A stretch of 64,000 bases of DNA from a candidate division WOR-3 bacterium UBA1063 (GCA_002316275.1 DCDE01000035.1:1661-65660); one strand, 5' to 3'; positions 1 to 64,000 are shown, numbered from the stretch's first letter. Made by a program: numbers and translations. The notes: generated by a model not told the origin, from the letters alone.

Positions 1-123
1 AGATTTTATATTCCACTTCTCTTTGAGCTTTATTTCAACGTCCTCAATAGTCACGGAATTCCTTTCTTTAATAAACTCAAGATAATCTTTTTGGGTAATT
101 TCTCTCATACTATGATTATTCAT
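1..123 (-). CDS. hypothetical protein, N-terminal part only (gene runs off left edge of window)
   Basis: Reverse-complement of 1..123 reads ATG-initiated MNNHSMREITQKDYLEFIKERNSVTIEDVEIKLKEKWNIKS... with no stop before the window edge. No recognisable domain. Confidence 0.3.
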   Translation of the reverse strand, partial: MNNHSMREITQKDYLEFIKERNSVTIEDVEIKLKEKWNIKS

Positions 124-362
124 TATATACTCTCTTTACCAATTTCAAAAGGCGGAGCAGTCCTTAATTTAAGATGTCCCTCCGAAGGACATTATACTAT
201 TAACTATGAAGTCGAGAACGATATTTTTCGTATCTCACGCACAGCTATTATCATCCTGCATAGTTTGCCTTCTCTCGCTCTCCCTCGTTCACAAGATCAG
301 GGATGGCAAAAACACAAGCCCTTACGTCAATAATAATATCGTTTTCCATAAAAGGAGAGGCT

Positions 363-1136
363 ATGAACAAACCTGACATTACCTGTGTCATTATCACTCT
401 TAACGAAGAGCCAAATATAGCAAGGGCAATTCTAAGTGCTAAACCCGTATCAAAAGAGATTCTCGTAGTCGATTCAGGCAGCACTGATCAAACGGTGACT
501 GTTGCGGAAAACTTAGGAGCTCGCTCTCTATTTAGAGAGTTTACAAACTATGCAGAACAGAGAAACTTCGGTCTCTCTCACGTAAAAACCGAATGGGTAC
601 TCTTTCTTGACGCTGACGAAGAGCTGTCTAAGTGCTTGCAAGAAGAAATCCTCGCATGTTTTACAAACGGCGCAGTAAATTGTAACGGGTTCTTAATACC
701 CAGAAAAAACTGGTATCTGGGCGATTTCCTAAGATGCTGGGCGCCTGACCGATTGCTCCGCCTCTTTAAGACCGAAAAAGGAAGATGGACAGGAATGGTC
801 CATGAGAAAGTCGAACTAAAAGGGCGTGTGTGCACTATGAGAAATCCCATACTCCACTACCCATTCAGAGACCTCTATCACCAGTACTCAAAAAACTTAA
901 AGTACGCGCAGATGCTTGCACAGGAAAAGGACAAGAAAGGAGAAAAATTTAGACTATTTGACATCACCCTTAGGCCCATCTTAAACTTCCTGAAACATTA
1001 TGTTTTTAAAGGTTGCATTTTTGATGGCATTCGAGGGCTCATCTTTTCCCTATTTTACCTGCAGTACACCATACAAAAATACTCACTCCTCTTTGAGAGG
1101 AAACAAATTACAAAAAAGAATTTTAGAGAAAATTAA
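363..1136 (+). CDS. family 2 glycosyltransferase (LPS/cell-envelope type)
   Basis: ORF 303..1136 trimmed to internal ATG at 363, preceded by AAAGGAGAGG SD. N-terminal ITCVIITLNEEPNI...VVDSGSTD nucleotide-sugar binding region and FLDADEE DxD motif typical of GT2. Confidence 0.7.
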   Translation: MNKPDITCVIITLNEEPNIARAILSAKPVSKEILVVDSGSTDQTVTVAENLGARSLFREFTNYAEQRNFGLSHVKTEWVLFLDADEELSKCLQEEILACFTNGAVNCNGFLIPRKNWYLGDFLRCWAPDRLLRLFKTEKGRWTGMVHEKVELKGRVCTMRNPILHYPFRDLYHQYSKNLKYAQMLAQEKDKKGEKFRLFDITLRPILNFLKHYVFKGCIFDGIRGLIFSLFYLQYTIQKYSLLFERKQITKKNFREN

Positions 1137-2593
1137 AATAAAGGGATCTTCTGGAGAAAGATCTCATCACCATCATTTAGCACGGCAAAGTAGATTCCAC
1201 TGGCTTGCAGTTCCGTATTCCATACAATCTTTTCCACGCCGTTAAGCTCCTTGCTCCACGTTTTGACCAATCTACCTGAACAGTCTAAAATATCAAGCCT
1301 CGCTCCCTTAGAAAAATTTTCGCGCAGTTCGAATTCAATAGAATTCACTCGATAATTAATCTTGATACGGGATCCAAAATCTGTACTTCTCTCACTTACC
1401 CCGGTAATTTTCACCAACAATGTTTCAGGGGCATTCTCAATGGTAATATCACTAATGACTAACGGTTCGTATCCCTCTTTGATGATTTCAAAAGAGTATG
1501 TCCCTGGGAGTAATATCTTTCTAAAGGTCCCGGAGAGGGAATCGGACATCCTAGGAGGAAGGGATGGATCATAGTGTCCCAATACCCTGACTTCAGCCGC
1601 AATGGGTATCAAACTTGCTGAATCAACTATCTGTAGAACAACACCGGGGCCATATACCCTGTTGATAAAATAAATAATACCATTGAATACCCTCTCGCAA
1701 ATGCTGTCCACCATATAACCTGGAGGTGTACATCCCTTGGAAATTTCAATAGTGTAAGCATAAGTGCCAAGAGTTGCGTAAAGCCAGTTCCTAAAATTCC
1801 CCTCAGTTGCAACTCCGTATATTGATGTGTATACCCCACTGCCAGCATCATTGATTATAGAAGAGGCGAGACTATCAGCAACTGACCTTACAAAAGGATA
1901 ATCCACACAAAAATCTCCGCCCCACCTCCACGGGTAATACACAACCTCGCCCTGGCCTGTTCTAGCACTGTGAAAATCAATAGCCATAAGGAAATGCTCC
2001 CTCAGTGAAAGGTCCCTCACTGCCTGAGTTTCATTCTCCGAGAAAGGGGCACTTCCCTTGTAATATTCTGAAGAAGGATCATCATTACCGCCTGTGTACC
2101 AGTTGAAAGAGTAATTTCTGTTCAAATCTACTCCATCATAATCGAGGTCAAAAAGACCATTATTGTTGTTGTCCCTCAGATTTTTCCTCCAGGTGGTATC
2201 TATACCCGAAGTAACAATTCCATGACCGTCTGGGTTAAGAATAGGCACAAACCAGAGATTGAGCGTATTTATACAGTGGGTGATCAGAGAATCCTTTCCA
2301 TAATCCTGGAGAAGTCTCTCAATAATAAAAAAACTTAGTTCACATCCCAAAACCTCCTCTGCATGGTGTACCCCAACAAAAAGGAGTGAGGGCTCATCTT
2401 CTCTCACATTAGGGTAATCTGAGATTTTCATTGCCAATATGGGAAAGTTATTCCAAGTAGTAAATCCTATGGTTTCAACTTTTGTAATCTCAGGATATAT
2501 AAGTGAAAGAGACTCTACTTCCGCTACCACTCTTTCATAGGTATGATACCTTGGGTCAAGGCCAAGAAGTGTTAAAATTAGAAGGAGATGCAT
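1133..2593 (-). CDS. M14 zinc carboxypeptidase with T9SS C-terminal sorting domain
   Basis: Signal peptide MHLLLILTLLG. Zn-binding HxxE motif (GVHHAEEVLG) and DLNRNYSFNW substrate-binding motif of M14. C-terminal ~80 aa has T9SS CTD pattern (LDILDCSGRLV...ASGIYFAVLNDGDEIFLQKIPLF). Confidence 0.75.
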   Translation of the reverse strand: MHLLLILTLLGLDPRYHTYERVVAEVESLSLIYPEITKVETIGFTTWNNFPILAMKISDYPNVREDEPSLLFVGVHHAEEVLGCELSFFIIERLLQDYGKDSLITHCINTLNLWFVPILNPDGHGIVTSGIDTTWRKNLRDNNNNGLFDLDYDGVDLNRNYSFNWYTGGNDDPSSEYYKGSAPFSENETQAVRDLSLREHFLMAIDFHSARTGQGEVVYYPWRWGGDFCVDYPFVRSVADSLASSIINDAGSGVYTSIYGVATEGNFRNWLYATLGTYAYTIEISKGCTPPGYMVDSICERVFNGIIYFINRVYGPGVVLQIVDSASLIPIAAEVRVLGHYDPSLPPRMSDSLSGTFRKILLPGTYSFEIIKEGYEPLVISDITIENAPETLLVKITGVSERSTDFGSRIKINYRVNSIEFELRENFSKGARLDILDCSGRLVKTWSKELNGVEKIVWNTELQASGIYFAVLNDGDEIFLQKIPLF

Positions 2594-2597
2594 CCTA

Positions 2598-5500
2598 TTA
2601 CCTCACCTTAATAATCCTCTCAACCTTCTGAAAACTGCCTGTCTTAATCCAAACAAAGTAAATACCCGAAGGTAGGATCTGTCCATGCTGATCACTCCCA
2701 TTCCAATAAAAAGAAGAAGGAGAAGACCTGCTACTGAAAGATTTCACTTGCCTACCAGTGGCATCAAAGATTCTTACATCAACTTCATCTCCACCACTCC
2801 CTGATCGCACGACAATGTTAAATTTATTGGAGAAAGGATTAGGATACATTTTTACTGAGGGCATAAGGGATGCTGCATCGTTCACGGAAGCAGATGGAAC
2901 AATCTCAATGTTTAAGTATCCAAACCCTTCATAGCTTCCTCCATTTCCCGTCATATGAAGCATGAAACCTGTAAAACCGGGGACAGCACTTGAATTTATC
3001 TGGAATATGTATGGATCATCGTAATTGCTTATTTCTTCCCCTATACCAAGGTAGTCGAATTCGGCGATACTATCGAGAACTGAGATATATGGCTCACATG
3101 CCCTCAAAACCGATGTCAAAGCAGTAATGTCGCTGGCACCAGAGTTGGAAAGAGTTACGATAAGTGAAACTGTTTCACCGGGCTCGGGGCTACCGTTGCC
3201 ATTACCAAAGGAAGAATCATCGATATTCCAGCCCGTTACCTCCACCCATGGACTTGTTATTCTTATTGGAATTTTCGTTGTAATTAGCAATGCCCTACCC
3301 GCTGTGAGATTTGAAGCATTTCTCGCATAAACATTATTGCACAGGTATTGCAACCCCCTCGTTTCGGTATGATCTTCAATACCAATGGTACAGCTGGATG
3401 CATTTGAGACTGTATTGTAAAGGAACAATATCTCTCCATCCCCTGTGGGAGTCGGGTAATATGCAGGGTCCAGCAAAACAATCTGAAAGGTTTCCCTTAT
3501 ACTGGGCTGTTCATAATGGGCACACTGATAGTATTCTATGATGAATCTGTGATTCTGCGAATCGTAGTACTGGTAGACGTCCCCATATAGATAGGGATTG
3601 ATGTCATCCCAGAAAGGAGCGATAAGACGCTTTGGGCCCCCACTCGCCGGTATCGCCCCATTTGATCCGAATCTATGCGTGGATGTACCCATTTCCACAA
3701 ATCCATTAGAACATACACCTATTGAGGTATAGTTGATCCCATAGAACTTGAAAGTAAATGGAAGCGAAATGGTCTCCGTATCGGCATCAGCATTTGTAAC
3801 CCTTGTTATGGTCGTTCCGCATCCAGCTATTTCAAACCATTGGTAAACTGGAGCATAACCGCTAAGAGTATCTGTATTATCATAAATGTAATAGCCATAA
3901 GGGTCGGGGCCCGTTTCGCCAGATGATGGAAAATTAAAATAAACAGAGACATTATAGGACCAACAGTTGTTTAACGAATCATTGAGCACCAGATTAAAGT
4001 TTACAACAGTGTTATTCCCCGCCTGGGGTGAAATGGAGGCTACATATGGTTTCAAATTACTCGCAGAATCCCCCGGAAGAATATCTCCGAATTCGGAAAT
4101 GCTATCACTGATAAATACCGTACTGTCAGATGTAGAAATAACACCCGTAACACCGTACGCTGTAGCCTGGCCAATATTCACAAGATTTGTCCATAAGAGG
4201 AAACTTTCCCCCGGGTCAATGGTTCCATTTCCATCACCAATCTCCTCAAATTCACGAGAATAAACAACTATATAAGGGTCACCTTGCGGTAATATGGGAA
4301 TTGAATCCTCATAAGGATGCAGATTCCTCCCTGTAATAGTAATGTAAAGATAACCGGCGTCACACGGACTTATGCTAAATGATACGGTGCCATTATCTTC
4401 TGTATAACCAGTTAAGTAAATGAGCGTATCCCTCATAACACAAACATAGGCCGATTCTACAGGTGCTGAATTATGCGTAATCGTAAGGGTAAGAGTATCT
4501 TCGCTGCCACATTCAGGCAGCGAGGAATAAGCGACCTCTAAACTTCTTGGCACGCCCGTCCATATCTGCATTGTGGGATCCCCCAATGCATGAAACCCAT
4601 AATAGTCTTCATCACCTGGATAGGCGGCGTACAACTTAAGTCTTGCTTCTTCACAAGCATCTCCGAAGGTATTTACGCCACCGAAAACAGAGCCAAAGAA
4701 AACTCTTGCTATCACGCTCCTATATTGAGCAGCAGATGTTCTTGTCGTTGTAGTAGCAAAATAGGCTGCTGCACCCCGTGGTGAGGTTGGAGTGCCTGTA
4801 AGAAGCCACATCTCTGCTGTACACGGGTTTCCAGAGGTACCGATAGTCCTACAGGTTGCGGAAACCACAATGGGCATCTTAGGTCCATTGGATAGATTGT
4901 CAGGCACAACATCAAATGGTGACCACCAGTTGTTAACACCAGATCCTCTATATAGAACGAAGCTCCTACCATCATTGACACGATTCATTACAGTGGTTGA
5001 ATTGTCTCCGAATGCATCACAAAGGGTATCGACAAGGATGTAGCCGGCTTCTAACATACACGCTTTTGCATACCTGGCATCATCCCAATAAATTGCATCA
5101 TCAGATGGATCATAGTCTAAATTTACTATTGTAGTACCCTTTAAAAACCATGTGGTATCCTGCATATAAGGTGTCCTCTCGTAAAGGAGGATCTTGTTCA
5201 CTACCGTCTGCATTTGAGTGAGATTCGAAGCAGTGATTCTACCAGAGATAATTTCATTGAAGAGATCTCCGTCCATGTTCGTGTAGTAATTATCACTCAT
5301 AATATTATTTACATACTGAAATGGAATAAGGTTAGGACCTCCAGCAATGAGAAGATAGTGGGGTCTAATCTGCCAAGTATTGTAAGCATTCAAAATGTAA
5401 TTTTTGATTTGAGTTGCACTGGTACCGGTCTCCGAAGTCTTGACAACCTTTGTGGTAATCCCCTTTTTCACTTTCCACTGCGCCAGAGGCATTACGGCGT

Positions 5501-5606
5501 CGTAGAAAGCGTCAGGGGTAATGATCAGATATTCAGCACCCCTCTCTTGTGCAAAGAGGAAGGTGGAGAAAAGCAATACGAAAAGTACTCTAAGTACTTT
5601 TTTCAT
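2598..5606 (-). CDS. peptidase C25 (gingipain family)-like secreted protein with CARDB-like domains and T9SS CTD
   Basis: Signal peptide. Gingipain-like region (YNTWQIRPHYLLIAGGPNLIPFQYV...PIVVSATCRTIG with conserved Cys). CARDB-like modules (GNGNGSPEPGETVSLIVTLSNSG, GDGNGTIDPGESFLLWTNLVNIG). C-terminal CTD (VRIFDATGRQV...GIYFVWIKTGSFQKVERIIKVR). Confidence 0.65.
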   Translation of the reverse strand: MKKVLRVLFVLLFSTFLFAQERGAEYLIITPDAFYDAVMPLAQWKVKKGITTKVVKTSETGTSATQIKNYILNAYNTWQIRPHYLLIAGGPNLIPFQYVNNIMSDNYYTNMDGDLFNEIISGRITASNLTQMQTVVNKILLYERTPYMQDTTWFLKGTTIVNLDYDPSDDAIYWDDARYAKACMLEAGYILVDTLCDAFGDNSTTVMNRVNDGRSFVLYRGSGVNNWWSPFDVVPDNLSNGPKMPIVVSATCRTIGTSGNPCTAEMWLLTGTPTSPRGAAAYFATTTTRTSAAQYRSVIARVFFGSVFGGVNTFGDACEEARLKLYAAYPGDEDYYGFHALGDPTMQIWTGVPRSLEVAYSSLPECGSEDTLTLTITHNSAPVESAYVCVMRDTLIYLTGYTEDNGTVSFSISPCDAGYLYITITGRNLHPYEDSIPILPQGDPYIVVYSREFEEIGDGNGTIDPGESFLLWTNLVNIGQATAYGVTGVISTSDSTVFISDSISEFGDILPGDSASNLKPYVASISPQAGNNTVVNFNLVLNDSLNNCWSYNVSVYFNFPSSGETGPDPYGYYIYDNTDTLSGYAPVYQWFEIAGCGTTITRVTNADADTETISLPFTFKFYGINYTSIGVCSNGFVEMGTSTHRFGSNGAIPASGGPKRLIAPFWDDINPYLYGDVYQYYDSQNHRFIIEYYQCAHYEQPSIRETFQIVLLDPAYYPTPTGDGEILFLYNTVSNASSCTIGIEDHTETRGLQYLCNNVYARNASNLTAGRALLITTKIPIRITSPWVEVTGWNIDDSSFGNGNGSPEPGETVSLIVTLSNSGASDITALTSVLRACEPYISVLDSIAEFDYLGIGEEISNYDDPYIFQINSSAVPGFTGFMLHMTGNGGSYEGFGYLNIEIVPSASVNDAASLMPSVKMYPNPFSNKFNIVVRSGSGGDEVDVRIFDATGRQVKSFSSRSSPSSFYWNGSDQHGQILPSGIYFVWIKTGSFQKVERIIKVR

Positions 5607-5692
5607 TTTCCCTCCGTATGGCGTTAAGTATACATCTTAATGTGAAAAAAAATGCACAATGAAACATCGGCTAAACTGTTAGAGGAAAGAAT

Positions 5693-6940
5693 CTAATTTA
5701 CTATCAAAAGCTCCGCTGGGATTAATTTTCCTTCACTTTCTACCAAAAGATAGTAAATACCACTTGGAAGCGGGCTCCCTGAATCACTCTTACCATCCCA
5801 AGAGATAGAAATTTCATTCTGAAAAGTAATATCCTCCCACCTCTTAACTTTACGACCTGTTATGTCAGTGAGACTCAAAGATACTCTCACGGTATACTCA
5901 TTACGCGACTTCAAAAAAAATGTATACTCATTTCCACCAAAAATAGTTTTAATTGTGAGTGTCACAGGTCCTTCATTTGGTTCCTCCGCAATGCCGGCAA
6001 TAACACCATCGTTCCACGTCTCACCCCCATCAAGTGTATATATGACATGATTATATCCGCATGCGATGCCGTGAAGCTCATCACTAAAATCTACATCAAA
6101 AAGAGTAGAATCTTGAGGGCTATTTTGCCTAGTCCAGGTCAAACCCCCGTCTTCGGTATAGAGAATTGTCCCTGTTCGTCCTACTGCCCATCCCTTGTTC
6201 CCGATGAATTCCAGTGCCCTCAGATACTTTGTATTCTCAGGAATCGCTGTGATAGAATCCCAAGTACTTCCTCCATTAGTGCTCCTCAAAATGATCGGTT
6301 CCAGCGTCTGATCATTTCCACCAACCACCACAATTACGTTTTCGTTAATTGCATGTACATCAAGGTAATCTTCATAACCCGTTGATTGATAAAGACTACT
6401 GCAGTTCTCTCCCCCATCTACGCTCTTTACAATATAGCCCTGCCCTGTATCACAACTATCAGGCCATCCTGCAACGGCATAAACCGTAAGGGTATCAGCA
6501 AAAGTAACTCCATAATACTCAGCGAGATAGTAAGGGGTAAAATATTGATCCCAATACTCCCCGCCGTTCCTGGTTCTCGCAATGACTCCGTCTCCGCCCA
6601 CAGCCCAACCATACAAACTATCAAGAAATTCAATCCTCGTTAGATATTTTGAAACACCAGTAACTTGCAATTCCCAAGTACCGCCACCATCCCGAGAGTG
6701 CATAATCTCTCCAAGGACACCGCAGGTCCATACCTTTTCTCCATCAGTGCAGCAAACATCAAAGAACCTTCTCGATGCAGTAGTTGAAATCTGATGCCAT
6801 ATAGCTCCGCCATCGGTCGTCTTTAAGACCATTATCGAATCCAGAGTAACCACATACCCTGTCAGGCCATCAGGTGCCAGTGCACAGCCGTGAAAATTTG
6901 AAAATGAAAGCACCTCTAAAAGCAACATTATACTACTCAT
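5693..6940 (-). CDS. BNR/Asp-box repeat beta-propeller protein (Ycf48/sialidase-like) with T9SS CTD
   Basis: At least seven S/T-x-D-G-G-x-T-W Asp-box repeats (TTDGGAIWH, SRDGGGTWE, TRNGGEYWD, STNGGSTWD, TEDGGLTWT, TLDGGETWN). C-terminal CTD (LTDITGRKV...SGIYYLLVESEGKLIPAELLIVN). Confidence 0.7.
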   Translation of the reverse strand: MSSIMLLLEVLSFSNFHGCALAPDGLTGYVVTLDSIMVLKTTDGGAIWHQISTTASRRFFDVCCTDGEKVWTCGVLGEIMHSRDGGGTWELQVTGVSKYLTRIEFLDSLYGWAVGGDGVIARTRNGGEYWDQYFTPYYLAEYYGVTFADTLTVYAVAGWPDSCDTGQGYIVKSVDGGENCSSLYQSTGYEDYLDVHAINENVIVVVGGNDQTLEPIILRSTNGGSTWDSITAIPENTKYLRALEFIGNKGWAVGRTGTILYTEDGGLTWTRQNSPQDSTLFDVDFSDELHGIACGYNHVIYTLDGGETWNDGVIAGIAEEPNEGPVTLTIKTIFGGNEYTFFLKSRNEYTVRVSLSLTDITGRKVKRWEDITFQNEISISWDGKSDSGSPLPSGIYYLLVESEGKLIPAELLIVN

Positions 6941-6950
6941 ACAACCTCCT

Positions 6951-9900
6951 TCAGTCCACTTTAATAACCTTCTTTAACTCACGATACTCCTCACCCTTAA
7001 TTTCAACAAAATAAATGCCAGAGGGTATATCACTACATTCCCATCGAATTTCATAAACCCCGACACCAGCTTTCGTATAAAGTTTTGGAACATCAAAATA
7101 AACCCGGCCCACGACATCGTATATCTTTACACCCGGGAAACTACTGTCCGGTAGCACTCCCCCGATGGTTATGTAAAGTACATCCCTCACGGGATTGGGT
7201 GCAACAGAGAAAGTCCGTTCAAAACCACGTTCTACAATGTCTGAGAGAGAATCGGGAGGATTCGTAGTAACCTTTATTGCCCTTCCATTTATAATTGGTG
7301 CACAGGCTAAAGGATAAACGTCGTTGTACGCGTAAAGGAGTCCTATATCTCTTGTCTGATTCTGTATTCCACAGGTTGCATAATAGTGCCAATAGTCATC
7401 GTTATTTATATTTTTGTATTGGAAAACAATAACCCCATCCCCACTTACCGTCTGATGATGAGATGGGTCATATAAGACAAGCTGAAAAGTCTGTTTTTCA
7501 CCAATCTGAGGCGATGTAGGATTGTGAATATGCGGAACTCCCGACCATTCAACAATAAAACGCAGGTTCTGTGCGTCGAAGTAATAACAGACCTTTCCAC
7601 CCGCTGATGCATCAAAGTAATCCCAGAAGGGTGCAACAATTGCTCCGGGGGCACTTAAGGATGGTAGTGTCCAGTTGTATATTTCTGAGTAATTCCAGGA
7701 ACCCATAACAATATATCCATTTTCACAAACCGAAACGGAATTGTAATCCCTACCATAAAATTTAAATGAGAATGGAAGTGAAACCGTAGCTATACCATCT
7801 GTAAAATGTACAATTGATCCACTCCCGCCAGAATCTGGGTCGATTTCAATCCATTGATAAACCGGGGCTTCTGGATGTGCATCAGAATTGTCATAAGCAA
7901 AATATCCATACCCATCAGGTCCATAAGGAGCATTTTGTGTAGGGATTCCAATTTCAATCTGAAAAGCAACAACTTGAGTCCAGGCGTTATTGCAGTTAAG
8001 GATCAGCGTAAAAGGTATTTTTCTACCAGGGTATAGTGAAGAAGAAACACTAACCCTGAAGGGGTCAGAAGAGTTAGAAGAAGATCCACTTACTGGTATA
8101 CTTCCGAAAACTCCTATTGAATCAATTATTGTAACGCCCCTATCTTCAGACCGAAGAATACCCGTCACCGTTTCCGCACCCTGACCTCCCGAATCTACTA
8201 GAGAAACAATTAGATTTGCAGTTTCGCCTGGGTCGAAAATCCCATTCCCACCATCGGAAATGGTATATCCAGTGATAGCAAAGTTGGGCGCCTTTACTTC
8301 TACCCAAAAAGACCAGTCGAAATTACCCTGAGAAGAAGAGACCATAGCATCAAACCTGATGCTGCTATTATTCCGTGCATCATTTAAGACACTGAAAGCA
8401 TAGGGCCCACGCTCAACCACCTGACCAGGAGAAATAGAACCAAAACTAAAGACCGAGTCAATGAGACTTACAAGCGGATCCAAAGTCGATATTCTCACCA
8501 CCACATTAGATGCAGAGACCGAATTGCCATAATTTTTCACACTTAAATGCAGATTCAGCGTCTCCCCAGGGTTGACATCTCCATTCCCATTCCCCTGAGA
8601 GTCGTCTATACTATGAGAATAATACCCTGGGTACACCGAAGAATTGGATACCATTGTATAACCGGTGTATGGAATACGATTGGGCGCGGTTACAGTTACA
8701 AAGAGCGTGTCAGAGCTGCCCGTTGTAACCTGGAAATATGCATAGCCACCAGCATCGGTAATACCTACTTCCTTCACCTCATTATATTTGTAAAGACTGA
8801 CCAAAGCTCCCTTAAAAGGTAAGGAATTGTAATCAAGCACCCTAACAGAATATGTACTGACACCCTGCGGACATGATGGAGGATGTATTACAATTAACGT
8901 CTCAGGGACATCTGTCCAAACTTCAAGAGAAGGATCTCCCAGTAAATTGTAAGCGTAGAAATAATAACCTACACTATCAACATAACTGCTACCCTGAAAA
9001 TTCATTATTAATTCCAGCTTGCTCCTAAGCATAAGGGAACCAAGCACATATATTCCCTCCGAAAGAAGCCCACCGTAAAATCCCAGGTCTATACAATTGT
9101 TCCATCTCGAGTGAGTATTGGGTGAGGAAGAACCATAAAATGACACTGCACCCTTCGGATTAAGAGTATCACCAGCGGTAATCCATTTTCTTCCAAAACA
9201 GGCAGGATTATGATATGCGCCGGTATTACATACAATACTAGTTACTACAGGTAACTTCCAGCCGTTTGACAATTCTTCAATGTTACTAACCATAAAGGAT
9301 GGATAGTACCATCCCGCGTAGTTTGCATTCCCACCCCGATAGTTCACAAATGCTACACCACGATTCACAGAAGCAATTATGTCAGATGCAACTGGATGAT
9401 GAATGCTATCATAAAACATCGTGTCAATTTTAGTGTATCCAAAATCCAGCATTTCAGCCCCTATTCTCCTCTTGACCTTGATGGGGGTTGTCATCTGATC
9501 AGGGGGATAATCAGCTCCTATAAGAAGAGCACTATTTAGCCAAGTCGGATCAGAAGTAAAAGGATTGGCCTCATACTGGATTATTTTCTTAACAACTGTT
9601 CTCAGTTGATTCACGTTTTCAACATCAAGTCTCCCCACGATCATTTCAGGGATATAATCAATATAATCCGTGAGGCCATAAGGTAGATCTGTAGGATTTG
9701 TTTCACCTGGAATAGAAAAATTTGGAACAACTGCAATACCTCCAACCAATAAAACGAACTCTGGACGTGGTTCCATAGTATTCCAACACTGCACTATGGA
9801 ATCTCTAATCTGGTAGTGACTTAATTCTCCTGGATTGAACTTGATGACCCTTACTGAATAACCCTTTTTCTCCTTCCAATCTATTAGAGGGAGAGTTGCG

Positions 9901-10385
9901 CTATAATAATTATCAGGAACAACAAATATAATGCCTCCTGGTAAACAATCCTCCTCAACATAATTTAAAACAATGTTTTTTAATACCATCCTATAGGAAC
10001 GAGATAACCTCGAAAAATCAGGTACACTTGACAGAATCTCAACCTGAACTTTCTTAGCTGACACGATATTTTCCTGCTCCATGAAGACCGAATTTATCGT
10101 CACTGGATAAAAATTCATACCCAAAAGGTTAATAGGTTCACTTATAACAATTCCACATTTTGAACTATTTACATCTCCCATAAAATTCTCTCGTTCCAAA
10201 ATCCTATACGTAACAACAGGTGTCGTAGAAGATGCCACAAGATGCGTAAATGAGGCAGACTCCCCGCTGTCGAATTCCAAGATAAATACATTATCAGTAG
10301 GTGAGCTATATATCTTCTCAACATAAACACTATCGAGAAGTGGGAGCTCGACCTTTAAACATACCAGAAAAAACAGAATCTTCAC
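6951..10385 (-). CDS. peptidase C25 (gingipain family)-like large secreted protein with CARDB-like domains and T9SS CTD; paralog of 2598..5606
   Basis: Signal peptide. C25-like core (FVNYRGGNANYAGW...LPVVTSIVCNTGAYHNPACFG). CARDB-like modules (GNGNGDVNPGETLNLHLSVKNYG, GGNGIFDPGETANLIVSLVDSGG). Module PVYQWIEI...SLPFSFKFYGRDYNSVSVCENGYIVMG shared with the 1002-aa paralog. CTD ending GIYFVEIKGEEYRELKKVIKVD. Confidence 0.65.
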   Translation of the reverse strand: MKILFFLVCLKVELPLLDSVYVEKIYSSPTDNVFILEFDSGESASFTHLVASSTTPVVTYRILERENFMGDVNSSKCGIVISEPINLLGMNFYPVTINSVFMEQENIVSAKKVQVEILSSVPDFSRLSRSYRMVLKNIVLNYVEEDCLPGGIIFVVPDNYYSATLPLIDWKEKKGYSVRVIKFNPGELSHYQIRDSIVQCWNTMEPRPEFVLLVGGIAVVPNFSIPGETNPTDLPYGLTDYIDYIPEMIVGRLDVENVNQLRTVVKKIIQYEANPFTSDPTWLNSALLIGADYPPDQMTTPIKVKRRIGAEMLDFGYTKIDTMFYDSIHHPVASDIIASVNRGVAFVNYRGGNANYAGWYYPSFMVSNIEELSNGWKLPVVTSIVCNTGAYHNPACFGRKWITAGDTLNPKGAVSFYGSSSPNTHSRWNNCIDLGFYGGLLSEGIYVLGSLMLRSKLELIMNFQGSSYVDSVGYYFYAYNLLGDPSLEVWTDVPETLIVIHPPSCPQGVSTYSVRVLDYNSLPFKGALVSLYKYNEVKEVGITDAGGYAYFQVTTGSSDTLFVTVTAPNRIPYTGYTMVSNSSVYPGYYSHSIDDSQGNGNGDVNPGETLNLHLSVKNYGNSVSASNVVVRISTLDPLVSLIDSVFSFGSISPGQVVERGPYAFSVLNDARNNSSIRFDAMVSSSQGNFDWSFWVEVKAPNFAITGYTISDGGNGIFDPGETANLIVSLVDSGGQGAETVTGILRSEDRGVTIIDSIGVFGSIPVSGSSSNSSDPFRVSVSSSLYPGRKIPFTLILNCNNAWTQVVAFQIEIGIPTQNAPYGPDGYGYFAYDNSDAHPEAPVYQWIEIDPDSGGSGSIVHFTDGIATVSLPFSFKFYGRDYNSVSVCENGYIVMGSWNYSEIYNWTLPSLSAPGAIVAPFWDYFDASAGGKVCYYFDAQNLRFIVEWSGVPHIHNPTSPQIGEKQTFQLVLYDPSHHQTVSGDGVIVFQYKNINNDDYWHYYATCGIQNQTRDIGLLYAYNDVYPLACAPIINGRAIKVTTNPPDSLSDIVERGFERTFSVAPNPVRDVLYITIGGVLPDSSFPGVKIYDVVGRVYFDVPKLYTKAGVGVYEIRWECSDIPSGIYFVEIKGEEYRELKKVIKVD

Positions 10386-17873: not shown

Positions 17874-20650
17874 ATATAATTCGTACCCAGTTCCCAATAT
17901 ATTCACTCCATCCTACTGGATTTAAGACTCTGAATTTAATCCAGTACTTAGAAAAACAAAATGTAGCGTTTTATTTGAAAAATCAAGAAGACGAGAAGGT
18001 ATTACAAGAAGAAATTTCGTCATTTGCCCAAGGCTTCCAAGCCCACATCTACTCGGAAAAAGTGGAATCGGAGATTACTTCTAATAAAGGGCACCTGATC
18101 ATTGTGAAATCCAGAGAAGAGCTCTCTTACGTTAAAGATTTACTTGAATCCTTAAAATTCCTCAGTATAAAACTCGGACAACAATTGGATCTTACAGCAC
18201 TTATGACTACCTTAATCGAGGAACAATTTGAACGAGTGAGGATTGTGGAAAAGCCGGGGGAATTTGCAATACGTGGAGGAATTGTAGACATCTTCCCAAG
18301 AGGAGAGAAAAAACCTGTAAGGATTGAACTTTCAGGTGACAATGTTGTCTCCATCAGGCTTTTTGATGAAGATACACAACGCTCTTTCAAAGAAATTGGT
18401 GAGATAAACATAATGGGCGTTAAGGGTAAGATGCCATCACAAGAGGTTAAGACTATCGAAGAGATCGAAGGCAATTCGCCCTTTGAAGTCTTACACAACT
18501 TCAACTACCTTGGAAACTTAGAGCTCCTGAAGAGAGAAATGGAGAAGTTGCATGACGAAGGCTACAGGTTATACTTTTTCGCTTACGGTGAAGATAAAGA
18601 TCGATTTTTCAAAGAACTATTTGAATGTAATATTATGCAAGGTAAAATTTACAACGGCTTTATCTTCCCTGCGGAAAGGTTGGCCGTTTTTACGGAATCC
18701 GAGCTCAGAGGCATTAAACATCGAAAATGGGTAAGAAAGGAGCATTACGGGGAAAGAATTGAAGATTACACAGATCTTAAAGTTGGGGATTTTTTAGTCC
18801 ACCTCGATTACGGCATTGGAAAATTTGCTGGACTTGAAAGAATTAAACTCGAAGATACCAAGTATGACACACTAAGGCTGGAATATAGGGATGGCGTCGT
18901 AAATATCCCCGTGTATAACCTGTCAAAGGTTGAAAAGTACGTAGCAGAAGAAAAAGATAAAGTAGAAATTTCTACGCTCGCCTCTCCACACTGGAAGTTG
19001 CGGAGAGCAAAAGCACTTATAGAAACATATAAGTTCGCTATAGAACTCTTAAAAATACACTCTTACAGAAAGAGGGAGAGGGGGTTTATATACAAGCCGG
19101 TACCTGAATTGGAATATAAATTGTATGCAGAATTTCCTTATGACGAGACAGAAGGGCAAATCCGTGTAATGGAAGAAATCTTGAAAGATATGGAATCTAA
19201 TAAAATCATGGATAGATTGGTTGCAGGGGAAGTTGGATTCGGGAAAACAGAGATTGCACTGAGAGCAGCTTTTAGGGCAACCGTTAATTCTTATCAGGTA
19301 GTAATGCTTGTCCCCACAACGCTCCTCGCACTTCAGCACTATACTAACTTTTCAAAAAGATTAAAAAGCTACCCTGTTAAGGTTGCAATGCTTTCAAGAT
19401 TGACTCACGAGGATGAAAAGGATAAGATCCTCAAAGGACTAGAGAACGGATCTATTGATATTGTAATTGGTACTCATGCCTTAATTAGAAGCGAAATAAA
19501 ATTTAAGAACCTTGGGCTTTTAATAATCGACGAGGAGCATAGGTTCGGGGTTGAAGACAAGGAAATAATAAGGAAAAGATTCCCCATAGTTGACACCTTG
19601 AGACTTACTGCAACTCCCATACCTCGGACCCTTCACATGAGCCTCGGAAAAGTATACGATCTATCAATTCTCGACACGCCACCACCGGGCAGGGAGTCTG
19701 TGGAAACATATGTAGGTACTATGGAACCTGCTTTAGTTGAACAGGCAATAAAGTTTGAAATCGATAGAAATGGTAAGGTCTTCTTCGTAAACAACCACAT
19801 CCGGGGGATGAAAGAGATAGTTAAACTTCTAAAAGACTTATTTCCCAATCTAACAATTGGATGTGCGCACGGTAGGATGCCACGTACTCAACTGGAGGAT
19901 ATATACATAAACTTTTATCTTGGAAGTTATGATGTATTGGTTTCTACCCCTATAATCGAGGCAGGAGTTGACTTCCCTGAAGCAAATACAATCATCGTTA
20001 ATAACGCCCACACCTTCGGTTTAGCAGACCTCCACCAGTTGAGAGGTAGAGTGGGAAGGGGAATAAAAAAAGGATACGCATATTTTCTCACTCCTCCAGG
20101 GATATCCGAAGAGGCAAAAAGGAGACTTGCGGTAATTGAGAAATATTCCGAATTGGGTTCTGGATTCAAGATAGCAATGAAAGATCTGGAGCTGAGAGGG
20201 GCAGGAGAGATTCTCGGCAAAAAACAACACGGCTTTGCCAGGATCATCGGCCTTGAGATGTTTTTTACTCTCTTGGAGGATGCAATTTTAGAGCTCGAGG
20301 GCAAAGAAAAATTTCAAGAAAAGGAAGTTAAGGTAAAAACCGAGGCATACATTCCTTACTATTATATTGAGGATGAAGATATACGTCTTTCTTTTTACAA
20401 GAAGCTTGCAGATACCAGAACTATTGAACAACTGGAAAGGCTACGGAACGAACTCAAGGATAGATTTGGGCCGATACCAAATGAGTTGGAAGAACTCTTC
20501 TTTGTCCAAAAGGTTAAGATTCTCATCTCAAAGAACAACAACATTAAATCGGTCACGGTATCTAACCGTGAGATACTCTTAGAGACTCAGAGTGGAATCA
20601 AAAAACTCAAGAGGGGTATCGATATTGAATTACTGAGTAACTGGGCTTAA
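17870..20650 (+). CDS. mfd: transcription-repair coupling factor Mfd (N-terminally short variant)
   Basis: SF2 helicase motifs (GEVGFGKTEIALRAAF, DEEHRFG, LTATPIPRT, QLRGRVGRG). TRCF C-terminal region. Only ~450 aa precede Walker A, so the UvrB-homology module is abbreviated. Confidence 0.8.
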   Translation: MNIIRTQFPIYSLHPTGFKTLNLIQYLEKQNVAFYLKNQEDEKVLQEEISSFAQGFQAHIYSEKVESEITSNKGHLIIVKSREELSYVKDLLESLKFLSIKLGQQLDLTALMTTLIEEQFERVRIVEKPGEFAIRGGIVDIFPRGEKKPVRIELSGDNVVSIRLFDEDTQRSFKEIGEINIMGVKGKMPSQEVKTIEEIEGNSPFEVLHNFNYLGNLELLKREMEKLHDEGYRLYFFAYGEDKDRFFKELFECNIMQGKIYNGFIFPAERLAVFTESELRGIKHRKWVRKEHYGERIEDYTDLKVGDFLVHLDYGIGKFAGLERIKLEDTKYDTLRLEYRDGVVNIPVYNLSKVEKYVAEEKDKVEISTLASPHWKLRRAKALIETYKFAIELLKIHSYRKRERGFIYKPVPELEYKLYAEFPYDETEGQIRVMEEILKDMESNKIMDRLVAGEVGFGKTEIALRAAFRATVNSYQVVMLVPTTLLALQHYTNFSKRLKSYPVKVAMLSRLTHEDEKDKILKGLENGSIDIVIGTHALIRSEIKFKNLGLLIIDEEHRFGVEDKEIIRKRFPIVDTLRLTATPIPRTLHMSLGKVYDLSILDTPPPGRESVETYVGTMEPALVEQAIKFEIDRNGKVFFVNNHIRGMKEIVKLLKDLFPNLTIGCAHGRMPRTQLEDIYINFYLGSYDVLVSTPIIEAGVDFPEANTIIVNNAHTFGLADLHQLRGRVGRGIKKGYAYFLTPPGISEEAKRRLAVIEKYSELGSGFKIAMKDLELRGAGEILGKKQHGFARIIGLEMFFTLLEDAILELEGKEKFQEKEVKVKTEAYIPYYYIEDEDIRLSFYKKLADTRTIEQLERLRNELKDRFGPIPNELEELFFVQKVKILISKNNNIKSVTVSNREILLETQSGIKKLKRGIDIELLSNWA

Positions 20651-20667
20651 ACTTTCTACAAACGGAG

Positions 20668-21483
20668 GTGGATGCCTTTATGGAACTAAGAAAAACATCA
20701 TTGGTGATGCTTTTAGGAGTAACGCTCTTTTCCAGCTGTAAGAAAGAAAAGGGGGATGTAATAGCCAGGATAGATGGAACAGAAATTACGAGTCAAGAAA
20801 TTGAACTTCAGATCCCAGAGGGATTTAAGGGTGACCCAAATGTCCGGAACGAAGTTTTCAAACAATATCTTGAAGAGGTATTGCTTTACAAGGCTGCGTT
20901 GGATGAAGGTATTCTGAAAAATGAGGATCTACAAGCCCATTTAAAGGTTACAGAGGTAAAAGTAGTGAGTCAGTATTTCATAAATGAGAAATTTGGCAAT
21001 ATTGAGATCCCTGAACAGCTATTAAATGAAGAATTTGCGAATTCAAAGCCCTACTTTGAAAAGAAAATAGACCTCGTAATCCTCTATTACATAGACAGCA
21101 CAAAGACCCCTTATTACAGGACACTGCTAATGCAGCCCTATGCTGCAATTGTTTCGGAGATTAACAAGCTGGATCCTCGGGAAGTACAATTGGCACCACT
21201 AAGCGAAAATTTAGGAGTAGTTTATTACTCATATGGAAAGGAACTATTTGATGTAATTAGCAATTTGAAGATCGGAGAAATATCGAATCCAGTTTCCCTA
21301 CCTTCTTCCGGATACTATGCTTTAATAAAGGTACTCAACATTTCAAAAGAGGAGGTCGGAGAAGAGGAAGTAGTAGATTTTCTGAGAAGAGTCCTTATTG
21401 CAACACGCCAGAATAACATACGGGATTCCATTATATCTTCACTCCAAGCTAAATATAAAGTTTCGGAGGTTACTGGCAAATGA
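20668..21483 (+). CDS. SurA-N-domain-like periplasmic chaperone lipoprotein
   Basis: Lipobox LLGVTLFSSC. Helical SurA_N-like region. Stop overlaps the start of the next PpiC gene (ATGA). Confidence 0.45.
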   Translation: MDAFMELRKTSLVMLLGVTLFSSCKKEKGDVIARIDGTEITSQEIELQIPEGFKGDPNVRNEVFKQYLEEVLLYKAALDEGILKNEDLQAHLKVTEVKVVSQYFINEKFGNIEIPEQLLNEEFANSKPYFEKKIDLVILYYIDSTKTPYYRTLLMQPYAAIVSEINKLDPREVQLAPLSENLGVVYYSYGKELFDVISNLKIGEISNPVSLPSSGYYALIKVLNISKEEVGEEEVVDFLRRVLIATRQNNIRDSIISSLQAKYKVSEVTGK

Positions 21484-22745
21484 AGAAGTACCTTATACCT
21501 TTACTTATTTTCGTTACATTCCTTCACTCTCAGCAAGTTTTTGAGGATAAGGTTATTGCAAGAGTTGGAAATGAAGTAGTAACCCTATCCGAAGTGAACG
21601 AAGTATATGAAACCTATAAGGCTTTTTACCCGACTGCCAGTGAGAAAGAACTCAAAAATGCAATACTTCAGGAGTTGGTTAACAATAAACTCATTTTACA
21701 CGCAGCGAAAGAAGATACTGCAATTGCACAGCCCTCTGCAGAAGAAATAAATCAGGCACTTGAGGAAAGGATAAGATATCTCGAGCAGCAGTATGGAACC
21801 GAAAATTTTGAAAATCTACTTAAAAATCAGGGATTAACCAGAGATGCTCTAAAGGAAATCTATAGAGGTACTATCAGTGATGAAATCTTGGTTCAGAGAT
21901 ACATCGAACGTTACGTCAGACCGAAGATTCAAGTTACCCCACAGGAAATACGTAACTTCTACGATTCGTACAAGGATTCCCTTAAAGAACCTGATATGTT
22001 CAGGATCTCTCACATATTTATTAAAGCAAATGTGGACTCTGCTCAGGAAGCCTCTGCTCTAAAGAAAGCTCAAAACTTTTACAATCAGATAAAGAAAGGC
22101 GCTTCCTTTGAGGACATTGCGAATAGATACTCTGATGATAGAGAGTCTGCATCGTATGGAGGGTCTCTTGGAGCAATTGCGAGAAATTTCTTCCCACAGG
22201 AAATTCAGGAGAAGTTGGACAAACTAAATCCGGGAGAGATCTCAGAACCTATCAGGGGTGACTTCGGCTATCATATTTTCAAACTCGTGAACAAAGGTGA
22301 TAACTATTATGAATTAAAGCATATTCTTGTCAAGGTTGAACCCAAGGCTGAGGAATGGAACAGAGCATACCAGCTGGCACTTTCCATAAAAAATAAAATT
22401 GAAGTTCAAAAACAAAATTTCGAAGAGCTCGCTAAAACATACTCCGATGACGAGAGCACAAAAGAGTTAGGCGGAGATATGGGATGGATTCCCGTAAACA
22501 ATTTACCTGAAGAATTCCAAGGGAAGATTTCAGCATTAAAAACGGGCGAAATTACCATAATTAAAGACCAACTTGGCTACCATATAGTCAAGGTTACTGA
22601 CAAAAAAACCGGCCGAACTCCAGAATTTTCAGAAATACAAAATAACATAAAACAGCACATCGAAAATCAAAAAATACAGGAAGAGATCTCAAAATTGCTC
22701 GCACAATTAAGGCAGGAAATATTCGTAGAAATTAAAGAATTTTGA
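21480..22745 (+). CDS. SurA/PpiC-type peptidyl-prolyl cis-trans isomerase (two parvulin domains)
   Basis: Signal peptide. Two parvulin signatures (ISHIFIK...SASYGGSLG and LKHILVK...ELGGDMGWI). Confidence 0.7.
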   Translation: MKKYLIPLLIFVTFLHSQQVFEDKVIARVGNEVVTLSEVNEVYETYKAFYPTASEKELKNAILQELVNNKLILHAAKEDTAIAQPSAEEINQALEERIRYLEQQYGTENFENLLKNQGLTRDALKEIYRGTISDEILVQRYIERYVRPKIQVTPQEIRNFYDSYKDSLKEPDMFRISHIFIKANVDSAQEASALKKAQNFYNQIKKGASFEDIANRYSDDRESASYGGSLGAIARNFFPQEIQEKLDKLNPGEISEPIRGDFGYHIFKLVNKGDNYYELKHILVKVEPKAEEWNRAYQLALSIKNKIEVQKQNFEELAKTYSDDESTKELGGDMGWIPVNNLPEEFQGKISALKTGEITIIKDQLGYHIVKVTDKKTGRTPEFSEIQNNIKQHIENQKIQEEISKLLAQLRQEIFVEIKEF

Positions 22746-23035
22746 GAATAGACATTTTCCTTAAAAAGACAGGTATAAGTGCTTCAAGAACAAGAACAAA
22801 GAATATAAATATCACGGTAAATGGTCAAAGGAAGAAACCTTCATATGAAGTTCGAGTATACGATATCATTGAGATTACCGACGGTGCGGGGAATCATATG
22901 CAGTTGGAGGTGCTTGGAATCCCTTCTTCCTCCATCTCCAAAGATGAACGAGAAAAATATATCAAAGTTTTGAAAAAGGGAAAAGTTCCAGTTTCAAACG
23001 AGAATTTTCTAAAATGGCTATTCGAAAATTATTGA
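22742..23035 (+). CDS. S4-domain RNA-binding protein (Hsp15/RqcP-like)
   Basis: N-terminal MRIDIFLKKTGISASRTRTK matches the S4 alpha-L motif. Confidence 0.5.
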   Translation: MRIDIFLKKTGISASRTRTKNINITVNGQRKKPSYEVRVYDIIEITDGAGNHMQLEVLGIPSSSISKDEREKYIKVLKKGKVPVSNENFLKWLFENY

Positions 23036-24318
23036 TCTTATCAACCCTCCTATTTAGTTCCTGCGCTTACTTCAACACAGTTTACAATGCAAAACTCTAT
23101 TTTAAAGAAGCAGAAAAGATCTACAGAGAGCAGGGTCAGAACACAAGGGAGTCGTCAACAAATTACAACAAGACAATTGAAAAGAGTTCCAAGGTTTTCG
23201 AGTTTTACCCAGAATCAGACTACATTGACGATGCACTCTACCTTACTGCAGTTTCATATAAGAGACTTGGCGATTATACAAAGGCAAAAATTAAATTTGA
23301 AGAACTATTCAATTACTTCCCCGATTCCCCATATGCGAAGCAAGCTTTAATTGAATACATCGATCTCCTTGTGAACTTGAACTACCTAAACGAAGCCAAT
23401 ATGGAGATAAGGAAGCATCCAGAAATTAAAAATGACCCGGAATTCATATTAATAAATACTAAACTTTTATTTACACAAAAAGAATATGAAAGCTTAATAA
23501 ACTTGGTCGAAAGGGAATGGAACAAAGTTTTAAAAAATCCTATGAAGAAGATTATTTTCCAACTCGCTCTGGAGTCCGCAATTAGAACTAAAAACTGGGA
23601 AAAGGCTCAAAAGTTTTTGGAGCAAATTGAAAAGATTGCAATAACTGATAATGAAAGAATCTACCTCATCGTTACCAGGGCCGATATGCTTGCTAACCAG
23701 GGGAAATTTGATGAGGCGCAAAAGATTCTCGATCAAGCAGGTTTTCAAGATGACTCACCACAATATAGGATATTGCAATATGAAAAGGCAAGGTTGTATT
23801 CACAGGGTGGCAATTATGAACCAGCGATTAGTACTATAGAAAAAATCTTGGAAAAACCGCAAAGGGATTCTGTTTACACAAAAACACTGTTCTTAAAAGG
23901 AAAAATCATGGAAACATTAGACAGCCTTGAGCAGGCAATTGCAATTTATGAGAATCTTAGAAACTCCCCTCTCTCTAAAAATCTTAGAGATGAAATTGAA
24001 ATGAGGTACAATTCCTTGATAGCAATCTCTTCAGAAGAAAATAGTGATCAGAGTAAGCTAAGAAAGGCAGAATTGTACCTCCTTGACCTTGGGAATGTCG
24101 AAAAAGCTTTAGAATTATATCAGGAGCTCATTGCTACATCAAAAGATAATGAAGTAAAAGCAAAAGCGATGTATGCTGCTATGATAGTCTACAGAAATTA
24201 TTTAAATGACGAACAAAAAGCATCAGAACTCGCTAGGCGTATCACAAGCGAATTCCCCAATTCCTATCAGGCTTCGAAAGTACACGAACTTAATATATTG
24301 AATGTGACAGAAAATTAA
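23014..24318 (+). CDS. TPR-repeat lipoprotein
   Basis: Lipobox LLFSSC. Multiple 34-aa TPR-like helical repeats (ALYLTAVSYKRLGDYTKA...). Confidence 0.55.
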   Translation: MAIRKLLILSTLLFSSCAYFNTVYNAKLYFKEAEKIYREQGQNTRESSTNYNKTIEKSSKVFEFYPESDYIDDALYLTAVSYKRLGDYTKAKIKFEELFNYFPDSPYAKQALIEYIDLLVNLNYLNEANMEIRKHPEIKNDPEFILINTKLLFTQKEYESLINLVEREWNKVLKNPMKKIIFQLALESAIRTKNWEKAQKFLEQIEKIAITDNERIYLIVTRADMLANQGKFDEAQKILDQAGFQDDSPQYRILQYEKARLYSQGGNYEPAISTIEKILEKPQRDSVYTKTLFLKGKIMETLDSLEQAIAIYENLRNSPLSKNLRDEIEMRYNSLIAISSEENSDQSKLRKAELYLLDLGNVEKALELYQELIATSKDNEVKAKAMYAAMIVYRNYLNDEQKASELARRITSEFPNSYQASKVHELNILNVTEN

Positions 24319-24335
24319 CTTATAATTCAAACATT

Positions 24336-25592
24336 ATGGGCTTAATAAGATCAAAAGAAGACATTGTCTTATCTTATAGATGGGAAAATTCGACAATTGC
24401 ACAGAATTTACCCTTTAACGAGCAAAAATTTTTGCTAATAAAAATGCGCCCTATAAATATACCGCCGCAGCCGAGAGTGAATCTAATATTAGTGCTCGAT
24501 AAAAGCTCCTCGATGGAAGGTGAACCACTTGAGAACCTTAAAAAGGCAGTTAAAGAGATCGTACAAATCCTGGATGAGGAAGATAGAATTAGCATAGTGC
24601 TTTTTGACTCTGAAGCGAGGACTATCGTTTCGAATTCACCCACCTCTCAGAGAAAAGAAATAGTAAGCAGAATTGAAGACATCTTTCCCCTTGGTGGCAC
24701 CTGCATTGATGAGGGAATTGCAACAGGAATTGAAGAATCAGAAAAACTACAATCCGAAAGTATAATAAAGTGGATGATTCTACTCACCGATGGAAAGAAT
24801 GAGCACGGCAATAATGATAGATGCCTCGATCTTGCAAGAATAGCAAAGAGAAACGGCTTAAGTATCACTACATTGGGCCTTGGGAGGAAGTGGGACCCGA
24901 GATTACTTGAACAGATCGCTGATATTTCCGGAGGCAAGATGTACTATGTTGAAAATCCTAAAGAATTAAAAGACCGATTTATTAGTGAGTTCCGAAGCAT
25001 TAAAAATATTGCTTATAAGGACCTGTCACTTAAAGTAAAACTTGAGAAGTTTGCGCGCTTATCGGATATTTCACCAGCTTTTATTATCACTCCACAAATT
25101 AAGAAAATTGAGCCTCTTTGGGATGGTGAACAATGGATCATAGAAGGGGGAAATCTTGAACGAGAAAAAGAGAAGCTCATCCTACTCCAGATGTTCATCT
25201 CCGCACCCGAATCAAGCTACATAAATAAAGTCTTGGAGTACATAATAGAGTATAGAACAATCTTTGGCGAGAAACTCGAAAGCAGCGCCCATAACGTAGT
25301 ATTAGAGGTTACCGAAAGTTATGTTTCTCAGTTTGATGAAGAAGTTAGAGATGCACTTCAGAAAGTAAGCCTATACGTACAACAAGAATTAGCAGAAAAA
25401 CTCATAGACGAGGGAAAGCCCCTCGAAGCCCTTACAGTTCTTCAAACAATGGTACAAACTGCCATTAAATTCGAAGACGGAGATCTAAAAAATCTTATTG
25501 AAGAAAATATACAGAAAGTGAAAGCCGACGGCACATTACCGGATGAATTAAGAATCAAGACAAAGTACGAAACCAAGATGGTTGACGAATGA
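24336..25592 (+). CDS. cytoplasmic von Willebrand factor A (vWA) domain protein with intact MIDAS, plus an uncharacterised C-terminal ~200-aa domain
   Basis: DxSxS (VLDKSSSMEG), T (PLGGTCID) and D (LLTDGKNEHG) MIDAS residues. No signal peptide or TM. Confidence 0.75.
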   Translation: MGLIRSKEDIVLSYRWENSTIAQNLPFNEQKFLLIKMRPINIPPQPRVNLILVLDKSSSMEGEPLENLKKAVKEIVQILDEEDRISIVLFDSEARTIVSNSPTSQRKEIVSRIEDIFPLGGTCIDEGIATGIEESEKLQSESIIKWMILLTDGKNEHGNNDRCLDLARIAKRNGLSITTLGLGRKWDPRLLEQIADISGGKMYYVENPKELKDRFISEFRSIKNIAYKDLSLKVKLEKFARLSDISPAFIITPQIKKIEPLWDGEQWIIEGGNLEREKEKLILLQMFISAPESSYINKVLEYIIEYRTIFGEKLESSAHNVVLEVTESYVSQFDEEVRDALQKVSLYVQQELAEKLIDEGKPLEALTVLQTMVQTAIKFEDGDLKNLIEENIQKVKADGTLPDELRIKTKYETKMVDE

Positions 25593-26125
25593 AGTGTCCG
25601 ATCTGTGGCCTGCAAAATGCAGAAGGTGTTAAATTTTGTGAAAGATGCCTTTCAGCCCTTGATATTTTTATGGTTAACCCAGAAGAGGAAGGCATTTACT
25701 GCAACCAAGGACATTGGAATCCCATAGGTGCCAAATTTTGCTCCATTTGCGGCGAACCCATAAAAATAGAACCCATACTCCTTAGCCCCTATGTACTTGT
25801 CGAAAAAGACAGCGGCAAGATTATCAGCTTGCCTTTAAATGAAGAAGAAATCACAAAAGTGATTGTCGGTCGGAAAAGTACCGAATTTAAGCCCGACGTA
25901 GACCTTTCAGAGCTCACTCTCTCAGCTACCGTCTCCAGGAGACATGCGATGCTTATAATAGACCCAGAAAGTAAATCTATTTCGATCCAGGATTTGGGGA
26001 GTACTAACGGCACCTATTTAAATGGAGAAAGATTAGAGCCTAACAAAATCTATAAAGTAAACCCAGGGGACGTAATCAGCTTTAGCAAGAAACTACACCT
26101 AACATTTGAGGTTAAAAAACAATGA
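25589..26125 (+). CDS. double zinc-ribbon + FHA domain protein
   Basis: Zinc ribbons CPICG...CERC and CNQG...CSICG. FHA core VIVGRKS...SRRHAMLI...IQDLGSTNGTYLNGERL. 4-nt overlap with the vWA gene. Confidence 0.8.
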   Translation: MKCPICGLQNAEGVKFCERCLSALDIFMVNPEEEGIYCNQGHWNPIGAKFCSICGEPIKIEPILLSPYVLVEKDSGKIISLPLNEEEITKVIVGRKSTEFKPDVDLSELTLSATVSRRHAMLIIDPESKSISIQDLGSTNGTYLNGERLEPNKIYKVNPGDVISFSKKLHLTFEVKKQ

Positions 26126-27600
26126 GACTTGTGAGATGTCCACGATGTAATACATTTAACTCCCCCAATGTTCACGAATGCGCTACCTGTGGTTTTGATC
26201 TCAATTATTGTTTCTGTTCAAAATGTGGGACCAAAATAAAAATAGGCACTGAAAAGTGCCCTAATTGCGGTTCAGACAATGAGAAGCTCCTCTTTGCACC
26301 ATTTCCTGTAAAGAAAATCGTGGATCCAAAGTACCTTATCAAGTCCATAGAAGTCCATGGCACGATTCTTAAGGAGGTAAACCCTAATTTGATAAAGATT
26401 CAGACAGATTCAGCCATTCTCGAGTTTTATAATTCCAGCGGGAATTTGTATGATAGTATCGAAGTTGGAAAAAATTCATTCCTCCCTTTGATAGAGAAGC
26501 CAACAGAACTTAGAAAAATTTCACAAATCTGGCAAGAGCTCGGGGATGAGGCAAGAATCACATTTATTAAGTCATTAATAGAGAGAATCTCCGGTTTTAA
26601 CCTCTATTTCCCTGAACGACTGGAAGATATCGTTTTTGACGAAAGGTATAGGCCTTGCTTCCCAGTACTTGAGCACAAAGAGAAAGGGTATATTGACTCA
26701 AAAGATTTCCTATGTAACATCCTTCGCATCCTTAAAGGGTATGAAGGCTCTCTATGGGAAAATGAAAAAAACGAAATTATTAGAAAAAAATGTGAAGCTT
26801 ACATTTTCATCAATTGGCTTGACGAAATAAAACAAAAAATACACATGAATTCTGTAAGCTATGCAGGAATCAGTGATAAAGGCCCTACACGGACAAAGAA
26901 TGAAGATGCTATTTTAATGATTGAATCGTCTTACAAAACTTATGCTGCTGAGAATTTAGATGCAAAAAAACAATATCTTTTCGTACTTTCGGATGGCCTT
27001 GGTGGACACGAGAGAGGCGAGGTAGCCGCAGAGCTAATTGTCGATGGTATAAGTAAAGAATTCTACAAGCATCTGTTACCTAAAAGTAACATAGAATTAG
27101 AAGATATAGTGGAATCCATTGGGGTTGTGAACAATTATGTATATTCAAAGAACACACAAACTGAGATGACTATGCAACGAATGGGCGGTACCATCTCTGG
27201 ACTCTTAATCGATAGAGACCGATTCATGGTATTCAATGTGGGAGACTCGCCAATTTTTCTTCTCAACGACGAGGACATCACAGAACTTTCCATCCGTGAT
27301 ACCTCTACCAAGAAAAACAAAGCCATTACTCAAGCAATAGGTATAAGGCCTTTCGACGAGATCGAAGTGCATATTAATGAATTGCAAATACCATGGGAAA
27401 AATTCAAAGTACTAATCTGCTCTGATGGTTTAACTGATGTCGTGACTCCTGTTAAAATAGCCAGTATAATTAAAAGCTGTAAGAAAAACCTACGTGAAGC
27501 TTGCTTAAAGCTTTTAGAAGAAGCGCACGAAAAGAAAAGTAGTGATAACGTAAGTGTGATTGTAGTAAATGTAGAGAAAGAAATCGTAATAGGAAGGTAA
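26122..27600 (+). CDS. double zinc-ribbon + PP2C-family Ser/Thr phosphatase
   Basis: Zinc ribbons CPRC...CATCG and CSKCG...CPNCG. PP2C motifs TRTKNEDA, FVLSDGLGGHERGEVAAE, CSDGLTDVV. 4-nt overlap with the FHA gene. Confidence 0.8.
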   Translation: MRLVRCPRCNTFNSPNVHECATCGFDLNYCFCSKCGTKIKIGTEKCPNCGSDNEKLLFAPFPVKKIVDPKYLIKSIEVHGTILKEVNPNLIKIQTDSAILEFYNSSGNLYDSIEVGKNSFLPLIEKPTELRKISQIWQELGDEARITFIKSLIERISGFNLYFPERLEDIVFDERYRPCFPVLEHKEKGYIDSKDFLCNILRILKGYEGSLWENEKNEIIRKKCEAYIFINWLDEIKQKIHMNSVSYAGISDKGPTRTKNEDAILMIESSYKTYAAENLDAKKQYLFVLSDGLGGHERGEVAAELIVDGISKEFYKHLLPKSNIELEDIVESIGVVNNYVYSKNTQTEMTMQRMGGTISGLLIDRDRFMVFNVGDSPIFLLNDEDITELSIRDTSTKKNKAITQAIGIRPFDEIEVHINELQIPWEKFKVLICSDGLTDVVTPVKIASIIKSCKKNLREACLKLLEEAHEKKSSDNVSVIVVNVEKEIVIGR

Positions 27601-27603
27601 CAT

Positions 27604-29685
27604 GTGAAGAGATGCTCTGTGTGTGGAAAGGATAATCAGGATAATGCGTTATTTTGTGCCTTTTGCGGAAATAAATTTGATCAAAATACTTGCAAAGTAT
27701 GCGGTCAAGCAAACCCGCCTGGAGAATTGTTTTGTGTAAGGTGCGGGAACCCTATAATTGAAGGTTTACTCATAATAGAAAATAGATATAAGCTAATTAA
27801 GAAAATAGGCGTGGGTGGGTTCGGAAAGACATATCTCGCGGAGGACCTTCAACTTTTCGGCAAAAAAGTTGTAATTAAAGAATTCTCAATGAAATCTGCA
27901 AAATTTGACGAATTCATCAAATTTACTCAGCAAGAGGGAATGATACTTGCTAAACTAAACCACCCCCAGATACCAAAAATCCATGGATTCCTTGAAGACA
28001 AAAAGAATTCAAAGATTTATCTAATTCAGGACTTTGTTGAGGGAAAGAATCTCCGGCAACTCCTCACGGAAAGAACAAAACTGGAAGAAGATGAGGCAAT
28101 CATCATTTTAAAAGACACCTTGGATATACTCAGTTACCTACATTCCTTTAACCCTTCTTTACTCCACCGAGATATTAAACCCGAGAATATCATCGTAGAC
28201 CAAAATGGAAAAGCATATTTAGTCGATTATGGCGCAGTGATAGAATATCACGGTGATAAAAAAGACAGGGAAATTATGTACACCAAGGGCTATGCTTCAC
28301 CTCAGCAGAAGCAGGGCTTTTCATCTCCATCGAGCGACCTATACTCCCTCGGGATTGTTGCCATAGAAATCCTAACAGGGCTAACTCCTGACAAGTTTAA
28401 AAACGAAGAGACAGGAATTGTTGATTACTCAGTTATAAACGATATGAGCGTCGAATTGAGAGATTTCCTTGTAAAAATGACAAAACTGTCTACTTCTGAT
28501 AGATTCAAAAATGCCTCCGAAGCAAAAAATGCTCTCGAAGTGATTGAAAAAATCAGAACTCTCAGAGACATAAAGATTTCACAATATCACGGGAAAATCG
28601 GTGAGAAAGAAAGAAAAGACATAATAGATATGGCAAAAAAGTTAAATATCAGTCTAGACTTAATAAATAAGGTACTCGAAGAAGAGAAACATAAGATAGA
28701 AACGAAAGATGCATATAAAAAGGAAGTCTCGCCTTCATCCCCCTTTATTACAAGACTCTCTATAGTTTCCCAAGCTACTGGAGTCACAACTTGCAAGTTG
28801 ATCGGAAAAGTGCAAGCTCATCAAGGGTTAGCAATAAAAGTTGTTTTCTCTCCAAAGGGTGAATATATGCTTACAGCCGGGGCTGATGGAGTAATTAAAG
28901 TCTTTGGGACGACCCAATGGGAAAGAAAAATTTCTATTAAGGCGACTACTGATGATGATACTTTGACAGATATGAAAATGTCACCAAATTCACAATACCT
29001 TGTAGTATCAGCAAAATCTGGAAACATCAAATTCTTCGAAACTTCTTTCTGGACAAGACTCAACGTCGTCCACATTCAAAATGACGAAATCTCTGAAATT
29101 ACTTTCTCGCCCGACTCTAGACTGCTTTTTGTGGGTGGGTACGAAAAGGCAATATCCATTTTCGATATGATGAAGGTAGAAAAAACCGTTAATTTAACAG
29201 GACATGAAACTTGGATCAGCTGCTTAGAACATTCCCCAAAGGATAGATTGCTAGTATCAGGTGCCTGGGATGGCAGCGTCTTTATGTGGGATACACAAGA
29301 AATGAAATTAAAAAAATCTTTCAAGGAACATACGGGGCAGGTAAAGAAGATCCGATTTGCAAATTCTGGTAGATTCTTCGTTACTTCAGCGAATGACGGA
29401 TTAATTAACATATGGGACCCCTCCTCATTAACCATCGTTAAAAGGTATCAAATCTCTGAAGATTCGAGACAAATAATAGATATTGCTATTACCCCAAATG
29501 AGAAATACCTGCTGATTGCCTCGGAGAGGCGTGTATTAGTCATTGGATTAGACCTAATGGACAAGAAAATGGAAGTAGACCTTCAAACAAGAAAATGCAC
29601 AAGTATCAGCTTTTTCCCTCAAAAAAATTATTTTGCTACGAGTGATATCGACGGAATTATAAAACTATGGAAACTATCCATTTAG
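27604..29685 (+). CDS. double zinc-ribbon + Hanks-type Ser/Thr protein kinase + C-terminal WD40 beta-propeller
   Basis: GTG start 3 nt after the phosphatase stop. Zinc ribbons CSVCG...CAFCG and CKVCG...CVRCG. Kinase motifs GVGGFGKTY, VVIKEF, HRDIKPENI, DYG, GYASPQQ. WD40 repeats from ~aa 400 (GADGVIKVFG, SGAWDGSVFMWD, SANDGLINIWD, TSDIDGIIKLWK). Confidence 0.85.
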   Translation: MKRCSVCGKDNQDNALFCAFCGNKFDQNTCKVCGQANPPGELFCVRCGNPIIEGLLIIENRYKLIKKIGVGGFGKTYLAEDLQLFGKKVVIKEFSMKSAKFDEFIKFTQQEGMILAKLNHPQIPKIHGFLEDKKNSKIYLIQDFVEGKNLRQLLTERTKLEEDEAIIILKDTLDILSYLHSFNPSLLHRDIKPENIIVDQNGKAYLVDYGAVIEYHGDKKDREIMYTKGYASPQQKQGFSSPSSDLYSLGIVAIEILTGLTPDKFKNEETGIVDYSVINDMSVELRDFLVKMTKLSTSDRFKNASEAKNALEVIEKIRTLRDIKISQYHGKIGEKERKDIIDMAKKLNISLDLINKVLEEEKHKIETKDAYKKEVSPSSPFITRLSIVSQATGVTTCKLIGKVQAHQGLAIKVVFSPKGEYMLTAGADGVIKVFGTTQWERKISIKATTDDDTLTDMKMSPNSQYLVVSAKSGNIKFFETSFWTRLNVVHIQNDEISEITFSPDSRLLFVGGYEKAISIFDMMKVEKTVNLTGHETWISCLEHSPKDRLLVSGAWDGSVFMWDTQEMKLKKSFKEHTGQVKKIRFANSGRFFVTSANDGLINIWDPSSLTIVKRYQISEDSRQIIDIAITPNEKYLLIASERRVLVIGLDLMDKKMEVDLQTRKCTSISFFPQKNYFATSDIDGIIKLWKLSI

Positions 29686-30287
29686 TCGATATCCAGGTTA
29701 AAAATAACCCTTTCTCGCCTCATCCGCTCTGCATTAATAATTGAAACTATCCCCTTTGCAGCTTCATCTATCAACGAACTTATGACCCAGTATTGGTAAT
29801 TTTCCGCCCACTTCAATTCGACCTTGGCTCTGGAAAGCCTCTCTTGTAATTCCGATTCATTTTCAGTCTTTCGCCCATTCAACCTCCTTCTTAATTCTTC
29901 AAAAGAGGGTGGAAGAAGAAAAATGGAAATAATACTACCATCATACATGGCCTCAAGGGATTCTTTCCCCTGAATATCAAGATCCATTAGCACATCCATT
30001 CCTGCTTCAAGAGCTTTGATAACAGGGCTTTTGGGAGTACCATAATATTCTCCTCCAAACACTTTCGCCCACTCAAGTAGATCACCACTCTCAATCATTC
30101 TTTCGAACTCTTTCTTTGTAACGAAAATATAATCAACCCCATCAACTTCGCCTGGTCTGGGGGGCCTTGTAGTGGCAGAGACAGAATAAAAGACGCCAGA
30201 AACAAGCCTTCTAACCTCTTTAAGAATAGTAGTTTTACCAGCCCCGGATGGCGCAGATACTACAATTATGAACGGTTTATGATTCAT
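29682..30287 (-). CDS. gmk: guanylate kinase
   Basis: P-loop SAPSGAGKTT. GEVDGVDYIFV guanylate kinase core. 201 aa. Confidence 0.85.
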   Translation of the reverse strand: MNHKPFIIVVSAPSGAGKTTILKEVRRLVSGVFYSVSATTRPPRPGEVDGVDYIFVTKKEFERMIESGDLLEWAKVFGGEYYGTPKSPVIKALEAGMDVLMDLDIQGKESLEAMYDGSIISIFLLPPSFEELRRRLNGRKTENESELQERLSRAKVELKWAENYQYWVISSLIDEAAKGIVSIINAERMRRERVIFNLDID

Positions 30288-32107
30288 TCTACTGTCACAC
30301 TTTTTGCAAGATTCCTTGGCCTGTCTACATCACATCCTCTTCCAACAGCCACGTTATATGCAAAAAGCTGCAGAGGAATGATTGACACCAAAGGAGTAAG
30401 TAACTCGTTCACCTCAGGCATCTTAAAAACATAATCACTCAGCATCTCCATTTTTAAGTCACCAGAAGAGGCAACAGAAATTATAATGCCGCCCCTTGCG
30501 CGTACTTCTTCGATATTATTCAGAGACTTCTCATAAACAGACGTCTTAGGATTCACGAAGACCACTGGTAAATCTTTGTCCACAAGTGCCAGGGGCCCAT
30601 GCTTCATTTCACCAGCGGCATAACCCGTAGCATGAACATAAGAAACCTCTTTTAACTTCAAAGCACCTTCAAGGGCTGTTGGATAGTTTATACCTCGTCC
30701 AAGGAAAACAAAATGTTTTGCATCCAAAAATCTGGTTGCAACTTCCTTCACATAACCAGACTCACATAGAACATCGTTTATCTTTCCGGGTAGCTCAAAC
30801 AGTTCATCCCTCATCCTCGAAAAATCCTCTTCAGAAACGAAGCCTCTTAGTAATCCAACTTCTAAACTCAGTAAGAACAGTATTAGAATCTGTGCAGTAT
30901 ATGCTTTAGTCGATGCTACCCCTATTTCAGGACCTGCATTTATATAAAGAACATAGTCTGATTCCCTTGCAATCGAACTATCCTTAACGTTGACAATAGA
31001 AAGTACTTCAAAACCATTTTCCTTAACTAGTTTCACTCCAGCAAGGGTATCTGCTGTCTCGCCCGATTGACTAATGGCAATTACCAACGTGTTTTGACCA
31101 AGGACAGGTTCTCTATAGCGAAACTCTGAAGAATAATCAACATCAGTTTGAATCCTTGCAAGTTTCTCCAACAAGTACTTCCCCACGAGCCCGGCATGCA
31201 TAGAAGTCCCAGAGGCCTGTATCAAAATTCTATCCTTATTCAAAAGCAATCTCCTCAAGTTAAAATCTTTCAGAAGGGTAACTTCGTTACCTCTAATATA
31301 GTACTCAAGGTTCCTTCGCAAGACTTCAGGTTGCTCAAAAATCTCCTTTAGCATGAAGTGTGAAAATTCGCCTTTTTCTGCCATATCTACGGTCCAGTCT
31401 ATCTTTGTGATATACTTCTGCTTTGGATTCCCATCAAAGTCATATACAGACCAAGAATTCTGAGTCAAAACGCAAATCTCCCCATCATTAAGTACTACTA
31501 CATCCTTAGTATGGGATAAAAGCGGCATCTGATCCGACGAAAGAAGCATCTCATCTTTACCCACTCCAATGATCAAAGGGCTCCCCATTTTTACACCTAT
31601 AATGCGGTCCGGCTCCATAGATGACAGTATCACAAGTGCAAAAGAACCTTGTAATCTTTTCACAGCTTTCAACACAGCATCAAAAAGAGAACCCTCATAG
31701 TATTCTTCAATTAAATGCGGAATGACCTCGCTGTCAGTTTCAGATACGAATTTATGCCCACTTTTTTCGAGTTCTAGCTTCAACTCTTGAAAATTCTCTA
31801 TGATGCCATTATGGGACACGGCAATCTGAGACTTACAATCAACGTGGGGATGGGCATTGATATCATTCACCCCTCCATGAGTTGCCCATCGTGTATGGCC
31901 AATTCCTGCTTTTCCGTTAAACGCCATTCCATTTACAAGTTTGTATAAATCCCCAATTCTTCCTGAACGCTTTTTTACTACTAGCCTCCCATTATGGATG
32001 ACCGCAATTCCAGCCGAATCATACCCGCGGTACTCAAGCTTTTCGAGACCAACAAGAATCACGGCACCCAAATCTTTAGATCCTATATATCCAACTATTC
32101 CACACAT
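30284..32107 (-). CDS. glmS: glutamine--fructose-6-phosphate aminotransferase
   Basis: MCGIVGYIG Ntn-amidotransferase N-terminus. Two SIS domains. C-terminal AKSVTVE. Start trimmed to the Met preceding the catalytic Cys, because the track ORF extension overlaps tRNA-Leu. Confidence 0.9.
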   Translation of the reverse strand: MCGIVGYIGSKDLGAVILVGLEKLEYRGYDSAGIAVIHNGRLVVKKRSGRIGDLYKLVNGMAFNGKAGIGHTRWATHGGVNDINAHPHVDCKSQIAVSHNGIIENFQELKLELEKSGHKFVSETDSEVIPHLIEEYYEGSLFDAVLKAVKRLQGSFALVILSSMEPDRIIGVKMGSPLIIGVGKDEMLLSSDQMPLLSHTKDVVVLNDGEICVLTQNSWSVYDFDGNPKQKYITKIDWTVDMAEKGEFSHFMLKEIFEQPEVLRRNLEYYIRGNEVTLLKDFNLRRLLLNKDRILIQASGTSMHAGLVGKYLLEKLARIQTDVDYSSEFRYREPVLGQNTLVIAISQSGETADTLAGVKLVKENGFEVLSIVNVKDSSIARESDYVLYINAGPEIGVASTKAYTAQILILFLLSLEVGLLRGFVSEEDFSRMRDELFELPGKINDVLCESGYVKEVATRFLDAKHFVFLGRGINYPTALEGALKLKEVSYVHATGYAAGEMKHGPLALVDKDLPVVFVNPKTSVYEKSLNNIEEVRARGGIIISVASSGDLKMEMLSDYVFKMPEVNELLTPLVSIIPLQLFAYNVAVGRGCDVDRPRNLAKSVTVE

Positions 32108-32114
32108 TTCATTT

Positions 32115-32200
32115 AATGCCGGAGGAGGGACTCGAACCCTCACTCCGCTTTAACGGAAGCGGATTTTGAGTCCGCCGCGTCTTCCTATTCCGCCACTCCG
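32115..32200 (-). tRNA. tRNA-Leu (anticodon CAA), class II with long variable arm
   Basis: Hand-folded. Acceptor GCCGGAG/CTCCGGC+A. Anticodon stem GCGGA/TCCGC with loop CTCAAAA. T-loop GGTTCGAGTCC. No encoded CCA. Confidence 0.8.
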
Positions 32201-32321
32201 GCCAAGTAAAATTATAAAACCTCACTGGATGAGAATCAATTATAGAATCAGGAAACTACGAATTTAGACCGATTCGGCTCATTGCTTTTTCAATACTTTC
32301 CATTTATAATAAACCACTACA

Positions 32322-32412
<91 letters not shown>

Positions 32413-32480
32413 GTAAAGAAGCCCTTAGACTTGAATTAACTTAGGGTGTGAAATATAATTTAGCAGATGTGGAGGATTGA

Positions 32481-32921
32481 ATGGGTACTTTTATACCTAA
32501 AGAATCAGATATAAACAGAAAATGGCTGCTTATTGACGCATCGGGCATAGAATTAGGACGCCTAGCTTCGAGAGTAGCGCTCCTGCTTCAGGGAAAGAGA
32601 AAGAGGACATATACTCCTCATATAGATACAGGGGATTTCGTGATTATCGTTAATGCTGACAAGGTGAGACTTACGGGTAAAAAACTTGATAACAAAATCT
32701 ACTACCATCATACTGGTTACCCTGGAGGTATCAAGCAGAAAACAGCTAGGCAAATCATGGATAAATATCCAGAAAGGCTAATCGAAATGGCCGTAAAGAG
32801 GATGCTGCCCAAAAACAAACTCGGTGCTCAAATGTTTCGCAAGTTAAAAGTTTACAGAGGTCCAGAACACCCACATAAGGCTCAAAAACCGGAGCCTATA
32901 GATATTCTAAAAATAAATTAA
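32481..32921 (+). CDS. rplM: 50S ribosomal protein L13
   Basis: KWLLIDASG...[13 protein letters not shown]...[18 protein letters not shown] matches the L13 family. Confidence 0.9.
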
Positions 32922-32934
32922 GGGAGGTTTAAAC

Positions 32935-33333
32935 TTGAGTGATGCTAAAATAGTCTTTGCATGGGGTTCAAGAAAAAGGTCAGTAGCAAGACTCAGGATT
33001 AAAGAAAATGGAAGAGGAAGAATTTACATAAATGGTCTTAGACCCCAAGAATACTTTGGAAGGGAAGACTTAGTCCTCTATGCCCTAGAACCTTTAAAAA
33101 TTACTGGAGTTGAAAAATCACTTGACGTAGTCTGTAAGGTTGAAGGTGGTGGAAAATCTGGACAGGCAGGAGCGATGAGGCTTGCCCTGGCAAGAGCTCT
33201 AAAGGATTTTGACGAGAACCTCACGGAAGTATTAAAAAAGTTCAGGATGCTGTCAAGAGACCCAAGAGAAAAGGAGAGAATGAAATATGGAAGAAGCAAG
33301 AGAAGAAAATCTCCACAATACTCAAAACGATGA
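32935..33333 (+). CDS. rpsI: 30S ribosomal protein S9
   Basis: C-terminal GRSKRRKSPQYSKR. GGGKSGQAGAMRLALARAL. Confidence 0.9.
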   Translation: MSDAKIVFAWGSRKRSVARLRIKENGRGRIYINGLRPQEYFGREDLVLYALEPLKITGVEKSLDVVCKVEGGGKSGQAGAMRLALARALKDFDENLTEVLKKFRMLSRDPREKERMKYGRSKRRKSPQYSKR

Positions 33334-34069
33334 TAGCATAGCATTCCCAGTTACCCTAAAGGACCTCCTGGAAGCTGGTGTTCAGTTTGGCCATAAAAAA
33401 AGACGTTGGAACCCAAAAATGAAACCGTACATATTCACCCTACGAGAAGAACATCACATTATAGACATCAGAAAAACTTTTGAAAAATTGAAAGAAGCCT
33501 ATGAATTTGTGATGAGATTGAGCTCCCGCGGAGGGAGCGTACTTTTCATATGCACAAAAAAACAAGGAAAAGACATAGTAGCTGAGGAAGCAAGGAGATG
33601 CGGTACATTCTATATGACCGAACGCTGGCCAGGCGGAGCTCTTACAAATTTTGAAACCATACGAAACAGAATTTCTAGGATGAAAGAACTAATTCATATG
33701 AAAGAAACCGGCGAGCTTGAGCGTTATCCCAAAAAAGAACAGCTCCTTATGTTAAAGGAACTGGAAAAACTGCAAAAAGTCTTCGAAGGAATTGCTGATA
33801 TGGAAACCCTCCCAGACGCAGTTTATATTGTAGATCTCGTTAAAGAAGAAATTGCATTTCTTGAGGCTAAGAGGCTCGACATACCTGTCGTTGCCATTGT
33901 CGACACCAATGCGGATCCCACCCTTGTAGACTACCCAATACCTGGTAATGATGATGCCATCAGGTCTATTTCGTTAATTACAAGAACTATCGCAAATGCA
34001 ATTATTGAAGGCAGGCAAGGACAAGAAGGCTCAAAATTAGAGCAAAAAGACGAAGAAGGAGGATTATAA
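33287..34069 (+). CDS. rpsB: 30S ribosomal protein S2
   Basis: LLEAGVQFGHKKRRWNPKMKPYIF S2 signature. The only in-frame start is ATG 33287, which gives a 47-nt overlap with rpsI. Confidence 0.85.
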   Translation: MEEAREENLHNTQNDDSIAFPVTLKDLLEAGVQFGHKKRRWNPKMKPYIFTLREEHHIIDIRKTFEKLKEAYEFVMRLSSRGGSVLFICTKKQGKDIVAEEARRCGTFYMTERWPGGALTNFETIRNRISRMKELIHMKETGELERYPKKEQLLMLKELEKLQKVFEGIADMETLPDAVYIVDLVKEEIAFLEAKRLDIPVVAIVDTNADPTLVDYPIPGNDDAIRSISLITRTIANAIIEGRQGQEGSKLEQKDEEGGL

Positions 34070-34666
34070 ATGTCTATCTCTGCGGATTTAGTTAAAGAGC
34101 TGCGTGAGAGAACAGGTGCAGGTGTATTGGATTGTAAAAAAGCACTTGAAAAAACCGGCGGTGATCTGGAGAAAGCAATCGAAGAACTCCGAAAGATGGG
34201 ACTTGCGAAGGCAGACAAAAAACTCGATAGAGAAACAAAGGAAGGGATTGTAGAAGCTTATATTCACCCAGGTGCAAGACTTGGGGTTTTAGTAGAAGTA
34301 AATTGCGAAACAGATTTTGTTGCGAATACAGAAGAATTTAGAAAACTTGCACACAACATAGCCCTTCAAATAGCAGCTATGGCTCCTAAATACATAAAAA
34401 GAGAGGATATTCCACAGGATGTAGTAGAGAAGGAAAAACAAATTCTCAAAGAACAGCTTATTAGAGAAGGCAAACCTGAAAATGTGGTGAACAAGATCGT
34501 AGAAGGAAAAATGGAAAAGTTTTACCAAGAAAATGTACTCTATGATCAGGAATTATTTATGGAACCGGGCATTACCATTGAGGAATATTTAAAGCAACAT
34601 ATTGCCAGATTTTCAGAAAACATAAGGATAAAGAGGTTTGCGAGGTTTAAAATAGGTGAAGAGTAA
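34070..34666 (+). CDS. tsf: elongation factor Ts
   Basis: ISADLVKELRERTGAGVLDCKKALEKTGGDLEKAIEELRKMG UBA-like N-terminus of EF-Ts. Confidence 0.9.
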   Translation: MSISADLVKELRERTGAGVLDCKKALEKTGGDLEKAIEELRKMGLAKADKKLDRETKEGIVEAYIHPGARLGVLVEVNCETDFVANTEEFRKLAHNIALQIAAMAPKYIKREDIPQDVVEKEKQILKEQLIREGKPENVVNKIVEGKMEKFYQENVLYDQELFMEPGITIEEYLKQHIARFSENIRIKRFARFKIGEE

Positions 34667-35369
34667 TTATTGCCGGGTTTTATTAAAGGCCTCAGGAGAA
34701 CTATTCGGCAATGATGAAGAAAATCTCGATATAAGTTTTCTCAGTAGATTTTCAAAGGAAGTCTCCACCTGTGTAGAGGAACTGCACACCCAAATTGCAA
34801 TAGTTGTCGGTGGTGGTAATATAATCCGTGGTAAGACCGTTGAGAAGCTAGGATTTGACAGAATTTCCGCTGACTATATGGGCATGCTCGCCACTGCAAT
34901 TAATAGCATTGCTTTGCAAAACATGCTGGAGAAAGAGGGTATAGAATCCCGAATTGTCTCAGCTATTGAAATAAAAGACATTAGTGAGCCTTTTATTCTA
35001 AGAAGAGTACTCGAACACCTTAATAAAAATCGCGTAGTTATCTTCGCATGTGGTACGGGGCACCCACTTTTTACCACCGACACTGCGGCTGCATTAAGGG
35101 CTGGTGAAATTAAAGCCAAGCTACTTATGAAAGGCACAAAGGTAGATGGAGTTTACGATAAGGACCCTAAAGTGCATAAAGACGCAAAAAAAATTGACTA
35201 TATTGATCTTAAAACTATGCTGGATTTAGACCTACAAGTAATGGATCAAGCTGCTATCACCCTGTGTAGGGAGAATAGAATTCCAATTCTTGTTTTTGAT
35301 ATCACAAAAGAAGGCAATCTATTGAAAGCCCTTTCTGGTGAAAGAATAGGTACCTTCGTGGCAATTTAA
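34656..35369 (+). CDS. pyrH: UMP kinase
   Basis: VLLKASGELFG...VVGGGNIIRG amino-acid-kinase fold motifs. Confidence 0.9.
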   Translation: MKSNYCRVLLKASGELFGNDEENLDISFLSRFSKEVSTCVEELHTQIAIVVGGGNIIRGKTVEKLGFDRISADYMGMLATAINSIALQNMLEKEGIESRIVSAIEIKDISEPFILRRVLEHLNKNRVVIFACGTGHPLFTTDTAAALRAGEIKAKLLMKGTKVDGVYDKDPKVHKDAKKIDYIDLKTMLDLDLQVMDQAAITLCRENRIPILVFDITKEGNLLKALSGERIGTFVAI

Positions 35370-35389
35370 GCCTTCAAGGGAGGAACTAA

Positions 35390-35947
35390 ATGATAGATAA
35401 AATATACAAAGATGCTGAGCTTCGCATGAAGAAAACTACTGAAAATTTTGAAAGAGAAATAACGCACCTCAGGACGGGGCGTGCAAGTCCATACCTACTT
35501 GATGGCGTTAAGGTAGACTACTATGGAACACAGGTACCAATTAACCAGATTGCAACCATCCAGATTCCAGAGGCTTCCCTGATAATTATTCAGCCGTGGG
35601 ACAAGTCAATAATTGGAGAAATTGAAAGGGCCATAAAGAAGACTGGTCTTGGGTTAAACCCTCAAAGCGATGGTAACGTACTCAGAATACCTATACCCCC
35701 ACTATCTGAGGAAAGGCGACAGGAACTCATAAAAATAGTGAGAAAATATGCCGAAGATGCTAGGGTTGCGATAAGAAACGTCAGGAGAGACTGTGTGGAG
35801 CAGATAAAGAAACTCGAGAAAAATAAAGAGATAAGTGAGGACGACTCAAAAAAAGCTGAGAAACATTTGCAGGAAATCCATGACAAATTCGTTGAAGAAA
35901 TCAATGAGTTAGTAAAGAACAAGGAGAAAGAGCTACTTGAAGAGTAG
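35390..35947 (+). CDS. frr: ribosome recycling factor
   Basis: 185 aa. TTENFEREITHLRTGRASPYLLDGVKVDYYG. Confidence 0.9.
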   Translation: MIDKIYKDAELRMKKTTENFEREITHLRTGRASPYLLDGVKVDYYGTQVPINQIATIQIPEASLIIIQPWDKSIIGEIERAIKKTGLGLNPQSDGNVLRIPIPPLSEERRQELIKIVRKYAEDARVAIRNVRRDCVEQIKKLEKNKEISEDDSKKAEKHLQEIHDKFVEEINELVKNKEKELLEE

Positions 35948-36638
35948 CATACCCCAGCATGTTGCAATAATAATGGATGGCAATGGACGCTGGGCTAAGG
36001 AAAGAGGTTTGCCACGTTACATTGGTCATCAGGCAGGGGCTGAATCGGTAAGAGAAATCATTAGAGTCTCACAACAGATAGGAATAAAGTACCTTACTCT
36101 GTATACCTTCTCACTGGAAAACTGGAAGAGACCAAAAATCGAAGTGGACTTCCTGATGAAAATGTTAAGCAAACTGATTAAAAATGAAGTTGAAACCCTT
36201 GCAAAAAACAACGTAAAGCTTAATTTCATTGGTAAACTAGAACTCTTACCCGACTCCGTAAAAAAGGAAATCAAAAGTGCCAGTCATATTACGGAGGCTT
36301 GTACAGGCCTTACCGTAATACTGGCTATATCTTACGGAGGCAGGACCGAAATTCTTGATGCCATCCATAGGATTGGTTATGAGGGGCGTAATCTTATGGA
36401 TATCACTGAAGAAGAGTTTAAAAAGTACACGTACTTAAGTAATGTAAAAGATCCGGATTTGCTGGTACGTACAGGAGGAGAACTGAGGATATCAAATTTT
36501 CTCCTTTGGCACATTGCATACACAGAGCTCTACTTCACACCTACCCTATGGCCTGACTTCAGGAAAGAAGAATATTTGAGAATCTTAGAGGATTACTCAA
36601 CAAGAGAAAGAAGATTTGGTGGCATCCCTGAAGTCTGA
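35937..36638 (+). CDS. uppS: undecaprenyl diphosphate synthase
   Basis: HVAIIMDGNGRWAKERG...TLYTFSLENWKRP cis-prenyltransferase motifs. Confidence 0.9.
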   Translation: MKSSIPQHVAIIMDGNGRWAKERGLPRYIGHQAGAESVREIIRVSQQIGIKYLTLYTFSLENWKRPKIEVDFLMKMLSKLIKNEVETLAKNNVKLNFIGKLELLPDSVKKEIKSASHITEACTGLTVILAISYGGRTEILDAIHRIGYEGRNLMDITEEEFKKYTYLSNVKDPDLLVRTGGELRISNFLLWHIAYTELYFTPTLWPDFRKEEYLRILEDYSTRERRFGGIPEV

Positions 36639-37422
36639 ACTCAAAAAACGCACTATTACTGCTCTCTTTCTCATTCCAGCAGTTCTTTTAATTATATACC
36701 TTGGTAATATATGTTTCACCATCCTTGTAATCATTGCTTTTGGACTCAGCGAGTGGGAATTTTTGAACATGTTTAACGTAAAAGTCCCACTAAGGATCTA
36801 TTCAATCCTACTTCTTGTAGTTCCAATTTTGTTATATTTCTTCAACCTAAAATACTTTATATTCCTGTCACCTCTTCTTATCTTTCTCCCCATTCCAATC
36901 CTTTGGAACAGGGGCATTTCTATTAGAGAGTTTGCCCTTTCCACGTTTATCTTAATATACATGCTTATAGGCGCAATCTCTGTACTTTTACTTAGGACAC
37001 ACCTTGGAGTTAGAGGTATCTTGTTTTTTCTATTTATTATCTGGATCTTTGATAGTTTGGCTTACATAAGCGGGTCTCTCTGGGGAAAACATAAACTCGC
37101 AGAGAAAATCAGCCCCAAAAAAACCATTGAAGGTTACATATACGGAATCCTCTTAACGATACCCTTTGCATATCTTTTATTTCTTCTAAAAATCACTCCT
37201 CCCTCTGCAGAACTCATAGTTACTTTAATCCTCACTGTAATCCTTTCCGCGCTGTCACAAGTAGGTGACCTCGTTGAGTCTACTTTCAAACGTGAGGTAG
37301 GAGTAAAAGATTCATCAAACATTTTCCCAGGCCACGGAGGAATGCTTGACAGAATCGATAGCATTGTGTTTACTGCTCCATACTTTGCTTTAATTACGAG
37401 GCTCTTTGGGCTATGGAAATAA
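36616..37422 (+). CDS. cdsA: phosphatidate cytidylyltransferase
   Basis: Multi-TM. C-terminal CTP_transf_1 signature SLAYISGSLWGKHKLAEKISPKKTIEG...GHGGMLDRIDS. Confidence 0.85.
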   Translation: MVASLKSELKKRTITALFLIPAVLLIIYLGNICFTILVIIAFGLSEWEFLNMFNVKVPLRIYSILLLVVPILLYFFNLKYFIFLSPLLIFLPIPILWNRGISIREFALSTFILIYMLIGAISVLLLRTHLGVRGILFFLFIIWIFDSLAYISGSLWGKHKLAEKISPKKTIEGYIYGILLTIPFAYLLFLLKITPPSAELIVTLILTVILSALSQVGDLVESTFKREVGVKDSSNIFPGHGGMLDRIDSIVFTAPYFALITRLFGLWK

Positions 37423-37697
37423 AGGAATTTCAAAAACTCATCAAAGATATATATTTCATTAAGGATTCACGAAGGGGAAAGGCTGAAACATTCCAGTGGT
37501 TTGTAGAAGAAGTTGGTGAGCTAGCAAAGGCTTTAAGGCATGGGAAACCCGAAGAATTAAGCGAAGAATTATCTGACGTATGTGCATGGCTTTTTTCTTT
37601 AGCTAACCTAATCGAAATCGATATTGAATCATGCCTGCGGAAGTATACCCACGGGTGCCCAAAGTGTGGCAAAGTGCCTTGTAAATGCAAAGAATAA
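37413..37697 (+). CDS. MazG-like nucleotide pyrophosphohydrolase domain protein with C-terminal Cys4 zinc ribbon
   Basis: FQWFVEEVGELAKALR...ELSDVCAWLFSLANLIEID MazG core. HGCPKCGKVPCKC tail. Confidence 0.6.
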   Translation: MEIKEFQKLIKDIYFIKDSRRGKAETFQWFVEEVGELAKALRHGKPEELSEELSDVCAWLFSLANLIEIDIESCLRKYTHGCPKCGKVPCKCKE

Positions 37698-37704
37698 CCA
37701 AGCA

Positions 37705-38562
37705 ATGCGGGAAAGACAAGCGCTCTTTCTCATTGTACTCTCTTCTATAGTATGGAGTACATCCTTTCCTGCAGTAAAAGTAGGCTTGGAACAGATCCCA
37801 CCAGGGGCTTTCATTTTCCTTAGGTTTTTCACAGGTACCATATTTTACTTGATATTCATGAGAATTACCAGAGTAAAATTCAATAAAGCCATTCTAAAAG
37901 AGAAATTAGCCTACCTTCTAGGACTTTTAACCTTTTTCTCATATTTATTCCAATATGTTGGACAGAAATTCACTTTGGCTTCAAGGACGGCTCTGATTAT
38001 TAATCTTTTTGTATTGTGGGTTCCAATTCTTGCCGTACTCTTTTTGAAGGAAAAACTTCCCCGAAGATATGGGCTATCGTTGGCTTTCCTCCTCCCTGGC
38101 ATGCTTCTACTTTCTGCTGGAAAGAACCCTCAAGAAATATTAAGACCAGAAATCACGAAGGGTGATTTCATTGTGCTTCTTGCTTCCATCTGCTGGGCTT
38201 TATACACAATTATTTCAAAAAACCTTCTAAATAGATATTCTGCTCATGAAGTAAATCTCGTCACGTTTGGAATAACTGCCGCATTATCAATACCCTTCGC
38301 TTTATATTCTAAGACGCCCTTCAACGTGAACCTACAGAGTTCATTACTTCTCCTACATCTAAGCCTTGGCTGTACCGTTATCGCCTATTATCTATATGTT
38401 ACAGGTCTGAAATACGCCCCCGCAACGAAGAGCACCTTATTCGTGTCTCTTGAGGTTCTGTTCAGCTTCTTGATCGCCTTAATCTTCCTTGGAGAAAGAT
38501 GGGCACCCCTTGAGCTCTTGGGTGGTGCATTAATGCTTGTAGCAGTAGCCTTTGCGGCCTGA
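37705..38562 (+). CDS. EamA/DMT-family transporter
   Basis: Ten predicted TM helices in two EamA-like halves. Start moved to the ATG (MRERQALF...) after the MazG stop; the track ORF begins 81 nt earlier inside mazG. Confidence 0.65.
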   Translation: MRERQALFLIVLSSIVWSTSFPAVKVGLEQIPPGAFIFLRFFTGTIFYLIFMRITRVKFNKAILKEKLAYLLGLLTFFSYLFQYVGQKFTLASRTALIINLFVLWVPILAVLFLKEKLPRRYGLSLAFLLPGMLLLSAGKNPQEILRPEITKGDFIVLLASICWALYTIISKNLLNRYSAHEVNLVTFGITAALSIPFALYSKTPFNVNLQSSLLLLHLSLGCTVIAYYLYVTGLKYAPATKSTLFVSLEVLFSFLIALIFLGERWAPLELLGGALMLVAVAFAA

Positions 38563-38700
38563 TTGCACAGTAGTCCAAATCAAAACCATGCACAAGTTAC
38601 ACTCAAAATCTGAAGAAGCAAAAGCTGGTACAGCTTGCAATACTTGTTGTAAACGAAGTCCTCAAAGACTTACTTAATGGTAATTTACAAAAATACTAAA

Positions 38701-38775
38701 TGGGCAGAGGAGGATTTGAACCTCCGACCTCTGGTATGTGAGACCAGCGTTCTAACCAGACTGAACTATCTGCCC
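38701..38775 (-). tRNA. tRNA-Val (anticodon CAC)
   Basis: Hand-folded. Acceptor GGGCAGA/TCTGCCC+A. D-stem GTTC/GAAC. Anticodon stem CTGGT/ACCAG with loop CTCACAT. T-loop GGTTCAAATCC. Confidence 0.8.
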
Positions 38776-38834
38776 TTTTTTATTATACTGCAACTTCTAT
38801 GGATTCTAAAGGATTTTTTCATTATAATTAGCTT

Positions 38835-40286
38835 ATGAAGATACTCTGGTTGGATGACGAGATAGAATTCCTACAACCTCATATTATGTTTCTGGAAAGC
38901 GAAGGGCTAAAAGTCATTGGGGTAGATCACCCATTAAAAGCCCTGGAATTAGCAAAATTAGAGGCCTTTGATGTAATTCTTGTTGACTATAAAATGCCGC
39001 AGATTTCAGGAATTGAATTTGCCAGAGAAATAAAGAAAATGCATCCTAATATACCCCTGGTCCTCATAACAATGGTTCAGGATAAAGAGGTAATGGATGA
39101 AGCTTTATCCATCGACGTGTTTGATTACCTTGTAAAACCTGTACACCCTTCGCAGATCATGGCGGTCTTAAAAAAGCTGGAGCGAGACAAACTTAAAGAT
39201 CGGTCTGAAACACGTAGAATACTGGACTATTACAACATGCTTAACTCCCTTGGAAACAAATGGAAAGATTGGCTTGAAAAGGGAAGCATACTATTTAACT
39301 GGATGGTAGAAAGTCCTGAAGATGATTTGTTAAAAGAAGAAAGAAAATCAAAGAGTCTTGAATATGCTACGTGGATTATAGAAAATATGCCTTCTTTACT
39401 CGCTGATGACGAAGTTCCCTGGATTTTCAAAGTTTTTAAAAATGAAATAATTCCACTGCTACAAAACAGTGAACGAGTTACAGTTTTAGTTTTTGATAAT
39501 TTCCGATACGATCAGGCTCTCGACCTTTCTCAAACTATCCCCTCTTCATACAGGCTTGAAATTAAACCGATTTTTTCTGTGATTCCAACCGCCACACAAT
39601 TCGCAAGAAACTCCTTCTTTTCGGGGCATACTCCTTTTGACACAGATAGAAGAAATCAAGGATGGCTTCGGGATAACCTCCATGAAAAGGAGCTTCTTGA
39701 GCAAAACCTCGTTGAAAATAGCATAAGAAATTTATCGTTATTTGTAAAAAAAATAAACACTCTCGATGCTTTAAAGCAGGAATCCTTTCAGCATGGTGCG
39801 AAGTTAGAAGTATACGTTATAAACTTCTTTGACATGATCTTTCACCTTAGAGAAGAAGAATCGCCCCTCAGAGGACTTATCAAAAATGCTGAAGATTATT
39901 TAAATCTGTGTAAATTCATTTTAGAGACCTCTAAATTCCTTGAAAAATTAAATGTGCGACACATTTTCATTACCACGGATCACGGGTGGGTAAAAGGAGA
40001 AAAAGCTGTCGTGATTCAGGGAGGAGCAGAGGCAACCGAAGGGCTTAGATTCAAATTTGGTGATTCTCTAAAAGCCATAGAGGGTAAACCTATCGAGCTT
40101 TCCGACCTAAAGAGCTACGGAATCCCTCAAATTTCGAGACACCTTTTTTTAGCAAAAGGTTATGACTATTTTGTATACCAAAGTGACCCAGGAAAATATA
40201 AAAGAAAATATAAAGGGGGCCTGTATCACGGGGGAGTGAGCATCGAAGAGATGATCATACCCTTGATCAAACTGAGAAAAGGTTAA
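38835..40286 (+). CDS. porX: PorX-like response regulator (CheY-type receiver fused to PglZ alkaline-phosphatase-superfamily domain)
   Basis: REC domain with acidic pocket (LWLDDE...DVILVDYKMP...), conserved Thr/Lys region, PglZ-like C-terminus (HIFITTDHGW...GLYHGGVSIEEMIIPLIKL). Architecture matches the T9SS regulator PorX. No histidine kinase adjacent. Confidence 0.65.
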   Translation: MKILWLDDEIEFLQPHIMFLESEGLKVIGVDHPLKALELAKLEAFDVILVDYKMPQISGIEFAREIKKMHPNIPLVLITMVQDKEVMDEALSIDVFDYLVKPVHPSQIMAVLKKLERDKLKDRSETRRILDYYNMLNSLGNKWKDWLEKGSILFNWMVESPEDDLLKEERKSKSLEYATWIIENMPSLLADDEVPWIFKVFKNEIIPLLQNSERVTVLVFDNFRYDQALDLSQTIPSSYRLEIKPIFSVIPTATQFARNSFFSGHTPFDTDRRNQGWLRDNLHEKELLEQNLVENSIRNLSLFVKKINTLDALKQESFQHGAKLEVYVINFFDMIFHLREEESPLRGLIKNAEDYLNLCKFILETSKFLEKLNVRHIFITTDHGWVKGEKAVVIQGGAEATEGLRFKFGDSLKAIEGKPIELSDLKSYGIPQISRHLFLAKGYDYFVYQSDPGKYKRKYKGGLYHGGVSIEEMIIPLIKLRKG

Positions 40287-40287
40287 T

Positions 40288-41934
40288 TTACCTGAGCACA
40301 CCTATAAGTTCCCTCTTAATAAAAGTTTCGCCTTCAGGCGTACGTGCCTTAATTAACAAGATGTACATCCCCTCATCGAGAGTCTTACGATTAATTTCAG
40401 GCTGAACTACAAAGGTATACCTTCCATCAACCAAAACCTTGTTCTCGAAAAAGCATGTTACTTTTCTGCCATCGATCCTATACATTTCTGCTGTTACATA
40501 AACCGGAGCCTTCGGGAATTCCAGATCAGCCATCAAAACTGGAATCCCGCGCCCGGGTGCTAGGACCTTTGAAGAAAGGGATAATATAGCTTTACTTTCG
40601 GGGGGTTTTAAAAAGAGGCTGTTTTTTCTACCAGGGGTAGACCCTTCCTTAGAAGAGCCCCAATTGTATCGAGAATCAGATGGTAAAGCGTAGGAGAGCC
40701 GTTCTAAGGATAGGTTGCTCCCTCCTCCCCAGGTAGCAAGATAAGGCACCATATCCATTATAGAACCTGTTACATCGTAAAGGAACACAGTATCTCCCGT
40801 ATTGTTCAACGAAGGAAAATTAGCCAATACCAAACAATCAACAGCATCCAGTGGTTTCGGAGAAAAGACAACATATCCATCAGGTTGAAGCCAGAAACTC
40901 TCAGGCACTGGCTGCGACCTCCTAACGGGGTCTCCGATAGAAAAACTAAGAAGGTTTATCGAATCTTTAGAGCAATTGTAAACCTCAACCCATTCAACAT
41001 CAGCATTGTACATTATCTCATTTATGACCACAGGACTCTGCCCCACAAAAAACCCAATGCTGGTATCATAAAATACCGAATCTCCCGCATCACAAATCTG
41101 GATTCTAAAATATGCCACGTAATTCCCTGGAGTGAATGTAAAAGGGCCCAGATCAACAATAGATGAAGAATCAGGCGGTAGATTCACATATTTATCTTCG
41201 TAACCTTCTGGGTAACTCTCGCCAAAATTAAAAAAGAGGCGAAGATGTCCTAATGATTCAACACCCATATTCAAAAGAGACAAAAAAAACTTCACATCAT
41301 ACTCACCTTGCCGAGTATATCGAACCTCATTAATTTTCATACAGTATGGTCGAGATACGGAATTTATGAACCCACACGTATTACCAGAAGGCGCATCAGA
41401 ATACCTCCAGTTTGTACTTACATCTGGTCCAAAATAATACTTTCTCTCGAAACTGATTCCATCCTTAGAACGCAAAGGAAATCCACTTCCCGCTCCAAAA
41501 CTGGAAACTACCTGCCCATCTAAAGTGCATAAAGCAATAGTGTCATTGTACGATAAACCATTCCCGAGGTCCGCGTCCATAGTCGTAATGACTGCAACCG
41601 AATCAGGAAGCTCGTAAGGCATGAAACTTTCCCCCTCTATTACGTACTCCCTGTCAAGAATCACTCCGTAAGATTGGGGCGGGATTTTTGTGGTGGCTTT
41701 CACCTCTGGATAATAACGTAAAATCTCCACAAAAGGAACAAGGGAGTCAACATCGTTGTTATCTCTCAATTTATAACGGGCAATATTAATGGTATCCTCT
41801 GAAGGGTTAAATATTTCAATAAACTCATTTCTGTCCCCTGGAGATAGAGCCCCCGATTCGGGACCAAGGGGGTCCAGCATAATCTCTGTCATAATAGGAT
41901 GAGTAATGAGCACAAGTAAAATAGTGGGAATCAT
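40288..41934 (-). CDS. secreted protein with two lamin-tail (LTD) domains and T9SS CTD
   Basis: Start trimmed to ATG 41934 (MIPTILLVLITHP, signal-peptide-like), which forms an ATGA overlap with the dtd stop. LTD signatures NEFIEIFNPSEDTINIARY and VVINEIMYNADVEWVEVYNCS. C-terminal CTD-like MYRIDGRKV...GMYILLIKARTPEGETFIKRELIGVLR. Confidence 0.55.
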   Translation of the reverse strand: MIPTILLVLITHPIMTEIMLDPLGPESGALSPGDRNEFIEIFNPSEDTINIARYKLRDNNDVDSLVPFVEILRYYPEVKATTKIPPQSYGVILDREYVIEGESFMPYELPDSVAVITTMDADLGNGLSYNDTIALCTLDGQVVSSFGAGSGFPLRSKDGISFERKYYFGPDVSTNWRYSDAPSGNTCGFINSVSRPYCMKINEVRYTRQGEYDVKFFLSLLNMGVESLGHLRLFFNFGESYPEGYEDKYVNLPPDSSSIVDLGPFTFTPGNYVAYFRIQICDAGDSVFYDTSIGFFVGQSPVVINEIMYNADVEWVEVYNCSKDSINLLSFSIGDPVRRSQPVPESFWLQPDGYVVFSPKPLDAVDCLVLANFPSLNNTGDTVFLYDVTGSIMDMVPYLATWGGGSNLSLERLSYALPSDSRYNWGSSKEGSTPGRKNSLFLKPPESKAILSLSSKVLAPGRGIPVLMADLEFPKAPVYVTAEMYRIDGRKVTCFFENKVLVDGRYTFVVQPEINRKTLDEGMYILLIKARTPEGETFIKRELIGVLR

Positions 41935-42368
41935 AACTCGAGAACGAAGGTTACAGGCCCATAATTCAGTAGTTCTATTTCCATCCTCGCCTGAAAAACG
42001 CCTCTTTGAACTTTTACTCCAGATGATTCCATGAGGGCGCACAGTTTCTCGTAGAAAATACGCGCATTATCAGGACTCATACAATTATCAAAAGATGGCC
42101 TTCGACCCTTTTCAACGTCACCTTCAAGAGTGAAATTAGGAACCACAAGAACTTCAAAACCTTTATCTTGCACAGAGAGATTCATCTTCCCCTCACTGTC
42201 TTCAAAAATGCGTAATTCGACAATTTTTTTAGATACTTTGCTGAGTTTCTCTTCACTATCCTCTCTTGAAAAACCAACAAGCACAAGCAAACCTTCTGCA
42301 ATTGAGGAGATCTGGGTTCCATTTGCTCTGACCTTCGCCCACAAAACCCTTTGTACAACTGCTTTCAT
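41931..42368 (-). CDS. dtd: D-aminoacyl-tRNA deacylase
   Basis: 145 aa. MKAVVQRV...LLVLVGF...NFTLEGD motifs of the DTD fold. Confidence 0.85.
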   Translation of the reverse strand: MKAVVQRVLWAKVRANGTQISSIAEGLLVLVGFSREDSEEKLSKVSKKIVELRIFEDSEGKMNLSVQDKGFEVLVVPNFTLEGDVEKGRRPSFDNCMSPDNARIFYEKLCALMESSGVKVQRGVFQARMEIELLNYGPVTFVLEL

Positions 42369-42632
42369 CTGTGCCTCCCATTTTGGTACTAAAATAATGT
42401 TAAACTATACGATGTTATTTGACAAATTCTTATACACTGCCCCTTGGATGCGAAAATATTTCCCACTGGCATTACGATTTAAATAACCTACAATTAGTAG
42501 CCAGAGGCTTCTAGCTTAAACTTGCAGTGTGGATGCTAATTATAATAACAAATTCTCTGACATAAATATTCCATCTACAAACATTCATGGCTAAGAGTTG
42601 GACATTAAGATATTGATGCACTCATTTGGCTG

Positions 42633-42836
42633 TTATTCCTCTACCTTCCTAGCAGGATAGCCAATATTTTCAAGTTTTCCCAAAACAGTATCCAGATTAT
42701 CAGTCTCAATAATTAGAACTTTATGCTCCACATTAATCTCAAAGTCTCGTTCGCCTGCTTCCCTGAGAGCAGCATCTATTTTCATCTTGCAGTGGTTGCA
42801 ATGCATGTCAGGTATCTCGATTTTATATTTTGCCAT
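42633..42836 (-). CDS. copZ: copper chaperone, heavy-metal-associated domain
   Basis: 67 aa. MHCNHCKMKIDAAL MxCxxC metal-binding loop. Confidence 0.8.
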   Translation of the reverse strand: MAKYKIEIPDMHCNHCKMKIDAALREAGERDFEINVEHKVLIIETDNLDTVLGKLENIGYPARKVEE

Positions 42837-42844
42837 AAGTCCTC

Positions 42845-45013
42845 CTATTTTAACCTCAAAGAATTCAAAATAACACTTATTGAACTTATGCTCATAGCAA
42901 TTTCAGCAATGATTGGATTCACCAGACCCAACACAGCAAGCGGAATTGCTACAACATTATAACAGAATGCCCATAAAAGATTCTGTTTGATCTTTCGGAA
43001 AATTATACCTGAAAGATCAAGTAGGTCAACCAATTTTGAAATACCACCTTTAACGATCACTACGTCAGCATTTTCGATTGCAAGATCTGATCCTTGAGAA
43101 ATAGTAACGGAGATGTCCGCAGCCTTGAGGGCGGGACCGTCATTTATTCCGTCACCTACCATCAATACCTTACCACCAAGGACCTTGTAATAGTGAACCC
43201 AATCAACCTTACCCTTGGGCGTAACCTCGCCATGGACGTAGGAAATGTTTAACTTACGAGCAACAATTTCGGCAATATGTTTATTATCACCTGTGACCAG
43301 TACAGGTGTAATCCCCCGATCCCAAAGGCTTCTCACCGCCTCCTGACTATCCTCTCTAAGAGCATCTTCGACAACAAAATATCCTACGGCATTACCATCC
43401 TTCTTTACTTCAACAACGGACCTCCCGAGAAGGAAATGCTCTCTATACAGTTCCGGCTTTTCAGGTTTTCCAACACTATATCTAACACCATCGACAGTCG
43501 CTTCTACGCCCTCCCCAGCTTTCTCAATGAAATCCTCAACCTTAGCTTCTCCCATCTTACTTAAACTCGCTATGGCAAAACCGAGGGGATGGGTGGAGAG
43601 CTTCTCAACTGCGACAACCCTTGATAGATCTTCATCCTGGAGATTATGATATACCACTACAGGCTTACCGAGTGTCAAAGTCCCAGTTTTGTCAAAGAGG
43701 GCAAATTTAACCTCAAGAACCGTTTGAATAACTTCTGCATTTTTAATCAATATCCCTTTTCCTGAAGAGAGAATCGCCCCTCTAAGAAGTGCCATCGGTA
43801 TAGCAAGCCCCACGGCACAAGGACAGGCGATTACGATGGTACTCGTGGATGCAAAAAGTGCAAAAGAAATCCTCGAGTTTGTGTCCAAAATCCACGGGAA
43901 ATAATTTTTAAAACGCGCTAAAAAACCTTGCAAAGAATAAAATTTAAAGTACCAGAAGAAAAAACTTAAGATAGCGAGGATTACAACCACGGGAACAAAA
44001 TAATTAGTAATCCTGTCAGCAATTTTTTGTATGGGAATTCTCGTCCCCTGAACCTCTTCCATTAACTTGACCATGCTCGCGATCATAGAATCTTCCGCTT
44101 CTTTCTCTACAATTATTAAAAGTTTACCATTTAAATTTATCGTCCCCCCAATAACACTATCTCCTACCTCCCTATGAACTGGAGTTGATTCCCCCGTTAT
44201 CATCGATTCATCGATACTACCTGTCCCATCAACAATTCGCCCGTCGGCTGGAATCCTCTCGCCCGGTTTTACAATTACCACCATATTCTTTTTCAATGCA
44301 GAAACAGGAACTGTCACTTCTTCATTACCAATGATGGCTTTTGCTTCCCTTGGCCTCAAGGCAAGAAGCGCCTTTACTTCCTTAACTGCCTTATCACGGA
44401 GACTTGACTCTATGTATCTTCCGGCAAGATGAAGAGTAATTATCATAGCTCCGACCGTTCCAAAGGATTCGATAGGTAGTCCAGCTATCTTAAGGAAAGA
44501 GGTTAAAACAGAAACAATTGACCCCAAAGAAATCAACGTGTCCATATTAGCATGTAGGTGAGAAACCGCTATAAATGCTCCCTTTAAAGTGCTAAAACCT
44601 GCCACAAGAATGACAAAAAGCCCGAGTACTGCTTCAAGAACTGTGAAATATGGGATGTGCACCCCGCACATACGCAAAATCATAAAAAACATAAGTGGAG
44701 CCGTAAAAGTAAGCCCCAAAAGAAATCGTTTCTTCACATCCTTGTGCCTCTTTATCTCTTCCTCTTCGGGGGGCCTTTCACTTACCCCATAACCAACTCG
44801 GTTTACTGCTTTAGCAACCTCACTCAAAGAAACAGGCTCTTTGAGGACAATAAAAGCCGTATTTGTAGCAAGGTTCACTGAAGCAAATTTAACTTGTGGA
44901 AGCTTCATAAGTGCCTTTTCAACAGTTTTTGCACATGTAGCACATGTCATCCCGGTAATCGTCAAATTAAGCTTAAGGTCACTTTCACCCTTGGGAGGTG
45001 CCTCTCCACTCAT
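42845..45013 (-). CDS. copA: copper-translocating P1B-type ATPase
   Basis: N-terminal HMA GMTCATCAKTVEKAL. TM CPC motif (IACPCAVGLA). DKTGTLT phosphorylation site. STHPL (SEHPL-type) and GDGINDGPAL motifs. Confidence 0.9.
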   Translation of the reverse strand: MSGEAPPKGESDLKLNLTITGMTCATCAKTVEKALMKLPQVKFASVNLATNTAFIVLKEPVSLSEVAKAVNRVGYGVSERPPEEEEIKRHKDVKKRFLLGLTFTAPLMFFMILRMCGVHIPYFTVLEAVLGLFVILVAGFSTLKGAFIAVSHLHANMDTLISLGSIVSVLTSFLKIAGLPIESFGTVGAMIITLHLAGRYIESSLRDKAVKEVKALLALRPREAKAIIGNEEVTVPVSALKKNMVVIVKPGERIPADGRIVDGTGSIDESMITGESTPVHREVGDSVIGGTINLNGKLLIIVEKEAEDSMIASMVKLMEEVQGTRIPIQKIADRITNYFVPVVVILAILSFFFWYFKFYSLQGFLARFKNYFPWILDTNSRISFALFASTSTIVIACPCAVGLAIPMALLRGAILSSGKGILIKNAEVIQTVLEVKFALFDKTGTLTLGKPVVVYHNLQDEDLSRVVAVEKLSTHPLGFAIASLSKMGEAKVEDFIEKAGEGVEATVDGVRYSVGKPEKPELYREHFLLGRSVVEVKKDGNAVGYFVVEDALREDSQEAVRSLWDRGITPVLVTGDNKHIAEIVARKLNISYVHGEVTPKGKVDWVHYYKVLGGKVLMVGDGINDGPALKAADISVTISQGSDLAIENADVVIVKGGISKLVDLLDLSGIIFRKIKQNLLWAFCYNVVAIPLAVLGLVNPIIAEIAMSISSISVILNSLRLK

Positions 45014-45316
45014 ATTTAAATTATATCTCCGCCTGCCCCATCAATCCAAAATTTGAGCAAGTTGCCTGTTTTCAGTTATGGTGCGGAGAATAATTTTACA
45101 GTAGATAACCATTATAATTACCATCAAAAATGATAGAAATCCCAATAGTAAATGCCGAAAATCAACTATTAGACCAAGAATTCAACAATAATTATCTAAT
45201 ACATACTTTACGGAGTTCAAAAAATGCCGCCGCCGCACGCTCACTTCTAATATGTTTGCGGAGGAAAGAAACCTTTCTTAGCAAATCTCTGAAAATATCA
45301 AAAAAACAGAATTTTT

Positions 45317-46258
45317 ATGAATCTAAAACCGAAAGTTGTAATTAGTAAGTGTATTAATATTGCACCTGTGAGGTACAATGGAGAAATTATCTCTGACGAA
45401 TTCGCCAGAAAACTTGGAAAATATGTAGATTACATTGCGGTTTGCCCAGAGGTAGAAATTTGCCTTGGTGTCCCCAGGGCGCCTGTCATACTTATCAAGA
45501 ACAACGATGGAAAAGTTAAGATGATTGAGCCTCAAAAAGGTACTAACTATACGGAAGCTATGGAAAAATTTGCCAATGAATTCCTTTCAAATCTTAAAGA
45601 GGTAGACGGTTTTCTACTAAAAGCAAGATCACCAAGCTGCGGGGTAATGGATACTAAGCTGTATTCTACAATAAACGACGAGATTACCAATGGAGTAAGT
45701 GGGATTTTTGCGACTAAAGCTATGGAATACTTCGCAGACTTACCCGTAGAGGATGAGGACAGGCTTACGGATTACTGGATAAGATACAACTTCGTAACGC
45801 GTATATTTGCCTTATGCGACATAAGAACAAATCTTGTAAACGCAAAGGATATGAGAGAAATTCTTCAACTCCACGAGCGATACAATTATCTAATCATGTT
45901 ATACAGTCAAACAAAATTAAAAGAAATGAACCAACTTCTCACAAACTATAAAACCCAGGGATTCGGAGAGGTAAAAAACAAATATACCAAACTGTTCAAG
46001 AAAGCGCTAAAAAGACAACCGGGTCTTATATCCCACTACAATGTGCTGCGGCACATTATAGATCATTTTTCAGATAAATTATCTTCCGCCGAAAGGGAAC
46101 ACATTCAGAAAACACTTAACATGTTCCTGAAAGGAAATATCGCCCTTAATGACATTAATAAACTAATTAAGGAGCTCGCATTTCAATTCCAGGAGCATCA
46201 CTTACTTAATCAGGTTTATCTTAATCCATTTCCCAATGAGTTAAATAGAAACTGTTGA
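45317..46258 (+). CDS. DUF523 (TudS-like Fe-S thiouracil desulfidase family) fused to DUF1722 (YbgA-like)
   Basis: Three spaced Cys (VISKCI, AVCPEVE, RSPSCG) at positions matching the TudS [4Fe-4S] ligands. C-terminal helical DUF1722-like half. Recognition is from memory of the family, not a search. Confidence 0.45.
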   Translation: MNLKPKVVISKCINIAPVRYNGEIISDEFARKLGKYVDYIAVCPEVEICLGVPRAPVILIKNNDGKVKMIEPQKGTNYTEAMEKFANEFLSNLKEVDGFLLKARSPSCGVMDTKLYSTINDEITNGVSGIFATKAMEYFADLPVEDEDRLTDYWIRYNFVTRIFALCDIRTNLVNAKDMREILQLHERYNYLIMLYSQTKLKEMNQLLTNYKTQGFGEVKNKYTKLFKKALKRQPGLISHYNVLRHIIDHFSDKLSSAEREHIQKTLNMFLKGNIALNDINKLIKELAFQFQEHHLLNQVYLNPFPNELNRNC

Positions 46259-46387
46259 AGGACTCAAAAACTTAAATAACCATTCTTTCTGTCAGTTCCT
46301 AAATTTTTGTCCAAACAGACTGTCATAATCTTACCTCAAACAAAAATACATGGGGGCGCACCATTGATGAAAATTGATGAAAAAAGA

Positions 46388-46416
46388 ATTGACAGTTTTT
46401 CAAAAGAGAAGTAAAA
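46388..46416 (+). promoter_or_regulatory. near-consensus sigma-70-type promoter (TTGACA-17 nt-TAAAAT) for the 949-aa T9SS propeller gene
   Basis: ttgaca at 46388..46393, 17-nt spacer, taaaat at 46411..46416, then GGGGGTGAG SD and ATG at 46437. Two tandem ATTGATGAAA repeats lie immediately upstream. Confidence 0.4.
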
Positions 46417-46436
46417 TTTAACGAAGGGGGTGAGTA

Positions 46437-49286
46437 ATGAAAAAATATACAAGAATCATAATACTTCTTATATTTTCAACCCTGCACTCCGAAACCATAG
46501 ATGGCGTCTTTCCCCTTCCTGGATACTCCAATGGCTATTATGCCTATGGCTTGGCTTTTGATGGCGAGTACCTTTGGATTGGTGATGACTACAATGGAAT
46601 GATTTACAAGATGGATACCCTTGGTAACGTCATTTCCTCATTTATGGGCATTACGGGATCAAACCACGGCCTTGCATGGGATGGAGAGGGTCTGTGGTGT
46701 GCAGGGGATTACAGTGTCACTCATCTCATAAAATTTAATCCATATGGAAGCAGAATAGATTCGGTAGCAGAAAACTGGCAATACATAGGTGGCCTAGGAT
46801 ATAACGGGAACCAGATCCTGGTAACAGTATATTATCCTAACACTAATAACAACATCTACCTTTTAGACCCCGCTACTGGTATTACCATTGGTACTGTTTC
46901 ATCGCCGGGGACACAGCCCCAGGGTGTCACCTTTGATGGTCAATACATCTGGGTTGTAATGGATGATAATGATGGAGATCCGGAGAGGGTGTGGAAGATA
47001 GATCCCGCCACAAGTGAAACGTTAATGAGTTTCCCTGTTCCAACAACAAGTCCTCGTGGCTTAGCCTGGTCTGGGACGCATCTCTGGCTTATTGCAATGA
47101 ACTCAGAAGGGTCAGGGGGTGTAGTCTACAAAATTAACCCATATGGGGGTGGAGTCCCTGAAATTTCACTAAACATAACTTCATATGACTTTGGGAATGT
47201 AATATTAGGTGAGGCAGAGACCCTCAAAATCGTATGCACAAACATTGGAAGTAGTGAATTATCCATCGATTCGACAAAGAACAACACACCTGCCTTTTCT
47301 GTCCTAAATATTTTCCCAATTATGATTCCACCATCAAACTCTGATACTCTTTTTGTTGTATTTTCTCCACCAGGCACAAATACTTACAGTGATACACTAT
47401 CTATATTTTCAAATGACCCTATGCACGATAGTGTAGCAGTCTCTCTACGTGGCACTGGTGTATCCAGTGGCCAAGACATCGATGTAGCAGACACCATCCT
47501 TACGTGGGATGCATGCCGCACTGGGGCATCTAAAAGGAAATGGCTTAACATTGCGAATCTTGGCTCTGCTACGCTCACTGTCGACAGCGTAAGATCTTCT
47601 TCTGCCACTTTTATGACAACCTCAGCTACACCATTCAATATAGATCCATCTTCCCAAGAAGCCATCGATATCTGGTTTTCACCTGAACTTGAACTTTCTT
47701 ATATCGACACTCTCTATATTTACAGCAATGATCCCGATGAAGAGACATTAATGGTTTATCTTAATGGCACAGGGGTAGATACAACATATTCAGGAGGAGA
47801 TATAATATGGTACTACTATGCGCGTGGCGGTTCCGTTTACAACCACATAAGGTCAATAAAATCGATATCCGATATAAACAACGACGGTAAAGATGATGCC
47901 GTGGCGGTTTCTGAAAACGACACCCTCTACCTAATTCACGGCAATGGATTCCAGGAGGGAGATCCGATTTGGAAACTCGCTTGTGGCACATGCTACACTG
48001 AGCACGGACTTACAGTAGTCCCAGACCTGAATGACGATGGATATGAGGACGTCGTGCTGGGAACTATTTGGGGAAGCAGGAAAGTTTTTGCAATTTCAGG
48101 CAAGGACGGGAATGTGTTATGGCAATACGATATGCATCAATATGGTGACGGGGGTTGGGTTTACGAGGTATCTTACGCACCAGACATTAATGGTGATGGT
48201 ATAGTGGAAATCCTCGCTGCAGCTGGTAATGACTCTTACGATACGGGACCTAAAAGAGCTTTCATGTTTGATGGAGCCACAGGAACAGTTATATGGCAAA
48301 CATATCTTACATATTCCGGTTTTTCAGTGAGAGTCATAGGAGACATTAACAACGATGGATACCCTGAAGTAGCGACAGGCACGGGGAACGGAAGTACATA
48401 CGCCTATTGGATATACCTTCTTAGTGGCTTAACGGGTAATATAATATGGAGTAAGAATGTCTCAGGAGCAGTATGGACTGTCATTCCACTTCAGGATATT
48501 AACGATGACGGTATACCAGACATTGCTGCCGGATTAGGAAATGGGCAGGTAATTGCATTAAACGGAATCAACGGAAATATCCTTTGGACTTACACTATGG
48601 GCGGCATTGTGACCGATCTCAATGCACTGAGAGACGTTAACGGTAATGGTTACTTTGAACTACTCCCAGCAGGTGCAGCGATCTCGAACTTCGTAGCCAT
48701 TGATTCCAGAACAGGTACTCCAGTCTGGAGTTTCAATTCGGGAGATGCTGTCTTTAGCATGGTTGAAATTCCTGACATAAGTGGTGATGGTAAAAATGAA
48801 GTAATTGGCGGTACAGGGTATAATGTGAACCGGCTTGCATTAATAGATGGTGCTACTGGCAATATGATTTGGAGCAAGACTATGCAAAGCCCCGTAGAAA
48901 CAGTCTACCCAATAAAAGACATTGATGCCAATGGTACTTCTGATATATTAGTTGGCCTTCGAAACGGGGATATATTATGCGTAGCCTCAGGACCAATAGT
49001 TGGTATACAGGATAGTCAACAGATTGGCATAGATTTGGCAAGAATAAACTCTAATATAGTAAAAGAGGGCAGTAAAATATCACTAACGCTTCTTGGTGGC
49101 GGTATGACATGTGTAGAAATTTTTGACGTTTCAGGAAGATGCGTTGCCACCCTTCTTAATCAGTTTTTAACAAAAGGCACACACAATATTCCACTTGAAC
49201 TCGATTTTCTACCTAATGGTGTTTATTTCATACGAATTCGACAACACGAAAGTATATACAGTTTTCGCATTCTTAAAATCCTTTAG
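46437..49286 (+). CDS. large multi-domain T9SS cargo: N-terminal propeller-like repeats, two choice-of-anchor-D/ASH-like beta-sandwiches, 8 FG-GAP-like repeats, CTD
   Basis: Signal peptide. GLAWDGEGLW-type repeats x4. DFGNV...TNIGSSELSI beta-sandwich signatures. Eight D-h-N-x-D-G-x-x-D FG-GAP-like loops (DINNDGKDD, DLNDDGYED, DINGDGIVE, ...). CTD ending NGVYFIRIRQHESIYSFRILKIL. Confidence 0.65.
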   Translation: MKKYTRIIILLIFSTLHSETIDGVFPLPGYSNGYYAYGLAFDGEYLWIGDDYNGMIYKMDTLGNVISSFMGITGSNHGLAWDGEGLWCAGDYSVTHLIKFNPYGSRIDSVAENWQYIGGLGYNGNQILVTVYYPNTNNNIYLLDPATGITIGTVSSPGTQPQGVTFDGQYIWVVMDDNDGDPERVWKIDPATSETLMSFPVPTTSPRGLAWSGTHLWLIAMNSEGSGGVVYKINPYGGGVPEISLNITSYDFGNVILGEAETLKIVCTNIGSSELSIDSTKNNTPAFSVLNIFPIMIPPSNSDTLFVVFSPPGTNTYSDTLSIFSNDPMHDSVAVSLRGTGVSSGQDIDVADTILTWDACRTGASKRKWLNIANLGSATLTVDSVRSSSATFMTTSATPFNIDPSSQEAIDIWFSPELELSYIDTLYIYSNDPDEETLMVYLNGTGVDTTYSGGDIIWYYYARGGSVYNHIRSIKSISDINNDGKDDAVAVSENDTLYLIHGNGFQEGDPIWKLACGTCYTEHGLTVVPDLNDDGYEDVVLGTIWGSRKVFAISGKDGNVLWQYDMHQYGDGGWVYEVSYAPDINGDGIVEILAAAGNDSYDTGPKRAFMFDGATGTVIWQTYLTYSGFSVRVIGDINNDGYPEVATGTGNGSTYAYWIYLLSGLTGNIIWSKNVSGAVWTVIPLQDINDDGIPDIAAGLGNGQVIALNGINGNILWTYTMGGIVTDLNALRDVNGNGYFELLPAGAAISNFVAIDSRTGTPVWSFNSGDAVFSMVEIPDISGDGKNEVIGGTGYNVNRLALIDGATGNMIWSKTMQSPVETVYPIKDIDANGTSDILVGLRNGDILCVASGPIVGIQDSQQIGIDLARINSNIVKEGSKISLTLLGGGMTCVEIFDVSGRCVATLLNQFLTKGTHNIPLELDFLPNGVYFIRIRQHESIYSFRILKIL

Positions 49287-49340
49287 CGAAGTCTACTGCT
49301 CGGGTGCTTAAGGTTGGTACACTAAGCTGAAATTTAGAAA

Positions 49341-52300
49341 TTACGATGTGCTATTCGATTTAATTCTCTCTGCCCAGTATGGTACCGATAGCTTTTTGAA
49401 AACTGATATAGCTTTGCGCCTGTAATTTTCCGCTCTCTTAAGGTCCCCTGCTTTCTCAAGACAGTTTGCATACTCAGCATATGTTCTCGCTAAGTCATAA
49501 CGATGTCCTATGTTACGAAGGATCGAAATGGCTTCCTCAAAATCCCTTTCAGCTTCTTTGTAATGCCCATTTGCAGTTTTAACTTTACCTGACAACATTA
49601 GGCGCCTCGCGGCCAGCGCAGGTTGCTGTTCGTCTCTACATTTACGAACTAAATAGGCGATTTGTCTTTCTGAAATCCTCTCACCTTTCGCCATTCGAAT
49701 TTCGTATAAAACTAATTTAAATCTTTGGTATAATCCAACTCCATCAATTTTTTTGATCAACTTTGCCAGTTTATTGCAAGCATATTCAGCCTTATCTAGG
49801 TCGCCAGAATCTAAAAACATGAACGCAAGTGAAACATAAACTTCTGCAATATTTTTATTGAGCTTCAACGATTCAAAAATCTCTAAGCTCTTCAAAAAAT
49901 ATGATTCCGACAAATTAAATTCACCAATTGAATAATATACAGTACCTATTTGTGCCAGTACTACAGCTTTTAAATAAGGCATGTTAATCTTCTCAGACAA
50001 ACTCAAGGCTTTTGTAAGAAGCTTCAAAGCTTTACGGAAGTAACCCAAATCCAAAAAATCAATACCCAAACTCAGAAGAGAAAACGCTTCCGTATTTTTA
50101 TCTTTAATCTCTCTCGCCATTTTCAAAGTCTTACGGTGTATTTCGATTGCCCTCTTACAATTCCCCGTTTCATTAAAAATTATTCCCAAGTTTCTTAGAG
50201 CAGAAAGTTCGGAAGCCACATTTCCAGTTATGTGAAGGATGTTCGCGCTTTTCTCAAAATAAGTTTGGGCTTTTGAAAAGTCAGGCTCTCGAAATAAATA
50301 TGTAACACCAATGTTATGTAAAATAGATCCCTGAATCCGTAAATATCCAATTCTTTCTGCAGCTTCAAGCGCAGCGTTGTACAATTCCAGTGCCTTATCT
50401 AAATTACCATACATAGAATATGTTGAAGCAATATCGCACAATACGCTTATCTTATTCCGCTCATCGTGAAGCTCTTCATAGATTGCGGAAGCTTTCCTAA
50501 ACCACTCTAAGGCTTCTTCGTGACAGCACGTTCGATCATATATAACACCTTTATATCGCATGGCATTTGCTAAGATATCTTGCCTTCCTGCACTCGAAGC
50601 AAGCTCCATTGATTTATCTAAGTAAGCTTGAGCAACATTATACTTTGCAAGATCACTGTAGCAAAGCCCCATTCCCAAATATGATAAAGCCATCCCACCG
50701 GAGTCTTTCAAACCCTCAAAAATGTTATAAGCCTGCTTAAATTTATCGATTGCATCAAAAAACCTTGCGGTTTTTTCAAGAATATATCCAAGATTACAGA
50801 GAGCCGGAGCTTCAAGGCTCTTATCTCCAATTAACTGAGCAAGCTTGATCGCCTCTTCACAATTTGCGATAGCCTTTTCAGGTTCGCCTAGCAAGTTGTA
50901 TACATCAGCCAGCTTGTTGAGGATATTAATTTTCTTAATCTCTTTCTCCTCTATATCCTTGGAACTATCAAGGCAATCGATAGCCCATGAACAGTATTTA
51001 GCAGCTTCCCGATATGAGTAGAGTTCTATAGCTTTTTCTATAGATTTCATACAAAAATCAATTGCATTTGAAAAATCACCACTTTTATAGTAATGATACG
51101 CAATTTCTTCAAGATCTTCAGGGAATAGCTCCCTAAGCACTTCAGCAACCATATGATGCATAACCCTTCTTCGCTCCCCATCCATCCAGAAATAAATTGC
51201 ATCCCTAACAATATCTGCTGTAAAGTTATATTTGTATGAATCGGTCTTCTCAATGAAACCCAACTTTATTAGCTGGTCAAGAATTTCATTAAGTACGCCA
51301 TAATCCATTCTGGATATTTCTTTAACTAATTCGAGATTGAATGGTCTTCCAAACACTGACAAAATTTCTAATAAATAGGATTGCACTTCATTAAGATTAG
51401 ATAATCTCATTTCAACGACTACATTAATGGAATCGGGAATATTATCGCTAATCTCCGTTCTAAATTCCCATCTATCATGAGCCCAGTAAATATCTCCTGT
51501 GGAAACCATATATTTAATGAGTTCATACAAAATATACGGATTCCCACCACCCTTTGCAACCAAAAATCTGGTGAATTCCTCGGGCACATCCTGCCCGAGC
51601 ACACAAGTTATAAGTTGATGCACTCCCTCTATTTTAAGCGGACCTAAATCTATAATCAGAGATGGTGCCTCTCTTACAATATTTGTAATCAATTTAGAGA
51701 GAGTCTCTTCTCTGTGCATTTCCTCGATCCTCGATGTAAAAATCATAGGCACTTTGTCCGCGATCGACGACCTCGCTATAAAATGAAAAACCTCAAGGGA
51801 ATGTAAATCTGCCCACTGCACGTTGTCGACAAATAGTAACAGTGTACGCCCAGCGTTAGTTACTATCTCTAAAACATCTTGTATTGCATCGAATAACCTA
51901 AACTTATCAATAACATATACAGGTTCCTCATTTTTTTCGCCTAAGGGAGGAAATAATTTAGAAATTTCCCCCATAGAACTTGCAGATAACTTACTAAAAA
52001 GTTCTACATTCTCTTTTACAAGTTGCTTTAATATTGCCCTCACAGAATAGAGGATTACAGACTGTGTCACAGGTGATAGGGTTACTTCAACCTTGATAAA
52101 GTCAGAAAGCTGAGGATAATTCAGAACTTCTTTTACTAACCTAGTTTTTCCTATACCAATTTCACCCTTAACCAATACAAATCCACCAGGCTGCCCTTTA
52201 CTGGTGAGAAAGGAAATAATTTTGGCCACTTCTTCTTCTCTTCCAATGAGGTCGTGAGTTGGAATAGAGAGGGTTTTTAACTTATCAAGGGTCCCTATCC

Positions 52301-52778
52301 TACTTCTTCCTTGCCTTTTCGCAGCCAGAAGGCTCCTATCCGCCAATTCGAAGAGCTTATCCCATGTATCAGCGTGGTATTGAAAAGAGGCTATACCTGC
52401 ACTTGCTGTTAATTTTATCTTACTAAACTCCCTTTCTTTGCACCGTGCCAATATCCTTTCTACAATTTTTATTGCTTCTTCATATTCAACATCAAAAAGA
52501 ATTGCAATAAATTCGTCTCCACCATACCTAATTACAATATCTTCCATTCGAAGTGAACTTTTCAAAAACTCAGTAAATTCCCTTAAAACTAAATCCCCAA
52601 CGCTATGACCATAAAAATCATTTACCCTCTTAAAATAATCGACATCAAAAATCACCAGTTGGAAAGTCCTACCCTCAGAACGAGTCTTCTCTATTAATTC
52701 ATCAATTTTTTCTTCTAAGAAAGCCCTATTATATACACCCGTTAATGTGTCGACATATAAGCGCTTATTCTCTTTCAT
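49341..52778 (-). CDS. GGDEF diguanylate cyclase fused to STAND-type (AAA_16-like) NTPase and C-terminal TPR array
   Basis: N-terminal GGDEF with RYGGDEF A-site and upstream RMED (RxxD I-site). Walker A GEIGIGKTRLV. Walker B LLLFVDNVQWAD. Roughly 600 aa of TPR-like repeats. Confidence 0.75.
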   Translation of the reverse strand: MKENKRLYVDTLTGVYNRAFLEEKIDELIEKTRSEGRTFQLVIFDVDYFKRVNDFYGHSVGDLVLREFTEFLKSSLRMEDIVIRYGGDEFIAILFDVEYEEAIKIVERILARCKEREFSKIKLTASAGIASFQYHADTWDKLFELADRSLLAAKRQGRSRIGTLDKLKTLSIPTHDLIGREEEVAKIISFLTSKGQPGGFVLVKGEIGIGKTRLVKEVLNYPQLSDFIKVEVTLSPVTQSVILYSVRAILKQLVKENVELFSKLSASSMGEISKLFPPLGEKNEEPVYVIDKFRLFDAIQDVLEIVTNAGRTLLLFVDNVQWADLHSLEVFHFIARSSIADKVPMIFTSRIEEMHREETLSKLITNIVREAPSLIIDLGPLKIEGVHQLITCVLGQDVPEEFTRFLVAKGGGNPYILYELIKYMVSTGDIYWAHDRWEFRTEISDNIPDSINVVVEMRLSNLNEVQSYLLEILSVFGRPFNLELVKEISRMDYGVLNEILDQLIKLGFIEKTDSYKYNFTADIVRDAIYFWMDGERRRVMHHMVAEVLRELFPEDLEEIAYHYYKSGDFSNAIDFCMKSIEKAIELYSYREAAKYCSWAIDCLDSSKDIEEKEIKKINILNKLADVYNLLGEPEKAIANCEEAIKLAQLIGDKSLEAPALCNLGYILEKTARFFDAIDKFKQAYNIFEGLKDSGGMALSYLGMGLCYSDLAKYNVAQAYLDKSMELASSAGRQDILANAMRYKGVIYDRTCCHEEALEWFRKASAIYEELHDERNKISVLCDIASTYSMYGNLDKALELYNAALEAAERIGYLRIQGSILHNIGVTYLFREPDFSKAQTYFEKSANILHITGNVASELSALRNLGIIFNETGNCKRAIEIHRKTLKMAREIKDKNTEAFSLLSLGIDFLDLGYFRKALKLLTKALSLSEKINMPYLKAVVLAQIGTVYYSIGEFNLSESYFLKSLEIFESLKLNKNIAEVYVSLAFMFLDSGDLDKAEYACNKLAKLIKKIDGVGLYQRFKLVLYEIRMAKGERISERQIAYLVRKCRDEQQPALAARRLMLSGKVKTANGHYKEAERDFEEAISILRNIGHRYDLARTYAEYANCLEKAGDLKRAENYRRKAISVFKKLSVPYWAERIKSNSTS

Positions 52779-52930
52779 TTAATCTCACAGCCCTTAGTTA
52801 TATTATAACGCAATTTTAAAAAAAAGGAAATACAACCTATCCAATTAGTAAATAAGACTAAATGAATCAAAAAGAAAATGTAAACCACTAATTTTTGAGT
52901 TCTGAGGAACATCTGTTAAAATATTTAGCG

Positions 52931-53662
52931 ATGTTTAATTTGATGTTCTGTTTAATTTTAATGTCCTCTAATATAGCATTATTAGCAAAAGGGGACTCAC
53001 TGTTTGCACTTCTAAAATATGAAGAAGCCCTTAAAGTATATGAGACAGCTTACCGAGAAAACAGCGGCGATTACGAAACCCTCTGGAGGCTTGCAATGGT
53101 TTATTTAAGCCTGGGAGAGGAGTTAAAAGATAAAAAAGTGGCTCAAAAAAATTATGACTTAGCGTTAAACTACGCTAAAAAGGCTACAAAAGTAAATCCT
53201 GACGGGGATTGGGGGTGGACTTTTTTTGCAGCCGTTAATGGGGTAACTGCTCTTTCCGTAGGAGGGAAAGAAAAAGTAAAATATGCAATGATAATCAAGG
53301 AAGCAGTGAACAAGGCGCTCAGTATCAATCCGAATAATGACCTAGCAAATTTTATATGGGGATCATACAACTTTGAAGCAGCAACACTCAATCCTATGTT
53401 GAGGAGTTTTGCAAAAACTATATTTGGGGAGGTCCCGGAGGGTACAATTGAGAATGCGGAAAAGTACATCAAAAAAGCTACACTTTTAAATCCTGCGAGA
53501 ATTCAGTACCACTACGAACTTGCAAGGGTTTACGAATACCAAGAAAAAATTGATGAGGCGAAAAACACCCTGAGGAAAGCAATTAGTCTTAAACCGCAGA
53601 TAAGAGAAGATATCAAGTACCTCGAGAAAGCAAAAAAAATGCTCCAGAAATTGGAGAAGTAA
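52931..53662 (+). CDS. secreted TPR-like helical-repeat protein
   Basis: Start moved to the internal Met giving signal peptide MFNLMFCLILMSSNIALLA (track ORF begins at 52895). Helical repeats; C-terminal KAISLKPQ... Confidence 0.4.
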   Translation: MFNLMFCLILMSSNIALLAKGDSLFALLKYEEALKVYETAYRENSGDYETLWRLAMVYLSLGEELKDKKVAQKNYDLALNYAKKATKVNPDGDWGWTFFAAVNGVTALSVGGKEKVKYAMIIKEAVNKALSINPNNDLANFIWGSYNFEAATLNPMLRSFAKTIFGEVPEGTIENAEKYIKKATLLNPARIQYHYELARVYEYQEKIDEAKNTLRKAISLKPQIREDIKYLEKAKKMLQKLEK

Positions 53663-53824
53663 CTTAACTCACCATCTATACATTTAAATCAGATTATGTT
53701 TCTTGTCTCAACTATATTTCTCTATTTCGCAAAAATACGGAAATATTATAATAAAAGAGAAACTTGCGTATTGCTTCGCAAGAGATTATCTATCCGACTT
53801 TGAGATAGATCGCGACAAAAAGAA

Positions 53825-55162
53825 CTAACCCTTAATATATTCCATAGGGTCTATGAATTCCGCTTCAAGATCGGTAAAATATTCTTTAAGGGTAGATGCT
53901 TTACCCACAATAAGAATAAAAGGATGATCAAAGTTAAAAAACCTTAACGCTACATCGTTCAATTCCTGAATCTTTATGCCTTTAATCTCATTTACCTCTT
54001 CCTCAAAGTGAAAATACGGAAGTTCGTAAATCACCTCTTCAGTAATCATAGAGAGGAGCTGTGCATAACTTTCCATTTTGAGGGGTGTGTTCCCTTTAAA
54101 AAATGAGACGGCATCCTGAAGCTCTTCCTCACTAAAACCTTCTTTATGTACCTTTGATAATTCATCAAAGATAAGATCAAATGCCCTCCTTACATTTCTC
54201 TTATTAGTCTCACAGGCAATCACTTTATATGCCCCAACAATGTTCCCATTTAGTGGAATCCCAACATTAATGGATGAACTTGCAGAGTAAGTTAAAGCCT
54301 CCTTCACCCTTAGTCGCTTCATTAGCCTTGAAGATAAATCGGAACCCCCAAAAATGAAGTTTGCTACTTTCAAGTGCTGGTAACTTGGATGACTTCTGGG
54401 AATTGAAGGGGCTATGACTCTAATATGTGCCTGCTCAATGTCCATATCAACGAAGTAAATCTTATCAAATTTCGGATATGACTCCCGTAAGTTCACAAGA
54501 GTAAACTCAGCACTACGTACATCTTTAAGAACTTCAAAGTCCTGTATTCGCTCTTGAAGATCAAGATTTGAAACTACCACAACCCTTATCCTCGTTTTCC
54601 CCAAGAGCCCCGCATAGAAATCCTTTATCTCATTTAGCTCAAGACTAAGAACGTCTGGGATCAACCCAAAATCGGGTAAAGCCCTCAATTCGGGAACGTT
54701 TTGAAAGTAAAAATAGTTGCAAAAATACGATGCAATAAACTCAGGGTCCTGGAAACCCAGTTGAATAGCTGTTACATACTGATCTTTTAGCCTCTTAAAG
54801 TCCTCTCCTCTAAAGGCTGGCGCAGTCATTATTTCACTTAACTTAGTAATGCTATCACTAAAAAAATCTGAAAGACCATCACTCTCAAATGTGCTAATAG
54901 AGTATCCTGAACGTACCTTAAGCCTTAGACCCATCCTCTCAAGTTCTTGCGAAAAGTCGACTGGAGATTTCCCCACGGGACCTTCGTTTATGAGCTTTAA
55001 TGTGAAATTGTGAATCCCTCTTTTACCTTTCTCATGAACCGATCCTTTATCTATGAGGAGATTGGTATAGAAAATGGGAAATTTCTCCCTTCGCAGATAA
55101 TAGACCTCAAAATTGTCTGAGATTTTTAGCTTAAATACTCTATTATCCATATAGTACTCCAA
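53825..55162 (-). CDS. M16-family peptidase, non-catalytic partner subunit (no HxxEH)
   Basis: M16 fold-like sequence without an inverzincin motif. 20-nt overlap with the upstream catalytic M16 gene. Confidence 0.55.
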   Translation of the reverse strand: MEYYMDNRVFKLKISDNFEVYYLRREKFPIFYTNLLIDKGSVHEKGKRGIHNFTLKLINEGPVGKSPVDFSQELERMGLRLKVRSGYSISTFESDGLSDFFSDSITKLSEIMTAPAFRGEDFKRLKDQYVTAIQLGFQDPEFIASYFCNYFYFQNVPELRALPDFGLIPDVLSLELNEIKDFYAGLLGKTRIRVVVVSNLDLQERIQDFEVLKDVRSAEFTLVNLRESYPKFDKIYFVDMDIEQAHIRVIAPSIPRSHPSYQHLKVANFIFGGSDLSSRLMKRLRVKEALTYSASSSINVGIPLNGNIVGAYKVIACETNKRNVRRAFDLIFDELSKVHKEGFSEEELQDAVSFFKGNTPLKMESYAQLLSMITEEVIYELPYFHFEEEVNEIKGIKIQELNDVALRFFNFDHPFILIVGKASTLKEYFTDLEAEFIDPMEYIKG

Positions 55163-56372
55163 GCGTTTCGCGCTCCTCCACTAAATAACTTTTGAAAAGA
55201 CTTGTCACTTCACCAAGGGAAACCTTCTTTAACTCCTCTGGATACCTATTAATATCTTCAGCTGTGCCGCAGAGCTCAAATTCTCCTAGTTCAAATACAA
55301 CATCCCTAACCGATTCTATGTTAAAGAAAAATTCTGTCAGAAGTTTGCTCTTTGCTGTATTAACCATATCAATATTTATTTTATCTTTTGACTCCCAAAG
55401 TCCTTTCTCGAGAATTTCTACAGCTTTAAAGATATCTATACCAGGGACTGGCACTCCTACCATGGTAAATAGTCCAGAATCCTTCAAAAAACTGGATTCG
55501 CAATTCAATGAGGTAAATATGCCTTTATTGTACACAAGCTCTCTTACTAAGACACCCCATTTACCTCCACAGAGTACTTCACCAAGTACATCGAGAGCAT
55601 ACATATGTCTGTGGCCAAAAGCTGCTGTTTTGAAACCCAATGAGATCATTGGACTAACATACTTTTTCTTAATCTTAAGAAACCGCTTCTCAGACTGCAG
55701 CGGTTCTGAAGGGTTAGCAAAGTTAAAGTCGCTACTCTTAATGATACTCCCAAAATATTTATCTGCAAGCGAAAAAACCTTATCAGGACTAACGCCACCT
55801 GCTACCACTAATATGGCGTTCGAAGGCACATAAAGTGCATTGTAATACTCTAAAACATCGTGAAGTGAAATCTTCTCAAGATCTTCCATAAAGCCGATTA
55901 CTGGAAACCGGTAGGGATGCACTTGAAAAAGGGTGAGCCAAAACTTTTCCATAAAGCATTCCACAGGGTTATCGAGAGTTGTATATCGCCTCTCATCTTT
56001 AACGACCTCCATTTCTTCTTCAAAGTCTGTTATCTCAAGATTTACCATGCGATCCGCCTCCATAGACAAAAACGTCTCAAGACCATCAACGGGTAAAAAA
56101 GCGTAGTATATCGTATAATCTTTAGAGGTGTAAGCATTATCGTAACCGCCTGTTTTTTGGATTTTTTTGGAATAATCCTCGGAGGCCAAATTTTTTGTGC
56201 CTTTAAACATCATATGCTCTAGTATATGAGAGATACCCGTAATTCCTTCCCTTTCAGTTCTACTTCCTGCTCCATACAAAATAGCAGATGCCACCATAGG
56301 ACTATACTTATCTTCATTTACCACCACCTTTAAACCGTTCCCAAGATTACGTTTCTCTATAACCAATTCCAT
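55143..56372 (-). CDS. M16-family (pitrilysin-like) zinc peptidase, catalytic subunit
   Basis: HILEHMMFKGT inverzincin HxxEH motif near the N-terminus with a downstream Glu-rich region. Confidence 0.7.
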   Translation of the reverse strand: MELVIEKRNLGNGLKVVVNEDKYSPMVASAILYGAGSRTEREGITGISHILEHMMFKGTKNLASEDYSKKIQKTGGYDNAYTSKDYTIYYAFLPVDGLETFLSMEADRMVNLEITDFEEEMEVVKDERRYTTLDNPVECFMEKFWLTLFQVHPYRFPVIGFMEDLEKISLHDVLEYYNALYVPSNAILVVAGGVSPDKVFSLADKYFGSIIKSSDFNFANPSEPLQSEKRFLKIKKKYVSPMISLGFKTAAFGHRHMYALDVLGEVLCGGKWGVLVRELVYNKGIFTSLNCESSFLKDSGLFTMVGVPVPGIDIFKAVEILEKGLWESKDKINIDMVNTAKSKLLTEFFFNIESVRDVVFELGEFELCGTAEDINRYPEELKKVSLGEVTSLFKSYLVEERETLGVLYG

Positions 56373-56376
56373 TTCT

Positions 56377-56841
56377 CTATTCCATCTCCCTCTTCATAGC
56401 TCTCTGAATCTCCCGCTCAACAATTCTCTTTTTAAGCTCTTCTCGCTTCTCGTAAAGCTTTTTCCCTCTACCAAGCCCCAACACAACCTTGATCAAATTC
56501 CTCTTCTCCACAACCATAAGGGGTATCAGAGTGAAGCCCCTCTCCTTGACCTTGCCTATAAGCCTTTTTATTTCATACTTATGTAGTAGAAGCTTCCTCG
56601 GTCTTAATGGATTTAACTTGGATATCCTATCCTTCTCATACGGCGTGATATGCATATTAATAATATAAACCTCACCATTTCTTATATCAGCATAAGCCTC
56701 TTTAAGGGAAACCTTACCTTCCTTTACCGATTTCACCTCGCTGCCTTTCAGAACTATGCCTGCTTCGTACGTCTCCAGGATTTCAAAATCATGATATGCC
56801 TTTTGGTTCTTCACAATAATGCGCTCAGGATGTTTATTCAT
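56377..56841 (-). CDS. smpB: SsrA-binding protein
   Basis: 154 aa. Basic C-terminal tail. IVKNQKAYHDFEILETYEAGIVLKGSEVKS SmpB signature. Confidence 0.85.
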   Translation of the reverse strand: MNKHPERIIVKNQKAYHDFEILETYEAGIVLKGSEVKSVKEGKVSLKEAYADIRNGEVYIINMHITPYEKDRISKLNPLRPRKLLLHKYEIKRLIGKVKERGFTLIPLMVVEKRNLIKVVLGLGRGKKLYEKREELKKRIVEREIQRAMKREME

Positions 56842-57576
56842 TTACTCAATACTCAACATTATGCCGTTAATATCTGGTAGTTCGGACTGTACTCTATAAG
56901 TATAGTGAAGCACGATCTTCTTGTACTTCAACCTAATGGAAATAAAAGGCACGAACTGCAAGCTATCAAAGTATTTCAAAAAACTAGCACCTGCAAGAAC
57001 ACCAGCATTTTTCAAATTATACATAAGGGCACCGGAGAATGTGTATTCATCTGAACTTACGAAATCCATCCTCAGGGTATGATATGGGCCAAACAATTCA
57101 CCGTAAAAGAGATATTGCTCCCCCGCTAAAGCACCTAATAGAAGGTTTTCAAACCTGTACAAAGGTCTATGTATCTCGATACCCGCCCAAGCGGATTTTT
57201 TCAAAAATTCGGGCGCCGATGCCCTCATTCCATTAATAGAAAATCTGCATTTAATTAGATCTAAATCAAAGCATAATGATATATTTCCTCTTAAAATCCC
57301 AAATTCAAAATCACCCTGAGGTTCCCCATAAATGTCTGTCCCTTGAATCTCTCCCGAATTAAGATAAGCAACATCGATGGCCAAAATACCTCTCTGAAAT
57401 AACATAGAATAACTATTGATTCCCGCAGGGAGAAACACAATTCCACTGGCAAATAATGGATTTGTATAATCTTTCAATGCAGGTTTTGAAAATCCAGTAA
57501 GTTCCAAAGGGAACATCGGGACTCTTTCATAAGGATACGAGAAAATCATCAAGAAAATAGATAATATATATCCCAA
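56842..57576 (-). CDS. hypothetical protein (possible outer-membrane protein)
   Basis: N-terminal hydrophobic segment. No recognisable motif. Abuts smpB with no gap. Confidence 0.3.
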   Translation of the reverse strand: MGYILSIFLMIFSYPYERVPMFPLELTGFSKPALKDYTNPLFASGIVFLPAGINSYSMLFQRGILAIDVAYLNSGEIQGTDIYGEPQGDFEFGILRGNISLCFDLDLIKCRFSINGMRASAPEFLKKSAWAGIEIHRPLYRFENLLLGALAGEQYLFYGELFGPYHTLRMDFVSSDEYTFSGALMYNLKNAGVLAGASFLKYFDSLQFVPFISIRLKYKKIVLHYTYRVQSELPDINGIMLSIE

Positions 57577-58944
57577 TTATTCCTCCTCGGTACTGAACCC
57601 AATAAAATTAAATCCATCACACCTCAAATACGGAAGTTGATAACTCGCAGGTAGGTCCATACCGTACGAATTTAGAAAGCCAACCTCTTCCACCTCTTTA
57701 GAGACACCGGTGATATTGTTAAATAAGTCTATAAAATTCACATGGAAACGGAGGCTGGGAAGTCTTACCCATTTTCTATTTCTTATCCGAAAGGTCCCAT
57801 CCCTTGTCATACCAGTAAGTGTAAAGGTTTTCGGATCAAGCACATTTACATAGTGAAATCTGCTGACGTATATTACATCGTGAGATTCTTGAATCAGCTC
57901 TTCTAATGATTTATCTCCGCCTGGCATTCCCAGATGCCCCGCGAAAGGGTATGAACTCATAGGCTCTAATGAATGACCTGTACTCTTCTTATTGAAAATT
58001 TTTGCAGTTCTCTTATCAAAAATAAACCTCTTAAATATACCATTTTCAAAGATCGTTAGTTTCCTCTTAGGAATGCCTTCAAAATCAAAGGGCATACTGA
58101 AATGAGGGTCTCTTAAAGGTTTATCTATCAATGTAAATTCACTTCCAAAGACCCTTCTACCTTCCATACCAGCCAAGAAAGAGCTCCCCTGCTCAAGAGC
58201 CCCAGCAGAAAAACCTACGAATTGCATAAGATCAAGCACTTCTTTAACAGCATAAGGAGAGAGAATGACGGTATACCTACCAGGCTTAAAGTGAACTCCA
58301 GCATACCTCATTTTAAGAAACCCTCTCAACTTCGTAAAAATGTCATCATACTTTACGGAGTCCAGAGAGGGACCAGAATACTGTACCCAAAAGGTGTCTT
58401 TATCGACTACATCCTCTGGAAGAAGAGCAAGGTGAAGAGTACTGAAAGATAACCCCGCATTAAGATCCAGATTATTGTATATACCAACAAAGTTCAGGCT
58501 TGACCTCATTATTCCGTAAAACGTGAAATCTCCAGAAAATTCACGAAAAATCTTCCCCAAAAACCTGGTTTTCTCCTCAGGACCCAACCTAGCGACTGCT
58601 GGGTCTACTTGCTCAAAGAACAAATTTTTTTTTGCTTCAGGTATTGGTAAATAGGGATCTTCTTCTGAATTTAAGGCAAGCTCTTCTGCTCTTTTCACCA
58701 AAGCGATCAACCCTTCTTTTGTAGCATCAGTAGTCAAACTTAGGCCACACTTATCACCAAATCTAACCCTTACAGAAATCTGCAACCTATTTACATTGGT
58801 ATACTGGTGAATAGTGCTCTCAGTAAATCTGGCATTATCCTCGAGGGTATGTAAGATTGCAACCTCGATAAATCCTCCGGAAGACGCATTAAGCACTTCT
58901 CTTGCTATATCAAAATATTTTTCAGAATCTATATATCTTGCCAT
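57577..58944 (-). CDS. TldD/PmbA-family metallopeptidase
   Basis: 455 aa. Family-typical N-terminal GGFIEVAILHTLEDNARFTES region and C-terminal Gly-rich region. Single copy, no paired partner. Confidence 0.5.
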   Translation of the reverse strand: MARYIDSEKYFDIAREVLNASSGGFIEVAILHTLEDNARFTESTIHQYTNVNRLQISVRVRFGDKCGLSLTTDATKEGLIALVKRAEELALNSEEDPYLPIPEAKKNLFFEQVDPAVARLGPEEKTRFLGKIFREFSGDFTFYGIMRSSLNFVGIYNNLDLNAGLSFSTLHLALLPEDVVDKDTFWVQYSGPSLDSVKYDDIFTKLRGFLKMRYAGVHFKPGRYTVILSPYAVKEVLDLMQFVGFSAGALEQGSSFLAGMEGRRVFGSEFTLIDKPLRDPHFSMPFDFEGIPKRKLTIFENGIFKRFIFDKRTAKIFNKKSTGHSLEPMSSYPFAGHLGMPGGDKSLEELIQESHDVIYVSRFHYVNVLDPKTFTLTGMTRDGTFRIRNRKWVRLPSLRFHVNFIDLFNNITGVSKEVEEVGFLNSYGMDLPASYQLPYLRCDGFNFIGFSTEEE

Positions 58945-60199
58945 CCTTTACAGTCCACTCGACTTTTCCTCTCATGCTGCTGTTATAAAGAGGAGTATTA
59001 AAAGCCCTGGATTTTATGAACTCCCTGTTTATTGTTATTTCCGCTTCGGGGTTGAAAGCAAAGAATGACGCCTTGTAACCCTTTTCAATAGCCCCTAACC
59101 CTTCTAATTTAAGAAGTTCGGCTGGTCTTGTACTCATAACTTTCGTAAGTCTCACAAGATCCATTCCCCCAGAAACCACAAGCTCATTGTATAATACCAC
59201 AAATGCTAAGTCAAGCCATATCATACCAAAGGGAGCTGAATTAAACTCATCCATCTTCTCAAAATCAGCATGAGGCGCATGGTCTGTAGCAATTATGTCA
59301 ATTACACCATCCTTCAGGGCTTCAAGAAGTGCATGCCTATCATCCCTTGTTCTAAGCGGAGGATTAACCTTATAGACCGGGTCATAATTACTAAGACTCT
59401 CTTCGTCAAAGATTAGGTGATGGGGTGTAACTTCTGCAGTAACGTTAAGCCCAGAGGCCTTTGCAAGCTTAATTAACTCTATATTGCCCTTTGAACTGAC
59501 GTGGGCGATGTGAAGCCTGCCTTTTGTTAGCCGTGCGAGTTCAATATCTCGAAAAATTGCTATAGTTTCTGCTTCTTCCGGCATGCCTCTGAGGCCAAGC
59601 TTTATGGTAAATGGACTTTCATTTGCCACTCCTCGAACGGTTAAGGTTCTATCCTCTGGATGTGATATTATTATACCCCCAAAGAACTTAGAATATTCTA
59701 AAGCCCTTCTCATTACACCACTCGACTGTACCCAACTCCCGTCATCAGAAAACGCAATAGCACCACCCTCCGCCATATCGGCAAGTTCAGCAAGTTCCTC
59801 CCCCTGCCTCCTCTTAGTGATAGTTCCACAGGGAAATACATCAGCATTACCTTCCTCTTTTGAACGCCTTAAAATGTATTCAACAACACTTCGGTTGTCA
59901 CAGGGAGGATTTGTATTTGGCATAGACACCAATGCCACGTATCCACCATGGATAGCTGCCATTGTGCCAGTTCTAATATCTTCCTTATACTCATCCCCAG
60001 GTTCCCTAAGGTGAGCATGCATATCGACAAGGCCAGGAATAAGAAAGTTACCATTACAATCGATAATTTCAACATCCTTAAGATCAATAGAGGGCAAGGC
60101 ATCAAGGATAACGCCATCTTCAATTAAAACATCACTTTTAACAATTTTTTCATTAGAAGTATCAACGACTTTGCAATTTTTAAAAAGTATCTTACTCAT
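58922..60199 (-). CDS. pyrC: dihydroorotase (amidohydrolase superfamily)
   Basis: VDMHAHLREPG metal-binding HxH. DHAPH motif. Adjacent to pyrB. Confidence 0.75.
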   Translation of the reverse strand: MSKILFKNCKVVDTSNEKIVKSDVLIEDGVILDALPSIDLKDVEIIDCNGNFLIPGLVDMHAHLREPGDEYKEDIRTGTMAAIHGGYVALVSMPNTNPPCDNRSVVEYILRRSKEEGNADVFPCGTITKRRQGEELAELADMAEGGAIAFSDDGSWVQSSGVMRRALEYSKFFGGIIISHPEDRTLTVRGVANESPFTIKLGLRGMPEEAETIAIFRDIELARLTKGRLHIAHVSSKGNIELIKLAKASGLNVTAEVTPHHLIFDEESLSNYDPVYKVNPPLRTRDDRHALLEALKDGVIDIIATDHAPHADFEKMDEFNSAPFGMIWLDLAFVVLYNELVVSGGMDLVRLTKVMSTRPAELLKLEGLGAIEKGYKASFFAFNPEAEITINREFIKSRAFNTPLYNSSMRGKVEWTVKDGKIYRF

Positions 60200-61134
60200 G
60201 ACTCTTTTTCTCCCTTAATGAACAGGTAGAGGACAGCCATTCTAACTGCCACGCCGTTGGTGACCTGGTTCAAAATTAAAGATTCTCTTTCCTGAAGAAG
60301 ATCAAAATCCAGCTCAACGCCCCAGTTCACGGGTCCAGGGTGCATGATAACTGCATTCTCCTTAGCTTTCCTAAGTCTCTCTATTGTAATACCAAAAAAT
60401 TTACGGTATTCCCTGATCGAAGGGAAATAAGCTTCTTCAAGTCTCTCCTTTTGAATCCTAAGTGCCATAATCACGTCTTTGTCTTTTACAGCTTCATCAA
60501 CATCGTAAGAAATATCTGCACCTAAATCCTGAAAATATTCAGGTAAGAGGGTAGGTGGACCAGAAAGAGTAACCTTTGCACCAAGTTTCTTAAGCCCAAA
60601 TATATTAGACCTTGCAACCCTAGAGTGAAGTATATCACCAACAATTAGCACATCTAAGCCTTCAATGCTTCCGAATCTATCTTGCATAGTTAAGATATCA
60701 AGCAAGGCCTGGGTCGGATGTTCGTGAGTCCCATCACCCGCATTTATCACTGCAGCCTTTGTATACCTTGCTAAAAAGTGAGGTGCCCCTGATGCCCAAT
60801 GTCTTATGACGAACGCATCGGCTTTCATCGCATCTATGTTTAGAAGGGTGTCAAGAAGAGATTCCCCCTTTTGAACGGCAGATCCCCTTGTAGATACACT
60901 AACAGTGTCTGCAGAAAGTCTCTTAGCTGCAAGATCAAAGGAAGACTGGGTTCTCGTTGATGGCTCAAAAAACATATTTACAACCGTTTTTCCTCTCAGC
61001 GTTGGTACCTTTTTTATTGGCCTATAAAGGATCTCCCTCAATGATCTTGCAGTATCAAGAATTAATTCGATCTCTTCCCTATCAAGCTCATTGAGACCCA
61101 GCAGATCCTTTTTCGTTAATGACTGACTATCCAT
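60196..61134 (-). CDS. pyrB: aspartate carbamoyltransferase catalytic subunit
   Basis: STRTQSSF carbamoyl-phosphate motif. HPTQALLD. 312 aa. Confidence 0.85.
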   Translation of the reverse strand: MDSQSLTKKDLLGLNELDREEIELILDTARSLREILYRPIKKVPTLRGKTVVNMFFEPSTRTQSSFDLAAKRLSADTVSVSTRGSAVQKGESLLDTLLNIDAMKADAFVIRHWASGAPHFLARYTKAAVINAGDGTHEHPTQALLDILTMQDRFGSIEGLDVLIVGDILHSRVARSNIFGLKKLGAKVTLSGPPTLLPEYFQDLGADISYDVDEAVKDKDVIMALRIQKERLEEAYFPSIREYRKFFGITIERLRKAKENAVIMHPGPVNWGVELDFDLLQERESLILNQVTNGVAVRMAVLYLFIKGEKES

Positions 61135-61144
61135 TTATAGATCC

Positions 61145-62482
61145 TCAAAAGTAATCCACATACTCCTGTGGATGTGGAAGCAGATTAACCTTCTCGTACT
61201 CCTTATTCTTAGCCTCGATCCATTTATCGATCAATTCACGAGTAAATACATTCTCTTTGGTGAGGAAATGGTAGTCCTTAGTCAAGGCATCGAGTGCCTC
61301 TTTCAAATTAGCCGGAAGCAGTTGAACCTTCCCCTCTCTTACACATTCTACATCCACCTTACCTTCGAACGGGTCGCCAGGATCAATCTTATTCTCTACT
61401 CCATCCATGCCCGCCATAATTATTGCCGCAAGACCAAGATAGGTATTCATAGTTGCATCAGGAGGCCTATATTCAATATCAACATCTTTACCCTTAGCAT
61501 AACCAGGAATTCTCACTGCGGCAGTTCTATTAGCCAGAGCGTATGTGATGGCAACAGGGGCTTCGAATCCTGAATATAACCTCTTATAAGAATTGGTAGA
61601 TGCATTTACAAAGGCACTTAGTGCTCGAGCATGCCTTAAGATACCTCCAATAAAATAAATTGCAGTTTTACTAAGACCAAGGTTTTTTTCATCTCCATAA
61701 AAAATCGATTCACCATTCTTAGAAAGATAGATGTGGAAATGGAAGCCATTTCCCGGCTCGTTGAAAAGGGGCTTGGGCATAAAAGTAGCAACTAAGCCTT
61801 CATCCTCAGCAACTCTCCTTATTACATATTTTGAGGTTTCAACGGCATCAGCCATACTAAGAGCTTCTCCGAAAGCGAGTTCGATCTCATTCTGACCATA
61901 CCCGCCAACCTCATGATGGTGGTATTTTACCTTTACCCCGGATTTGCTTAGATATTTGAGTATCTGTGTCCTTGTATCAAAAAAGGCATCATAAGGTTCC
62001 GCAATGTGATAACTTGAATTCATCCTTTTATCCTCAATGAAACTTATTGCGTACCCCGTCTCATCAAATTCCACATCTTCAAACAGGTAGAACTCTAACT
62101 CAGGTAATATTCTAACCTCTTCTGCAAGCCCCGATGTTCTGACCAATTTAATCGCATCTTTAAGCACATTCCTAGGGTAAGCGGGGTAGAGATCCATGGT
62201 ATCAGAAAAATACAGATCTGCATAAACCGCGAGGACCCCATCCCTTGTAGGGTCAATAAAGGCACTTGTAAGATCCGGAAACAACCTTAAGTCTGAATTT
62301 TGAACCTCTGTGTATCCAGTGCTGGAGCCATCGATGCCAATCCCTTTGTCAATTGCCCTTAGGAAGAAACTGCCGTCTATGCTCACATGCCGAAGTCTAC
62401 CAAGTAGACAAGAGAAACGAAGGTCCACCACCTTTATTTCTCCACCCTCCACCAACTTTTGTATTTCACGGAGTTCCATCAT
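61145..62482 (-). CDS. glnA: glutamine synthetase (GSI-alpha-like length)
   Basis: GS catalytic-domain motifs (GNGFHFHIYL, NSYKRL, YRPPDATMN). Start trimmed to internal Met (MMELREIQ...) to avoid a 20-nt overlap with the murI 3' end. Confidence 0.75.
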   Translation of the reverse strand: MMELREIQKLVEGGEIKVVDLRFSCLLGRLRHVSIDGSFFLRAIDKGIGIDGSSTGYTEVQNSDLRLFPDLTSAFIDPTRDGVLAVYADLYFSDTMDLYPAYPRNVLKDAIKLVRTSGLAEEVRILPELEFYLFEDVEFDETGYAISFIEDKRMNSSYHIAEPYDAFFDTRTQILKYLSKSGVKVKYHHHEVGGYGQNEIELAFGEALSMADAVETSKYVIRRVAEDEGLVATFMPKPLFNEPGNGFHFHIYLSKNGESIFYGDEKNLGLSKTAIYFIGGILRHARALSAFVNASTNSYKRLYSGFEAPVAITYALANRTAAVRIPGYAKGKDVDIEYRPPDATMNTYLGLAAIIMAGMDGVENKIDPGDPFEGKVDVECVREGKVQLLPANLKEALDALTKDYHFLTKENVFTRELIDKWIEAKNKEYEKVNLLPHPQEYVDYF

Positions 62483-62489
62483 ACCTCCT

Positions 62490-63296
62490 TTAATGATTCT
62501 CAAGATCAACTTTTTTTAAATTATTAACCCTGTCTCCCAAAAACCTTTCAATTAGCTCCAAGTAATGGGGAGGAATATCGGTTAAATAAATGTCGAGATT
62601 GCCTCCCCCCGAATTTAAAAGCCCACCTTTTAACAAAAAATCACGGACTTCTTTCGCCACTTCCTCTGCAGGGTCCACCAAAGAGATCTCGCTACCAAGC
62701 ACATCTCTTATTACATCCTTTAAAATCGGATAATGAGTACAGCCGAGAATTACGGTGTCGACTTTCTCCCTGAGATGAGCAAGATAAAGCTCAGCTACAT
62801 CTTTAGCAATTGAGCCCGAATTTATCCCTTCTTCTGCAAGGGGAACAAAGAGCGGACACGCTTTTTCAATCACTTCAAAATCTTCTGGGAACAGCCTCTT
62901 ATGGGCACCGCTGTTAATGGTCGCCACCGTTCCAATCACGCCGACTTTTCTGCTTCTTGACTTGTTTATTGCAACCTTTACGCCCGGTTCCACTACACCA
63001 AAGATGGGAATTCCTAAATTCCGATCTTTAAGGAATTCCAATGCAACGCTGGAAACAGTGTTACAAGCGACCACTATAACTTTGACCTGGAATTTTATTA
63101 AAAACTCAGTATCCTGAATGGCAAATTTCTTAATGGTATCCTCCGATTTATTTCCGTATGGAACCCGTGCAGTATCACCAAGGTAAATTATGTCCTCCTG
63201 TGGCAAACACCTTCTAAGCTCTCCAACTACTGTTAATCCACCAATTCCAGAATCAAACACTCCAATAGGTCTTCTATTAACTTCTCTCATATGCAA
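62490..63296 (-). CDS. murI: glutamate racemase
   Basis: IGVFDSGIGGLTV and VVACNT...GCTHYP motifs. Confidence 0.85.
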   Translation of the reverse strand: MHMREVNRRPIGVFDSGIGGLTVVGELRRCLPQEDIIYLGDTARVPYGNKSEDTIKKFAIQDTEFLIKFQVKVIVVACNTVSSVALEFLKDRNLGIPIFGVVEPGVKVAINKSRSRKVGVIGTVATINSGAHKRLFPEDFEVIEKACPLFVPLAEEGINSGSIAKDVAELYLAHLREKVDTVILGCTHYPILKDVIRDVLGSEISLVDPAEEVAKEVRDFLLKGGLLNSGGGNLDIYLTDIPPHYLELIERFLGDRVNNLKKVDLENH

Positions 63297-64000
63297 CTTT
63301 AAATTTAATTATCGCATCGACTATTGCATCAGCAAGCTTTTCCTGATACCTCGTGTCCTTTAGTTTCTTTGCTTCATCTTTATTTGTAAGGAATCCAAGC
63401 TCCACCAGCACCGAAGGGGCATAAACACCTTGAAGAACATAAAACCCTGCCTGTTTTACACCTCGGTCAAGACTACTGATTGAATTTACCAACGATTCTT
63501 GAACAAAATAGGCAAGGTCCTGGGACTCCTTTAAAAACTCGTACTGAGCCATGTCACCTATAATCATCGACAGTATATCGCCCTTGTCAGTGTTCTTATC
63601 GACTTCGTACTTAACTACCGAGTTTTCAAAGGCAGCTACGGAGCGCTCCCACTCTGTTCTCGCTTCTGAAAGGAAGAAGGTTTCCACACCTCTTGCCTTA
63701 CTACCGGGAGCATAGTTGCAGTGAATGGAAACATAAAGGTCTGCCTTATTTTTTTGGGCTATCCGAGCTCTCTCACCGAGAGACACGAAGTAATCCCCAC
63801 TTCTTGTGAGAACTACCTTTATTCCCATCCTTTCCAATTTCTTTTTAATAAGCTTTGAAACCTGGAGCACCACATCTTTTTCCCTAATACCATTTGCAAC
63901 AGCTCCGGGGTCGTGGCCACCGTGCCCAGGGTCTATCACAACAACCTTAATGTTTCTCTCATAGCCCTTCTTTGGTGCCTCAATAATCGGGGGTACTTCT
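63277..64000 (-). CDS. N-acetylmuramoyl-L-alanine amidase (Amidase_3), 5'-truncated by window edge
   Basis: Track ORF begins at an internal GTG. The frame stays open to the window end (...EVPPIIEAPKKGYERNIKVVVIDPGHGGHDPGAV...), giving the canonical VVIDPGHGG Zn-binding start of Amidase_3. Confidence 0.75.
   Translation of the reverse strand, partial: EVPPIIEAPKKGYERNIKVVVIDPGHGGHDPGAVANGIREKDVVLQVSKLIKKKLERMGIKVVLTRSGDYFVSLGERARIAQKNKADLYVSIHCNYAPGSKARGVETFFLSEARTEWERSVAAFENSVVKYEVDKNTDKGDILSMIIGDMAQYEFLKESQDLAYFVQESLVNSISSLDRGVKQAGFYVLQGVYAPSVLVELGFLTNKDEAKKLKDTRYQEKLADAIVDAIIKFKVAYERS

Follow-up and report, generated by a model that had tools for sequence, protein, structure and literature searches.

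Four adjacent genes of the candidate division WOR-3 bacterium UBA1063, found in a 64,000-nt stretch of genomic DNA (the window; DCDE01000035.1:1661-65660), encode what we take, at a probability of about two in three, to be a complete cytoplasmic phosphothreonine switch on an ArnB-type scaffold, of the kind of ArnA/ArnB from Sulfolobus acidocaldarius and FraH/Alr4359 from Anabaena sp. PCC 7120. We determined the anatomy, conservation, fold and homology of the unit computationally; the corresponding interactions are known from experiments in Sulfolobus and Anabaena, whereas for the WOR-3 proteins the whole biochemistry, including the docking of the kinase and the phosphatase by their zinc ribbons and the input and output of the switch, is inferred. 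The unit is most likely a new bacterial variant of an ArnA/ArnB-like switch and not a novel kind of system.

Organization of the four-gene operon

The four genes, which span 24336-29685 on the plus strand (Table 1), are joined by two 4-nt ATGA overlaps and then by one 3-nt gap, as the first-pass annotation of this DNA had described, and the GTG start of the kinase gene is preceded by GGAAGG at a 6-nt distance. The presence of the four parts in one translationally coupled unit argues for one functional system. Profile-HMM searches against Pfam recovered all the domains expected from the earlier reading, namely VWA, FHA, DZR, PP2C, Pkinase and WD40, with the DZR of the PP2C protein falling below the cut-off. 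A promoter-like site (TTGAAT-17-TATAAT) lies at 24298-24326, directly 5' of the vWA start; the promoter and terminator scan was uninformative, with 44 promoter-like sites observed vs 33 expected. Elsewhere in the window, the ORF at 303-1136 looked at first like another FHA gene but encodes a family 2 glycosyltransferase, and it was rejected.

Table 1 Genes and protein domains of the operon, with predicted roles
Feature	Nucleotides	Strand	Residues	Remarks
vWA protein gene	24336..25592	+	418 aa	candidate ArnB-like scaffold
vWA domain	24474..25004	+	aa 47-223	MIDAS D55, S57, S59, T122, D152
beta-sandwich	25008..25313	+	aa 225-326	DSSP on model
C-terminal four-helix bundle	25338..25577	+	aa 335-414	invariant T367, T375, T409, K414
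FHA protein gene	25589..26125	+	178 aa	candidate ArnA/FraH-like reader
PP2C protein gene	26122..27600	+	492 aa	candidate eraser
double zinc ribbon of PP2C protein			aa 6-50	
alpha/beta domain of PP2C protein			aa 55-245	
PP2C catalytic domain			aa 250-485	
kinase gene	27604..29685	+	693 aa	candidate writer; GTG start

The vWA protein and ArnB

The first protein matches Pfam VWA at residues 49-213 (E 5e-24), its MIDAS residues are invariant across 19 homologs, and neither a signal peptide nor a membrane segment is predicted in its sequence. The complete MIDAS and the lack of an export signal had been recognized in the first-pass annotation, but the C-terminal region of ~200 aa that was left unassigned there is a beta-sandwich followed by a helix bundle in the structural model. 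ArnB is the top PDB match of the vWA protein by sequence (E 3e-21; ArnA/ArnB reference Saci_1210/1211, PDB 8S05, 5A8J and 5A8I), although the two proteins share no more than 17-18% identity and align significantly at the sequence level only within the vWA part. The model, in turn, matches the ArnB fold over the full length, with an eight-stranded beta-sandwich that harbors the vWA domain as an insertion and a helix bundle at the C-terminus. The strands of aa 10-39 probably complete the sandwich, as the N-terminal strands of ArnB do in its ArnB/vWA2 topology (PMC6509490). A phmmer search with the C-terminal 204 aa in a set of 1.8 billion representative proteins gave no more than 9 clusters at E <= 1e-3, and this domain can be traced by sequence only in WOR-3 and cyanobacteria; the ArnB link therefore rests on the fold and on the sequence of the vWA domain.

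ArnA and ArnB form a phosphothreonine-dependent switch from a loose to a tight complex, in which ArnC and ArnD phosphorylate threonines of the ArnB bundle and tight FHA binding ensues (PMC6509490, PMC12852372). In the vWA protein, T367, T375 and T409 are candidate phospho-acceptor sites because they are invariant, the phosphosites of ArnB lie in the equivalent bundle and pT362 of Alr4359 aligns with T367. According to the authors of the ArnAB structure, most ArnB-like proteins are found outside multi-phosphorylation systems (PMC12852372).

The similarity to Sulfolobus extends to the adjacent genes for a zinc-finger-FHA protein and a tripartite vWA/beta-sandwich/helix-bundle protein with an intact MIDAS, but not to the enzymes. 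The genes for the ArnC/ArnD kinases and for the PP2A phosphatase lie elsewhere in the Sulfolobus genome, whereas the kinase and the PP2C are here part of the operon, which encodes neither an ArnC/ArnD-type kinase nor a PP2A phosphatase. Their architectures are unrelated: ArnC is an OB/TPR kinase opposed by a PP2A eraser, while the present operon has a DZR-Hanks-WD40 kinase and a PP2C, each bearing a double zinc ribbon of its own. In addition, ArnA has a single RanBP2-type finger instead of a double ribbon, and the output known for the Sulfolobus pair, expression of the archaellum, has no bearing on the WOR-3 operon.

The first-pass annotation had proposed the vWA domain as a possible input of the switch. 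In a generic Ser/Thr signaling cassette of that sort, the vWA protein would be a sensor that binds a ligand or metal through its MIDAS, and the kinase, PP2C and FHA protein would act mainly on targets encoded elsewhere. The complete and invariant MIDAS, the classic use of both WD40 and vWA domains as interaction modules and the lack of output genes in the neighborhood are consistent with this arrangement. However, in both experimentally studied relatives it is the vWA protein itself that is phosphorylated and bound by the FHA partner, and the bundle threonines are invariant from WOR-3 to cyanobacteria. We therefore consider the sensor arrangement unlikely, and a phosphorylated scaffold or substrate is the more likely role of the vWA protein.

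The FHA protein and its cyanobacterial relatives

The second protein consists of a double zinc ribbon (aa 2-57; Pfam DZR at 3-55, 30.7 bits, above the cut-off), a linker of ~30 aa and an FHA domain (Pfam 91-165, E 7e-16) with the GR, SxxH and NG motifs. It matches ArnA in the PDB (5a8i and 8s05_C, E about 4e-6) and shares with it the gene adjacent to that of the vWA protein, the N-terminal zinc ribbon and the C-terminal FHA domain with phosphothreonine-binding residues.

The vWA protein belongs to a family that was found at full length at no fewer than 560 genome loci. Among the best 80 of these loci, 76 are cyanobacterial or uncultured, and in 19 of the 76 a DZR-linker-FHA gene directly follows the vWA gene; the identity of the vWA protein to the cyanobacterial family is 29-33% over the full length. 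FraH, a cyanobacterial filament and thylakoid factor for which we know of no mechanism, has the same combination of a double zinc ribbon and an FHA domain as the FHA protein here. It is bound by Alr4359, which carries pT362 and pT410 in its C-terminal region and with which both a kinase and a phosphatase were co-purified (PMC9035410). In that study, Alr4359 is treated as a hypothetical protein, and vWA, FHA and ArnB are unmentioned. Judging from three lines of evidence, Alr4359 very probably belongs to the cyanobacterial vWA family: the published primers for Alr4359 encode family-typical termini, Clp protease genes neighbor Alr4359 as well as 38 of 79 cyanobacterial loci, and the Nostocales orthologs have threonines at positions 362 and 410, the former being the invariant threonine that is aligned to T367.

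There are also clear differences from the Anabaena system. FraH has a long Pro/Ser-rich linker (~100-130 aa in the cyanobacterial neighbors), so that the short linker here departs from the FraH architecture; the Anabaena genes are dispersed (alr4359, alr1603 and alr0547/0548) instead of forming one operon; and Alr0548, the kinase of Anabaena, is of the FHA-kinase and not of the WD40-kinase type. The site of action of FraH-Alr4359, together with CurT, is at the heterocyst poles and thylakoids, structures that are absent from this non-phototroph.

The PP2C protein, the kinase and the zinc ribbons

In the third protein, Pfam detects PP2C_2 at 282-451 and Zn_Ribbon_1 above the cut-off, and the DZR match at 6-50 reaches 23.3 bits, below the cut-off. 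The metal-binding residues of the phosphatase are invariant, and PppA ranks high among the proteins that its catalytic domain matches in structure. The middle alpha/beta domain is clade-specific, and full-length relatives of this protein were found only in the WOR-3/Hydrothermia clade.

The kinase combines a DZR (4-48, 36.7 bits) and a Pkinase domain (62-304, E 1e-39) with a conserved helical linker (aa 320-400) and a WD40 propeller at about aa 405-691. Its catalytic K and E and its HRDIKPEN motif are intact and the WD40 end is confirmed, but the set of Hanks motifs is not as canonical as had been stated, in that DYG and SPQ replace DFG and APE in the kinases of this clade; distant orthologs retain DFG and (A/S)PE. 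No membrane segment was found in the kinase.

The zinc ribbons of the FHA, PP2C and kinase proteins match one another weakly, and their presence on all three proteins is conserved among orthologs. A description of all of them as double Cys4 ribbons holds for the PP2C protein and the kinase, in which all eight Cys are kept in the orthologs, but not for the FHA protein, whose second ribbon reads C-x3-H...C-x2-C with a conserved GHWN. In the co-crystal, the ArnA zinc finger docks on ArnB by contacting its beta-sandwich and C-terminal domain (PMC12852372), which makes it plausible that the ribbons are assembly or docking tags, as they probably are by analogy.

Conservation and genomic context

The order vWA-FHA-PP2C-kinase is identical in at least seven contigs (L001, L006-L009, L086 and L087, the last of which ends inside the kinase gene). 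These contigs fall into three different flanking contexts, all housekeeping, and the identity of their vWA proteins ranges from 80% down to 39% (contigs with a measured value). T6SS genes are absent from the window, as had been noted before, and neither these nor other secretion or defense genes consistently adjoin the unit in the window and the related loci. The first-pass annotation had counted a constant neighbor of this kind as evidence against a self-contained module; the gene order, the conserved catalytic, MIDAS, FHA and Cys residues and the lack of secretion or defense partners at the related loci instead support a conserved, self-contained phosphothreonine module.

In the TerY-P triad (Anantharaman et al. 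2012, as cited in PMC10542128 and PMC4978471), a Hanks kinase and a PP2C are likewise encoded together with a vWA protein, as a predicted phosphorylation switch. A stress or anti-phage defense switch of that type would be in keeping with the identical three-gene inventory, the match of our kinase to the PADLOC models PD-T4-6 and mad6, and its zinc ribbon, which TerY-P kinases bear too (PMC10542128). However, PADLOC gives no match for the vWA, FHA and PP2C proteins, the vWA protein is of the 418-aa ArnB type, and the unit has housekeeping surroundings, clade-wide synteny and the GC content of its flanks. TerY-P triads are not known to include an FHA reader, they accompany genes for Ter, restriction or DNA processing or form a stand-alone defense, and their kinases carry a zinc ribbon or OB fold at the C-terminus; here, an FHA protein is present, genes for nucleases, restriction, Ter or mobile elements are absent from the vicinity of the unit, and the kinase has its ribbon at the N-terminus and WD40 at the C-terminus. 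Given the missing PADLOC matches and the housekeeping context, we rejected defense as the main reading and regard it as quite improbable.

The T6SS pathway PpkA/PppA/Fha1, which the first-pass annotation had cited for its shared domain inventory, combines a Hanks kinase and a PP2C with an FHA protein and a vWA domain, and to our knowledge it is always embedded in a T6SS cluster. We rejected this pathway because the window and the related loci contain no T6SS genes. Moreover, PpkA is a membrane kinase whose fused vWA domain lies in the periplasm, whereas the vWA protein here is separate and cytoplasmic and the kinase has no membrane segment, and Fha1 is not known to carry a zinc ribbon. A related threonine phosphorylation might instead gate a T9SS, given the similar domain inventory, two T9SS-sorted C25 peptidases encoded at 2598-10385 and a weak PorW/SprE-like match of the TPR lipoprotein upstream of the operon. 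Yet these cargo genes are 14 kb off on the opposite strand, beyond housekeeping genes, the PorW match scores 48 bits vs a cut-off of 250, and the flanks of clades B and C are quite different, which leaves secretion gating very improbable. Finally, a chance adjacency of four unrelated signaling genes, for which nothing more than the general abundance of such domains speaks, is already refuted by the overlapping stop and start codons and by the common order in seven contigs despite the divergence of their vWA proteins and flanks.

Discussion

The first-pass annotation did not know of this exact arrangement as a described system, but ArnA/ArnB, FraH-Alr4359, TerY-P and a Deinococcus operon exist, and all four are closer to it than the T6SS pathway. 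In Deinococcus radiodurans, DRA0331-DRA0334 encode a vWA protein, a Ser/Thr kinase, a FraH-like FHA protein and a PP2C, for which a self-contained phosphorylation unit was proposed (bioRxiv 10.64898/2026.01.23.701218). Compared by the preprint's description, the four-gene inventory is the same as here, but the gene order is different, the kinase contains three transmembrane helices, a KI-FHA domain of the PP2C takes the place of the zinc ribbon and middle domain, and zinc ribbons are unmentioned. When plasmids were searched by tblastn with the vWA protein for the Deinococcus operon, the matches in Deinococcota were all MerR-VWA pairs, and the others lay in unrelated contexts.

From these comparisons, we propose that the vWA protein would be both the substrate and the platform of the switch. 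The Hanks kinase would phosphorylate conserved threonines of the bundle and tail (T367, T371, T375, T409 and T413), upon which the small FHA protein may clamp the phosphorylated bundle with its FHA domain and convert a loose complex into a tight one, and the PP2C would reset the switch. The FHA protein, the PP2C and the kinase are probably recruited to the scaffold through their N-terminal zinc ribbons, which would be docking modules like the zinc finger of ArnA on ArnB. The input may be received by the WD40 propeller, perhaps also by the middle domain of the PP2C protein, and the MIDAS face, together with the zinc ribbon freed on phosphorylation, could pass the state of the switch to partners.

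ArnAB has been described as an archaeal regulator, and we found no connection among the papers on ArnAB, FraH and Alr4359. In the WOR-3 operon, an ArnB-like scaffold and an ArnA/FraH-like reader are joined with a kinase and a phosphatase in one translationally coupled unit. More tentatively, the ribbons might be interchangeable address tags whose mutually exclusive docking orders the access of the kinase, the phosphatase and the FHA protein, and ArnAB, FraH-Alr4359 and the Sec23/24 core (zinc finger-vWA-sandwich-helical) might be one ancient module present in three domains of life; we consider this possible but doubtful. If it is true, the operon would be a Rosetta stone linking archaeal ArnAB, cyanobacterial FraH-Alr4359 and Sec23/24. 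The operon also suggests a general hypothesis on the recurrence of zinc ribbons in the kinases of vWA/PP2C/kinase triads and offers a compact four-protein set for reconstitution.

The vWA protein and its archaeal counterpart

The four-gene operon is most likely a new bacterial variant of the phosphothreonine switch represented by ArnA/ArnB of Sulfolobus and FraH/Alr4359 of Anabaena. The vWA protein, whose C-terminal half the first-pass annotation had left unassigned, yielded a confident AlphaFold2 model from 19 homologs (pLDDT 91, pTM 0.88), and this half can be assigned as a beta-sandwich followed by four helices. With this model, Foldseek gave TM-scores of 0.80 to 4FX5 and 0.66-0.73 to ArnB. 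Independently of the fold search, the vWA family sequence profile searched against the whole PDB has ArnB as its best match (E 3e-21), and the FHA protein finds ArnA at ranks 3 and 4 (E about 4e-6).

In Sulfolobus acidocaldarius, arnA, encoding a zinc finger and an FHA domain, adjoins arnB, and the two form a phosphorylation-dependent switch (PMC6509490, PMC12852372). [quoted passage not shown] In the 2.1 Å co-crystal, which captures the unphosphorylated state, the ArnA zinc finger rests on the beta-sandwich and C-terminal domain of ArnB; once ArnC has phosphorylated ArnB step by step, the bundle opens and the FHA domain holds it tightly, a change that PP2A undoes (PMC12852372). The authors of that structure point out that proteins built like ArnB are common (4FX5, YfbK, Sec23/24), yet "mostly not" found in multi-phosphorylation systems (PMC12852372). 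The operon would evidently be a bacterial case of this architecture within such a system.

Gene organization and conservation of the operon

All four ORFs lie exactly where the first-pass annotation placed them, and Pfam and NCBIfam profile scans agree with its proposed domain set. The vWA/FHA and FHA/PP2C junctions are 4-nt ATGA overlaps, and a 3-nt gap separates the PP2C and kinase genes, with a GGAAGG placed 6 nt 5' of the kinase start codon. Double zinc ribbons are present on the FHA, PP2C and kinase proteins as had been proposed, although the second one in the FHA protein has the pattern C-x3-H...C-x2-C and a conserved GHWN. The kinase, credited earlier with all Hanks motifs, retains the catalytic K, E and HRDIKPEN, but DYG and SPQ replace DFG and APE in the window's clade; distant orthologs keep DFG and (A/S)PE. 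Because the catalytic residues are conserved, a catalytically dead kinase appears unlikely from its sequence. The conserved linker of the kinase (aa 320-400) has no domain assignment. The phosphatase carries a 190-aa middle domain, flanked by its zinc ribbons and the PP2C domain, with a confident model and no match to any family or known fold. It is restricted to the WOR-3/Hydrothermia clade (Candidatus Hydrothermia, once candidate division WOR-3, is now class Caldifarciminia) and is found in 7/7 contigs with the four-gene unit. The FHA protein of the window shows 100% identity to a Candidatus Hydrothermia protein.

Features of the window
Feature	Position	Strand	Content
vWA protein gene	24336-25592	+	Pfam VWA aa 49-213
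vWA protein, N-terminal beta strands	aa 10-39		AlphaFold2 model
vWA protein, vWA domain	aa 47-223		AlphaFold2 model
vWA protein, beta-sandwich	aa 225-326		AlphaFold2 model
vWA protein, four C-terminal helices	aa 335-414		AlphaFold2 model
FHA protein gene	25589-26125	+	Pfam/NCBIfam DZR aa 3-55, FHA aa 91-165
PP2C gene	26122-27600	+	Zinc ribbons aa 6-52; PP2C domain ~250-485, Stp1-like, E 7e-40
PP2C middle domain	26284-26856	+
Kinase gene	27604-29685	+	GTG start; DZR aa 4-48 (36.7 bits), Pkinase aa 62-304, WD40 propeller ~405-691
Promoter-like site	24298-24326	+	TTGAAT-17-TATAAT
TPR lipoprotein	23014-24318	+
Peptidase_C25, gingipain-like	2598-5606	-	Por_Secre_tail
Peptidase_C25, gingipain-like	6951-10385	-	Por_Secre_tail
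BNR/YCF48-like protein	5693-6940	-	FlgD_ig tail
tRNA-Leu(CAA)	32117-32202	-
glmS ORF	30284-32143	-

The gene-neighbourhood comparison that the first-pass annotation had called for revealed the four genes in identical order, with all three zinc-ribbon prefixes, in seven contigs (loci L006, L007, L008, L086, L001, L009 and L087). Identity to the vWA protein of the window is 80-65% in L006-L008, 52% in L086 and 39% in L001 and L009. The WD40 propeller is present on the kinase of all six complete units; the L087 contig ends inside the kinase gene. The unit occurs in three flank types: between mfd-SurA-SurA-S4-TPR and gmk-glmS (the window and L006-L008, with the downstream part also in L086), between a 2-hydroxyacid dehydrogenase plus GAF-GGDEF and GT2-PFOR (L001, L009), and after nusA-infB-HPr-PtsI-TsaE (L087). 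None of the three contains a secretion or defence cassette or an output candidate conserved among the neighbours. The GC content of the operon is that of its surroundings, and PADLOC models match only the kinase, generically. Chance adjacency, which orthologs lacking the Cys clusters or a loss of synteny elsewhere would have indicated, is contradicted by the conserved ribbons and gene order, and a constant association with a secretion or defence cassette by the three flank types. Therefore, from the conserved order, varied flanks, matching GC and purely generic PADLOC match, selection acts on the unit as a whole, and the module is self-contained. This bears out the earlier view of a self-contained module without a T6SS link, an interpretation that nevertheless missed its closest relatives, ArnA/ArnB and FraH/Alr4359.

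Immediately upstream, the promoter-like site stops 10 nt short of the vWA start codon; a genuine promoter here would give an operon transcript with almost no leader. Consensus matches of this type abound in such AT-rich DNA (44 against 33 expected). The TPR lipoprotein gene, 17 nt upstream of the operon, has sub-threshold matches to YbgF, BamD and PorW/SprE models, and its synteny is confined to the window's own clade. Farther away, the glmS ORF has a mechanical extension at its N-terminus that overlaps tRNA-Leu(CAA); GlmS almost certainly begins a few codons further in, at the methionine of MCGIVG. The BNR/YCF48-like gene lies between two Peptidase_C25 genes whose products bear T9SS C-terminal sorting domains, which makes a type IX secretion system probable in the source organism.

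Cyanobacterial relatives

Full-length vWA relatives with 29-33% identity occur at at least 560 genome loci, and the best 80 of these comprise 4 WOR-3/Hydrothermia loci and 76 that are cyanobacterial or uncultured. In 19/76, mainly of Pseudanabaena type, the vWA gene is directly followed by a gene for a protein in which a long Pro/Ser-rich linker joins a double zinc ribbon to an FHA domain, the architecture of FraH. At 38/79 cyanobacterial loci (L005, L088 and 36 others, e.g. L010, L068, L075), the vWA ortholog is divergent beside two or three clpP/clpR genes; the two sets do not overlap.

According to proteomic work on Anabaena PCC 7120, yeast two-hybrid and AP-MS both detect binding between FraH and the "hypothetical protein" Alr4359, a pair likewise found in Synechocystis; Alr4359 adjoins the Clp proteases All4357/All4358, with which an interaction was reported, and is phosphorylated at T362 and T410; and kinase Alr0548 and phosphatase Alr0547 co-purify with FraH (PMC9035410). 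That study makes no mention of vWA, FHA or ArnB. The published Alr4359 primers encode MKVNLQPVLN... and ...KTVLQDTPPK, matching the vWA family termini, and those for FraH translate to MIVCPNCN... and ...VTFLFKLA, matching the termini of the zinc-ribbon FHA family. The Clp synteny of Alr4359 is that of the cyanobacterial vWA orthologs. Residues 362 and 410 are both threonine in the Nostocales orthologs (L068, L075), and residue 362 is a family-invariant threonine aligned with T367 of the window protein. On these three indirect lines, primer-encoded termini, Clp synteny and threonine numbering, Alr4359 is therefore very probably the Anabaena ortholog.

Proposed switch and its relation to other systems

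Taken together, these findings suggest that the operon most likely encodes a scaffold (vWA), a reader (FHA), an eraser (PP2C) and a writer (kinase). The kinase would phosphorylate threonines in the helix bundle or tail of the scaffold, with the invariant T367, T375 and T409, plus T371 and T413, as candidate acceptors; the FHA protein would read these phosphothreonines and the PP2C would erase them. Because the ArnA zinc finger docks on ArnB, and because the ribbons are conserved on reader, eraser and writer with weak cross-matches among the three, we infer that they direct these partners to the scaffold, possibly in competition. The ribbons may well serve as the co-assembly tag suggested in the first-pass annotation. 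The WD40 propeller would be the obvious input surface, and the MIDAS face and the ribbon set free on phosphorylation would both be likely output surfaces.

Related arrangements exist elsewhere. Deinococcus radiodurans DRA0331-0334 encodes a vWA protein, a membrane kinase, a FraH-like FHA protein and KI-FHA-PP2C, proposed as a self-contained unit (bioRxiv 10.64898/2026.01.23.701218). The TerY-P triad, in which vWA and PP2C proteins accompany a kinase whose zinc ribbon is C-terminal, is a predicted switch tied to Ter, restriction and defence genes (PMC10542128, PMC4978471). Actinobacteria have clusters of zinc-ribbon kinase, PP2C and vWA alongside GTPase-centric systems (PMC7159879). Two metagenomic loci are looser variants: L095 (3252-9026) has the inventory of the operon arranged differently, with genes for a PP2C, a vWA-Big_7-FHA fusion of 642 aa, a DZR-FHA protein and a kinase, and L094 encodes two zinc-ribbon proteins, one FHA and one kinase-FHA, together with an FHA-GAF-SpoIIE protein. 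A separate zinc-ribbon protein is encoded further downstream of the L095 cluster. The phosphorylation-module theme is therefore recurrent. On three Deinococcota plasmids (L089, L090, L091; Deinococcus and Meiothermus), a different pairing is conserved: a MerR-family regulator gene immediately precedes one for a VWA protein (about 400-420 aa), and FHA, PP2C and kinase genes are absent.

The WOR-3 operon stands out in that it couples all four genes, carries ribbons on all three partners, and has a WD40 propeller on the kinase and a clade-specific middle domain in the PP2C. Its main value is that it links ArnA/ArnB with FraH/Alr4359 and offers a compact protein set for reconstitution.

What the first reader, a model, noticed from the sequence alone, without database searches (positions are those of the whole stretch)
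49341..52778. 1145-aa single-chain GGDEF - STAND ATPase - TPR protein: diguanylate cyclase as the effector of a STAND-type sensor
Seen in sequence:
- N-terminal GGDEF with an intact A-site (RYGGDEF) and an RxxD I-site (RMED five residues upstream).
- Immediately after it, a P-loop NTPase with Walker A GEIGIGKTRLV and Walker B LLLFVDNVQWAD (AAA_16/STAND-like).
- Then roughly 600 aa of TPR repeats.

Established knowledge: STAND proteins oligomerise on ligand binding through their C-terminal repeat sensor, and GGDEF domains are active only as dimers.

Inference: ligand-induced STAND oligomerisation would be a direct way to switch c-di-GMP synthesis on. The protein is cytoplasmic (no TM) and divergently transcribed from a small secreted TPR protein. 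A c-di-GMP-producing STAND is an unusual effector combination worth characterising.
Basis: partly seen in the sequence, partly recalled or inferred. Interest (0 to 1): 0.65.

Follow-up and report, generated by a model that had tools for sequence, protein, structure and literature searches.

The report
c-di-GMP synthase fused to STAND switch
This gene encodes a cytoplasmic enzyme that makes the bacterial messenger c-di-GMP, fused to an NLR-like ATP-driven switch and a long TPR sensor; the design is real and uncharacterised, but it is common in uncultured bacteria and closely parallels known cyclase-STAND fusions.

Summary
ORF 49341-52778 (-) encodes a 1145-aa protein with three parts:
- an N-terminal GGDEF domain (residues 8-160)
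- a P-loop NTPase of the AAA_16 type (177-337 by Pfam)
- about 15 TPR hairpins, running to residue 1143

- The GGDEF domain is canonical. Every PleD catalytic, guanine-binding and I-site residue is present, and these are 62/62 invariant in the family.
- The central module folds as a STAND NOD (NBD, helical domain, winged helix). Its best PDB matches are PH0952, MalT and ADP-bound Apaf-1.
- Its closest sequence relatives outside the family are adenylate-cyclase or kinase fusions to the same AAA_16-TPR chassis.

The combination is not rare. More than 130 of the top 150 50%-identity clusters share the GGDEF-NOD fusion, mostly from WOR-3/Hydrothermia, TA06, Aegiribacteria and Omnitrophota. Databases label them "diguanylate cyclase" or "TPR protein". 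I found no paper that characterises them.

The ten loci examined are chromosomal and housekeeping, not defence islands.

Activation by ligand-triggered oligomerisation that pairs GGDEF domains is the most likely mechanism, but it remains inference.

Verdict: a new variant of a known kind, of moderate interest.

The parts
49341..52778 (-). Complete CDS, 1145 aa: GGDEF - STAND NOD - arm - TPR sensor
52299..52757 (-). GGDEF diguanylate cyclase domain (residues 8-160). It starts 7 residues from the N-terminus, with no stalk helix before it.
   Evidence: Pfam 1e-41; TIGR00254; PleD and DosC alignments; the DxLTG motif starts at residue 6-26 in the 55 of 62 family members where the pattern was found
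52509..52523 (-). A-site GGDEF (residues 86-90), equivalent to PleD GGEEF 368-372
   Evidence: 62/62 invariant
52539..52550 (-). Primary I-site RxxD (R77-M-E-D80), equivalent to PleD R359/D362. R108 (PleD R390) is also conserved.
   Evidence: R108 at 90% or more
52251..52298 (-). Short linker (residues 161-176) with invariant P173, tethering the GGDEF domain to the NBD
51645..52250 (-). Nucleotide-binding domain of the NOD (residues 177-378), five beta-alpha units
   Evidence: AAA_16 6e-17; AF2 secondary structure; Foldseek
52134..52166 (-). Walker A GEIGIGKTRLV (residues 205-215); K211 kept in 62/62
51807..51842 (-). Walker B LLLFVDNVQWAD (residues 313-324). D318 is kept in 62/62. The next residue is Asn here and in 44/62 members, Asp in 18/62.
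51720..51737 (-). TSRIEE (residues 348-353). R350, at the end of strand 4, is the sensor-1-like Arg, kept in 61/62.
51495..51644 (-). Helical domain (residues 379-428) with the GGNP (GxP) motif at 51537-51548
51216..51494 (-). Winged-helix domain (residues 429-521), the STAND-specific third NOD subdomain
   Evidence: AF2 secondary structure; Foldseek to MalT, Apaf-1 and PH0952 over about 430 columns
51015..51215 (-). Arm-like helical hairpins (residues 522-588) with conserved H541 and H562
   Evidence: arm defined as in PMC6468293
49350..51014 (-). TPR sensor (residues 589-1143), about 13-14 hairpins. This is the least conserved region, with 26-28% mean pairwise identity.
52943..53662 (+). Divergently transcribed small TPR/RMD1-3-like protein. 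The ORF could start at TTG 52895. It stays adjacent in the two closest orthologous loci, at 73% and 69% identity.

Best explanation
The gene encodes a soluble cytoplasmic diguanylate cyclase whose regulatory input is a STAND (NLR/MalT-type) molecular switch.

Shown:
- The N-terminal GGDEF domain carries every residue needed for GTP binding, catalysis and product feedback.
- It is tethered by about 15 residues to a NOD (NBD, helical domain, winged helix), followed by an arm and a TPR solenoid of about 14 repeats.

Inferred mechanism:
1. In the resting state the NOD is closed around ADP, and the arm and TPR pack on the NBD. The protein is monomeric, so its single GGDEF half-site cannot make c-di-GMP.
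2. A cytoplasmic ligand binds the TPR sensor. It is most likely a peptide or protein, given the LGN/Pins-like TPR_12 repeats. Binding releases autoinhibition.
3. ADP is exchanged for ATP and the NOD multimerises.
4. The N-terminal GGDEF domains are brought together in antiparallel pairs, and c-di-GMP synthesis starts.
5. The conserved RxxD/R108 I-site caps output by product inhibition.
6. The Asn after the Walker B Asp may slow ATP hydrolysis and prolong the ON state.

The protein belongs to a large uncharacterised family in WOR-3/Hydrothermia and neighbouring candidate phyla. The family reuses the NOD-TPR chassis also found behind class III cyclases and Ser/Thr kinases.
For: Enzyme identity:
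- Pfam and TIGRFAM GGDEF scores are far above threshold.
- Residue-by-residue mapping to PleD: D45=D327, N53=N335, D62=D344, R77/D80=R359/D362, R84=R366, GGDEF=GGEEF 368-372, R108=R390, K154=K442, R158=R446.
- All of these except R108 (90% or more) and R158 (R 47, K 14) are 62/62 invariant.

STAND identity:
- AAA_16 at 6e-17, with sub-threshold NB-ARC and nSTAND6 hits.
- The AF2 models are confident (pLDDT 89.4 and 84.7) and show the NBD-HD-WHD order.
- The full-length Foldseek top hit in the whole PDB is the STAND-TPR protein 6mfv, E 5e-15 over 777 columns.
- NOD-only hits: 6mfv 9e-12, MalT 8bob TM 0.64/0.66, ADP-bound Apaf-1 TMq 0.59-0.60, then Avs3, NRC4, CED-4 and NRC2.
- The best TM-scores are to resting or closed forms.
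- Conserved across the family: Walker A, Walker B Asp, R350 and GGNP.

Shared chassis:
- TIGR03903 kinase/cyclase fusion matches residues 177-726 at 1e-36.
- A NOD-TPR protein that JGI names 'adenylate cyclase' aligns over residues 159-1011 at 2e-62.
- The nearest NODs on plasmids are annotated as adenylate/guanylate cyclase domain proteins.

Signalling, not conflict:
- The ten loci examined are chromosomal with housekeeping neighbours.
- There are no PADLOC system hits.
- No phage or plasmid copy was found.
- The conservation gradient is effector 48%, NOD 36%, sensor 26-28%.
- The GGDEF domain sits at the extreme N-terminus with no stalk helix, so control must come from the C-terminal side.

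Established knowledge:
- STAND NODs toggle between a closed ADP form and an open ATP multimer (PMC6468293).
- GGDEF domains need two GTP-loaded domains to dimerise before catalysis (PMC7825114 abstract).
Against: - No experiment or multimer model was available, so oligomerisation, ATP dependence and ligand are all inferred.
- STAND rings are often odd-numbered or helical, which does not map neatly onto GGDEF pairs.
- The His of the WHD 'MHD'-type motif that contacts ADP in Apaf-1 and NLRs has no clear counterpart. Position 521 is Ala here and Glu in 53/62.
- By sequence, no solved STAND is detectably related beyond the P-loop.
- Neighbourhoods give no consistent clue to the ligand or the output pathway.
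- No PilZ, EAL or HD-GYP gene lies in the 64-kb window.
Confidence: 0.6

Rival explanations
1. The protein is an active diguanylate cyclase, but the NOD-TPR is not a ligand-triggered oligomeriser. It would serve as a constitutive dimerisation, scaffold or localisation module, or as a sensor of cellular ATP/ADP. Regulation would come mainly from expression level and I-site feedback.
For: - Walker B+1 is Asn in 44/62 members, which may mean little ATP turnover.
- The MHD-type His is not conserved.
- TPR arrays often act as scaffolds.
- No conserved partner or ligand-related gene occurs across the family.
Against: - Walker A Lys, Walker B Asp, R350 and GxP are essentially invariant over sequences that are otherwise only about 36% identical. 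This argues for selection on a working nucleotide switch.
- The fold matches closed, resting STANDs.
Confidence: 0.2
2. Information flows the other way. The GGDEF domain would mainly be a GTP or c-di-GMP receptor acting through its I-site. It would control NOD opening, and the TPR array would be the output that recruits partner proteins.
For: - RxxD and R108 are invariant or nearly so.
- GGDEF domains acting as receptors are known. The title and abstract of PMC9061725 describe a GGDEF domain working through protein interaction.
Against: - All catalytic residues, not just the I-site, are 62/62 conserved. That is unexpected for a pure receptor.
- In characterised STANDs the repeat domain is the sensor and the terminal domain is the effector (PMC6468293).
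Confidence: 0.07
3. This is an anti-phage or conflict STAND (Avs-like pattern-recognition receptor). Its TPR would bind a foreign protein, and its output would be a burst of c-di-GMP.
For: - Avs3 is among the structural matches.
- TPR-like sensors bind phage proteins in Avs.
- GGDEF occurs rarely as a nucleotide-signal generator in the vWA-MoxR (VMAP) conflict systems of PMC7159879.
Against: - There is no PADLOC system match.
- All ten loci have housekeeping neighbours, stable synteny among orthologues, and no defence or mobile genes.
- No phage or plasmid copy was found.
- A conserved feedback I-site limits output.
- Paralogues appear to share a contig: P0006/P0057 and P0040/P0060 have matching longest-contig lengths.
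Confidence: 0.05
4. The GGDEF domain makes a different product, such as cGAMP or c-di-AMP as in Hypr GGDEFs.
For: The best PDB sequence match is the Geobacter Hypr GGDEF 6d9m.
Against: In that alignment the PleD D344-equivalent position (my knowledge: the residue that sets Hypr specificity) is Ser in 6d9m. It is Asp (D62) here and in 62/62 family members.
Confidence: 0.03

Closest known systems
Class III adenylate/guanylate cyclase - AAA_16 - TPR proteins (mycobacterial Rv0386 type; NCBIfam TIGR03903 TOMM kinase/cyclase fusion)
   Same: - Same layout: an N-terminal nucleotide cyclase that needs dimerisation, then an AAA_16 NOD, then TPR.
- The NOD-TPR part is homologous (TIGR03903 1e-36 over 177-726; AAA_16-TPR proteins carrying PF00211 listed; plasmid hits).
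- A TA06 contig encodes both versions about 5 kb apart (...).
- The catalytic domains are distant homologues (Pei and Grishin 2001, cited).
   Different: - The effector is GGDEF, which makes c-di-GMP and has an I-site, not a class III cyclase making cAMP or cGMP.
- There is no C-terminal LuxR HTH.
- It falls far below the TIGR03903 cutoff (126 against 706 bits).
- From my own knowledge, how the holoenzyme is regulated is still unsolved for those cyclases too.
E. coli MalT (STAND transcription activator; PDB 8bob)
   Same: - NOD fold, TM 0.64/0.66.
- TPR_MalT Pfam hit at 80 bits against a cutoff of 45.
- NOD, arm and helical-repeat sensor in the same order.
- Presumed cycle from closed ADP form to open ATP multimer.
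   Different: - MalT's effector is a C-terminal DNA-binding domain and its inducer is maltotriose.
- Here the effector is an N-terminal enzyme and the ligand is unknown.
- Sequence similarity is undetectable by a profile search of the PDB.
Pyrococcus horikoshii PH0952 (PDB 6mfv), a STAND with a TPR sensor
   Same: - Best structural match in the PDB for both the full-length and the NOD-only model.
- N-terminal effector, then NOD, arm and TPR.
- A resting, ADP-bound, doubly autoinhibited architecture.
   Different: - PH0952's effector is an ArsR-like DNA-binding domain.
- It has only 6 TPRs.
- It is archaeal, and identity is 17-18%.
PleD, WspR and DgcZ-type diguanylate cyclases
   Same: The full catalytic and I-site residue set is present. 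Activity is presumably limited by GGDEF dimer formation.
   Different: - In most DGCs (my knowledge) the sensory input is N-terminal and acts through a helical stalk in a dimer.
- Here the GGDEF domain is at the extreme N-terminus, and the input module is C-terminal and STAND-type.
Giant Ser/Thr kinase - AAA_16 - TPR - GAF - GGDEF proteins (C. thermocellum 1826 aa; Tissierella sp. P1 locus L016)
   Same: GGDEF and an AAA_16/TPR module sit in one polypeptide (PMC1262709).
   Different: - There the kinase is the N-terminal domain.
- The GGDEF domain is C-terminal, behind a GAF domain.
- The proteins are about 1800 aa long.
Avs and bNACHT antiphage STANDs
   Same: STAND NOD plus a repeat sensor; Avs3 appears among the structural matches.
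   Different: - Their effectors are nucleases, proteases and similar toxic domains, in a defence-island context.
- Neither feature is seen here.

Membership tests
GGDEF diguanylate cyclase (catalytically competent, PleD type) | Profile match above the curated threshold | tested here: met
   PF00990 142.7 bits against 23.8; TIGR00254 156.8 bits against 37.4
GGDEF diguanylate cyclase (catalytically competent, PleD type) | GG(D/E)EF A-site plus the metal-binding Asp (PleD D327) | tested here: met
   GGDEF at residues 86-90 and D45; 62/62 in the family
GGDEF diguanylate cyclase (catalytically competent, PleD type) | Guanine-specifying Asn and Asp (PleD N335, D344); not the Ser of Hypr enzymes | tested here: met
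   N53 and D62, 62/62; 6d9m has Ser at that position
GGDEF diguanylate cyclase (catalytically competent, PleD type) | Phosphate-binding Lys and Arg (PleD K442, R446) | tested here: met
   K154 in 62/62; R158 as R 47 and K 14 of 62
GGDEF diguanylate cyclase (catalytically competent, PleD type) | Allosteric I-site: RxxD five residues upstream of GGDEF, plus the R390 equivalent | tested here: met
   R77 and D80 in 62/62; R108 at 90% or more
GGDEF diguanylate cyclase (catalytically competent, PleD type) | Conversion of 2 GTP to c-di-GMP | not testable with these tools
   Needs an enzyme assay
STAND NTPase | P-loop NBD with Walker A and Walker B | tested here: met
   GxxGxGKT and hhhhD are invariant; AAA_16 63.1 bits against 32.6
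STAND NTPase | NOD made of NBD, helical domain and a STAND-specific winged-helix domain (definition in PMC6468293) | tested here: met
   AF2 secondary-structure order. Foldseek alignments of about 430 columns to PH0952, MalT and Apaf-1, ranked above ORC/Cdc6 and RuvB.
STAND NTPase | GxP motif in the helical domain and a sensor-1 Arg after strand 4 | tested here: met
   GGNP at 411-414 (G412 in 62/62, P414 in 61/62); R350 in 61/62. That these motifs define STANDs is from my own knowledge.
STAND NTPase | WHD His (MHD/LHD type) contacting the ADP beta-phosphate | tested here: inconclusive
   The expected position 521 is Ala here and Glu in 53/62. The conserved H541 and H562 lie after the WHD. No coordinates were available to inspect.
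STAND NTPase | Arm plus a C-terminal repeat sensor, and an effector at one terminus | tested here: met
   Helical arm at 522-588, TPR at 589-1143, N-terminal GGDEF
STAND NTPase | Inducer-dependent ADP/ATP exchange and multimerisation | not testable with these tools
   Needs biochemistry or a multimer model
NB-ARC (Apaf-1 / plant R protein subfamily, PF00931) | Profile match above the gathering score | tested here: not met
   22.2 bits against 23.5. It is related, but not a member of this subfamily.
TOMM kinase/cyclase fusion protein (TIGR03903) | Equivalog score for the whole protein | tested here: not met
   126.4 bits against 705.75. Only the NOD and early TPR part aligns.
Antiphage STAND (Avs and other PADLOC systems) | Match to a defence-system model | tested here: not met
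   Only generic TPR models and weak hits (E at or above 3.7e-4) to PDC-S27/S39
Antiphage STAND (Avs and other PADLOC systems) | Defence-island or mobile-element context | tested here: not met
   Ten loci with housekeeping neighbours; no phage or plasmid copy

The most novel reading that the evidence does not exclude
This family would be a cytoplasmic NLR-like pattern-recognition receptor. Its variable TPR solenoid would bind a specific protein or peptide, either foreign (phage, competitor) or a self danger or quorum signal. It would answer by assembling a ring in which GGDEF domains pair, so an innate-immunity-type receptor would be wired directly to c-di-GMP. That would give both a new activation principle for diguanylate cyclases and a non-lethal second-messenger output for a bacterial STAND.
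Probability: 0.08. Interest if true: 0.8.

Novelty: new variant of a known kind. Interest (0 to 1): 0.4.

Why it matters
- If the inferred mechanism holds, this family adds a new input logic to c-di-GMP signalling. Activation would come from ATP-dependent higher-order assembly acting from the C-terminal side, not from a dimeric stalk.
- It would also offer a convenient enzymatic read-out (c-di-GMP) for studying how STAND/NLR switches open. Dimer-requiring cyclases attached to STANDs, including the mycobacterial adenylate cyclases, still lack a mechanistic explanation (my knowledge).
- It shows that WOR-3/Hydrothermia and neighbouring uncultured phyla invest in this design, sometimes apparently with paralogues on one contig.
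- The protein is nonetheless already in public databases under generic names. The architecture is predictable from known parts, and nothing here points to unprecedented chemistry or biology.

Tried and rejected
- A profile of the NOD against PDB sequences found nothing beyond P-loop-level hits, all with E above 1e-3.
- The genome-contig scan was swamped by generic GGDEF proteins because RYGGDEF was the most conserved pattern.
  - Only L010 and L011 (Chloroflexia, 1343 aa) looked full-length.
  - L016 (Tissierella) turned out to be the kinase-first architecture.
- Seven of the eight literature searches looked for GGDEF/c-di-GMP together with STAND, AAA_16, NB-ARC or NLR terms; the eighth targeted Rv0386-type cyclases. 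None found a paper on this architecture.
  - Two apparent hits were a catalogue number and an unrelated domain table.
  - The 2026 STAND survey in Nature does not mention GGDEF or cyclases in its main text, and its supplements are not held.
- Rfam found only three tRNAs and no c-di-GMP riboswitch.
- The promoter and terminator scan was no better than shuffles.
- Pfam scans of 34 other window ORFs found no PilZ, EAL, HD-GYP or second GGDEF.
- The other 1144-aa ORF, 6951-10385, is a C25 peptidase and not a paralogue.
- The Hypr (cGAMP) reading was rejected on D62.


Full report
**1. The observation**

The ORF at 49341..52778 on the minus strand starts with ATG and encodes 1145 aa (retranslated).

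Domain scans give these matches:
- GGDEF at residues 8-160 (E 1e-41, 142.7 bits against a cutoff of 23.8).
- AAA_16 at 177-337 (6e-17, 63.1 bits against 32.6). NB-ARC (22.2 against 23.5), ATPase_2 and nSTAND6 hit the same stretch below threshold.
- TPR_12 in seven stretches (1.6e-61) and TPR_MalT (1.9e-22) between about 590 and 1133.
- NCBIfam TIGR00254 agrees on the GGDEF domain, at 156.8 bits.

- GGDEF at residues 86-90.
- RMED at 77-80, exactly five residues upstream.
- GEIGIGKTRLV at 205-215.
- LLLFVDNVQWAD at 313-324.

The highest 19-residue hydropathy is 1.28, so no membrane segment is predicted.

The divergent neighbour (52895/52943..53662, +) is a TPR/RMD1-3-like protein. Its orthologues begin at the equivalent of M17, with only a short hydrophobic N-terminus. 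'Secreted' is therefore unproven.

**2. Is the GGDEF domain canonical?**

The alignment to PleD is gap-free through residue 111, with an offset of +282.

| This protein | PleD | Role | Family conservation |
|---|---|---|---|
| D45 | D327 | metal | 62/62 |
| N53, D62 | N335, D344 | guanine | 62/62 |
| R77, D80 | R359, D362 | I-site | 62/62 |
| R84 | R366 | – | 62/62 |
| GGDEF 86-90 | GGEEF 368-372 | A-site | 62/62 |
| R108 | R390 | I-site | 90% or more |
| K154 | K442 | phosphate | 62/62 |
| R158 | R446 | phosphate | R 47, K 14 |

Conservation figures come from a 62-sequence family alignment.

The best PDB sequence hit is the Geobacter Hypr enzyme 6d9m. It has Ser where this protein has D62. 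From my own knowledge, that position sets Hypr specificity, so this is a canonical c-di-GMP synthase and not a cGAMP-making variant.

**3. Is the middle a STAND, or a generic AAA?**

- A full-length AlphaFold2 model built on the family alignment is confident (pLDDT 89.4, pTM 0.74).
- Residues 177-521 show five beta-alpha units with Walker A after strand 1 and Walker B on strand 3. A small helical domain carrying GGNP follows, then a winged helix.
- Two more hairpins (the arm) and 13-14 TPR hairpins come after that.
- Searched against the whole PDB, the full model's best match is 6mfv, the P. horikoshii 'STAND protein with a TPR sensor' (E 5e-15, 777 columns).
- A separate model of residues 165-590 (pLDDT 84.7) matches these structures:
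  - 6mfv, at 9e-12.
  - MalT 8bob, at 4.5e-11 with TM 0.64/0.66.
  - Full-length and ADP-bound Apaf-1, with TMq 0.59-0.60.
  - Then Avs3, NRC4, CED-4 and NRC2.
  - ORC/Cdc6 and RuvB score lower.
- The highest TM-scores are to resting forms and the lowest to assembled apoptosomes and resistosomes. The model therefore represents the closed state.
- This meets the definition of a NOD given in PMC6468293: NBD-HD plus a STAND-specific WHD, then arm and repeat sensor, with an effector at one end.
- Family conservation points the same way. Walker A Lys and Walker B Asp are kept in 62/62, R350 in 61/62, G412 in 62/62 and P414 in 61/62.

Two details depart from the textbook pattern:
- The residue after the Walker B Asp is Asn in 44/62 members, including this one.
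- The WHD position where many relatives have a His is Ala here and Glu in 53/62.

By sequence alone, no solved STAND is detectable beyond the P-loop.

**4. Relatives and distribution**

- The word-indexed search found an identical protein and about 60 further 90%-identity clusters with GGDEF + AAA_16 + TPR, 1016-1174 aa long. Where they carry a source name, the organism is candidate division WOR-3, TA06 or Aegiribacteria.
- The exhaustive HMMER search with residues 1-590 returned 1341 proteins at E up to 1e-30. Among the best 150 50%-identity representatives, more than 130 align in one stretch from about residue 5 to 589, starting at their own N-terminus. Lengths are mostly 1000-1400 aa.
- Named members include Omnitrophota and a Chloroflexia MAG.
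- The window's own 90% cluster contains NCBI entries from 'Candidatus Hydrothermia/Hydrothermae bacterium' MAGs, annotated only as 'tetratricopeptide repeat protein'. NCBI now places this lineage in Caldifarciminota.
- Just beyond the family lie class III cyclase-AAA_16-TPR proteins, kinase-AAA_16-(TPR/GAF)-GGDEF giants and GGDEF-NOD-TPR-EAL proteins.
- TIGR03903 (TOMM kinase/cyclase fusion) matches residues 177-726 at 1e-36.
- A NOD-TPR protein that JGI names 'adenylate cyclase' aligns from residue 159 to 1011 at 2e-62.
- The NOD-TPR chassis is therefore shared, and the N-terminal effector has been swapped.

**5. Genomic context**

- The two closest orthologues, at 47% and 37-38% identity, keep the divergent small TPR gene, which is itself 73% and 69% identical. 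They also keep a downstream 2-thiouracil-desulfurase/DUF1722 gene.
- The convergent 949-aa FG-GAP/ASH protein with a T9SS sorting domain is kept only in the 47% orthologue.
- Seven more distant members have unrelated neighbours:
  - a hut operon, overlapping the histidine ammonia-lyase gene by 4 bp;
  - type IV pilus genes;
  - MacB-type ABC exporter genes;
  - polysaccharide and cell-envelope genes;
  - Clp/McsB stress genes.
- None of the ten loci carries recognisable defence or mobile-element genes.
- PADLOC gives no system hit.
- tblastn finds no phage or plasmid copy of the fused architecture.
- The rest of the 64-kb window holds no PilZ, EAL, HD-GYP or second GGDEF gene and no c-di-GMP riboswitch.

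**6. Mechanism**

Shown: a complete, conserved DGC active site and I-site; a complete, conserved STAND nucleotide switch; a variable TPR sensor; and a GGDEF domain at the extreme N-terminus with no stalk helix.
- The DxLTG motif starts at residue 6-26 in the 55 of 62 members where the pattern was found.
- The conservation gradient is GGDEF 48%, NOD about 36% and TPR 26-28%.

Established knowledge:
- STANDs rest as closed, ADP-bound monomers. They multimerise after inducer binding and ATP exchange.
- A GGDEF domain contributes only half of the active site and must pair with another (PMC7825114 abstract).

Inference:
- Ligand binding to the TPR releases arm and sensor autoinhibition.
- The NOD opens, binds ATP and multimerises, and the N-terminal GGDEF domains pair and make c-di-GMP.
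- The I-site limits output.
- The Walker B Asp-Asn pair may slow the reset.

The TPR repeats resemble the peptide-binding LGN/Pins type most closely. This hints at a peptide or protein ligand, but it is only a lead.

I put about 0.95 on the identity of the parts and about 0.55-0.6 on this activation scheme.

**7. Rivals**

- A constitutive or scaffold role for the NOD-TPR (0.2).
- Reverse signalling, with the GGDEF domain as a receptor (0.07).
- An anti-phage receptor (0.05).
- A non-c-di-GMP product (0.03).

Each is set out with its evidence in the Rival explanations section.

**8. Comparison and novelty**

- The protein works like MalT and PH0952 (same switch) and like PleD (same chemistry).
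- Its layout mirrors the class III cyclase-AAA_16-TPR proteins.
- It meets the tested membership features of the GGDEF and STAND superfamilies.
- It fails the NB-ARC and TIGR03903 thresholds, and it fails both tested defence-system criteria.
- Seven literature searches aimed at GGDEF/c-di-GMP with STAND-type terms found no paper describing or testing a GGDEF-STAND fusion. The closest mentions are:
  - a 2005 note of a kinase + TPR + GGDEF protein;
  - rare GGDEF effectors in vWA-MoxR (VMAP) conflict systems.
- The searchable library is incomplete, and older STAND surveys in subscription journals could not be checked.
- I rate this a new variant of a known kind. It is uncharacterised and mechanistically attractive. 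It is also abundant in databases, generically annotated, and predictable from known modules. Interest: 0.4.

Noticed in passing
window 23014-29685 (+): An apparent operon: a TPR protein, a vWA protein, a zinc-ribbon/FHA protein, a zinc-ribbon/PP2C phosphatase, and a Ser/Thr kinase with a WD40 propeller. It is a eukaryote-like phospho-signalling cassette, unrelated to the finding.
   Followed up: partly
window 2598-11344 (-): Two tandem C25 (gingipain-type) peptidases of 1002 and 1144 aa, each with a T9SS C-terminal sorting domain. Between and next to them lie a BNR/Ycf48-like protein (5693-6940) and an LVIVD-repeat protein (10382-11344).
   Followed up: partly
window 11359-14215 (-) and 20668-21483 (+): Four ORFs of 320, 270, 361 and 271 aa have no Pfam match at E up to 1e-6.
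   Followed up: no
window 38835-40286 (+) and 40288-42042 (-): A response regulator with a PglZ domain (my reading: like PorX, the T9SS regulator) lies next to a lamin-tail-domain protein. This fits an organism that uses a type IX secretion system.
   Followed up: no
window 51821-51823 (N319 of the Walker B motif, codon at 51822-51824 region) and alignment A2: The residue after the Walker B Asp is Asn in 44/62 family members and Asp in 18/62. The usual second acidic residue is therefore often missing, which may mean slow ATP hydrolysis.
   Followed up: partly
window 52943-53662 (+); L002 9089-9814; L003 7123-7848: The small TPR/RMD1-3-like neighbour is far better conserved (73% and 69%) than the GGDEF-STAND protein itself (47% and 37%) across the same three genomes. 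Its function and location are unknown.
   Followed up: partly
window 46437-49286 (+); L002 13484-16333: A 949-aa protein with ASH/Ig-like domains, FG-GAP/PQQ beta-propeller repeats and a weak T9SS sorting tail. It converges on the 3' end of the GGDEF-STAND gene here and in the 47% orthologue, but not in the 38% one.
   Followed up: partly
L092 7001-10228 and 15155-17228: A TA06 contig encodes a GGDEF-AAA_16-TPR protein and, about 5 kb away, a zinc-ribbon/class III cyclase-AAA_16-TPR protein. Both cyclase versions of the chassis occur in one genome.
   Followed up: no
L008 / L009 6478-11321: One family member (P0041) overlaps the stop of a histidine ammonia-lyase gene by 4 bp. It sits among urocanase, imidazolonepropionase-like and formiminotransferase genes, which suggests co-transcription with a histidine-utilisation operon.
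   Followed up: no
proteins P0137 and P0163 (3225 and 3257 aa): Giant proteins, one of them from an Actinomycetota MAG annotated 'AAA family ATPase' (P0137). Each matches the query in three stretches; the best stretch covers the NOD at about residues 1400-1880 of the protein.
   Followed up: no
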